Positions 1-64,000 of a stretch of DNA of 64,000 nucleotides are shown here, piece after piece; the first letter of the stretch is position 1, and the number at the start of each line of letters is the position of its first letter. A program made the translations under genes and the position numbers. The stretch is taken from contig OZ024743.1 of assembly GCA_964016885.1 (NCBI GenBank), positions 231,942,001 to 232,006,000 of the forward strand, in the 5' to 3' direction. The stretch comes from Eledone cirrhosa. Taxonomy: Eukaryota. The notes under the pieces were generated by a model. It was not told where the DNA came from and did not search any database. It saw only the letters and a program-made list of their open reading frames with translations.

Positions 1-29
1 TTAGTTTTCTGGCCTGCCCCTTCCTGTCC

Positions 30-59
30 CTTATTATTATTATTATTATTATTATTATT
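30..59. repeat. (TTA)n microsatellite flanking the 5' end of Tx1 element 1
   Basis: ttattatta run directly visible. Confidence 0.95.
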
Positions 60-275
60 GAATGCCATGGTTGACGGAGGCTCGGCTCTGTAAGGTATAG
101 TAATTTTTAACCGTTAAAACAATTGTAAATTGTTTAAAACTTGAACCAAATTGTTGATAAAGACACCCTCCTCCTCGTGAGAGGGGTCTTTCTGTCCGTT
201 ATTTGGCCCTTCGGGGTTAAATAACCAGTTATTGGGGTTTTGTACCCAAAATTTCATTTTAAACAAAAAAACAAC

Positions 276-2347
276 ATGGCTACGAAAAAGAAATTTCATA
301 CGTCACTCCCACTCATTCCGTCTTCTTCCTCAATCATCACTACAGCAGAGAGAAGATTGTCTCTCTCCCTCCCTTCTCTTTCGCAAGTGACGAAAGAAAA
401 GAAAAGTCTCGTGCAAAGCGTGCAAGGTTTCTCCACGACGACGACAGCGACGAAACAGGTGTGCGGGAAATACGAAAACCCAGTTCATTCGTCTGACGTC
501 AGGAATAATAGCAGTAGCAGCCGTAATAACAACAGCAACAGTGACAATGAAAACAACAGTAGCAGCCGCAACAGCATCACCAGCAGCATAAACAACAACA
601 GCATTAGCAGCAGCAACACCAACAACAACCACAGCAACAGCGGCGGAGGCAGTAGTCGTAGTACCTGCAGCAACAACAAAAGTACCAGCAGCTCTGACGA
701 CAACAACAACAGCAGAGAAAAACCAATCTCATTTGCAGGTATTGCGAAAAACTTGGAAACAATCCTCATAACAAATGAGGAATTAGAGGAAGCGAAGAAG
801 ATGGTGACAAAGAACGGACACCGAGCAATCTGCAAGGCAGCGGAAAAATTTTTCGAAACCCAAGAGCACTGTACGGTCACGTACCGTACAGTAAGTACAA
901 AATCCCGTAGGGTGGAAAGAGCCACAGAGGCCCAAATACAAAAAGCCTTGGGGTCTGTGTGGCAGCGGAAAACGCACATCACCCGAGGCAAAAAATATGC
1001 CACCGTAGACGTACTTTTTGCCACACCCCAGGAGGCAAAGGCCCAATCAGTAGTGACCCTAAGGAGCGAGGAAATGGTGTTGGTGCCCTCCTACTGCGGG
1101 CAAAAAATTGTGAGGGTCAAACTGACCCACGTCCCCCCCCCCCCCCCGGAATGACCCCTTCTTGGCTGGCCGCGTCTGTCCTCGTCGGAATCGAGGACAA
1201 AACAACTGTACTGCAAGTACAGAAAAAAGTAAGAGAAGATTGGGTCGGCTCCTCCATTGAGATGCTAATCCAAACCAACCAGGAGTGCATCGAAGCTATC
1301 CCGGATGTGATAGACTTCGATAACGGCACTCAACTGCCCATAAGTGTTGAGGGCAAACGCCCGAAATGCTTTCGCTGTGGATCGAAGACTCACCTCAGAG
1401 CCTTCTGCAACGAGAAGACCCTGAGAAAGGAGAAAACCCCCCTCCTTCCGAATCCGGCTCCACGGCTACCAGCAACAGGACAAGCGGCAACCAGGAACGA
1501 TAGGTCCGTGGCACCCATACCCACTCCACGGAAATCAAAAACAGCAGCAGCAGTGGAAATATTAACAACAACAACAGCAATACCAAATGCAGCTGCAACA
1601 GAGACTCCAGTGCAAATATCACCAACAACAACAAGTGAAAGAGTGGAGCTGGTACCCCTCCCCCACCTCACAGAATCAGACATGGAGTGTGAGGTGGGAG
1701 AGGGATGGCAAAAGGTCGCAAGAAGGCACAAACGCAGAAGCAGCGCATCGTCGCCTTTGAAAAGGGAGGAAAGAAATGAGAAAAGGGTAAAGTCTACTGC
1801 AAAGAGACCCACAGCAGCAACACCACCAACAACATCACCACCCACACTAGCACCACCATCACCACCGGCGACAACCCCACCGCCAACAACACCTTCAACA
1901 CCACCACCACAAGCACCAACATCGCAAACACAACAACAAAACACACACACCCAGCAACAACGACAAGAAAATAGCAGAACCACACCCCACCCCCAGAAAA
2001 ACAAATGCACGGCAATAAATACACACAACAAGAAACTAATGACTTACATAATTGAACACACAGACATTTCACAACAGGACTACATAATACCAGCACCAAT
2101 CAAAACGCCAACTAACATAAGACTGCTAAAAATAGCACAGAAACAATACACAAACATTAAAACGAAATTCCCCAACGCAGTTGGTGATTTCAGGGACCTA
2201 GGAGGAACCATCAATCGAAGAGTATATTCAGACATTCTCTTAGAAGAGCCGACGACCAGCCGAAGGGACGATTCAACGGTCCCTTCACCAGACGATCAAG
2301 TGAAAAGGGATGTAAAAACCATCCCTTCTCTACCAAAAGTACGGTAA
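276..2347 (+). pseudogene. Tx1 ORF1 (gag-like nucleic-acid-binding protein), frameshifted at a C15 run (1133-1147)
   Basis: ORFs 240-1154 and 959-2347 join at the poly-C run; zinc knuckle CFRCGSKTHLRAFC (CX2CX4HX4C); N/S-rich and P/T-rich low-complexity tracts. Confidence 0.85.
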
Positions 2348-2382
2348 GTGGTCTTTCCCATCTTTTCCACTCTATTTTAAAC

Positions 2383-5300
2383 ATGACCTCACTCAGAATA
2401 GGCAGCATAAATGCGCGTGGCATGGGGTCGTCATGGAAGCAGGGTCACCTGCTCAACGACCTCAGGTCACTAAACATAGATGTAGTGGCCATCAGCGAGA
2501 CCAGAATCTCCGAAGCACGGGCCTTCGCACCGATCTTCGGCGGCTACGATGTGTACGCATCTCCCAGCCGTCCTGGATCGGGTGGAGGAGTTGCTGTGCT
2601 TTTTCGGAGAGGTTTGGATCTCGCCATACGGGCCATCTTCCTGGACCCAGAGGGTAAGCTGGTGGTGCTGGACGTGACCAGCGGAGACGGGCAAGCTTTC
2701 AGGGTAGTGGCCGTCTATGCCCCGACAGGAGCAGGGCGGCCTGATTTCTTCCGGCGTCTGGAGACCTTTCTTGGAACGTCCCGCTCTTTAGTGTTAGTGG
2801 GCGACTGGAACGGGATCTGAGATGCACGCTGGGACTGTGTGGGATTAGCGGATAGGGGTGGAGGGTGCAAGAGCCTCACCAACCTGCTCAGGCGTTTTGA
2901 ACTGTCTGACAGGTACCGATTGGATTTCCCGAATGTGCCAATGTGGACTTGGACAAACCGCATAGGGTCATCCAGATCATATCTAGATAGAGTATTTTGT
3001 AGGGAAATAGATAGGTCTAGCATAGGCTGTCCACAATTCAAGATAGTCAGCTACACGGACCACAAATTCGTGACCTGTGTGCTTGACTTAGATAGGCTTC
3101 ATAGACGAGGACCCGGCTACTGGAAGCTAAACGCGTCCTTACCAGCGCGCAAGGCCTACAGAGACCGGATTAGCGAACTAGTTAAGCGGGCGTTGACGGG
3201 GGCCATCGTCAACAACAAGTGGTGGTTTGCTCTGAAAAGAGCGATTAGAATAGAATCGATTAGGTTTAGTAAGGCTTTAGCAATAGAGAAAAATAGAGCA
3301 GAGGGAGAACTTGTTAGAAAATTAGACGAGGCGCTTAGCAAAGGCATTGCGACCGACGTGCTTGCGGCGAAATTGGCCCTTGACCAATTCTTCAATGCAA
3401 AGCACGAAGGCTGCGTTGTCAGAGCTAGGGTGCGTGCTCTCAGACACGAGGGGACGAAAGCCGTTCAATGGGCCCGAGTGGCGGAGGCGCGTCGTGGAAA
3501 CAAAGCCACGATCCGGTCTTTGGTGGACCACGACGGGCGCATGCTACTCGATCCCGGGCAAATGTGTGAAGCTTTTCAGCGACACTTCGCTCAGCTGTTC
3601 GGGGGCAGCGGGGGGCCGGGTAGAGGGATGGACTTTAGTGTCTACCTCGACGGACTGCCGCGGCTCTCGGCCACTGAGGCGAGGTGTTGCGAAAAGCCGA
3701 TAACAGCCGCTGAAGTACGGGAGGCAATGACTGGCTGCACAAGGGGTAAATCGCCTGGTTTGGATGGTCTGCCCTATGAACTTTACGTACAGATGCCAGA
3801 CTTGTTCGGAGGCCTCTTGGCGGACGTCTACTGCAACTGGCAACAGAACGGGAGAATTCCCAGTTCTGTGAGCCGAGGAGCGGTGGCACTGCTGAGAAAG
3901 GATCCGAACAAGGGGGATAACATAGACAATTTCCGGCCCATAACTCTGCTAAACACAGAGTTTAAGATTTTGGCCAAGGTTCTAGCAAAGAGGTTGGCGC
4001 TTGTCGTTGGTGGTCTGGTGGGAGAGGCGCAGACATGCGCCATTCCCGACAGATCCATCCACGACAACCTCCACCTCATGCGATACATCGTAGAGAGGGT
4101 AGCTAGGGAACCTGGCACGGGTGGGTCCTTGATCAATTTAGATCAGTCGAAAGCTTTCGATAGGGTCGACCATCGTTACCTAGCGGCAGTCCTGAGGGCG
4201 GCTGGCTTTGGGCCCGTCTTCAGAGGCTGGATCGCTGCCATGAACAGCGACATATGCTCTGTAGTGAGAGTGAACGGTCACCTGTCGGAACCGTTCAACA
4301 TCATGCGCTCGGTCCGCCAAGGATGTCCCCTCTCGTCCCTCTTGTACGTATTGACTCTCGAGCCATTACTGCACAAACTGGAGACGTTGAGGGGAGTCCC
4401 GCGCGAACTAGGATGCGGAAGATCCGTGTCAGCATATGCGGACGATGTCACCGTAGTGGTGTCGAACGCCAAACACATCGAGGCGATCGGCACTACACTA
4501 AGAGAATACGAAGCGGTGACAGGAGCAATGATCAACCAGGAAAAGTCAGTGGGCCTGCAGCTCGGCACCTGGAGAGGCAGGTCCATGCCGTCCAACAGCG
4601 TCGTCGGGCGCTGGACGGACGGACCGGTTAAATTGCTAGGGGTCTGGTTCGGTCCGGACCTCCAGACGGACAAAAACTGGGACGAGGTGACGAGCAGGGT
4701 GGCTTCTCTCACCCAGAAATGGGCGGAGAGGAAGCTATCCCTGAAAGGTCGAGCGGAGGTGACTAACGCGTGCATCGCGTCTGTCATCTGCTACCGCCTA
4801 ACCGTCGTACCTTGTCCTAAGCCTCGCCTGACTGCGCTGGAGCGTTTGCTCTTTCGCTTTTTGTGGAAGGGACGTGCTCCGATGGTCAGGCGGTCCATCT
4901 GTTGTCAACACCCGCTACGTGGAGGGCTGGGCATGCCGTGGCTGATGATGCGCAGGCACGCGCTCAGGCTACGACATCTCCACCTCTTCCTCGACGGTGA
5001 TCAGGTGTGGTCGCCGTTTGCTAGACGCGTTTTTCCCCAGCTCGTTTCCTTGACGGAGCTGCAGTCCTGGGTAAAGCGAAGACCGAGAGGGAGCGCCTGG
5101 AGACTGGAATGTCTTCAGGCGCTCACAGCCCTCGACCAATCGGGCAATGTGATCGGTGGAAACTCCACCTCGGCGTTCTATAGAGGATTAGTGGAGGGGA
5201 AGAGCGACGACGTACTTGGGGAAACTCTAGGCGTCGACGAAAATCAACTAGCCAATCTCTTCGGAAGAACTTTCGGGCCAGGGCCTATGGACAACTTCCA

Positions 5301-5801
5301 GAAATCTCTGGCCTGCAGTGCTACCGAGGAGCCTTGCCAGTTCGGGATAAACTCTACAGGCATGGAGGTGCCGTCAGCCGGGCATGTCCGAGATGCGCGC
5401 AGGGCGACGAAACCGTCCTGCACTCACTCGTCCAGTGTCCGAAAATTGCTGACTTGTGGGTTTATGTCGAACACCTGCTGTCGCGTTTAGGACGGATCCA
5501 GCTATCATCTGAGTCTATCGTGAGGATTGCCCCGCCCTCCTCCTTTAGCCGGGAAGGGCAGGCAGTTTTTATCTGTCTGGTGGCCATGGCGAAAGAGATA
5601 GTGTGGTGGACACGTTTGAAAGGGCTGAAGACGAGCACTTACCTCTTCGGTGATGCTCTGATTGACTTTTTCAAATTTCATTTGAAAAGGAAAATCAGAG
5701 TAGAGAAGGAAGTGCTCTCTTCCCAGCATTTTGTTGAAAGATGGGTGAGAGAAGCAAGAATGGCCCGAGTGAATGGGCCGACTCTGAGTATATATCTGTA
5801 A
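2383..5801 (+). pseudogene. Tx1 ORF2: APE endonuclease + reverse transcriptase + C-terminal CCHC
   Basis: SINARG, ISET, VYAP, GDWN, YLDR, YTDH (APE); KSPGLDG, NFRPITLLN, DQSKAFDRV, RQGCPLS, AYADD (RT); CPRC..ETVLHSLVQC. Lesions: TGA at 2818-2820 (TTA in copy 2) and a 1-nt deletion near 5315. Confidence 0.93.
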
Positions 5802-6075
5802 ACTAAAGGTGGAAAACTGGGAGAGGGCACTTGCCTTGGTGGTCAGGGTCATTGTGGCTTTTTACTGGGCTTTCTCCACAAATGTCCCTCCGAAGTCTCC
5901 CCCCTATTGGGGAATTTTTTTTTTTTTTTTTTTCATTGTTATTTTCATTGTTATTTTTGTTACATCCTCTGTTTTTGTTTTTTTACACGCAGAAATGCCC
6001 ATTTGTACCGTCCTGCATTGTCCTGCACTGTCCTTAATGTCTACTTTATGTAAACCCTTGTGGTTAATAAAGAAA

Positions 6076-6116
<41 letters not shown>

Positions 6117-6320
6117 GGCCACCTACGTAGTAAATCGTATTATCGTGAGCTCCGCAAAGGTTTGTCGTTTAAAATTGCCATTTATGGAAATTTTTTATTG
6201 TTAACTGTATATAAGTGCACATACATTGTTTCTGAAAAGGACACTCAAAAAGATCGGGGACTTGAGCCCAAAATTTAAACTTTTCGAATTATCAAACAAA
6301 AATGTTTCTTTGAAAAAAAT

Positions 6321-8200
6321 CATGGACGACTCAGCGTCACACCTTCCTCACAAACTACCACCTCACACCGACACCACCATTGTAAATATTACTACGTTTG
6401 GCAACACTAAAAATATAAGCAGTAACAATATTTTAAATTTGTCTCATGCTGACATTCATTTCCCGGCATTAACAATGACTGCAGGTGTTGAAGCCGCCAC
6501 CCCTACCACACCACAGCGACAACAGAAACAAAAGAAAGAAATGAATTCTCTCGTGACATCGAAATGAATTCACCCAAAATGAACTCTTCCACACCGAACA
6601 ACACTGACGCCACCACAACCACAACTGAAACTAAAATTAACAATAACATAAATAACGGTAACAACAACAGCAACAGCAACAATGAGAAATAGAAAACCAC
6701 CCTGTCTTTTGCCAGAGTAGCAAAAAAATGCGAAGCAATCCAGTAACTCAGGAGGAATTAGAAGAAGCCAAAGAATGGTAAAGAAAGATGGGTATAGGGT
6801 CATCCTCACCCCCACGCCCACCTAATAAAATGTAGCATCGGCGCCTATGCACCGTGTCTTATCGGACGATTAACATAAAATCGCGCCGAATGGAACGGGC
6901 ATCCGAGTCCCAAATCCAAAAAGCTTTGGGACATGTGTGGGCAAAAAAACCCCCACATCAGACGTGGGCCGAAATATGGAACTGTGGACGTGTCCTTTGG
7001 AACAGCACAGGAGGTCAGAGAACACTCCATGGCCCTATTACGAATTGACGAATTCACACACGTCCCAAGCTATTGTGGCCATCGAAATTCCCTGGCTAAT
7101 GGTTGACGTCCTCGCAGGCATCGAGGCCAACACCAAGATAATCGAAATAGCGAAAGAAAAGCAGCAGAACTGGTCCGGATCTGGGATGGAGCTCCTGATC
7201 CAAGCGGACCAAAAAAGCATTGAGGAGATCCCAGAGGTAATAGACCTCACTGACTGCAGCCACCTCACCGTAATCGTCGAGGAAAGAAGGCCTAGGTGTG
7301 TCGTTTGTGGTGAAGGACCCCACCTAAGGGCTTTCTGCCCTCAGGCTAAAAGGTTGAGGCCACCTCTCCCACCCACACCAGTGACTCAACCATCAACACC
7401 ACCAGCAGCAGAAATGGCAGCAACAACAGAAGCAACTGTAACAGTAACAACTACAGCAACAGTAGCAAAACCAACACCAACACCACCCAACGCGGCAGAA
7501 CTAGCACCAGCGCCTACACCATCCACTACGCCACAACCCAAACCAACGCCTGTGGAGGATTTTCCACTCCCCGACCTATCCCAACTGGAGACAGATTGTG
7601 AGGACGAGGAGTCGGAAACGGTATCAGGAAAAAAAAGAAAGAAAAAGAAACGAAAAAAGAAAAAATCCTCTTCCTTCCCCCTCCAAAAACAAAATAAATA
7701 GGGAAACAAATAAACTATCAAACAAAAAAGTTAAGACAGATATGCCACCATCCACACCAGCATCACCGGCCCCATCACCACAAACACCAATACCATCACC
7801 ATCATTAACCCCAACACCACCATCACCTACATCACAAAAGTCACCAAAAAGCGAAACAGAAACAAACCCACAACAAACGCAAACAAAACAAAACAACCAA
7901 AACGATACACACTAAACAGCAATAAATTGGAACAACCAATTATTACACTACATTCAACACAACACCAGCATCACAGAAAAAGACTACACAACAACCCAAA
8001 AGTTCACATCACCTCCACACATACAAATCACTCGCATCACACAGAAAACGTACACGACACTAAAACAAAAATTCCCCAAAGACATCGGAGATTTCCGACA
8101 AGCACGCTCCAGGAGGATTTATAAGGACATCCTTCCGGAGTAGGCCAGAAGCAGAGAAAAGGATGGAGAAACCATCCTTCCTCTACGAGAAGTAAGGTAA
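6321..8200 (+). pseudogene. Tx1 copy 2 ORF1 remnants
   Basis: Fragments YRTINIKSRRMERASESQIQKALG and RPRCVVCGEGPHLRAFC are homologous to copy 1 ORF1; several frameshifts; start approximate. Confidence 0.75.
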
Positions 8201-8234
8201 GTGGTCTTTCCTATCTTTTCCACTCCAATTCAAC

Positions 8235-11200
8235 ATGACGTCACTCAGAATAGGCAGGATAAATGCACCTGGCTTGGGGTCGTCATGGAAGAAGGGTCAC
8301 CTGCTCAATGATCTCAGGTCACTAAACATAAATGTAGTGGCCATCAGTGAGACCAGAATCTCCGAATCACTGGCCTTCGGACCGATCTTCGGCGGCTACG
8401 ATGTGTACGCATCTCCCAGCCGTCCTGGACCGGGTGGGGGGGGGGAGTTGCTGTGATTTTTCGTAGAGGTTTGGATCTCGCCATACGGGCCATCTTCCTG
8501 GACCCATAAGGCAAGTTGGAGGCGCTGGACGTGACCAGCGGAGACGGGCAAGCTTTCAGGCTAGTGGCCGCCTATGCCCCGACAGGAGCAGGGCGGCCTG
8601 ATTTCTTCCGGCGTCTGGAGACCTTTCTTGGAACGTCCCGCTCTTTAGTGTTAGTGGACGATTGGAACGGGATCTTAGATGCCGCTGGGACTGTGTGGGA
8701 TTAGCGGATAGGGGTGGAGAGTGCAAGAGCCTCACCAACCTGCTCAGGCGATTTGAACTGTCTGACAGGTAGCGATTGGATTTCCCGAATGTGCCAATGT
8801 GGACTTGGACAAATCGCATAGGGTCATCCAGATCATATCTAGATAGAGTATTTTGTAGGGAAATAGATAGGACTAGCATAAACTGTCCACAATTCAAGAT
8901 AGTCAGCTACACGGACTACAAATTCGTGATCTGTGTGCTTGACTTAGATAGGCTTCATAGACGAGGACTCGGCTACTGGAAGCTAAACGCGTCCTTACCA
9001 GCGCACAAGGCCTACAGAGACCAGATTAGCGAACTAGTTAAGCAGCCGTTGACGGGGGCCATCGTCAATAACAAGTGGTGGTTTGCTGTGAAAAGAGCGA
9101 TTAGAATAAAGTCCATTAGGTTTAGTAAACCTTTAGCAATAGAGAAAAATAGAGCAGAGGGAGAACTTGTTTGAAAATTAGACGAGGCGTACTTGCGGTG
9201 AGATTGGCCCTTGACCAATTCTTCAATGCAAAGCACGTAGGCTGCGTTGGCAAAGCTAGGGTGCGTGCTCTCAGGCACGAGGGGACGAAAGCCGTTCAAT
9301 GGGCCCGAGTGTGGGAGGCGCGTCGTGGCAACAGAGCCACGATCCGGTCTTTGGTGGACCACGACGGGCGCTACTCGATCCCGGTCAAATGTGTGAAGCT
9401 TTTCAGCAACACTTCACACAGCTGTTCGGGGGCAGCGGCGGGCCGGATCGAAGGATGAACTTTAGTGTCTAGCTCGACGGACTGCCGCGGCTCTCAGCCA
9501 CTGAGGAGGAGTGTTGCGAAAAGCCGATAACAGCCGCTGAAGTACGGGAGGCAATGACTGGCTGCACAAGGGGTAAATCGCCTGGTTTGGATGGTCTGCC
9601 CTATGAACTTTACGTACAGATGCCAGACTTGTTCGGAGGCCTCTTGGCGGACGTCTACTGCAACTGGCAACAGAACGGGAGAATTCCCAGCTCTGTGAGC
9701 CGTGGAGCTGTGGCACTGCTGAGAAAGGATCCGAACAAGTGGGATAACATAGATAATTTCAGGCCCATAACTCTGCTAAACACAGAGTTCAAGATTTTGG
9801 CCAAGGTGCTAGCAAAGAGGTTGGCGCTTGTCGTTGGTGGTCCCGACAGATCCATCCACGACAACCTCCACCTCATGCGATACATCGTAGAGAGGGTAGC
9901 TAGGGAACCTGGCACGGGTGGATCCTTGATCAATTTAGATCAGTCGAAAGCCTTCGATAGGGTCGACCATCGTTACCTAGCAGCAGTCCTGAGGGCGGCT
10001 GGCTTTGGGCCCGTCTTCAGAGGCTGGATCGCTGCCATGCACAGCGACATCTGCTCTGTGGTGAGAGTGAACGGTCACCTTTCGGAACCGTTCAACATCA
10101 TGCGGTCGGTCCGCCAAGGATGTTCCCTCTCGTCCCTCTCGTACGTATTGAATCTCGAGCCATTACTGCACAAACTGGAGACGTTGAGGGGGGGGGGATG
10201 ATCCGTGTCAGCATATGCGGACGATGTCACCGTAGTGGTGTCGAACGCCAAACACATCGAGGCGATCGGCACTACAATAAGAGAATACGAAGCGGTGACA
10301 GGAGCAATGATCAACCAGGAAAATCAGTGGGCCTGCAGCTCGGCACCTGGAAAGGCAGGTCCATGCCGTCCAACAGCGTCGTCGGGCGCTGGACGGACGG
10401 ACCGGTTAAATTGCTAGGGGTCTGGTTCGGTCCGGACCTCCAGATGTACAAAAACTGGGACGAGGTGACGAGCAGGGTGACTTGTCTCACCCAGAAATGG
10501 TCCGAGAGTAAGCTATCCTTGAAAGTCGAGCGGAGGTGGCTAACGCGTATATCGCGTCCGTCATCTACTACCGCCTGACCTCGTACCTTGTCCTAAGCCC
10601 CGCTTGACTGCGCTGGAGCGTTTGCTCTTTCGATTTTTGTGGAAGGGACGCGCTCCGATGGTCAGGCGGTCCATCTGCTGTCAACACCCGCTACGTGGAG
10701 GGCTGGGCATGCCGTGGCTGATGATGCGCAGACACGCGCTCAGGCTACGACATCTCCACCTCTTCCTCGACGGTGATCAGGTGTGGTCGCCGTTTGCTAG
10801 AGACGTCTTTCCCCAGCTCGTCTCCTTGACGGAGCTTCAGTCCTGGGTCAAGCGAAGACCGAGAGGGTGCGCTTGCAGACTGGAATGTCTTCAGGCGCTC
10901 ACAGCCCTCGACCAATCGGGCAATTTGATCGGTGGAAACTCCAGCTTGGCGTTCTACAGAGGATTAGTGGAGGGGAAGAGCGACGACGTACTTGGGGAAA
11001 CTCTAGGCGTCGACGAAAATCAATTAGCCAATCTCTTCGGAAGGACTTTCGGGCCGGGGTCTATGGACAACTTCCAGAAATCCCTGGCCTGGCAGTGCTA
11101 CCGAGGAGCTTTGCCAGTTCGGGATAAACTCTACAGGCATGGAGGTGCCGTCAGCCGGGCATGTCCGAGATGCGTGCAGGGTGACGAAACCGTCCTGCAC

Positions 11201-11573
11201 GCACTCGTCCAGTGTCCGAGCAGTGCTGAATTGTGGGTTTATGTTGAACACCTGCTGTCACGTGTAGGACGGATCCAGCTATCAGCTGTGTCCATCGTGA
11301 GGATTGCCCGGCCCTCTTCCTTTAGCCGGGAAGGGCAGCCAGTTTTTAAATGTCTGGTGGCCATGGCGAAAGGGATAGTATGGTGGACACGCTTGAAAGG
11401 GCTGAAGCACTTACCTCTTCGGTGATGCCCTGATTAACTTTTTCAAATTTCATTTGAAAAGGAAAATCAGGGTAGATAGGGAAGTGCTCTCTTTCCAGCA
11501 TTTTGTTGAAAGATGGGTGAGAGAAGCAAGTATAGCCCGAGTGAATGGGCCTACTCTGAGTATGTGTCTGTAA
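8235..11573 (+). pseudogene. Tx1 copy 2 ORF2 (APE-RT), multiple frameshifts and deletions
   Basis: Fragmented ORFs nearly identical to copy 1 ORF2 (MTSLRIG, KSPGLDG, SAYADD, CPRC). Confidence 0.9.
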
Positions 11574-11983
11574 ATTAAAGGTGGTAAACTGGGAGAGGGC
11601 ACTTGTCCTGGTGGTCAGGGTCACTGTGGCTTTTAATGGGCTTTATCCACAAATGTATCTCGGAAGTCTCTCGGAAGCGTGTTTTTTACACGCAGAAATG
11701 TCCGTTTGTACTGCCCTGTATTGTCCTGTACTGTCCTTAATCTCTACTTTATGTAGACCCTTGTGGTTAATAAAGAAACCATTATTATTATTATTATTAA
11801 TATTATTATTATTACTAATAATCATGTTATTGCAGTTACTAGTAGAATTTACAACAACCATTCATCAAATGCACTATGACCAACATGATAAATGACGCAT
11901 TATTTTAATACAATTTTTAATGAAATCTTTCGTAAACATTGATAATAAATTGGTTGTTTGCATTCTAAATTATAACTATATAA

Positions 11984-12084
11984 TTGTTTCTACTTTTGAC
12001 ACAAGGCCAGCAATTACTCAGTGCATTACTAGTACTTTATTTTATCGACCCCGTAAGGATGAAAGGCAAAGTCAACCTCGGCGG
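11984..12084 (-). mobile_element. SINE 3' part (octopus-type tRNA SINE, Nin/Deu-like core)
   Basis: Reverse-complement match to the SINE at 19117-19291. Confidence 0.8.
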
Positions 12085-12261
12085 TATTATATTATAACAT
12101 TATAACCATATAATGTTACTGTTTATCCGCAAGACACTACATTTCTATCCATTTCAACCACCCTCTCCTGTTGCCCTTTCCTATCTATATATTTATTTAT
12201 CTTTGCATTCAGTCATGAACGCTGCGTTCATAACCAGAAGTGGGGTGGAGAGGCGGTAAGA

Positions 12262-14094
12262 GTGTTAAGCTCGCAGTCACCTCCTCTAACCACCTCATTG
12301 AAAGATATCGAAAATGTCGTCAGTTTTGAAAATACGATGTCGGACGTTGATTGTAACACCAACACTAACACAAACACCAATAACATGCAAATTATAAACA
12401 ACACCAACCAGAACAACAACAACAACAACACCACCACCACCAACAACAACAATGATAACAACAACACCACCAACAACCACAGCAGCAACACGAACAACTC
12501 CACAAACAAGGAAAACATTTATTTTGCTCAAACCGTCCAAAAGACGGAACTGTTTACATACCTTGACATTTCCAATGCTAGGGAAATGTTAAGCGATGCA
12601 AAACAGTATGTAACTTTTGGTGAGAGTGGTGCTTTCAGCATCACTTCTCCTCAACAGTTACGCAGAGAAACTGTTCTAAAAACAGTAATTTTTAGAACGG
12701 TTTCAAATGTGTCGAAAAAACCAGTTCAGTTATCCCAAAACGATATTGAACCTTGTTCTGAAGAATTCCATGAAGGATATTGCCTTCATCCAAAAAGGGA
12801 AACTTTTTGGAAACCTTTCGGTGTTGTTGAAAGACCAATTGACAGCACAAAAATATTCTGTATCGCCGATTATGTCCCTCCTTTACACATTTTCCCCCAC
12901 ATATATGGGAAAAAGAACTAAAAAAATTAAAATGTTGAACATTGCAACAAATGTAAACGTCTGGTGGATTCTAACTGGCTTCATCGATTTCGACGAAGAC
13001 ACCATCATTTCGGTGGGAAAGTCCTCCAAAGGCACATTCAATGGTACAAGCATGGAAGTTCTGGTCCAAATGAGGCCAGAACGGATAGCTTAAATACCCA
13101 CAACGTGTGCCTCTGGATGGCATTTCACACATAAACATTTCTCTTGAAGGTAGGCGGCCTTCATGTTACCACTGTTTAAGCAGAGGTCACCTGAAGGCTT
13201 ACTTTCCTCAGTTAACTAAAAAAAAAGAGGCACTACTGCCAACACCCAAAACAACAACACAACCACCACCACCACCACCACCACCACAACAACAACAACA
13301 ACACGCAAACACAACCAAAACAAGAACAACAAACCAACCTGCAAGCACAGTCCCATCCAACCCCACTCCACATAAAACCACTGCAAAAACACCCACAAAC
13401 ACAACAGCTCCCCAAAACATGCCCCTTCCAAATAACACAGACACCACAACGGACGAGGCCCCCACATCATCACCAAGTGCTGATGAGGGAGAGCCTTTCC
13501 TTTCGAAAAGAAAGAAGAAAAGACACCACAAGAACAAAAAAAACAACAAATATCACTACAAACATACAACCACCAACACAAACAACACACACATTACAAA
13601 CAAAAAACCCCCGTCCCGAAAACGAAACCACGACATCACTCCAAACACAAACACCTACAACAAAACGAAAGCTCCCACAAGAACAACAGACAAAAACCAC
13701 CGCAACACAACAAGAACATTACACATACATAAACAGTAAAAACAAAACTTTAATGGAGGTCATCTCCAACGACCTTTCGGTGAAAATCGAAGAGAAAACC
13801 TTTTAGAACTGTGTAGACAAACCTAATTTAAAGATGATTAGGGTCCCTACGGACACCTATAAGTCTTTAAAGGAAAACTTTCCTAAGGATGTGGGTAATC
13901 CTTGTGTTAAACCCATTAACCGCGTCCTTTTAAAACGTTTCCCCACCCTCACCCCAGACACAGCCAGTCCAGACACCCCCAGCCCACCAAACATCTGCGT
14001 CCCCACCCCGCCGGAAACCACCAGCCACCCAGACAACTCAACTAACACCCCCATGGAAACCGTGCGGCCTGATCCCCGGGAGACGAAGAGGTGA
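12262..14094 (+). pseudogene. Tx1 copy 3 ORF1 remnants
   Basis: N-rich tract, ISLEGRRPSCYHC knuckle and P/T-rich tail, spread across several frames. Confidence 0.72.
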
Positions 14095-14131
14095 GTGTTT
14101 TCTTCTCCTCTTTTAACTTTTCAGAACCAAC

Positions 14132-17100
14132 ATGGCCAATATAAGAGTTGGGTGTGTGAATATACGCGGCCTGATGATGCCCGGGAAACAGGGCAAACTC
14201 TTAAACGACCTCAGGTCGCACAGTATGGATGTAGTAGCCATTTGCGAGTCCAGGATCCACAGCGAGCGACAGTTGGCCCCCATCTTCGATGACTTTGAGA
14301 TCTACGCATCTCCCTGTCAGCCGGGGGGTGGGGGCGGCGTTGCCGTTTTGCTGCGGAAACATCTGGGCCTCGTAACACAGACGGTACATCTGGACGTTGA
14401 CGGTAGTGAAGCTAGAGGCTTCAGGCTGGTGGCTGCATATGCCCCATCCGGGACACCGCGGCCAGACTTCTTCAAACGTCTAGAGACTTTTCTGGGAACG
14501 TCCCGCTCCTTGCTTTTAGTGGGGGAGTGGAATGGAATCCTAGATGCACGTTGGGACTATGTGGGAGCATGTCCCGATAAAGGGGGGTGTAACATCCTCA
14601 CACACTTAATCGGCCGATTTGACCTGGCCGATAGATATCGACTAGATTTTCAGACTGTGCCACTGTGGACGTAGTCTGACCACAGCGGAACATCTAGATC
14701 GTACCTAGATAGGGTTCTAGTTAGAAATAAGGATAGGGACATGTTAAGCTGTCCACAAATATTCATGGTTGCCTATTCAGATCACAAACTAGTGACCTGC
14801 ATGGTCAACCTTGATAGAACCCATAGACAAGGACCCGGCTACTGGAAGCTGAACTTGTCGTTACCGACATGCAAAGTCTACAGTAGACGGATTAGCACTT
14901 TAGTTAAACAGCACTTGACAGGGGCCATTGTCACAACAGATGGTGGTACTCTCTCAAGAGGGCAGTTAGATTAGATTCGTTAATCGTTTGTAAAGAATTA
15001 GTGTTATATAGAAATAGAACCGAGAAAGAACTGGTAGATAAAGTAGAAGAGGCAATTAGAAGTGGTAGCCAGCGTGCTAGCAACGAGAACGGCCTTGGAC
15101 CAGTTCTTCGACGCAAAGCATGAGGGCTGCGTTTTCAGAAGCAAAATACGTGCTCTGGGAAACGAGGGAGTCAAAGCTGTTAGCTGGGCCCGAGTTATGG
15201 AGGAAAAAAGTGGCAACAAGTCCACGATTCGGTCTTTGAAGGACCAAAACGGACGCGTGATATGTGAGCCGAAGCAGATTTGTGCGGCCTTTCAGCGGCA
15301 ATTTGCTCGGCTGTTCGGGCAGGGCGGCGCGCCAACAGGGTCTATGGATTTCGGTCCATACCTCGACGGCCTACCGCGACTCTCGGACAGCGAGGCAAAG
15401 TTCTTCGAAAAGCCGATTTCAGCCGCTGAGATAGGGAACGCGTTGAGCCAATGCGGCAAACACAAATCTCCGGGTCTCGACGGTCTACCTTACGAATTTT
15501 ACGTAGCAATGCCGGACTTAATCTCCGGTCTCCTGGAAGCGGTCTACTGCAACTGGCAACAGAACGGGAGAATTCCCAGTTCTGTGACCAGGGGTGTAAT
15601 CACACTAATCAGGAAGGACGTGAATAAGGGGGATGACATAGGCAACTTCCGGCTCATAACTCTGCTAAACACAGAGTTACAGATTTTGGCCAAGGTGTTG
15701 GCAAAGAGGCTGGCGCTTGTCATCGAGAACCTGGTTGGAGAAGCGCAGACATGCGCAATCCCGACCAGGTCCATACACGACAACCTCCACCTCATGCGAT
15801 ACATTATAGAGAGGCTAGGGTTTAAACCCGGCTTCGTTGGGGTTCTGATCAACTTGGATCAGTCTAAGGCTTTCGATAGGGTTGACCATCGTTACCTGGA
15901 TGCGGTGCTCGAGGCGGCAGGCTTCTGATCCGTGTTCAGGGGCTGGATTGCTGCAATGCAATACAGCAACATTTGCTTAAGGGTTAAGGTGAAGGGCTAC
16001 CTCTCGGAGCCGTTCCATATCACGCAATCCATTCGACAGGGATGCCCTCTCTCCTCCCTTCTGTACGTATGACTCTCGAGCCACTACTTCGGAAGTTGGA
16101 GCTATTGCAGGGCATCCTTCTGGAACCGGGACTACGAAAAGCGGCGTTGGCCTACGCCGACGACGTGACAGTAATGGTGTCGAGCGCCTCGCAAATCGAG
16201 GAAGTCGGCACCTTACTGAAGGAATACGAAAGATTCACAGGAGCGAAGCTGAACCGGGACAAGTCCATCAGTTTGCAACTCGGATCGTGGAGAGGCAAAC
16301 CGATGCCTTCCGATGGCGCCGTCGGAGGCTGGACGGAAGGACCAGTAAAGCTGCTCGGGGTCTGGTTTGGTCCGGACCTCCAGGTAGAGAAGAACTGGAA
16401 CGAGGTGTCGGCCAAGATGTTTGCACTCACCCAGAAGTGGGCCGAGCGCAAACTATCCTTGAAAGGTCAAGCGGAGGTGGCGAACACTTTTATAGCGTCC
16501 GCCATCTACTACCGCTTGACCGTCGTGCCTTGTCTAGCCAAAACGCTCGCCAAAATGGAGCGCGCGCTCTTCCAATTCCTTTGGAAGAGGCGAACTCCTT
16601 TGGTGAGAAGATCCATCTGCTGCCAACGCCCTTCCAACGGAGGGCTGGTGTTGCCGTGGCTGACGATGCGCAAACACGCGCTCAGGCTGCGGCATCTTTA
16701 CGTATTCCTCACCGGACAACCGGTGTGGGCCCCGTTCGTGAGGCGAGCCTTCCCATGATTCGTCTCGCTGACCGAGCTGCAGTCCTGGGTCAAGCAAAGA
16801 CCGAGGGAAATGGGCGACTGGCACATCGAATGTGCTCAGGCGCTCACAGCCTTCTGGCAGGGGGACCCGGCGATCAGTGGAGACTCCACTTCGTCATTCT
16901 ATAGTGGGTTGATCCGCAGCAAGTGCGACGACGTGCTCTGTGAAACTCTGGGCGTAGAGGAACACGAACTGGCCAGTCTGTTCGGTAGGACCTTCCGCTC
17001 GGGACCGATAGACAACTTCCAAAAGTCCCTGGCCTGGCCTGGTACTCCTACCGAGGAGCTCTACCAGTTCGAGACAAGCTCTACAGACATGGGCGCCCGG

Positions 17101-17540
17101 GCAGGGACCCTGCAAAAAAGATCTGTCCAAGATGCGTACGAGACGAAGAAACCGTCGCGCACGCATTCATACACTGCCCGGGCGTCACCGACCTGTGGGG
17201 CTATGTGGAACGACAAGTGTCGGGGGTGGAACCAATCCAGTTGATCACCGAGTCCCTTGACATAATCTAACCGCCACCCTCCTTCAAAAACGAAGGAGAG
17301 GCGGTTTTCCTTTGTGTGATAGCTATGGCGAAAGAGATTGTATGGTGGACAAGTTTGAAAGGGCTGAGGTCAGACACCTAACTCTCCGGCCAACAACTGA
17401 TTCTTTTTTTCAAATACCACTTTAGAAGAAGAATCAGGATGGAGAGAGAGGTGCTGTACCCCAGCAAGTTTTATGAAAGGTGGGTGAAAGTGGCGAGAAT
17501 GGCCCGAGTGAATGGCCCTTCTCTCTATATCAGCCTGTAG
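14132..17540 (+). pseudogene. Tx1 copy 3 ORF2 (APE-RT)
   Basis: CVNIRG, YSDH, KSPGLDG, DQSKAFDRV, AYADD; several stops and frameshifts. Confidence 0.9.
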
Positions 17541-17820
17541 GTTGAGGAAAAAGAGGAGGAGAGGAAAGGAGTACAAACTCTTCGTACTCCTGGAGATGAA
17601 GGTTGCACATTTTTTTTTCGGGGTTATGTGTTACCCATATGTAATGTTTCCCCCTATTGGGTAAAATCGCTTAATTTTTAAATTGCATTTGTGATAATAT
17701 TTTACACGTTTTTATTGTATGTAAACTTCCCCCTTTGTATTTGTCCCCTTATTTTGTGCCCCTGTGACTAATAAAGAAACATATCTATCTAACTATCTCT
17801 CTATCTCTCTATCTCTCTAT

Positions 17821-18200
17821 TTAGGTACCACTTTAGAAGGAGAATCAGAGTGGAGAGAGACGCACTGCACCCCAGTAAATTTACTGAAAGGTGGGTGAAT
17901 GTGGCAAAAATGGCCCGAGTGATTGAGCCTTCTCTGTATATAAACCTGTAGGTTGAAGAAGAGAGCAAAAGCAAGAAAGGAGCACTTGCACAACACGCTC
18001 CTGAAGTTGAGGGTTGTTCTATCTACGGGGTATTAAACAACCCATTTGTGACGCCTCCCCCCTATTGGGGATTTCGATTGTTAAATTTGTTTCTTTCAAT
18101 ATATTTACACGATTGTATGTAAAATCCCCGGCATATGTCTGTGTTTTGTCCCTTTTTCTTTTGCTCCCTTGTGGCAAATAAAGAAATCTATCTCTCTATT
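17821..18200 (+). mobile_element. 5'-truncated Tx1 3' end (copy 4)
   Basis: Repeats the ORF2 end (taccactttagaagg...cctgtag), the CCCC-TATT-GGGG motif and AATAAAGAAA-tctatctct tail of copy 3. Confidence 0.85.
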
Positions 18201-18240
18201 TAAATGTTATTCTAAAATGTGACTTCAGTTCACTTACTGT

Positions 18241-18650
18241 TTACAAATTCTTATTATTGGTGGCTATGGCTAAAGAGGTCATGTGGTCGCTGCGTTTGAA
18301 ACGGATGAAGTCGACGAAGCCTTCATTAGGTATTTCAGTTTTCACTTGAAGAGGAAAATCAGAGTGGAGAGGGAAGTGTTGCCTTCTATCCAATTTGTTG
18401 AGAGGGTAATGAGAACGGCGATCATGTTCCGAGTGAATGGGCTTGTCTTGAGTATACACCCGTGGATTGGTGTAGAACAACTGGGAAGGGACACTTACTC
18501 TAGCAGACAAGATGACGGTGGCGGTTTAGGTGTTTTCTCCACAAGTGACCATCGGAGTCTCCACATTTTAAGAAAATTTGTTGCTTGAATTTTTAATGTT
18601 TGTTTTCTTAGTTTTGTTATAAATTTTATTTTCCAAAAAAAAAACAATGT
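18241..18650 (+). mobile_element. 5'-truncated, older Tx1 3' end (copy 5)
   Basis: AMAKEVMW and FHLKRKIRVEREVL...RVNG are homologous to the ORF2 C-terminus. Confidence 0.8.
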
Positions 18651-18789
18651 ATCTTCCTGTGCCGTATTTAATGTTTTCTTAATGTTAGTCGCGTGTGCTT
18701 AATTTACGGCATAAAATTAAGTCCCTTTACGTCCCAAAACCGCTGAAGTTAGTTTTGCCTTTCATTCTATTTTCTGCAATAATCCTGTC

Positions 18790-19085
18790 TTGATGGTAAT
18801 TATTGGCTTCTCTAGGTACGGATCTAACATTTTATTAACTGCTCCTAGTGCGCCAACCACAATCGGTACCATTTCTGCAAGTCTGATTCTCCAGAGTTTA
18901 TTGATTTCTCTCTTCAGCTCCTGATATTTTTCAACTTTCTAATTTCCTTCTCATTGACCTATGTTGTCCCATGGTAAAGCAATATCCACAATACTTGCCT
19001 TGTTATTCCGCTAATCTACGCCAACAATGTCAGAATTTCTAGGCATGATAAAATAGCCATACTGGTTGATCATGTCCCATGTAAC
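18790..19085 (-). mobile_element. Remnant of an RLE-type (R4/Dong-like) non-LTR element, restriction-like endonuclease region
   Basis: Manual minus-strand translation: SDIVGVD..ASIVDIALPWD..KVEKYQELKREINKLW..MVPIVVGALGAV. Confidence 0.75.
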
Positions 19086-19116
19086 CAACTGCGATTATTT
19101 TTATTATATTATTATG

Positions 19117-19291
19117 CAGTATCAGTAGAGGGTCGGACACCATGCTTTGCAGCACAGTTACGTCCCTTTACAGATTGAGTTCAAGTCCCGCCGAGTTTAA
19201 CTTTGCCTTTCATCCTTACGGGGTCGATAAAATAAAGTACCAGTAATACACTGGGATAATTGCTGGCCTTGTGCCAAAAGTAGAAACAATT
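19117..19291 (+). mobile_element. tRNA-derived SINE (octopus OK/OR-like, Nin/Deu-like core)
   Basis: B-box-like GAGTTCAAGTCCC, core CCTTTCATCCTTACGGGGTCGATAAAATAAAGTACCAG; seven copies in the window. Confidence 0.85.
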
Positions 19292-19299
19292 ATATATAT

Positions 19300-19376
<77 letters not shown>

Positions 19377-19378
<2 letters not shown>

Positions 19379-19540
19379 AAAAAAAAGAGAATAAGTGTTG
19401 CGACGAAAGGAAAATTATTGGTCATATTACAATTGTTTCTAGGGCGACCAGCTTGATGCACGATCGATGTGGTGCTCAAACCTGACTCTGAAATCGCGCG
19501 GTCCTCGGATACGTCTCGATTCTACGAAGCAGATGTTCCT
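19377..19540 (-). mobile_element. TA-anchored element end with a degenerate type I hammerhead (same family as 46306-46627)
   Basis: Minus strand gtat-CCGAGGA...GAAACAATTGTA-ATAT; similar to both arms at 46.3-46.6 kb. Confidence 0.6.
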
Positions 19541-20681
19541 ATTGTCATTTTACATCGAATTCTTTCGTTTGTTGATTTAGATCCTATTGTTGTCATTCCA
19601 TTGGTGGTCAAGAATTGTACACGTCACCCTGTAATTGTTAGATGTGTTTATTATATATATATGTCATTCGATTTTTATTTTTATTTAATTTTAATATATG
19701 CTCGGATTTATTACTTGGAATCTTTAAGCTTATGCCACATATGATATGGCACATGCTTCTGATATTCTCAGACATAGTATCTTTAATCTAATTTTCGTAG
19801 TATCTACGGCTCCTAAGTATTCTATTATTACAGCTTTTTACGTTGGACTCCGTTGCTATTTCTAGCTATCGATAACCTTATTCACACCACGGGCTTGGTC
19901 CTGTTGGCACTTTTTGTATAGTAATCCTAGCACTCTATTTTTTCTTTAATTCTAAAGCATGGTGTGTCTCATATGCTCTTCTGCGACATCCATCTTTATG
20001 AAGGATTATTAACACAACAAATTAAAACATAAGTCAGAAATTTATTTGATTGAAGCTTTCTTGTCTCAGCTGTAGTAACATTTTAATGAAAACTTTTGGA
20101 ACGTTTTGATGAAGAATTGAATTTCGAGAAATTAGGAAAAAAATGTTTAGAATATTTTGAGGAACGTTTTCTTTTTTCTTTTTTTTTTAATATTTGACTC
20201 TTAATGTGTTACAAATTTGGCTTTCGCCTAACCTGTTCACTGTCTCCTTTTCTCGTCACGGCGGCAACAACCATCAGCCCCTACACCATCATCAACAAAT
20301 ATACATAATCTTCTCTATCATTTTAAGATATTTCTATGCAAACATACCTTTGAAAAAAAAAATCAAATAAAATAAAATAAAATAAAAGTGATTTAGCAAT
20401 AGAATGTAACAGAGCGAGCAGATGGTTAGATTTTAAGCGAATTTAAAATGAATATGTGTAATGGTTGAAAACTTTCTATCAGATAAAAAAAAATGTTTGT
20501 TAAACATTTTACGAAATATCTCAGAAACGGTTTCCTAAAAATTTTCTAAAAAATTTTCTAAAATTTTGATGAAAATATTTTCGATAAAGCATTAGGAAGA
20601 ATCCCTCCTACATTTATTTACAAACTTGTTCCTCAAAATGTTCCTCCAAATTCTCTTAATATTCAGTCGTAATTAATCATA

Positions 20682-20806
20682 TCTTCTTCTTCTTCTTCTT
20701 CTTCTTCTTCTTCTTCTTCTTCTTCTTCTTCTTCTTCTTCTTCTTCTTCTTTTTCTTCTTCTCCTTATCCTCCTCTCCCCTCCTCCTCCTCCTCCTCCTC
20801 CTCCTC

Positions 20807-20838
<32 letters not shown>

Positions 20839-21160
20839 CCTCCTCCTCCTCCTCATCCTCCTCCTCCTCCTCCTCCTCCTCATCCTCCTCCTCCTCATCC
20901 TCATCCTCATCCTCCTCATCCTCCTCATCCTCCTCATCCTCCTCATCCTCCTCCTCATATTCCTACTCCTCATTCTCCTCCTCATTCTCCTCCTTCTCCT
21001 CCTTCTCCTCCTCCTTCTTCTCCTCCTCATCTTCCTTCTACTTCTTCTTCTTCTTCTTCTCCTCCTCCTCCTCCTCCTCCTTCTCCTTCTTCTTCTTCTT
21101 CTTCTTCTTCTTCTTCTTCTTCTTCTTCTTCTTCTTCTTCTTCTTCTTCTTCTTCTTCTT
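20682..21160. repeat. Compound (CTT)/(CCT)/(CAT)n microsatellite, likely the expanded tail of the adjacent RTE remnant
   Basis: Direct inspection. Confidence 0.95.
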
Positions 21161-21725
21161 GTGCCATGTATTCCTAGGATGTTCGTGAAAGGTGGACACT
21201 GTCCACAAGCACTCTTCCCAACTGATCCTCTCAATCCTAATCATCTCCTTTGACCCTGTTGAATCCCCTATCGAGACCAACTGAACTCATGGATGTTATC
21301 CGACCTCGTTGGGCGGGGGTCTACGTTAGGGTCTCCAGTCCGCTAGTTTTGCACGTAAAATATGTCCAGTGTTTATTTTCCTGAGACATTCTAACCACAT
21401 TTATGTAATATCGCGAGCAGTGATTTCTCATTTTGGAGAGCTCTATATACTCTTTCAAGTCACGTTATTCCAAAGACGCTTCTGAGGAACATCTTTTCGG
21501 TCAAGTGTATTTGTGATCTTAGTCGTTCGGTCATTACACAAAGTTCATAACTATAGTTAAGTGTTTGCACGAATACCAAATTCAAGATCACTGAATGTTG
21601 ATGTATGTTTATGGATGACTATGTGCTGGAAGAAATTGTTCATAATAGAGAGCGCATTACTAGGACAGACGTCTAATAAGGCCCCTCCATTCGTATTTAG
21701 ATCGGAACCACCGTTCCTTCGAATA
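21161..21725 (-). mobile_element. Degraded, internally deleted RTE-like LINE remnant
   Basis: Minus strand DLNTNGGALLDVCPSNALSIMNNFFQH (APE-like), followed by RTE-like C-terminal sequence and an (AAG)n tail. Confidence 0.6.
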
Positions 21726-23380
21726 GCTACTTTTTATTTCAGATAGCTATTGCCTACATGTGCATTGAAATATTTTCTCAGTAGTTTCCGAAAATTGGTA
21801 TTTTTTTCATTTTCTGTAAATTGTTTCTAAATTGTACAGAAATCTTTTTTGAAAATTTCCCTCATATTTTAACCAAAATTTTTTTTTTGAAGATCTTACT
21901 CAACATTTTGAAATATTTTGAGAAACATTTAAGATAAAATTTTGATGATGCTTTCAAAACGTTTTAGAAATATTTTTCAGGAAACTTTTAATTTTATAAA
22001 TCATTTTGAAGAGAATTTAAAAACAAGTATCAAGAAATTTATAGGGAACATTTGGAAAAAGTTTTGAAAAATTTTGAAAATATTTAATAAAGATTTTTTT
22101 AAGAAGTTGGAGAAAATATTTCGTGAAAATTTTGATGAATGTTTTTTTCAAACTTTTTACGTTTCAAATCTGACAAATTTTACCATTGCCTAAACGGTTC
22201 CCTATCTCCCTCCCGTCGTCGCAGATGTCAGTACCAGCTCCACCACCATAATCACTACATCCATAATCTCTCCTCTACAGTCATCTCCACATCGATCACC
22301 GAAAGAAACTTTACGTTGTTTCTATTCAAACGAACATTTGCATAGAATAGAATAAAAGCGATTTAGCTGTAGAGTTCAACAGACAAAGCAAAGGATTAAA
22401 TTTCAAAACGAATTTAACGTGAAAGTGTGTAATAGTCGAAAATTGGTAAGCATTTTACAAGTATGTCATCAAAATATTTCCGATGAATCTCACAAAAAGT
22501 TTCCAAAAAAGTTACTCAAAAATGTTCCTTTATATTTTCCTTAAAATTTAATGGAAATGTTTTCGCACAAAGTTTACCAAGAATTCAAGCCTCATTTGTT
22601 TCAAACATGTTCCACAAAACTTTCTGTAAAATGTTCTTCAAAATGTTCATCAAAAGTGTTCTCAAATCTTTTCAAAACTTTTCCAAAAATATTTGAGAAT
22701 TTTCCCTAAGCAATTAGTGAAATATTTTTCAAAATTCTTCATGTTTTGAAATTTTATGAAAGTTTTGACTAAAAGTATCGAAGAAAAAGTTGAAATTTTA
22801 GAGAAAAAATTGTTGGTATTGTTTTGAAAAGCTTTTGATAAACATTTTTAACAACAATAATAAATAAATTTACATTGGGATTTGTAAGTGGATAACATAA
22901 ACACACTTTACAGAATCTCTTACAAAAGCAAAGGATGATGAGGAAAACAATGCATAACTTTCAATAAAAGGCAATGCTAAAATAAACACCGTCAACGTAC
23001 AACAGTCACAAAAATGCACACCTGATGGAAACGTAGAAATATAACGGTTAAAACGGTCAAAAATATAGCGATAGTACATGTACTAGCCACATTTGACCTA
23101 CCAATTATTGATATGCTTTACGACATAGATACAATTCTTGCAAATGAAAATATGTGGTAATAGCATATGAGGATTTCAGACCATATAAAAAAATCTACCG
23201 GAATGGATAGGAATCTTTGAAAAGGATACAAAACTAAAAATCCGTCGCGCTTTCACTACAGGTCTAAAGGAAAAGTTGTCGACCGTGCATATATATACTA
23301 TAAATGCATAGATAAATATAAACACACATACATACATAAAGATACGTTCGCCATTGTTCACACACACATGCATATATATA

Positions 23381-23459
<79 letters not shown>

Positions 23460-23472
23460 ATATATATGTATT

Positions 23473-23534
<62 letters not shown>

Positions 23535-23798
23535 TATATATACGGCACTAGACGGAATTGTTTCTTCATCTTACATTCTCATCTCGGGAACAGTTGTGTA
23601 TGGCGCCAGTTCGTGATTTGAACTCGGGAATTTTATATTCTCCGAACGAAAAGAACCCTCTGACGAATGTCTTTCTTTTCAATAGATTTCCGCATGGATT
23701 ATCCATTTATTTTGAGACTTGAAACCGTAGGGTAAGGGTAATTACACCAGGTAATTTTAAAATTTATTTTAAAACTTTTTCTTATTTGCTAAAGCTTG

Positions 23799-23954
<156 letters not shown>

Positions 23955-24061
23955 CATATACGTATGTATATGAAGATATAGATAAATATGTAGGCATATT
24001 TATAGAAATATATATATAGATACATATGTTCATATACACGAAATATGTATATACGCGCGCG

Positions 24062-24100
<39 letters not shown>

Positions 24101-24515
24101 GTGTGGTGCGTGTGTCGGCGTGCGTTTGCGTTATCTTTTTTTTCTTATAGTGTACTTCCATACCTCATGCAATGGACTAATTATAGAAGCCAATACATAA
24201 CAAGCGAGAAAAAAATAACTGTTCATGTATGAAGCCATGAAGCGTTCGTAAAAAAGAAAGTTTTTCATCACGTAGAGACCGGCAATATATATGTTTTATT
24301 AACATTATTATTCTGATAATTCAGTAAAAAAATTATACTTACTTCCTGTAGAGTCATGCACAGAATCTCAAGTGAGAAATATGTTTATTTCTATAGTTTA
24401 AATGCATAACTTTGTAGCTACCAATTTCACCATGTTTCATTTTCTCTCTCTTCCTGTCACATTTTCTCGCTGTAATCAAACACACACTCAAACCACACAC
24501 ACGCGCGCGGCCATT

Positions 24516-24581
<66 letters not shown>

Positions 24582-24733
24582 TTCATTAATAACAATAAAC
24601 GTACATGCATGTGTGACAATATACACGTGTATATACATACACATATACATAGACATATCGACATAGGCCCATGAGCAAACATGTTTAAAATGTACATACA
24701 TAAGCAAATATATAAGGTTACACCCTCCCACAC

Positions 24734-24771
<38 letters not shown>

Positions 24772-24783
24772 GTACATACATAC

Positions 24784-24856
<73 letters not shown>

Positions 24857-24880
24857 CATGCATATATATGTATATATACG

Positions 24881-24911
<31 letters not shown>

Positions 24912-25053
24912 TTAGGTTTGTTGGTTCACCACTGGAGAGATTTGGTAATTCCGTAGGGTCAATCTTGATGTAATATTGTGGAGAGTACTCAACGTAGTGC
25001 AGTTCATCCGTCTTCGTTTGTGTAGTTGATGGTGCGATTACGGAGTTAATTAT

Positions 25054-25537
<484 letters not shown>

Positions 25538-25764
25538 AATATATAAATATATATATACGATATTAAACAAATGGAAACTATATTTATAAAACCATATTTA
25601 TTTCATTATACATATTTCAGGGATACCATATTAGAAATATGGCATGCCTTCGTCAGATAAAATACAATATATAAACAGTTTTATAAATAATTTTGACGTC
25701 CCATAAATATGAGCGACCATTAAGGTAGGAAGCTGGTTTGGTATATGTATATATATATATCTTT

Positions 25765-25807
<43 letters not shown>

Positions 25808-25871
25808 GCATACATATACATATATATATACATATATATATACATATATATATATATATTTATATATATAT

Positions 25872-25945
<74 letters not shown>

Positions 25946-26519
25946 ATACATTTATATATATATTTATATATATATATGGGTGTGTGAGTGTGTACCCTTA
26001 TATATTTGCTTATGTATGTACATTTTAAACATATGTTTGCTCATGGGCTTATGTCGATATCAGTATTTTACTTTTATTTCCTTTATATATGTTACACCAT
26101 TCTCGTTCAGTCTTAAGTATACAATTCCAAGCAATAAAACTTGATACACACATAAAAGTCTTACAAACAACATACTCATATTTCATAAATATATGTGTAT
26201 GTGTTCTCGAGTAAGTAAACAGTATATTTGCACGTTGTAAGAGGAGAATAAAAGGGTGCACCTCAGGAAAAACAGTTTTTCAAAAAGTCCAGTCTAACCA
26301 TCCCAGCTTGAATAAGAGGAAGTAAAAACTGCGATGACTGTATATACAAATTCGGACATAGCCACACACTCGCTCGCATATAAGTGTTTATTGGTAGTGG
26401 GTGAGGAGACAAATTGAAGTGTCTATATAATGTATTATATTATGTTATATAATGAAATAAATAAAAGATAAATAAAGTCTCCCAAATATATATACACACT
26501 TTAACAGCATTATAATAAC

Positions 26520-26698
26520 TGTTTCTACTTTAGGCACAAGGCCAGCAATCACCCAGTGCATTACTGGTACTTTATTTTATTGACCCCGTAAGGATGAAAG
26601 GCAAAGTCAACCTCGGCGGGATTTGAACTCAGATCGTAAACGGACGTAACTATGCTGGAAAGCATGGTGTCTGACCCTCTACCGATACTGCCAATCCA
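26520..26698 (-). mobile_element. tRNA-derived SINE copy
   Basis: Reverse complement of 19117-19291. Confidence 0.85.
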
Positions 26699-26741
26699 AT
26701 AACATTGCCTGTATAGGCATATATCGTTTTGGGAAACATTG

Positions 26742-26816
<75 letters not shown>

Positions 26817-26907
26817 AGGGAGAAAAAGACGATTATTAGGAAGAAAAATATTTTGTTTTCCTTTTATTTTTCTATTTTTACTGGGTTAGAAAATGTATAA
26901 ATATACA

Positions 26908-26964
<57 letters not shown>

Positions 26965-27541
26965 TACATATATATATGTGTGTGTGTGTGTGTGTGCGTG
27001 TGCATATATGTGAGTGTATGTGTTTGTTGAAGATTTCATATAAGTTTTCATATAACCAGTTTTTTCGATATGAACATATATTCCAAACGTCTTCCCTATA
27101 CAATTACACATATGAAATAGTCTTTTTAACATCTTCCATGTCCAAACATAGCATAAATATCGAGCCACACAGCACATCCTAAACATATTTCATTTAAATA
27201 TACACCCGTCTATATTATCCGCTTGATGTAACTTGCTCAATTTTTTGGCAGTAGAAATATTCCTCATATACTTCATATCAGCAGGAATTTCTATTAACAA
27301 GCAGAGGAAAATATTCTGCGTTTTTTATTTATTTTAATACTTGTATCTGGTAAAAAAAAATTGGAAAGTATGCTGTTGATTATTCATGGTGAGTAAGAAT
27401 TCTTCGTGATCATACAGAAATCTAAGCTGAAGTTTTAAGCTATCGTTCGCGGCATGTACGTGTTTGTAATTAAGTGTAACACATATACACGGATAGACAG
27501 AAATAACTACATATACATACATACATACATACAAATATATA

Positions 27542-27592
<51 letters not shown>

Positions 27593-27598
27593 AAACAA

Positions 27599-27644
<46 letters not shown>

Positions 27645-28506
27645 TGAGAGAGGGGGAATGCACACACAGGTGCTCGAGTGCGTATGTCTATGTACGAGTT
27701 GTATATATATATATATATATATATAGGATAACAAGGTATCGTTTAAGATAATCCAGCTAGAGGTTGCAAGTACTCTGTGTTGAGAATAGTTTTAACGCAC
27801 GGCGTTGTTTGCCTCAACAAGAAGTTTCCTTGGCTAGGTGGCAATTTTAAGAGAATTCCTATGCAGGTAGTTCTTGGAGTAATAATAGTGAAAGAATGAA
27901 GAATAACATGGTTGGCTGTATAATATACGGCGATGACCGCATATACAACTTCGGGCACACCCACACACTCACTCGCATATAAGTATTTATTGATAGTGGG
28001 TTGACTTAGTAAACGCTGGGTAGTTTTGAAATTTGAAATGTATTCATGTAAGCATGAATTCTGGTGTAAATTTCTATAATAATAATAATCAACCACTACA
28101 ATGGAAAAGTTCGAGACGGGTAGATTCCATAGTGGCGCCTGCAGAGATTTGAATCCACAAAGAATTGAACCCTGCTTGGCTCTGTTGATAAGTATGGGCG
28201 ATCAAATGTTATAAATGGTTCTCATCTCCTTTCGATGTTCAAAATTTCCCAATGTTTCCTAAATCCTTTGGATGTTCAAACTTCTAGCTATATGCTTAAA
28301 ATCTCCTAAAAGACGGCTGTCAGCGGTAATGAACCACACACCAATCTCATAGGGTACTTTATCCGATTTTCTCAACTTATGTCATTATAGCCATTATACA
28401 ATGGGACGTATACATATTATATATACAGGCATAGAGAGAGACACACACACATGTATATATACACACACTGAAACTCACAAACACATCTATATATATGTAC
28501 ATATAT

Positions 28507-28572
<66 letters not shown>

Positions 28573-28786
28573 ATATATAATAACAACACTTAGAATGAGG
28601 AATGTTCTAATAACTGACCAATGAGAGGAGAAGGGGACCTTTGACACTGAAATTCGTTTGTTTGAATTCATATGACTCCAGTTCCTCAGTGAATTAACAA
28701 CCCAACAAGGAACTGGGCATATCAGAGTATTGACAATATTATACACCTAAACAACATATGTACTTGTCTATACCATACTAATTCAA

Positions 28787-28841
28787 ACTGCCTGAAGAGG
28801 TCACAGCCAAAGATGGCTGTCACTGAAATATATATAGCAGT
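28787..28841 (+). ncRNA. Type I hammerhead ribozyme
   Basis: ACTGC-CTGAAGA-GGTCACAGCC/aaagat/GGCTGTCACT-GAAA-TATATATA-GCAGT; helix I is perfect. Confidence 0.85.
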
Positions 28842-28890
28842 AATAAACGAAGCTAAATTTTAATCATTTGACTTTTATTTAACTTTATTT

Positions 28891-28925
<35 letters not shown>

Positions 28926-28927
28926 AT

Positions 28928-29571
28928 AAACGGAAAAAATGAAACGAAATTTCATTTCCCACTCTTAGTACGGCTGTTACTTAAATATAAGTATGTACAC
29001 GTACATACATATATGTATACACACGTACAGTAGTATGTATATATATATACATACATGCACCCATATATATATGTACGTATGGATTCACCGAACATTTTTT
29101 ATAATGCTTGGTGTGTATGTAAACAAACTTCCCGTATTAAGCCGTAGTGTCTAGCAACCATCGTTGCTCGTTTGTTCAACACTGACAAAGGAACGCTGTA
29201 CTACTTTCAAGCTTATTAGCTATCGTCAGCAACGTAAACCTTCCTGCCAGATTGTTGAACGTATATACTTACCTTATGCATAATAACGGCTGAGTAGCCC
29301 AATTTGCATATCGAGTCGTTAATATGCGTAAGGTAAGTATATACGTTCAACAATCTGGCAGGAAGGTATTCGTTGCTGACGATAGCTAATAAGCTTGAAG
29401 CTAGTACAGCGTTCCTTTGTCAGTGTTAAACAAACGAGCAACGATGGTTGCTAGATACTACGGCTTAACACGGGAAGTTTGTTTACATACAGACCGAGCA
29501 TTATAATAAATGTTCGGTGAAACCATACGTACATATACATATGTGTGCATGTATGTATATATATATACATA
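28928..29571. mobile_element. Inverted pair of a diverged subfamily of the 466-bp retrozyme
   Basis: Homologous to the 47.3-51.9 kb unit; HHR remnants at ~29192-29235 (-) and ~29371-29412 (+); octamer at 29302-29309. Confidence 0.8.
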
Positions 29572-29610
29572 CTAAGTAAGTTAATTTTGATAATTTTCTT
29601 ATTTTACGTC

Positions 29611-29660
<50 letters not shown>

Positions 29661-30070
29661 GACGTAAAATAAGAAAATTATCAAAATTAACTTACTTACT
29701 AAAATTTCACTCCAACTAATTAGTTTCTGAAAGGGAATAAACATGGTTTCCGAATGGAACCCATGGAGAAAGCCTTTCGTCATCAGGAAGTCTTATCTCA
29801 GCTAAGTTCCCAGGCGATGCGTGGACACAGGGAACTTATACAAAAATAATTCAGTGGATGGAAAAAAGCAAGCGTGGACTAAATTCCAAGACATTGAAAA
29901 AATCACTGCCTACTTGTTCGGTGGCAAATTCAAAAGAATCAATCACGTGACATCGAGGTTAATCAGTGAGGAGTGGGGTGTTAAGAAGACAGTAGCCGAA
30001 CTATTACTATGAACTATAGTAGCAGTTTTGGCAAATTTTTGCTCAACAAAATAATTTGTAGATAATTATA
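29572..30070 (-). mobile_element. Copy of the ~531-bp TA-anchored family (see 61297-62165), tail-to-tail around (TA)n
   Basis: Shares gaaagacgtaaaataagaaaatt...aatcaatcacgt...tgctcaacaaa with 61.4-61.8 kb; IR 29572-29700. Confidence 0.75.
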
Positions 30071-30135
30071 TATATATATATACACGTATATAAATATATG
30101 TATACATAAATATATTAAATATATACATAACATAA

Positions 30136-30320
30136 TTGTTTCTACTTTTGGCACAAGGCTAGCAATTACCCACTGCATCACTGGTACTTTATTTTATCGA
30201 CCCCGTAAGGATGAAAGGCAAAGTTGACCTCGGCGGGATTTGAATTCAGAATGGCAAGGGCCGTAACTCTATGCGTCAAAGTATGGCGTCCGACCCTCTA
30301 GCAATACTGCCAATCCACTG
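30136..30320 (-). mobile_element. tRNA-derived SINE copy
   Basis: Reverse complement of 19117-19291. Confidence 0.85.
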
Positions 30321-30433
30321 TTGGGTGGTCATTGACACTCATGACTTATTCTGCACTTTTGTCAATCTCCTCACCACTTGGTGAGGTTGCCGAGTTAATC
30401 GCTAAAGACCCGACCATGAGACAGACTGGCTGT

Positions 30434-30474
<41 letters not shown>

Positions 30475-31928
30475 CTTTCTCTCTATCTCTCTCTCTCTTT
30501 CTCTCTCTCTACCCCTCCCCCTCTCTCTCTCTGTACACAATCCCACTCACATACAAACACACACACAGACTCACATGAATGTGGTTGACATTGAGATTTC
30601 CGCATTACCTCAAGTTTGTGCCAGGATAATAAAAACATGTATTTAAAGCAATTTAAAGTAACTGGGACTTACAAATCCCACCTCAATGTTTGAAAGCATA
30701 ATTTACAAGTGATGTAACCATATATTACAGCATTATTCGTATTCCATTCTCTAATTATGCAATCCATCGTCAAAATCTATCTTCCAAATAATACATTATT
30801 TTAGTGTTAATCTCTACCAGAATTTGTAGGTTGTTGATTCCGATTTTTTTTTTCTTTTTTGTCTAGACATGAGTCAGAACTGATTGAGCAAATTCATTAT
30901 CAAAACCATCCCCACCATAATTATCCTGTCTTTTCTTCCCACCATTACTATCCCAGACAGAACAAAGTGTATCCTGGACTACGTTTATTCCGTTGTGTTT
31001 CTGTTTTCCTTTCTTCTAATTCTAAGTATAGTGTACGAAATCTTAATTGTACAATATATCCTATTTTAGTTAGTAATGTATAATTCAAGGGGTATCTAGG
31101 TGTTATTTCTTGCAGAACTAGCAACCACGTAGCGTTCATTTTATTACGATTAGTCTGTTATTTATGTTGGTCAGAAGAGAAAGCTGTCATCTTTCGTGTT
31201 AAGAGCAAAAGGAGTTATCCCCCGAACGTAAGCCTTACACGAAAGCTTGTAACATAGTGTACTGTGTTAAAAACACCTAAACACCTAAACTACGTACAAG
31301 AACGATGTCCTCAAACGACCTTCACATTATATCCGCCTCCAAATTCCAAGCTGAAAAGTTTACCCAAGACGCTGCACACTTGTTTGAGATCCAGCCCGGA
31401 AGCATATAACATAGGAGAGAATCTATAGGGAATATAGTTATACCAGCATATGAAAAAGCTCCTTATTTAGATGGTAGTTTTAACTCTTGAGTTGATTAAA
31501 ACGTTATAGTTCTGTACATTTGATGCAGTAGTTGTTATCCCCGGTAGTAATGATAATTGAGACTCATAAAATAGTCATGATATTGATGGATGTTGGGCAC
31601 TGATACTTGAAATATGGGTATTTGTGATTATGATGTTGACTGTAGACAAAGCATTAAAATACTGATCACTAACAAAAGCAATTCATATTGCACGAGATAC
31701 ATAATAGATTATTTTTCTACCCTGTACATAAGAATATTAGTTTTAATCTGTACAAACATTATACGCGAACAGAAATTCACAGTATCATTAGGGAAATGGT
31801 TCTTAGTCGCAGATTTTGAACTTATCATGGCCTCAAAATTGGTTAAACTAAATCGTTTACTACAGATCGCATCTGCGAATATTGAGTTTGCAATAAATTA
31901 ATATGTATGTATATAATATTATATTATT

Positions 31929-31975
<47 letters not shown>

Positions 31976-32951
31976 TGGGGGGTGCGCGTGTATGCCTAAA
32001 TATAGATATGAATATATACACATATATATATATGTGTGTGTATGTGTATATATGTATACATATATATACACATATATATATATGTGTGTGTGTGTGGGGG
32101 GGGGTCGTATGTACGTAAACTGACATGTTAAACACAACACCCCGTCTATCAGGTAATGGAATGACCTGAAGATTCCAACCAATCAACTAATTCGATCTGG
32201 CCATAATCATATACCTTTAACTAGCAATGTAGCAAAGTAATTCTTCTATAGCTAAAGGCTAAATTATAGAGAATTTAGAATAGAAATACATGTTGGCAGA
32301 TCGATTTATTAATCTACACACACACACACGTCCACACACACACGTGCACACACACACATTAAGCATATAAATATACTTATATATAATATATGTCATATAT
32401 ATACTTTGACCCACGTTCGAAACTTACATTCAGTGTCATCTGAGTTTTTCGAGTATTAATAACAACATTCGATTCGTTTGCAATTATGCAAACAAGCCTC
32501 AATTTTATTGGCACGTCAGTAGCATAAACACTTCATTCATGCTCTTGTGTTTTTATTTGAATTTGGTAAAGCCGGCCATTTATCGCTAGTATACAGGAAA
32601 CTGACTGGCCAGTCTGCTGGTATGCAAATCTGGCTGATCAGAGGATCTGCTAATATGCAGATGTGACTGATCAGCCAGTCTGCAAATATTCAAATCAGGC
32701 CGATCAGTCACTGTGTATTTTTGAAAATAGCATATATTTTCACTAGCTCTGACAGTTTGGCAGGTGAACAATTAGCTGTACTGATGAACGGTGATACCCA
32801 GAGACATTAGTGCCTGCAGTTCTGTTCGCATGCAAACACAAGAGCAAGAATGAAGTGTTCATTCTACTGACGTGGCTATAAAACTTAGACTTTTTTGCAT
32901 AATTGCAAACGAATCGAATGTTATTATTAATATTCGAAAAGCTCAGATTAC

Positions 32952-33029
<78 letters not shown>

Positions 33030-33086
33030 ACATTCGAAAATGTGTGAGATCCTTAGTACAGACAGTTAGGTATATCTGAAAAAAGG

Positions 33087-33225
33087 AAAAGAATGACTTC
33101 ACTTGTAGTTGGTATTTTTAAACAATTTAATTTTATAATTTTATAATTTTGCTATGTAGATCTGCATAGCAAAATTATAAAATTAAATTGTGTAGAATAC
33201 CAACTACAAGTGAAGTCATTCTTTT
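33087..33225. repeat. Near-perfect foldback palindrome
   Basis: aaaagaatgacttcacttgtagttggtatt...aataccaactacaagtgaagtcattcttt, centred on AGATCT (33158-33163). Confidence 0.9.
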
Positions 33226-33385
33226 TTTTTTTTTGCACCATATTACCTAATATTTAATACTATTTGAGTCAGTGTAGTTGCAACCCACACATTTTCAAGT
33301 GAAAGTTTTCGCAAAGGCTCTTGGGTGAGCAACTTTCCTTACAAGCACACCCTGCACACAGACACATGGACACACGCACATTATG

Positions 33386-33421
<36 letters not shown>

Positions 33422-33619
33422 ATATATATATATGTCATTGTCTTGTAACTCTTAAGGGAGTCGTTGGGCTGCCGTATAGATATGGGGCATTTCTAGGACA
33501 TTATTTAAACCAGGCGGAGCCCATTCCTTTCCAGGTCTGAATAAAGAAGATTTCTTCCTGAGAAGGATAGAGAGTGAGAAAGAGAGTAAACGAGAAAGAG
33601 ATATAGAGGAAGAATCGCC

Positions 33620-33760
33620 CCCAGTACTTTTTTTGTCGACCTCGAAGGGATGAACGGCAAAGTTGACCACGGCAGGATTTGAAATCAGAGATCAGAGCGC
33701 CGAAACAAATAACGCAAAGCATTCTGTCCGACGTTCTAACGAATCTGCCAATTCACCACC
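33620..33760 (-). mobile_element. tRNA-derived SINE copy (variant)
   Basis: gtcgacctcgaagggatgaacggcaaagttgacc...gatttgaa core. Confidence 0.75.
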
Positions 33761-34008
33761 TACATGCATATAAATATATCAGTTTGGTTAAAACAAGGGA
33801 GGCCGGACAAGTGATGTTTATTTAAAGTTTTATTGTTACAAAAACATTATATATATATATATTTCAGTAGCCTGGATGCGTAACATCCTAGCGACATCAT
33901 CAGGATCGGATTGCATAATTATTTAAATAATAAAGGAATTAAGGCATACACACACAGGCAAAATATACAATTACAGACAAGCAAGCAAGCAATCACAGAG
34001 TTTTAGAA

Positions 34009-34352
<344 letters not shown>

Positions 34353-34494
34353 ATATATACATATATATATATATATTTAGTTAATATATATATATATAAA
34401 AGACTTCCGTAGGAAGGGTAAAGGAAGGGAGGGTGCTCTATGTAAGCTACAGAGCTATTTAGGTATGTAATAAACAACACAATACAATTATTCC

Positions 34495-34559
34495 ATTTAC
34501 CAAAGGTTTCACGAAAACAGACGAGCTCGACACAGACGTACGAAATCGTTCATCAGAAT
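34495..34559 (-). ncRNA. Type I hammerhead ribozyme (related to 45632-45692)
   Basis: Minus strand ATT-CTGATGA-ACGA..TCGT-GAAACC-TTT-GGTA-AAT, inside an inverted-repeat element. Confidence 0.65.
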
Positions 34560-34600
34560 CAGGTAAATGGAATAATTGTCCTATGTTTTTTATTAGATAA

Positions 34601-34668
<68 letters not shown>

Positions 34669-34840
34669 GAAGAGTCAATGGAATCTATACGTATGAATTA
34701 TGTATGTGATATAATAACGGTTTCTGTGGTGAATGAGTATTTTTAAGGGGTACGGGTACAGGCACTTTGCCCAACTTTCCTCCTTTCTCAACCTGACCAA
34801 GGACCAGCTCTGGTATATATGTATATAAAAGAGATCAACG

Positions 34841-35000
34841 CAAAGACCTGGCACTCTCCTGACAAATCATCTCACAATGTGATTGATTACATCTGCATCA
34901 ATATGAATTGGAAATCTTCTATTAGGAATCTGCATAGCTTTCGCGAAGCATATTGCAGTTCTGACCATTCTGTACTAACTGGTATGTACAAGTGATATTC
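34841..35000 (+). mobile_element. APE endonuclease fragment of an old LINE
   Basis: KTWHSPDKSSHNVIDYICINMNWKSSIRN..SSDHSVL. Confidence 0.65.
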
Positions 35001-35264
35001 AAAAACTACCCAAATAAACAAAATCTACAAGCCTTTTCGATATTTCAAAGCTAAAAGTCAAAGGGGCAGATGAACAAATTTGCATCTTTAAAAGATAAGA
35101 ATTTCAGTGGGGCTGCTAACTGAACAATTTGCAAAAGATAGGTTCTCGTAAAGAACAATGGATCTCGGCTGAAATTGGAATTTGATTGATGACAAGATAC
35201 GAATCAAATTAAAACGAGACCAAGCAAAATCACAAGACCTCGGAAATGGAGTTGGCCAACACCT

Positions 35265-35610
35265 TAGTGGAATATTAATGTTTTGACGGGAGCAAAACTA
35301 AACCCAGATGAGTTGCTGGGTTTGCGGCTCGGTATCTGGAGACGCAAATCAAGGCCGACCGACGGACAACAGTGTCGTTGGACATTGGACTGACGGACCG
35401 GTGAATTTTGCCGGGGTCTTGTTTGGACACGACATCGAAGTGGATAAGAACTGGAATGAGCAAGGTGGCAACACTCATCCAGAAATAGCCAGTTATCCCC
35501 GAAGGTCAGATGGAGTTGCAAAACGTGTAGATCGCGTCCGTTCATCTATTACAGCCTGACCGTTGCACCTTGCCCCCGTACACACCTCGCCAAATTGGAA
35601 TGCATACGTG
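35265..35610 (+). mobile_element. Old Tx1 RT fragment
   Basis: NSVVGHWTDGPVNFAGVLFGHDIEVDKNWNE matches the ORF2 of copies 1-3. Confidence 0.8.
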
Positions 35611-36908
35611 CCTGACACACAAGAAGAAGGACATGTTTTTTTGCATGCAACATATTACATAAACCGATATTTCATCTGAAAATATCGTTTCCAACAACAA
35701 ATCTGAAAATATCGTTTCCAACAACAAATGCATATATTACATATTGGATTGCATAATGGAACCATTGAAATAATTATAATGAATAAACGATTTATGTAAT
35801 ATCAGCATCTTTTTTAATGTTACTCTTCAATTGAATTTCCATCGTAACAACATACTATGAAAAGAAAGAGCTTTCTCCTGTTTCCTCATGATTTTTACGA
35901 AAACAACATTTACTGAACACAATATATATATATATGTGTGTGTGTGTGCGTGTGTGTGTGTGTGTGTCTGTGTGTGTGTACTAGTTATGTTTTTACCTAC
36001 AGTTACAGGCGGTGCGCCTGTCGAAGTATTCAATGCTGTTTCAGGTTCCGTTTCATGTGTTGTATTCATATCATTAACATTGTCAATGGAATTTACGTCG
36101 ATAATTTGCAATGATCTATGTATTCGAAATGAAACAAAACTCATTGTTAAAACGGTCAACTCGGCAGGAGAAAATGTATGATACTGGTGTGTCCAATGTA
36201 ATCCCATTAATAGTTTTCAATATATCCTTAATTCTTTTGTCCTTTGGGGGATCATCACAAAAAATAACTTCAGTAATAACAACACCTTAATGGCTTTTGC
36301 TGTCAAAATTAATATCACCGGTTCCTATGAACGTGTTACAATACTGTATCCACCCCTAATCTGCTGCATATATGTGATATCATCATGCATAACAGACACC
36401 TCACAGCAATGAAACAGTGTAATCTAAGCATTACAAGAGAGAGACATCAAAAACGCCTGATCATATAAAGTCGCTATAAGGGTTCTACTATCCCTTAAGG
36501 TAATATGAACATTGCTTAAACATTTTGAAGACTAAACCATATAGAAATTCTATGTTGCACAACGATGCAGAGATAGTCGTTTATTATTAAAATCTTATAA
36601 GCATGTATATCCAGATGAGTATTCCGTGCTAAACTGCCAGTCATAAAATCTTTAATAATGGTAAGGATATAAAACGGTAATAAATAATACAATCTTTCTA
36701 ACGGTTTGGAAAGAGATTAATAAATAGTTTGCCGACTATAATTGTCGTTAACCTAGGAAACACAGATAATGGGACATCTTATTCTCAATTTCGCAATTTA
36801 TATGGATTAAACACCTCATGTAGGCATGTGTATACATTTACAGCTACACACACATATTCAGATGCCCACACATGCACAGGTACACATACACATATATGTA
36901 TGTGTATG

Positions 36909-37024
<116 letters not shown>

Positions 37025-37451
37025 ATACACACGATGAAAGGGACAATAGAATGCACAAACTCTCTCAACAAAATTTGAAGCACACACACACACGCACACA
37101 TTTCTTTTCCATACTCTCTCCAGATTTTAAAAGTTACTTTCCTCCGTCTTCTTACTTCCTGCCACTTCCAGATAGCTGCTATTTCAAAAAAATACACGTG
37201 AAATAACTATCGGAACATACAATCATTAATTTTATGTTTTCTTTCAATTTCATCTTTTCATCTAGTTTTCTTGTTCGAAACGTCAAAATATCCTCTGCGA
37301 GCATCAAATAAATAGCTTTGATTTTTATCTTTTCATCCTCTCTTCGCGTTGTTGTCTCTGTTACAGTACGGTCTGTTCAATAACTATATATATACGCCTG
37401 TATGTATACACATATATATAAAATCCAATGTCAATAAATACACCAGGATTT

Positions 37452-37512
37452 TTTCATTCTAATGATTGAAAGCAAAATTTGTTTGCTTTTAAGAAACCAC
37501 TGGTAAATGAAA
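37452..37512 (+). ncRNA. Inactivated hammerhead (core CTAATGA), paralogue of 45632-45692
   Basis: Same helices with a G5->A core mutation. Confidence 0.65.
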
Positions 37513-37537
37513 TAATTGCCTTATGTTGTTTATTACA

Positions 37538-37592
<55 letters not shown>

Positions 37593-37594
37593 GA

Positions 37595-37660
<66 letters not shown>

Positions 37661-37666
37661 GTATAC

Positions 37667-37712
<46 letters not shown>

Positions 37713-38919
37713 TATATATATATGTTTTTGTGTGTGAGTAAGTATGTGTGCGCGTGTGTGTGTATGTACTACACGTGTTTCATTATTGTATACATTTAGA
37801 GTGAACAGATAGACGTTTCTAGAAGGACAACAAATGTGATAACAGTCCTCATGCTAATGGGCACGTCGAATTCATCTGGTAAGAGCTGCGTCTCACGGAT
37901 TTAAAGTGGGCATTTGCGAACTCCGATATACTAAGGATGGACCTACAGATAATCTTCGGTTAAATATATTCAAGACGCTGTCCCCGCATCAATGCAGAAT
38001 AATGACTGAAAGAATAAATCACTAAAAGAATAGATATATACTAAAAACTAATATATATCACATGGATACTTTTAAGCAAATTTATCTAATATCTCCTTTA
38101 CGAGTTTATTTACTGAGAAATGTGTTCGTCATAGAAGTCTATGTTTCTATATTTCTCTCTAGTTGTTATGTGTGTATGTGTGTCTCTACTTCGTGTATAA
38201 ACTTGTATAAGATTCTGTTTTAGATGTTACTGTTTGTTTTCTTTTAAGTATGGATTCGTATGTGATTGTATGCGTATGTACTTTTGTCTGTATGAGTGAG
38301 GTCGTGTGTGGTAAAGTGTGTATGCTGACGCGAGTGTGAGTTTTATTTGACTATACATTTATTTGTTCTGTTTTTTTTACGACAATCTGTCAGTCTGCCT
38401 GTCAGTTTTCTCCGGGAATAGCGTGACATCTTCTAAAAGACTACGTTTTTGTTTCAAGATTACTGAGTGAAGACTAAACCAGCAACACTAATAATATCGA
38501 AAACAAAAACAAAACGAAACGTAACGTTACAAACAACAACTACATTTACAACAGCAGCAACAGCAACATCCTTTCTAACAACAATATCACAGTATTGGAA
38601 ACAAAAAGAAACAACAGCAAGTGAAATACGAGCAACAACAATAATAGTAAAAATGTGAAGAAAAATATTAATAATACTGATAGAATATTAGTAATGTTAA
38701 TATTGCTGATAGTGATAATAGTAATAATATTGATGAGAGCAATGGCAATATAATGATAGGGACAGAAATAAGATGACTGCTTCGGAAGTAACTCTAGACG
38801 CTGCGTGCAGCTTTGCTGTTTCCTATATTTCCCTGTATTTTTTCTTCTTTATTTCGAGGCTTTTCGAATGTTAAATAAGCACACATACACACCGTTCAAT
38901 GATCACACAACAGCAACAA

Positions 38920-38987
38920 CAAGTACTACTACTACTACTACAACTACTACTACCACTACTACTACTGCTACTACTACTACTACTACT

Positions 38988-39069
<82 letters not shown>

Positions 39070-39070
39070 A
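38920..39070. repeat. (ACT)n/(ACG)n microsatellite
   Basis: Direct inspection. Confidence 0.95.
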
Positions 39071-39108
39071 GACAACAACCATTAATACTACTTGCGTAGT
39101 TGCTGCTG

Positions 39109-39182
39109 TTACACCTACAACAATATCCACGCAGCAACAAATCAAAGACAAAAATGTAAAAAATATAAAATAGACATATAGT

Positions 39183-39224
<42 letters not shown>

Positions 39225-39301
39225 ACTATATGTCTATTTCATAATTTTGTCATTTACATTTTTGTCTTTCATTTGTTGGTGAGTGGATATTGTTGTAGGT
39301 G

Positions 39302-39304
<3 letters not shown>
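39109..39304. repeat. Inverted repeat centred on (TA)n
   Basis: ttacacctacaacaatatccac... / ...gtggatattgttgtaggtgtaa. Confidence 0.85.
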
Positions 39305-39355
<51 letters not shown>

Positions 39356-39645
39356 AGAGAGAGAGAGTGAGTGAGAGAGAGAGAGAGAGAGAGAGAGATG
39401 TGCATACTTATGTATTTATGTATGTATGTATATATTCATACATGCACACATTTAAGTATGTAAGTATGTATATATGTATGTATAACAGCAACAACCAGAG
39501 AAACTCCAATAACACCAGCGATATTAACAAGCAAGACAACAGAATCTCTACGCAGATATTCGGTATCCGACTATATATTAATGGCGCTTTTGCAATGTCA
39601 TTTATACTTGCTTAAATACTATCTGATGTATGCACGAGTGCATGA

Positions 39646-39703
<58 letters not shown>

Positions 39704-39889
39704 ATATTTAAAAGAATAGAGTTGTAACACACAAGTTATGATATATTGGTAAAAGGAAAAGAAAATGCTGACAAATTGTTCACTGGGAAAAGTAGCTTAA
39801 TTAGGAATAAGTGAGAACTAGTAATAGTATTGGTTAGTATTCATAGTATTCATATGCATATATATATATTTGTATATATATACATATGA

Positions 39890-39943
<54 letters not shown>

Positions 39944-40127
39944 GTGAGGTTTTTTTTACAAAATGAAAAATAACCGAAGTGTCCTACACGAGTGAAAGTA
40001 TAAAGAAAAAGAGATGAAATCGAAAATGCAACTGGAGTCTTATTTTTTTTAAAATATATATATTTATTTGGTTCCTTTACCGGTCTCACAGATGTGAGAA
40101 AAACCACAGACCCTCCATCTCAACTCA

Positions 40128-40165
40128 CCTTTTGAAAAGCAGAAGAACTGCGAAACCGGTAAAGG
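40128..40165 (+). ncRNA. Minimal type I hammerhead, U3-A8 core variant, in an inverted-repeat element (~39998-40240)
   Basis: CCTT-TTGAAAA-GCAG/aagaa/CTGC-GAAAC-CG-GTA-AAGG. Confidence 0.8.
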
Positions 40166-40234
40166 AACCAAATAAATATATATATTTAAAAAAAAAATAA
40201 GACTCCAGTTGCATTTTCGATTTCATCTCTTTTT

Positions 40235-40301
<67 letters not shown>

Positions 40302-40346
40302 TATGCATATATATATATATATATTTGTATATATATATACATATGA

Positions 40347-40441
<95 letters not shown>

Positions 40442-40506
40442 TATGTATATATATATATATTTGTATATATATATACATATGAATGTGTATATATATATAT
40501 ATATAA

Positions 40507-40541
<35 letters not shown>

Positions 40542-40744
40542 TAATTTTTATGTGACAGCCTATTGCATTATATGGTTGTCCATTGTTTTTATTTTTATTT
40601 TTTATTATTATTTTTTCTGATAATTAACTGTGTGTGTGCGTATGTAGGTGTGTGTACATATATCTATATATGTGTGTGCGTATGTATGCGTGTATATATG
40701 TGTGTATGTATGTGTGTGTATGTACGTGTGTATATATGTATGAT

Positions 40745-40824
<80 letters not shown>

Positions 40825-40827
40825 TAT

Positions 40828-41321
40828 GGAGGGTGACTTTGGACATCCTGTAGGATTAAAAACAAAACCTGTCAAAGGGCAAAGGAGCTCTTATGAGTCA
40901 ATGGCCATCCAAAATCACCGGGCGAGATGACCGCTTAGCCTTTGTCAAGCAGAATTCTAGGAGAAGGAAAACTCTGATATAACACATGCAACTCTGATGG
41001 TATCCAATAATGATGACTTGTTCTTCTTTTTAGTAAATATCATCTTGGTTAAGAGAGTGGGACTGGCTTTGTGCAGTGCAATTGCTCACTATAAAAGTTT
41101 CACATCACAGGCATTGCTTTATATCTGGAGATCTCTCTGCACTTGTCGTCACATGGTACCAGGGGCCTAGCACTGTGTCAATAATTGTCACAAGTCTAGT
41201 GTTTGTACCAAATTTTTCAAATCGCTGACTGGACTAAAAAGTCACACTCGTTCAGCGCATCGGTGGGGGTTCTCCTACATAGATATAAATTGTTGGCCGT
41301 ACTCGAAAACGAGTTAGCAGC

Positions 41322-41324
<3 letters not shown>
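40828..41324 (+). mobile_element. Non-autonomous RTE-related element (SINE-like, bipartite)
   Basis: RTE-5'UTR-like GGAGAAGGAAAACTCTGA; 3' end TGGCCGTACTCG-AAAA-CGAGTTAGCAGCCAC resembles the RTE 3' end at ~55618-55650; second copy at 55678-55841. Confidence 0.7.
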
Positions 41325-41361
<37 letters not shown>

Positions 41362-41449
41362 GTGTGTGTGTTTGTGTATTTGTGTGTATGTGTATGTATG
41401 GATATGTATATATATATTTTTGACAATCACTTTGACCATATATGGAATT

Positions 41450-41543
41450 ACCCCTTGAGAAGATCGGCTATTTAAATACCAGGATAAATTTTCATTTAGT
41501 CCAGAATTAGCCGTCGAAACGGCTTGAGCTCAGCTGTCGGGGT
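41450..41543 (+). ncRNA. Type I hammerhead in the 5' pLTR (U3-A8 core)
   Basis: ACCCC-TTGAGAA-GATCGGCTA..TAGCCGTC-GAAAC-GGCT..AGCT-GTC-GGGGT. Confidence 0.8.
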
Positions 41544-41728
41544 CTTACTGGTTCCTATTACCCACTCTACTACCTCAAGTATTGAGTACTTTGGTGCGTT
41601 ATGGTCCACCTGGTTCCTTACCACATTTCCTTCGTTATCTAGCTCCTACTCCCGTAGTAGAGCACTTTCCGACCCTACCACACCGTATCCAGACTTTTCC
41701 GCTAAGCTCAATTCATTTCACCCGCACC

Positions 41729-43897
41729 ATGCGAAAACACAACATTGACTTCTCTACCAAGAACATCCCAATCCCACCGAAAAAACTTTACCTTCGGATG
41801 CTCACGCAAAAAATCGATCTATTTGCGAAAAAAATTAGATGGAGAACTTTTTTCTATGACAGATATTGCGACAACCAAGACTTCGGCACCAAGGAGAGAT
41901 TCGGATTTATTACCTACAAATCTCCGCCCCTGAACCCCTTGCTCGCACCCTTCGAGAATGACCTCTTTCAACTGGTCAAGAACATTAAATTTAAACCCAG
42001 ACACAACTGATTCCTACAAAAACTCCGTAGCAACTTAACAGAGTATGATAACACAAATGACATCATGGTGCATTCGGATAAAACTGGGAACCTATACTTT
42101 GTCAACCCTGACAGATACCACACACTGATCAGGAGCAGCCTAAACTCCACCTATAAAAAGGCCAACCACTCTTGCATCGAGGACATAAATCGAGATGGAC
42201 AACAAATTACCTCCAGCCTCGGGGTCGCCGACCGCACGGAACCTCTAGACCCACGGACACCATACTTCACACTGAAGGACCATAAATCCGATTTTGACCG
42301 TAAACCCTCTATCAGGCTTATTAAACCAACGAAGTCCGACATAGGGAGAATCAGCAAAAAAATCCTAGACCGCGTGATACCAAAAGTCAAGCAACACACC
42401 CGACTTAGCCTATGGATCAACACCCAGGAAGTAATCTCCTGGTTCAGCAATATGGAGGATAAACGAGAAACTAAATTCATACAGTTCGACATAGAGAGCT
42501 ACTATGCTTCAATCACCTTACCGCTACTTACTGCCGCCTTGGACTTCGCCGAAACACTTGTGCCCATCACCGACCAGGAAAGAAAAATCATCCTCCACGC
42601 CAGGAAGACAGTCTTACTCTTTGACGACTCTAAATGGATAAAAAGAGCTCCCGACTCACCCTTCGACGTCAGCATGGGCGTCACGGATTCGGCGGAGGTC
42701 ACAGATCTTATAGGATTATTCCTAATAGCCAAACTCACTGATATGTTTCCTGCATTCGGTGGTGGATTGTACCGTGATGATGGGCTCCTTACCCTTAAAG
42801 GGTACAACCCCAGTAGTACAGATCGGGTCCGGAAACAATTAATCAGATTCTTCCGCGACTGGGGATTTAAAATAACCCTACAAACGTCCCTGACCAGAGT
42901 AAACTTCCTGGACGTGACCCTCGACCTCGAAAACGACCTGTACTACCCATACAGCAAACCTAATGACAATCTGCACTACATCCACCGCCGATCAAACCAT
43001 CCTAGGAACATCACAAACAACCTGGTCAAAAACATCTCCCTCCGCATATCCCGTTTGTCAGCTAATGAGCGGATATTCGATGAACATGCGCCTTATTACA
43101 ACCAGGCCCTCAAGCGGAGTGGTTTCTGGGAGGAAATATCCTACTGTCCAGCTCCCATTAGCAGAACCAGCAGGAGACACCGCCGCTCACGCAATGTAAC
43201 ATGGTTCAATCCTCCCCACAACGCAGAGGTGACAACTCCCATCGGGAAACTATTCTTTAGGCTCATTGAAAAACACTTCCCATTACAACACCGCTACCAC
43301 AACATAATTAAGAAAAATACCATCAAACTCTCTTACAGCACTACACCAAACTTCGCACAAAACATCGTCTCCTCTAACAACAAAAAACTCAACCCCGATG
43401 GCAGAAATAACCTAAATAGCAGTGGAGAACCGACCAGGAGGTGTAACTGCCCGGATAGATCTATTTGCCCACTCGACAATAGATGCAGAGACCGTAATGT
43501 GATCTACCAGTGCAACGTGAGGACGGATACCTCCAACAAAGCCTATATAGGACTTACCGCATGTGACTTCAAGACCCGGCTATACCAACATATACATACC
43601 TTCCGAAACCCGGCTCGGCGTCACGCCACTACACTTTCGGGCCACATATGGTACCTCAAGGACAACAACATCACCTATGATCTCACTTGGAGATTACTGT
43701 CCAGAGCCAATTCTTACACGGGAGGACGCCGTCCGTGCAATTTATGCTCGGAGGAAACTTTACAAATGCTGTTTCCGACGGACCAACTCCTAAACAAGAA
43801 ATATGAACTGGTTACTGCATGTAAACATAGATTGCGTAGGACTTACCTCGCCCTCAAACCCCATAATGACACGGGGGGAGGTAGACTAGGGCTATAA
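41729..43897 (+). pseudogene. PLE reverse transcriptase + GIY-YIG endonuclease; one in-frame TGA (42008-42010)
   Basis: N-terminus FSTKNIPIP..IRWRTFFY, FDIESYY, GLYRDDGL, VNFLDVT, CNC..CPLDNRC, VIY..YIG, CNLC; ORFs 41582 and 42065 are in the same frame. Confidence 0.9.
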
Positions 43898-44986
43898 CAC
43901 CCCACTTGCCGATTTTGCAATGGGTAACCCCTGCTTGCCAAGGGAGACGTAAGATCTTCTTTGTATTCTTTTATCGCTTCCTTTATTTCCTTCCCCCCTC
44001 TCTCCTTAGTCCTTCTACCCCAGCTCTTCTCCTTTGTCGGCGTCTTTTCTCGCCCACCCGAGGCTGCCCTTTGGCCCCTTGTAGCCTTAGTACCCCCACC
44101 CCCTCTCCTAGTCTATGATAGATTTGGCGGACTCCGCCCTTTATAGCAGTTGGTTTAGACCCCGGATACTTGTCCCCTTTTCCCGACCGCTCCCACTATT
44201 CTCTGTGCCCTCTATATTTCTTAGTGGCACTTATGCCTTATTTTTTCGTTTCAGTATTTCTTTCTTCGCTTTTCTTTTGGGCGGGGTGGATTCTGAATTT
44301 AGTTTTCCGTATTCTACCTTTACTTCGTACGAACTTTCATGTAGCTTGTTTTAGATCTTTTAGAGTTAGCATTAGTATATATTTTTCTCGGGACTCAGAA
44401 TTATTATCTCGTACTAGTTCACTTTGCTGCACTGGGTGGTTGCTGGCATTGTGCCCGGGATGGAAACCTTTATTGTTTATTTCGTGGTAGTCTCTTTAGT
44501 ATTTTGGCCCCTTTTGTTGACCCGTCACCGTATCATTTACGTACTTATACCTCTTAAAAGGGTCCTTGCCTATTTCGTCCCACCTAGTTCTTTTACTTAT
44601 TTCGTTATTTCTTTATTTATTTCTTTACTTCTTTCTTTCTTTATTTATTTATTTATTCTAGCCTAACAATAGCTAGAGACCTAGGTCGTAGAATTTACTT
44701 TACTTTTTTCTTTACACTTATTTGCTTTTCTTCACTCTCAGTATTTTTTCTTTCCTATATATTTCTACCCCCATTGTTCTACCTACCGTTCCGACTTCCT
44801 CCCCTCCCCTGTATCTTCTTTGACCTCATGCCCAGCTGTAGCTGGCACTACCAACGCTTGATTGGGTCTACTCCACCCCCTCCCCTCTTTCTCCTAATGG
44901 CAGGTTTAGCCACCATCTCCCCTACTAATTTGCAACCACAGAATTACTACTGATTTTTGACAATCACTTTGACCATATATGGAATT

Positions 44987-45080
44987 ACCCCTTGAGAAGA
45001 TCGGCTATTTAAATACCAGGATAAATGTTCATTTAGTCCAGAATTAGCCGTCGAAACGACTTGAGCTCAGCTGTCGGGGT
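44987..45080 (+). ncRNA. Type I hammerhead in the 3' pLTR (U3-A8 core)
   Basis: Copy of 41450-41543 with one helix III substitution (GAAACGACT). Confidence 0.75.
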
Positions 45081-45127
45081 CTTACTGGTTCCTATGTATG
45101 TATGTATATATATATATATATATATAT

Positions 45128-45335
45128 ACAGCAGCACAGACTCCACTACAGCAATGAAGAGGCGGACTTTCAGGTCTCTACGAAGGTCCGACTTCCACAC
45201 CGATCTCAAGCTGTGGCACACCGCGCAGGCCTTGCTCTTCCTCTCAACCACATCATCCTCCGTATTCCCAATCTTTGCTCCCAAATACAGGAAGTCCTCA
45301 ACCAATTCCAGCGGCTTCCCGCCTACATTAGTGAT
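45128..45335 (-). mobile_element. RTE-group LINE RT fragment
   Basis: VEDFLYLGAKI..VWKS..LKVRLFIAVVESVLLY. Confidence 0.75.
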
Positions 45336-45385
45336 CCGCCTACATTAGTGATATATGTGTGTGTATGTGTATATGTGTGTATGTA

Positions 45386-45472
<87 letters not shown>

Positions 45473-45631
45473 GTGTGTATGTATATGTGTGTGTGCGTGT
45501 GTGTGTGTGTATGTGTGTTTATCTACTTTTATATTTATTCTTTTTCCATTCCTTCTTCCTTTTCCAGCCTCACTTTCATATAGATTATAGTTTTGTTTTA
45601 AAATCCACTGTCAATAAATACACCACCTATT

Positions 45632-45692
45632 TTTCATTCTGATGACTGAAAGCAAATTTTGTTTGTTTTCAAGAAACCACTGGTAAATGAAA
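45632..45692 (+). ncRNA. Type I hammerhead ribozyme
   Basis: TTTCATT-CTGATGA-[TGAAAGCAAA..TTTGTTTTCA]-GAAACC-ACT-GGTA-AATGAAA; 7-bp helix I. Confidence 0.82.
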
Positions 45693-45840
45693 TAATTATC
45701 TTATGTTGTTTATTACATAACTATTAAACTCTGTAACCTACATAGAGCACTCTTTTTTCCTGGACCTTTCAGACGGAATTACTTCATTCATACATATATA
45801 TACATATACATATTCATATGCATATATATATGTATATATA

Positions 45841-46010
<170 letters not shown>

Positions 46011-46030
46011 TCTATCTTATTTCCCATTCT

Positions 46031-46068
46031 TTCTCCTGATGAAGGACTAACATCCGAAACGTTAAGAA
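46031..46068 (+). ncRNA. Minimal PLE-type hammerhead
   Basis: TTCTC-CTGATGAA-GGA/ctaaca/TCC-GAAAC-GTTA-AGAA; helix I is imperfect. Confidence 0.6.
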
Positions 46069-46152
46069 CCTCTTCCGGCTATTTCAAGCGTTTACCTTCT
46101 ATATTCCTTCTATATGATGTACCGATTTTGTTGTTATTTCTGTTTACCTTTT

Positions 46153-46232
<80 letters not shown>

Positions 46233-46305
46233 GGTGTGGGATGCTTAAAACGTCCTTAGGCGGTATGCCGTTTGAGTACTCAATGCTCTTGTATCGCAGA
46301 GTATA

Positions 46306-46627
46306 ATATCACATAAGAAACGGACAATCAGTGTTGCAACGAAGAAGATTTTTTAGACATATTACAATCGTTTCTCTGGCAAAAAGCTCGGGGCACGATC
46401 GATGCAGTGATCAAACCTGATTCTGAAATCGCAAGATCCTTGGATATATCCCAATTCTACGAAGCAGAGTTTCGTAGAATCGAGACATATCTGCGGACCT
46501 GCCGATTTCAGAGTTAGGTTTGAGCACTGCATCGATCGTGCTTACAGCTTGTCGCCAGAGAAACGATTGTAATATTTCTAATAAATCTTATTCGTCGCAC
46601 CACTGATTCTCCGTTTCTTTTGTGATA
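46306..46627. mobile_element. Head-to-head inverted element with degenerate hammerheads
   Basis: Arms are reverse complements; right arm ATAT-CTGCGGA...TCGCCAGA-GAAAC-GATT-GTA-ATAT (46487-46575). Confidence 0.7.
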
Positions 46628-46628
46628 T

Positions 46629-47283
<655 letters not shown>

Positions 47284-47290
<7 letters not shown>

Positions 47291-50145
47291 TGAAACAAAA
47301 TGAAAACGAAATTTCATTTCTCACTCTTAGTATGGCACTTACTTAAATGTAAGTATGCATGTATACGTACATACATATATGTATACAGACGTACAGTAGC
47401 ATGCACATATATATATATATATACATATATACATACATATGCATACAGGTACACATACATATATGCACGTATCAGTTTAGCGGCGCTAACGTCGCTTTGT
47501 TCGTTTGTAAACAAACTGAACAGCCTGAATTTATGCCATACGGTGTTAAGGCAACCACGTCACCTTTTTGTTCAACACTGACACAGGAACGATGTACTAG
47601 TTTCAAGCTTGTTAGCTATCATCAGCACCGTTTACCCATCTGCCAGATAGTTGAACGTTCGAAAGTATATACTTTCCTTATGAAAATTAACGGCTGAGCA
47701 GCCTAATTTGCATATTGAGTGAGTTAAATCGGTCAGGCATACCGAAAACGATAAATTGAAACAAAATGAAAACGAAATTTCATTTCTCACTCTTAGTATG
47801 GCACTTACTTAAATGTAAGTATGCATGTATACGTACATACATATATGTATACAGACGTACAGTAGCATGCACATATATATATATATATACATATATACAT
47901 ACATATGCATACAGGTACACATACATATATGCACGTATCAGTTTAGCGGCGCTAACGTCGCTTTGTTCGTTTGTAAACAAACTGAACAGCCTGAATTTAT
48001 GCCATACGGTGTTAAGGCAACCACGTCACCTTTTTGTTCAACACTGACACAGGAACGATGTACTAGTTTCAAGCTTGTTAGCTATCATCAGCACCGTTTA
48101 CCCATCTGCCAGATAGTTGAACGTTCGAAAGTATATACTTTCCTTATGAAAATTAACGGCTGAGCAGCCTAATTTGCATATTGAGTGAGTTAAATCGGTC
48201 AGGCATACCGAAAACGATAAATTGAAACAAAATGAAAACGAAATTTCATTTCTCACTCTTAGTATGGCACTTACTTAAATGTAAGTATGCATGTATACGT
48301 ACATACATATATGTATACAGACGTACAGTAGCATGCACATATATATATATATATACATATATACATACATATGCATACAGGTACACATACATATATGCAC
48401 GTATCAGTTTAGCGGCGCTAACGTCGCTTTGTTCGTTTGTAAACAAACTGAACAGCCTGAATTTATGCCATACGGTGTTAAGGCAACCACGTCACCTTTT
48501 TGTTCAACACTGACACAGGAACGATGTACTAGTTTCAAGCTTGTTAGCTATCATCAGCACCGTTTACCCATCTGCCAGATAGTTGAACGTTCGAAAGTAT
48601 ATACTTTCCTTATGAAAATTAACGGCTGAGCAGCCTAATTTGCATATTGAGTGAGTTAAATCGGTCAGGCATACCGAAAACGATAAATTGAAACAAAATG
48701 AAAACGAAATTTCATTTCTCACTCTTAGTATGGCACTTACTTAAATGTAAGTATGCATGTATACGTACATACATATATGTATACAGACGTACAGTAGCAT
48801 GCACATATATATATATATATACATATATACATACATATGCATACAGGTACACATACATATATGCACGTATCAGTTTAGCGGCGCTAACGTCGCTTTGTTC
48901 GTTTGTAAACAAACTGAACAGCCTGAATTTATGCCATACGGTGTTAAGGCAACCACGTCACCTTTTTGTTCAACACTGACACAGGAACGATGTACTAGTT
49001 TCAAGCTTGTTAGCTATCATCAGCACCGTTTACCCATCTGCCAGATAGTTGAACGTTCGAAAGTATATACTTTCCTTATGAAAATTAACGGCTGAGCAGC
49101 CTAATTTGCATATTGAGTGAGTTAAATCGGTCAGGCATACCGAAAACGATAAATTGAAACAAAATGAAAACGAAATTTCATTTCTCACTCTTAGTATGGC
49201 ACTTACTTAAATGTAAGTATGCATGTATACGTACATACATATATGTATACAGACGTACAGTAGCATGCACATATATATATATATATACATATATACATAC
49301 ATATGCATACAGGTACACATACATATATGCACGTATCAGTTTAGCGGCGCTAACGTCGCTTTGTTCGTTTGTAAACAAACTGAACAGCCTGAATTTATGC
49401 CATACGGTGTTAAGGCAACCACGTCACCTTTTTGTTCAACACTGACACAGGAACGATGTACTAGTTTCAAGCTTGTTAGCTATCATCAGCACCGTTTACC
49501 CATCTGCCAGATAGTTGAACGTTCGAAAGTATATACTTTCCTTATGAAAATTAACGGCTGAGCAGCCTAATTTGCATATTGAGTGAGTTAAATCGGTCAG
49601 GCATACCGAAAACGATAAATTGAAACAAAATGAAAACGAAATTTCATTTCTCACTCTTAGTATGGCACTTACTTAAATGTAAGTATGCATGTATACGTAC
49701 ATACATATATGTATACAGACGTACAGTAGCATGCACATATATATATATATATACATATATACATACATATGCATACAGGTACACATACATATATGCACGT
49801 ATCAGTTTAGCGGCGCTAACGTCGCTTTGTTCGTTTGTAAACAAACTGAACAGCCTGAATTTATGCCATACGGTGTTAAGGCAACCACGTCACCTTTTTG
49901 TTCAACACTGACACAGGAACGATGTACTAGTTTCAAGCTTGTTAGCTATCATCAGCACCGTTTACCCATCTGCCAGATAGTTGAACGTTCGAAAGTATAT
50001 ACTTTCCTTATGAAAATTAACGGCTGAGCAGCCTAATTTGCATATTGAGTGAGTTAAATCGGTCAGGCATACCGAAAACGATAAATTGAAACAAAATGAA
50101 AACGAAATTTCATTTCTCACTCTTAGTATGGCACTTACTTAAATG
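47284..50145 (-). repeat. Tandem array of 466-bp retrozyme-like units, ~6.1 copies (HHR on the minus strand)
   Basis: Exact 466 periodicity (ORF starts 47300, 47766 ... 49630); HHRs at 47588-47632 and every +466 to 49918-49962. Confidence 0.95.
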
Positions 50146-50211
50146 CTCAGCCGTTAATTTTCATAAGGAAAGTATATACTTTCGAACGTTCAACTATCTG
50201 GCAGATGGGTA

Positions 50212-50256
50212 AACGGTGCTGATGATAGCTAACAAGCTTGAAACTAGTACATCGTT
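50212..50256 (+). ncRNA. Minimal type I hammerhead of the 466-bp unit (representative of 10 copies)
   Basis: AACGGTG-CTGATGA-TAGCT/aaca/AGCTT-GAAAC-TA-GTA-CATCGTT; predicted cleavage after 50249. Confidence 0.88.
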
Positions 50257-50596
50257 CCTGTGTCAGTGTTGAACAAAAAGGTGACGTGGTTGCCTTAACA
50301 CCGTATGGCATAAATTCAGGCTGTTCAGTTTGTTTACAAACGAACAAAGCGACGTTAGCGCCGCTAAACTGATACGTGCATATATGTATGTGTACCTGTA
50401 TGCATATGTATGTATATATGTATATATATATATATATGTGCATGCTACTGTACGTCTGTATACATATATGTATGTACGTATACATGCATACTTACATTTA
50501 AGTAAGTGCCATACTAAGAGTGAGAAATGAAATTTCGTTTTCATTTTGTTTCAATTTATCGTTTTCGGTATGCCTGACCGATTTAACTCACTCAAT

Positions 50597-50604
50597 ATGC
50601 AAAT
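50597..50604 (+). promoter_or_regulatory. Octamer motif ATGCAAAT in each complete retrozyme unit
   Basis: Exact match, also retained in the copies at 29302-29309 and 57341-57348; function inferred. Confidence 0.4.
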
Positions 50605-51893
50605 TAGGCTGCTCAGCCGTTAATTTTCATAAGGAAAGTATATACTTTCGAACGTTCAACTATCTGGCAGATGGGTAAACGGTGCTGATGATAGCTAACA
50701 AGCTTGAAACTAGTACATCGTTCCTGTGTCAGTGTTGAACAAAAAGGTGACGTGGTTGCCTTAACACCGTATGGCATAAATTCAGACTGTTCAGTTTGTT
50801 TACAAACGAACAAAGCGACGTTAGCGCCGCTAAACTGATACGTGCATATATGTATGTGTACCTGTATGCATATGTATGTATATATGTATATATATATATA
50901 TATGTGCATGCTACTGTACGTCTGTATACATATATGTATGTACGTATACATGCATACTTACATTTAAGTAAGTGCCATACTAAGAGTGAGAAATGAAATT
51001 TCGTTTTCATTTTGTTTCAATTTATCGTTTTCGGTATGCCTGACCGATTTAACTCACTCAATATGCAAATTAGGCTGCTCAGCCGTTAATTTTCATAAGG
51101 AAAGTATATACTTTCGAACGTTCAACTATCTGGCAGATGGGTAAACGGTGCTGATGATAGCTAACAAGCTTGAAACTAGTACATCGTTCCTGTGTCAGTG
51201 TTGAACAAAAAGGTGACGTGGTTGCCTTAACACCGTATGGCATAAATTCAGGCTGTTCAGTTTGTTTACAAACGAACAAAGCGACGTTAGCGCCGCTAAA
51301 CTGATACGTGCATATATGTATGTGTACCTGTATGCATATGTATGTATATATGTATATATATATATATATGTGCATGCTACTGTACGTCTGTATACATATA
51401 TGTATGTACGTATACATGCATACTTACATTTAAGTAAGTGCCATACTAAGAGTGAGAAATGAAATTTCGTTTTCATTTTGTTTCAATTTATCGTTTTCGG
51501 TATGCCTGACCGATTTAACTCACTCAATATGCAAATTAGGCTGCTCAGCCGTTAATTTTCATAAGGAAAGTATATACTTTCGAACGTTCAACTATCTGGC
51601 AGATGGGTAAACGGTGCTGATGATAGCTAACAAGCTTGAAACTAGTACATCGTTCCTGTGTCAGTGTTGAACAAAAAGGTGACGTGGTTGCCTTAACACC
51701 GTATGGCATAAATTCAGGCTGTTCAGTTTGTTTACAAACGAACAAAGCGACGTTAGCGCCGCTAAACTGATACGTGCATATATGTATGTGTACCTGTATG
51801 GATATGTATGTATATATGTATATATATATATATATGTGCATGCTACTGTACGTCTGTATACATATATGTATGTACGTATACATGCATACTTAC

Positions 51894-51935
<42 letters not shown>

Positions 51936-52133
51936 TAATGTGTGTATGTTCATATGTATGTATTATCTGTTGCATATTATCTATTGAGTCATTGTGTATG
52001 TGAGTCTTTATGGAATGAAAGTAAGCGTAAAAACCATGCAAGTTGGAATTAATGTAGAAATGTTATGTCTGAACATATATTAGTTAACGCATGTTTCCCA
52101 CTCTCTCTCTCACATACAAACACACACACTCAC

Positions 52134-52335
<202 letters not shown>

Positions 52336-52469
52336 ATATATATATATGTGTGCGTGTGTGTTGGTATGTGTATTATCTACGTATGTTTGAATCCATATAT
52401 ATATGTATGTATGTGTGTATGTAGTATGTACGTATCTATGTATGGATCTATGTATGTATGTATGTATGT

Positions 52470-55456
52470 ATCGGAAGGCATAGGGTGGGAGAGTGTAACA
52501 ACAATGGTAAGCTCCTGCTGCAGAAGTGTGAGGAGCTTCATCTGTGTGTTACCAACACCATGTTCCAACAAAATAACAAATTCAAGACCACATGGATGCA
52601 TCCTGCATCTAAGAAATGGCATCTTTTGGACTACGTCCTAGTCAGGATGCGTGACAGACAGGATGTGCAGTGTGTTCGTGCTCTCCGTGGAGCTGAGTGC
52701 TGGACGGACCACCGCCTGGTACGCGCAAAAGTGAAACTAATCACTAAATGTAAAATCCGGGCTCCTGGTGTTGCCCTGCCCAAAAGATTGAATGCTGCTC
52801 GTCTTAAGGATAAAAATGTGAAGAGGACATTGGAAAAAGAGATGCAGGCTGCAGATCTTGGTGAGGATTGGCCGACCCTTAAAAAGTGGGTTTATGATGT
52901 AGGCAGGCGTGTTCTGGGATTGGTGCAGAGAAAACATCAGGACTGGTTTAATGAGAATGATGTACATATAGAAGACTTGTTGGCTGATAAGAGGCGTGCC
53001 CTGTCACACTACTTGACGGCAAAACCACAGGAGAGAAATACGTTGCCTGTGGAACTCAGGGATGTAAAATCACGTGTTAGGCGGAGTCTTTCTCAGATGA
53101 AGGATCAGTGGTGGAGTGAGAAGGTTGGTGAGATACAAACTGCGTCACATCCCAATAACACAAAGCTGTTGTAGAGTCTCTTGTGTGAGGTTTATGGACC
53201 GTCTTCTTCTCTGATGACACCGCTTCGCAGCAAGGATGGCAAAGAACTTCTTCGTGACTCGCAAGGAAGTATACGATGGTGGCGAGAGCACTTTGATGAT
53301 CTTTTGAATCAGCCGTCTGTCGTCAGTGAAGCTTTCCTCAATCTCATTCCAGAAAGTCCTGTGAAAGTAACTCTCGCAGAACCTCCGACGCTTGTGGAGG
53401 TTGCAGTGGCTATTTCGAAGCTGAACAGTGGAAGATCTCCAGGTATGGATGGCATACGTGCTGAGCTCCTACAATATGGTGGTGAGAGACTCCTGCAACA
53501 TCTTCACTCTTTGTTTGGCAGGATATGGGCTAATGAATCCGTACCTGAGGACTGGAGAGATGCAGAAATGGTGGTCTTGTACAAGGGAAAGGGTAACAGG
53601 AATGATTGTAGGAACTACAGAGGTATATCATTGCTTTCTGTCGTAGGGAAAGTTTTATGTAGGGTGCTTCTGGACCGTCTGCTGACACACATTGCAGATT
53701 GTGTTCTTCCTGAAAGTCAATCTGGTTTTCGTGCTGGACGCGGCACTACTGATATGATCTTCTCAGCTAGACAGCTCCAGGAGAAGTACATGGAACAAGG
53801 CTTGGATCTGTATCAGGTTTTTGTCGATCTTACAAAAGCTTTCGATACTGTTAACAGAGATGCATTATGGAAGGTTCTCCAGAAACTTGGTTGCCCTGAT
53901 AAGTTCCTTGCTTTAGTTAGGTCTTTCCATGACGACATGAAGGCTTGGGTTAATGTCGGAGCCTATCTCAGTAAAAAATGGTGTGAAACAGGGGGATATT
54001 CCAGCACCGACCCTGTTTGCCATATACTTTGCAATGGTTTTCTGTATTGCATTCAGAAATTGCGAGCATGGTGTTTACATCCGATATCGAACCTCAGGCA
54101 GCATATTTAACATCAGGCGCTTTGCTGCGAAGACAAAAGTATTTACATCAATCATAAGAGACCCCTTGTATGCAGATGATTGCGATCTTGTAGCGCACAC
54201 AGAGAGTGATATGCAGCACATTTTGAATGTATTTTCTGACGCTTGCACTGCCCTAGGATTGACTGTCAGTCTCAAGAAAACCGTCGTCATGTACCAACCT
54301 GCCCCTGGTAAGCAGTACACTGAACCAAACATCTATGTGTATGGCAAACGACTTGGAGTGGTTGATCAGTTTGTCTACCTGGGAAGCACTGTCAATCGAT
54401 ACAGCAACCTTGACAGAGAAATTTCACTTAGGATTAGGAAAGCAAGTGATGCTTTCGGAAAGCTAGAAAGGCGACTCTGGGGTCGACGAGACATATGCAG
54501 GAGGACAAAGGAAAAGGTGTACAGGGCATGTGTGCTCTCTTGTCTTCTTTATGCCTGCGAGACCTGGGTCACATATCGACACAACCTTAAGCAATTGGAG
54601 CGTTTCCATCAGATGTGTCTCAGAGGGATCCATGGCGTTCACTGGAGGGACCACATCAGTGATGTCGAGATTTTGGAAAGCTCTATGGGTGACAGTATAG
54701 AAGCTCTTGTGCTTAAGCAACGACTCCGTTGGAGTGGTCACCTTGCCAGGATGAAGGATTCTAGAATACCAAAAACAACTCTTTTATGGAGAGTTGGTTA
54801 AAGGAAAACGACCGCCAGATAAAACAAAAAAGAGGTATAAGGATTCCTTGAAAGCCTCTCTGAAAAACGCTAACATCTCTGCTGATACATGGGAAAATAT
54901 TGCTGCTGATCGTAATAAATGGAGAAAGACTGTATATGAGGGAAAAGTTGCCTTTGAGGCATCTCGAATCGAATACGAGAAAGTAAAGCGGGATGTGAGG
55001 AAGAGCATTGCTGTTGCACTTCCAGACGGCGAGGGTCCTCCTATGGTGCTGACATGCAACGTCTGTGCGAGACTCTGCCTAAGCAAAGCTGGACTCGAAA
55101 GTCATCTTCGCAGTCATAAAGTAAGACCAGTGGTTGACTACCAGGCTGCTGTTGGAGATGCTGCGCATCATGCTTGCCAAACATGTGGTAGAGAATGTAA
55201 ATCAGTAGGAGGGCTCAAGCGACATGCAAAAGTACACGAACTCCAACCACAGCCGACTATTCCCAGTGAATGTTTTGGTTGCCGACTCTGTGCAAGACAA
55301 TTTAAATCATTGGCTGGGCTAAAAAGCCACATTCGATCGCAGCGCTGTTAGTTGCTATCGCGTGTGTGTGTGTGTATAGATATGTTTATGTGTGTGCGTG
55401 TATGTGTATATATATGTATATGTATATTATTATTGTTGTTGTCGTTATTATTATTG

Positions 55457-55491
<35 letters not shown>

Positions 55492-55660
55492 GTTATTAAT
55501 GTATGTGTGTGTGTATATGTGTATGTATGTGTGTATGTATATATATATATATATATATTTTTTTTTTTTACTTTTTTTTTAAATTTATTTATTAATTTGT
55601 TTTTTCTCCTCGTGCAATGGCCATACTCGATAACGAGGGGGCAGCCATCATCGTGTATGC
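52470..55660 (+). mobile_element. 5'-truncated RTE-clade LINE (APE-RT-3xC2H2), frameshifted
   Basis: [30 protein letters not shown] (APE); SPGMDG, NYRGISLL, QSGFR, FVDLTKAFDTV, KQGD, YADD, YLGS (RT); ends GGCAGCCATCATC + (ATGT)n. Confidence 0.92.
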
Positions 55661-55677
55661 ATGTATGTTTGTATGTA

Positions 55678-55841
55678 TCTCGGCACTATGCGTCAATAAT
55701 TGACACAAGTGTAGTGTTTGTACCAGTGTTTTCAAGTCGCTGCCTGGACAAAAAAGTCACACTCGTTCAGCGCATCGGTAGGGGTTCTCCTACATGGATA
55801 TAAAGTAGTGGCCGTACTCGAAAACGAGTTGGCAGCCACCA
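55678..55841 (+). mobile_element. 5'-truncated copy of the RTE-tailed non-autonomous element
   Basis: Homologous to ~41165-41324. Confidence 0.8.
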
Positions 55842-55850
55842 TGTATGTAT

Positions 55851-56600
55851 GTAATAAATGGAGAAAGACTGTATATGAGGGAAAAGTTGCCTTTGAGGCA
55901 TCTCGAATCGCATACGAGAAAGTAAAGCGGGATGTGAAGAAGGGCATTGCTGTTGCACTTCCAGACGGCGAGGGTCCTCCTATGGTGCTGACATGCAGCG
56001 TCTGTACGAGACTCTGCCTAAGCAAAGCTGGACTCGAAAGTCATCTTCGCAGTCATAAAGTAAGACCAGTGGTTGACTACCAGGCTGCTGTTGGAGATGC
56101 TACACATCATGCTTGCCAAACATGTGGTAGAGAATGTAAATCCGCAGGAGGGCTCAAGCGACATGCAAAAGTACACGAACACCAACCACAGCCGGCTATT
56201 CCCAGTGAATGTTTTGGTTGCCGACTCTGTGCAAGACATTTCAGATCATTGGCTGGGCTAAAAGGCCACATTCGATCGCAGCGCTGTTAGTTGCTATCGT
56301 GTGTGTGTGTGTATAGATATGTTTATGTGTGCGTGTGTGTGTATATATATATGTATATGTATATTATTACTGTTGTTGTTATCGTTATTATTATTGTTGT
56401 TATTATTATTATTATTATTGTTATTAATGTATATGTGTGTATATATATATATGTGTGTGTATATATGTGTATGTATGTGGGTATATATATATATTTCTTT
56501 TTTTTATTTTATTTTTTATTTATTTATTAATATTTTTTTTCTCCTCGTGCAATGGCCAAACTCGATAACGAGGGGGCAGCCATCATCATGTATGTATGTA
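55851..56600 (+). mobile_element. Second, 5'-truncated copy of the RTE 3' end (3xC2H2 + 3'UTR)
   Basis: Near-identical to 54912-55660. Confidence 0.9.
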
Positions 56601-56843
56601 CGTGTGTACTTTCAAATCGCGCTAAAAACTTCGGAGACAAGAAGATAGAGAGAAAGATACATACCGCATCAAAAATGGAGCTATAATACAGAGACATTTG
56701 GCAATAAAGATCCACTTGTATCGAAATATATATCGAGGGATGGTTGTTGAGTTGCTGACACGGAAATGCTAAGATTTCAATTGTTAGATTTACACTCACA
56801 CACACACGCACACACATACACACAGACATATACACACACATAC

Positions 56844-57759
<916 letters not shown>

Positions 57760-57849
57760 TGTGTGTGTGTGTGTGTTTATGTGTGTGTGTCTATATATAT
57801 ACATATATATATGTATATATGTATATATGTATATATTTTAAATTAAAAT

Positions 57850-60040
<2,191 letters not shown>

Positions 60041-60740
60041 TATATATATATATATATAAACGAAAGAAGCTGTGTGCTTACTAATAACAAGGTTTAGGAT
60101 GGTGGTTAGGACGGAACAGGAGGAGAAAGGAAGAAAGGAGTTTCCATTGTCAGCTGTAAATGTTTCCCGAACCAATGTTTCGGCGCTGAATTACAGGACA
60201 TCGGTGTAGTTCGGGTGCGCCCGAGGTCTTTTATTAATCAAAAGGCCTGGTGGAAAAGGAGAGAGAAAGAGAGAAAAAAAGGGGAGAAAAAACGAGAGAG
60301 AAAAGGAAAGAGAGAGAAAGGAGGAAGAACATGGGGGAAAAAGATGAGGAGAGAGAAAGAAAGGGGAAGGGAAAAGGGGAAAAATAGGAAAGGAATAGGA
60401 GAAAAAAGTGTACAGGTCCCATCGTGGAAAGACACAGGGGAAAGAAACATGCAAAAAAGTGACCGTGGATAAATAGGGAAAGTAAGTTGTGGCCAGCATG
60501 GGAGACTTTACCTTGGTGGTCAATTACGACTCAGAATTGGTATAATCGTGCTGCCTCACATATAAACAGGATAAAGTGAGAGAGACATACGAGCAACCAA
60601 AAGTGAAGAGGAGAATGGAAAGGGAGATAATCCATAAGGGATTTTTATGACGGTTGTAAAAACGTGCCGCAAAGATTGCGGACAGAGAGGCCAGCACGGC
60701 ATGTGTAAACATGTCAACATTCAAAACCGAACGGATGGAT

Positions 60741-60773
<33 letters not shown>

Positions 60774-61020
60774 CCAGAGTGAGGAGGAGAAGGAAAGAGA
60801 GAAGGCAGGGTCGATGCGAAAGTGTGGAGATATATATATATATATTGATAGATAGATATCTTTCTCTGACAGATAGATGGAGAGATATTCCATATATATG
60901 TATATGTATGTGTGTGTTTAACTTTAACTGTATGTGTGTATTAAGGAATATCAATTAAAATACATTCGGTCCGCTACAGTCTGGTTTTATACCTGAACAG
61001 TTCATATACGAAAAGATACG

Positions 61021-61194
61021 TTTGGCACAAGGCCAGCAATTATCCCAGTGCATTACTGGTGCTTCATTTTATCGACGCCATAAGGATGAAAGGCAAAGTT
61101 AACACCGGCGGGATTTGAACTCAGACTGTAAGGGGCGTAACTCTATGCTACAAAGCATGGCGTCCGACCCTCTACTGCTACTGCCAATCCACCG
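61021..61194 (-). mobile_element. tRNA-derived SINE copy
   Basis: Reverse complement of 19117-19291. Confidence 0.85.
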
Positions 61195-61231
61195 CAATAA
61201 TAATTATCATAATACAACTACAACTACTACT

Positions 61232-61296
<65 letters not shown>

Positions 61297-61302
<6 letters not shown>

Positions 61303-62157
61303 AGTACATCTACCAACATACGTGTACAGATGTACACCCATGCTAGCTAATATATATGTTATGTTTTAGTACCTTTGTGGTTCTATGCAGGGGGATGCAG
61401 AACAATTATTTGAAAGACGTAAAATAAGAAAATTTTAAAAATTAAAAATCAACTTACTAAAATTTTCACTCCAACTAATTAGTTTCTGTAAGGGGATAAA
61501 TATAGTTACGTAATATAACTATAGAGAATTCCTTACGTCATCAGGGAGTCTATTCTCAGCTAAGTTCCCAGGCGATGCGCGGACACTAGGAACCCATATA
61601 AAAATAATAATTCAGTGGATGGAATAAAGCTAGCGAGCACTAAATTCCAGAGCACTGAAAAAATTCACTGTCTCTGGTCAGTGGCAGATTCTAAAGAATC
61701 AATCACGTCACACTGAGATTAATCAGTTAGGAGCGGGGTGGTATTATTACAAGAGCCTACTACTACCATGAATCAGCAGTAAATTTTGGCAAGTTTTGCT
61801 CAACAAATAATTTGGAGATAAATATAGAGAATTAGTACATCTACCAACATATGTGTACAGATGTACACCCATGCTAGCACATATATATGTTATGTCTTAG
61901 TACCTTTGTGGTTCTATGCAGGGGGATGCAGAACAATTATATGAAAGACGTAAAATAAGAAAATTTTAAAAATTAAAAATCAACTTACTTACTAACGCCT
62001 GGGAACTTAGCTGAGAATAGACTCCCTGATGACGTAAGGAATTCTCTATAGTTATATTACGTAACTATATTTTTCCCCTTACAGAAACTAATTAGTTGGA
62101 GTGAAAATTTAGTAAGTAAGTTGATTTTTAATTTTTTTAATTTTCTTATTTTACGTC

Positions 62158-62165
<8 letters not shown>
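61297..62165. mobile_element. ~531-bp tandem unit (1.3 copies) plus an inverted partial copy, (TA)n on both sides
   Basis: agtacatctaccaac at 61303 and 61834; 61997-62165 is the reverse complement of ~61410-61575; CTGATGA + stem present but the HHR is incomplete. Confidence 0.75.
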
Positions 62166-63086
<921 letters not shown>

Positions 63087-63095
63087 AATATATAT

Positions 63096-63199
63096 AAGAA
63101 TCGCTGCTTTCACCCTGAACGGGATCTTCTGAAACTCATATATATATATATATATATGAGTTTCAGAAGATCCCGTTAAGGGTGAAAGCAGCGATTCTT
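63096..63199. repeat. Inverted repeat centred on (TA)n
   Basis: aagaatcgctgctttcaccct..ctgaaactca(TA)n tgagtttcag..agggtgaaagcagcgattctt. Confidence 0.9.
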
Positions 63200-63228
63200 T
63201 GCTTAAACTTTAATCTGTTATTTTAATA

Positions 63229-63282
<54 letters not shown>

Positions 63283-63636
63283 GCATACATATGCATAAAT
63301 ACACACATAAATACATACATGCAAACATACACATATAGTGTAAAATACACATATACATATATATATTTATATAAATATATATATACACACAAAATTACAC
63401 ACACTGAGACACATATATAATCATAATCACACCCCAATTTCCTCTACAGACAAAAAGCCATTCAGTTGGAATTATCAATTTATTTAGCCGTTCGTTATTA
63501 TTGAATATAGAGAGCATTCACGTGACAGGATAGTGACGTGTTCCATCGGCACTTGAGATGTTGATGGTAATGATGCTGATGGCGATGTTGATGGTGATGT
63601 TACATTTGCTATTAATTGTAGTTTTACTAGTGGTAA

Positions 63637-63807
63637 TTGTTTCTACTTTTGGCACAAGGCCAGCAATTATCGCAGTACATTACTGGTACTTTCCGTAAGG
63701 ATGAAAGGCAAAGTTAACCTCGGCGAGATTTGAACTATGATTGTAAAGGGCCGTGACTCTATTTTGCAAACATAGTGACCAACCCTCTACCGATACTACC
63801 AATCCAT
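63637..63807 (-). mobile_element. tRNA-derived SINE copy
   Basis: Reverse complement of 19117-19291 with an internal deletion. Confidence 0.8.
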
Positions 63808-64000
63808 CACCACCAACACCACCATAACTAACACCACCACCAACTCCACCATCACAAACACCGCCACCAGCATCATTACCACACCAACACCACCAACACC
63901 ATCACCAGCACCACCAACACCATCACTAACATCATCATCACCACCAACAACACCACCAACACCAACACCACCATCACCAACACCAACAACACCACCAACA
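63808..64000. repeat. (CAC/CAA/CAT)n microsatellite
   Basis: Direct inspection. Confidence 0.95.

Follow-up and report, generated by a model that had tools for sequence, protein, structure and literature searches.

The window, the whole 64,000-nt stretch analysed here, contains three copies (copies 1-3) of a large and young group of Tx1-like LINEs, with 12,603 matches to the ORF2-start motif in the Eledone genome. All three copies are damaged by stops or frameshifts that split their ORFs. In copy 1, ORF1 is broken by a frameshift near a C-run (about 1134-1147), and ORF2 has a premature stop (2818-2820) and a further frameshift downstream. Intact relatives exist, with an ORF1 of 697 aa and an ORF2 of 1,139 aa. 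ORF2 matches the Pfam domains Exo_endo_phos, RVT_1 and zf-RVT, corresponding to an N-terminal APE endonuclease, a reverse transcriptase (RT) and a C-terminal zinc-binding region. The separate ORF1 upstream gave no Pfam match above the cut-off; a CX2CX4HX4C knuckle can be read from the sequence of the intact 697-aa version. In most of the full copies printed, the 3' end passes into an (ATT)n, (TATC)n or related repeat, as read by inspection rather than from a formal count of flanks. We class the group as Tx1-like on its domains, two ORFs and microsatellite-type ends, rather than on an RT tree. The Tx1-clade elements Kibi and Koshi are likewise animal LINEs with an APE endonuclease, an RT and two ORFs, and likewise show microsatellite ends such as (ATT)n or (TATC)n and head-to-tail arrays (PMC4494074). 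Copies 1 and 2 have a common spacer and ORF2 lineage, 95-97% identical.

Table 1. Features of the three LINE copies in the window (a slash marks the putative exon end or the join; energies in kcal/mol).
Feature	Position	Strand	Remarks
Copy 1 ORF1	276..2347	+	CCHC zinc knuckle, low-complexity C-terminus; stop TAA 2345-2347
Copy 1 chimera join, 2300/2301	2291..2312	+	Sequence identity to L154 vs L063
Copy 1 donor-like motif ACG/GTAAGT (2344)	2341..2349	+	Overlaps ORF1 stop
Copy 1 predicted helix, 5' strand (donor plus pyrimidine spacer)	2343..2371	+	26 predicted pairs
Copy 1 ORF2	2383..5801	+	APE endonuclease, RT, zf-RVT
Copy 1 predicted helix, 3' strand, just past ORF2 stop	5808..5835	+	-40.7, z -5.9
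Copy 1 AATAAA signal and (ATT)n tail/target	6066..6117	+	
Copy 2 donor AAG/GTAAGT (8197), spacer, ORF2 ATG 8235, first CAG	8194..8248	+	
Copy 2 3'UTR strand, predicted partner of donor and spacer	11580..11609	+	-31.4, z -3.2
Copy 3 donor GAG/GTGAGT (14091), spacer with TTTTCAG acceptor-like site (14124), ORF2 ATG 14134	14088..14136	+	
Copy 3 3'UTR strand, predicted partner of donor and spacer	17539..17584	+	-42.9, z -6.0

A donor-like motif at the end of ORF1

A splice-donor-like motif is conserved at the end of ORF1 across diverged subfamilies and in all three reading phases. AG/GTRRGT was found in every sampled multi-copy subfamily, and a donor-like match is present at 165 of 171 junction loci, with three of the six exceptions being loci fetched as mutants. 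Among the sense-strand GT sites of an element (about 280-330), the donor ranks first or tied in 13 and second in 2 of 15 full-length subfamily copies. The ORF1 stop itself is variable (TAA, TGA or TAG, at +2, +6 or further downstream) while the motif is kept. The donor lies in phase 2 in ten, phase 1 in three and phase 0 in one of 14 multi-copy subfamilies. The presence of the motif at this position is more than chance. A preliminary description of the locus had reported such sites at all three ORF1 ends, with the stop inside the motif, and both observations hold, the stop lying at +2 to +4. The phase 2 position and the Arg codon that it stressed are also present in copies 1-3, but are not independent evidence since a stop within AG/GTRAGT makes both automatic.

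The same description proposed that a spliced micro-intron fuses ORF1 to ORF2. The underlying arithmetic is correct in the window. An AG-free pyrimidine spacer follows each donor, the earliest AG belongs to a CAG whose last base is 2396, 8248 or 14124, and taking out 53, 52 or 34 nt leads in frame into ORF2. For copies 1 and 2, which share one spacer and ORF2 lineage, the acceptor AG is not independent evidence either, as it forms part of the endonuclease's Arg5 codon (the copy 1 CAG falls in ORF2 codons 4-5). If any AG is accepted, 9 of the 14 multi-copy subfamilies regain the frame, and for the copy-3 clade no acceptor-like site across ORF2 plus 3'UTR scores above the spacer CAG. Yet neither the phase and frame comparison nor the search for intron-less copies bore the proposal out. 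Besides the three donor phases, 5 of 14 multi-copy subfamilies, some with intact ORFs, have a first AG that is out of frame, and an in-frame YAG is the first acceptor in only 3 of 14, exactly the three found in the window. The spacer CAG is absent from the sister L167 and from L207, and the AUG is kept in a conserved CCAAC context (ATG in 21 of 22 representatives). At 34-61 nt, the introns would be short by the standards of most animals. Spliced RNA would retain the RT and the 3' tail, yet none of 1,607 copies in the copy 1 family is intron-less (upper bound about 0.2%), against a spliced fraction of about 2% in full-length human L1 (PMC5860796). Matches for the other families probed included no intron-less copies either, with totals for the L091 and copy-3 families uncounted. 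A protein database search for the family returned two proteins, and no longer relatives of ORF1 residues 150-400 were among 469 candidates from a database in which the family is barely represented. The X4 and X5 contigs span the junction unspliced, and none of the joints listed (15; 15 of 17) lies at the donor, both in 8 of 24 runs of unrecorded type, so the contigs count neither way. The fusion protein is probably not real, and splicing of a 34-53-nt intron to produce it seems highly improbable.

Two further readings of the junction were rejected. Readthrough or frameshifting into ORF2 fails because the stop-to-start distance (-28 to 43 nt) takes all frames. For trans-splicing or an ORF2 message from an upstream donor, no AG precedes the AUG except in the copy-3 clade and in a few singletons.

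Predicted pairing between the donor and the 3'UTR

The donor plus spacer is complementary to the first 30-50 nt past the ORF2 stop, with subfamily-specific co-variation, and is predicted to pair with this start of the 3'UTR at a distance of 3.4 kb. The predicted helix thereby brackets ORF2, ending within a few nt of both its start and its stop. Predicted energies range from -22 to -46 kcal/mol. In 12 of 15 subfamilies the helix outscores every other window of its element, and likewise in 12 of 15 none of 200 shuffles equals it. Cognate strands average -36.7 compared to -30.3 for non-cognate strands (permutation p 5e-5 over 15 subfamilies, a value that overstates independence because the subfamilies are related), and only 9 of 15 subfamilies have their cognate 3'UTR among the top 3. 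In copy 1, none of 253 other windows scores better. The gain over local structure in copy 2 is -10.4, short of the best control at -16.1. The predicted helix is present in all three window copies and in five of five testable copies of the L207 family (seven tried); three degraded copies have weak helices (z -1.3 to -1.9). Across the 18 newly fetched loci used in the helix test, the ORF2 end was not found by pattern in nine, the ORF2-start motif was missing in four and the ORF2 end was misplaced in one; seven of the failed loci were re-tested. The 3'UTR bases facing the donor differ among subfamilies, hence pairing alone is insufficient to explain the fixed motif. A local hairpin that most representatives are predicted to form over the donor was rejected as mostly compositional, with 5 of 22 beating spacer shuffles (p<=0.05).

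Chimeric joins at the donor boundary

Upstream of its join, copy 1 is 90-93% identical to L154 and 56-57% to L063. Past the join, spacer and ORF2 are 95-97% identical to L063, compared to 50% (spacer) and 87% (ORF2) to L154. Judged by these identities, the copy 1 family is an L154-lineage ORF1, ending at the donor exon end, joined after an AG of the copy-2 (L063) lineage. This chimera founded a family of over 1,600 copies. A second join of the same donor/AG kind was found, and both lie exactly at the donor exon end and just after an AG, which suggests that the donor is able to splice. Rare splicing from the donor likely created hybrid families, including the copy 1 family. Spliced LINE RNA is known to have been retrotransposed and recorded in the genome as human L1 SpIREs (PMC5860796). 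SpIREs, though, are spliced from a donor in the 5'UTR of a single element and prove to be dead ends, whereas here a splice-like join connects two elements at the ORF1 end. The joins share a 2-nt AG microhomology, thus template switching may be their origin instead. The copy 1 join could also stem from a 5-nt microhomology plus a small deletion.

Possible roles of the donor and the helix

We tentatively suggest, at slightly less than even probability, that the ORF1-end donor is a U1 docking site, normally unspliced, which the element's own 3'UTR is predicted to mask once transcription is complete. This favoured reading matches a secondary suggestion of the preliminary description, U1-site regulation with unspliced RNA as the template. 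U1 snRNP would dock at the donor during ORF2 transcription and shield the nascent RNA, which is A-rich, from being cleaved and polyadenylated too early. The 3'UTR strand would then displace U1, freeing the terminal poly(A) site and export and leaving the bicistronic RNA unspliced. ORF2 translation would rely on termination followed by re-initiation, and the terminating ribosome would melt the helix. Rarely, in read-through RNA of head-to-tail arrays, the donor would splice to an AG of the element that follows, exchanging ORF1. Binding of U1, formation of the helix and protection from polyadenylation are all predictions from sequence. In one subfamily, an intact ORF2 begins at an ATA overlapping the ORF1 stop, which fits re-initiation. 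Counting against the docking reading, ORF2 contains only 0-2 AATAAA/ATTAAA hexamers per element, and most hexamers lie upstream in ORF1, at a rate explicable by A-rich composition. The complete scheme, a self-timed switch in which docked U1 is stripped by a 3'UTR 3.4 kb away, ORF2 is looped and translation-gated, and tandem elements swap ORF1 by splicing, is possible but rather more doubtful.

Parts of this scheme have precedents. At the foamy virus major splice donor, polyadenylation is suppressed by bound U1, and at the 3' end an alternative RNA fold keeps U1 from binding (PMC3694450); a structure covering the donor is likewise predicted here. Foamy virus involves retroviral LTRs and local structure, in contrast to a LINE with a predicted helix in the 3.4-kb range. 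The Arabidopsis Ty1/Copia element EVD, source of the shGAG RNA, has a strong and conserved donor close to where its structural-protein gene ends, and U1 guards the full-length RNA (PMC5580714). EVD has a defined and used intron and acceptor, whereas the Eledone elements have no conserved acceptor and splicing was unseen in sequence data. L1 and SART1, which use termination-reinitiation, have a similarly short inter-ORF spacer, and ORF2 is likely made from unspliced bicistronic RNA (PMC5972666, PMC5381506). Vertebrate L1 spacers have no common structure, and the word 'splice' is absent from the main text of that account (PMC5381506). The parts of PMC4494074 consulted for Kibi and Koshi describe no ORF1-end donor, nor an ORF2-bracketing helix of the kind predicted for the Eledone elements. 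Our literature search, which left subscription papers, Repbase reports and supplements outside its scope, found no description of such a donor or helix in a LINE.

The donor might alternatively be spliced in a regulated manner to an acceptor far downstream, in ORF2 or the 3'UTR, as in EVD (PMC5580714), yielding an ORF1-only message that sets the ORF1p:ORF2p ratio, with the helix tuning the frequency. Such splicing would account for the placement of the donor at the ORF1 end and its free phase. The chimeric joins suggest that the donor can splice, and some subfamilies have good acceptors in the 3'UTR or at the ORF2 stop. However, a crude acceptor score identified no strong acceptor at a conserved position, the top site being in the 3'UTR, at the ORF2 stop, in the spacer (copy-3 clade) or inside ORF2 (the rest) depending on the subfamily. 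The predicted helix also hides the donor instead of exposing it. None of 1,607 copies is ORF2-deleted right after the exon end (exons starting with GT are not testable), nor do the 207 exon ends of fetched loci include an ORF2-deleted continuation. ORF1-only RNA lacking the RT is expected to leave few genomic copies; splices that remove the RT could occur despite these counts. We consider an ORF1-only message rather unlikely. Less likely still is a translation control element, in which the helix around ORF2 gates re-initiation or passes new ORF2p to the 3'UTR, and a termination context or cytoplasmic factor, not U1, keeps the donor-like letters. The closing of the predicted helix a few nt from the ORF2 start and stop, a spacer length varying over all frames and the ATA start in one subfamily would all agree with this, and coupled re-initiation in SART1 depends on downstream structure (PMC5972666). 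Against translation control, the motif survives a shift of the stop to +6 or +37, and the donor boundary is the exact site of two chimeric joins. The motif variants also correspond to common donor hexamers.

The U1 docking reading addresses how a long bicistronic LINE RNA escapes splicing and cleavage yet stays exportable, and how a low rate of ORF2 translation is achieved. The conserved donor and the co-varying predicted helix around ORF2 offer precise mutations for testing. ORF1 replacement recurs in LINE evolution and is usually attributed to template switching. If the interpretation holds, the exact donor/AG joins would make splicing of read-through RNA a further mechanism of ORF1 replacement, and would reveal a spliceosome-driven route to new LINE families.

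Tx1-like elements and the donor at the end of ORF1

The three head-to-tail elements in the window are ordinary Tx1-like LINEs. APE endonuclease, RT and zf-RVT domains were detected, AATAAA plus a microsatellite closes each of copies 1-3, and all three carry damage. The genome of 3.0 Gb holds 12,603 matches to a degenerate ORF2-start motif and 941 more to a variant without the AGR codon; judging by a SINE-like repeat, the host is probably an octopus, and for Octopus vulgaris the consulted part of PMC13282606 reports 13 recently active L1-Tx1 families. Intact relatives encode an ORF1 of 697 aa and an ORF2 of 1,139 aa separated by a 35-nt spacer, and some sit in tandem arrays with a period of 6,081. 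The Tx1-like fragments adjoining copy 3 fit elements inserting into each other's microsatellite tails. A second type of long RT-like ORF lies beside Tx1-like copies at two loci (L085 26-1207, L087 6210-7730) and is near-identical between them.

Positions of features in the window
Feature	Position	Strand	Remarks
Chimeric join, copy 1	2300/2301		hybrid of two lineages
Donor-like motif, copy 1	2344
Donor-like motif, copy 2	8197
Donor-like motif, copy 3	14091
Two Tx1-like 3' fragments	17817-18600	+	downstream of copy 3, same orientation
Penelope-like element (reading of translation)	41528-43897	+	RT-like then GIY-YIG-like region; one stop separates two long ORFs; no Pfam match at E 0.01
Degraded LINE, presumably RTE-like	52425-56290	+	RVT_1 matches

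A sequence check of copies 1-3 confirmed the donor-like sites at the ORF1 ends, the AG-free spacers, the first CAGs and the in-frame joins to ORF2 listed in the preliminary description. A collection of 171 distinct junctions was grouped into 33 clusters, 15 of them with at least two members. We tabulated 22 real representatives (endonuclease DNA identity 0.60-0.97, median 0.70), omitting 11 clusters that comprise an L207-group duplicate, an older member of copy 1's family, a chimera, an unrelated match and single degraded or deleted copies. Donor invariance among the representatives is partly by construction, because junction sampling was anchored on the motif. In unanchored checks, a donor-like match was present in 165 of 171 loci (three of the six misses were fetched as mutants), and as a U1-type site the donor ranked first or joint first in 13 of 15 full elements and second in two, out of about 280-330 GT sites per element. 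The stop within the motif varies between TAA, TGA and TAG, giving GTAAGT, GTGAGT or GTAGGT. The L091 family is large (16 among the first 100 ORF2-start matches listed), yet has no copy with a changed G+1, an absence that may be due only to youth.

Proposed splicing across the ORF1 stop

Removal of a micro-intron of 53, 52 or 34 nt had been proposed to fuse ORF1 to ORF2. Neither donor phase nor acceptor is conserved across subfamilies. Among 14 tabulated multi-copy subfamilies, the donor lies in phase 2 in ten, in phase 1 in three, whose stop is at +6, and in phase 0 in one, whose stop is at +37. Nine of the 14 have an in-frame first AG, mostly as AAG from the Arg5 codon; a first AG that is both YAG and in frame occurs in only three, exactly those in the window. 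Some copies in out-of-frame subfamilies retain long open ORFs (L196/L197, ORF1 of 644/643 codons; L161, ORF1 of 625 and ORF2 of 1,141; L242, ORF1 of 627; L248, ORF2 of 1,172). With our own crude acceptor score, no conserved acceptor was found: the best site differs in position by subfamily, and high-scoring acceptors common to several subfamilies fall within ORF2 coding sequence. The sole point favouring fusion is that the spacer CAG is the top acceptor in the copy-3 clade (L033, L197, L198), but L197 itself is not in frame, and in L167 and L207 this position reads CAC.

A fusion RNA would retain RT and the 3' tail, and genomic re-copying is expected, as for spliced human L1 RNAs, which the consulted part of PMC5860796 counts at 131 of 6,609 full-length L1. 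No intron-less copy was found among the families and fetched loci probed. In copy 1's family (0 of 1,607), the exon-end 25-mer is followed by G in 1,596 copies and by another base in 11; these 11, and all seven with G then not T, retain the spacer and differ by point or 1-2 nt changes. This test is blind only to exons starting with GT. An acceptor-side probe gave 29 matches, every one with the spacer. Searches of the L091 family returned 0 and 1 matches and of the copy-3 family one, each match being a point mutant. All fetched DNA together contains 207 exon ends, of which 175 run on into a donor; a single chimera accounts for 30 of the remaining 32, and the last two are another chimera and a point mutant. 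We consider micro-intron splicing into an ORF1-ORF2 fusion highly improbable.

Copy 1's family is itself a hybrid. Upstream of its join, identity is 90-93% to the L154 lineage and 56-57% to copy 2's family; downstream, spacer and ORF2 are 95-97% identical to copy 2's family. The join places an L154 donor exon end before sequence following a CAG 45 nt upstream of a copy-2-type donor. In a second, independent chimera, L095, the exon end resembles that of the copy-3 clade (83% for the best match upstream, the true parent being unsampled). Its downstream part is 95% identical to L193 and starts after a CAG that precedes the L193 donor by 23 nt. Both joins are out of homologous register, with AG the only sequence in common. 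Spliced read-through RNA from tandem arrays would be the simplest account of both; template switching is the alternative. The locus L173 combines an L097-type junction with a copy-2-type 3' end and represents another recombinant or a nested copy.

A predicted helix with the 3'UTR and the probable role of the donor

In 15 subfamilies, the 30-50 nt immediately downstream of the ORF2 stop are predicted to form a helix with donor and spacer, with energies of -22 to -46 kcal/mol (-40.7, -31.4 and -42.9 for copies 1-3; -39.5 to -43.3 in five testable copies of the L207 family). In 12 of the 15, no other element window beats this partner, and likewise in 12 of 15 none of 200 shuffles matches the energy. 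Cognate 3'UTRs are predicted to pair better than those of other subfamilies (mean -36.7, against -30.3; double-centred -6.0) and rank in the top three for nine of 15 subfamilies. The permutation p for this preference is 5e-5, a significance that kinship among the subfamilies inflates. Three degraded copies have a weak helix (z -1.3 to -1.9). Gains over local structure in copies 1-3 are -22.1, -10.4 and -45.9, against -13.3, -16.1 and -21.5 for the best controls. A local hairpin over the donor is predicted too, but is mostly compositional. In L162, L193, L198 and relatives, a local GGAGCAC/GTGCTCC inverted repeat in the 3'UTR overlaps the helix strand and could compete with the long-range helix.

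The modelled helix would explain the pyrimidine spacer without need of a 3' splice site. The donor needs a constraint of its own, because the bases opposite vary and helix coverage, full in some subfamilies, is partial in others. The most likely reading, which we hold tentatively, is that the donor is an unspliced U1 docking site. U1 would dock without splicing and shield the nascent RNA, the element tail would mask the donor once the RNA is complete, and occasional splicing would be a by-product. For the U1 duplex the prediction is about -10 to -14 kcal/mol, much less stable than the helix. As described in the parts consulted, the donor of foamy virus (PMC3694450) and U1 in EVD (PMC5580714) would follow the same working principle as the proposed docking site. 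Splicing of the donor into an ORF1-only RNA is an unlikely though serious competitor. The predicted helix closes near ORF2 start and ORF2 stop alike. A donor/helix unit acting in translation only seems less probable still. The docking of U1, the pairing inside cells and the RNA products invoked are predictions from sequence and folding models. The element type was already known as Tx1-like LINE; in the literature searched we found no description for LINEs of the donor at the ORF1 end, the helix or the splice-like chimeras.

ORF2 start

In all seven copies of the L164 group, ORF2 opens with an ATA that overlaps the ORF1 stop; Met first appears at 35 or 57. L161 and L164, near 11.26 and 12.37 Mb (G000:C1), keep ORF2 intact despite ATA for ATG. 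Judged by sequence, this start would fit AUG-independent re-initiation as proposed for L1. Re-initiation at L1 ORF2 is put forward in the consulted part of PMC5972666. The ATA-start subfamily (L161, L164) is a natural test case for AUG-independent ORF2 translation.
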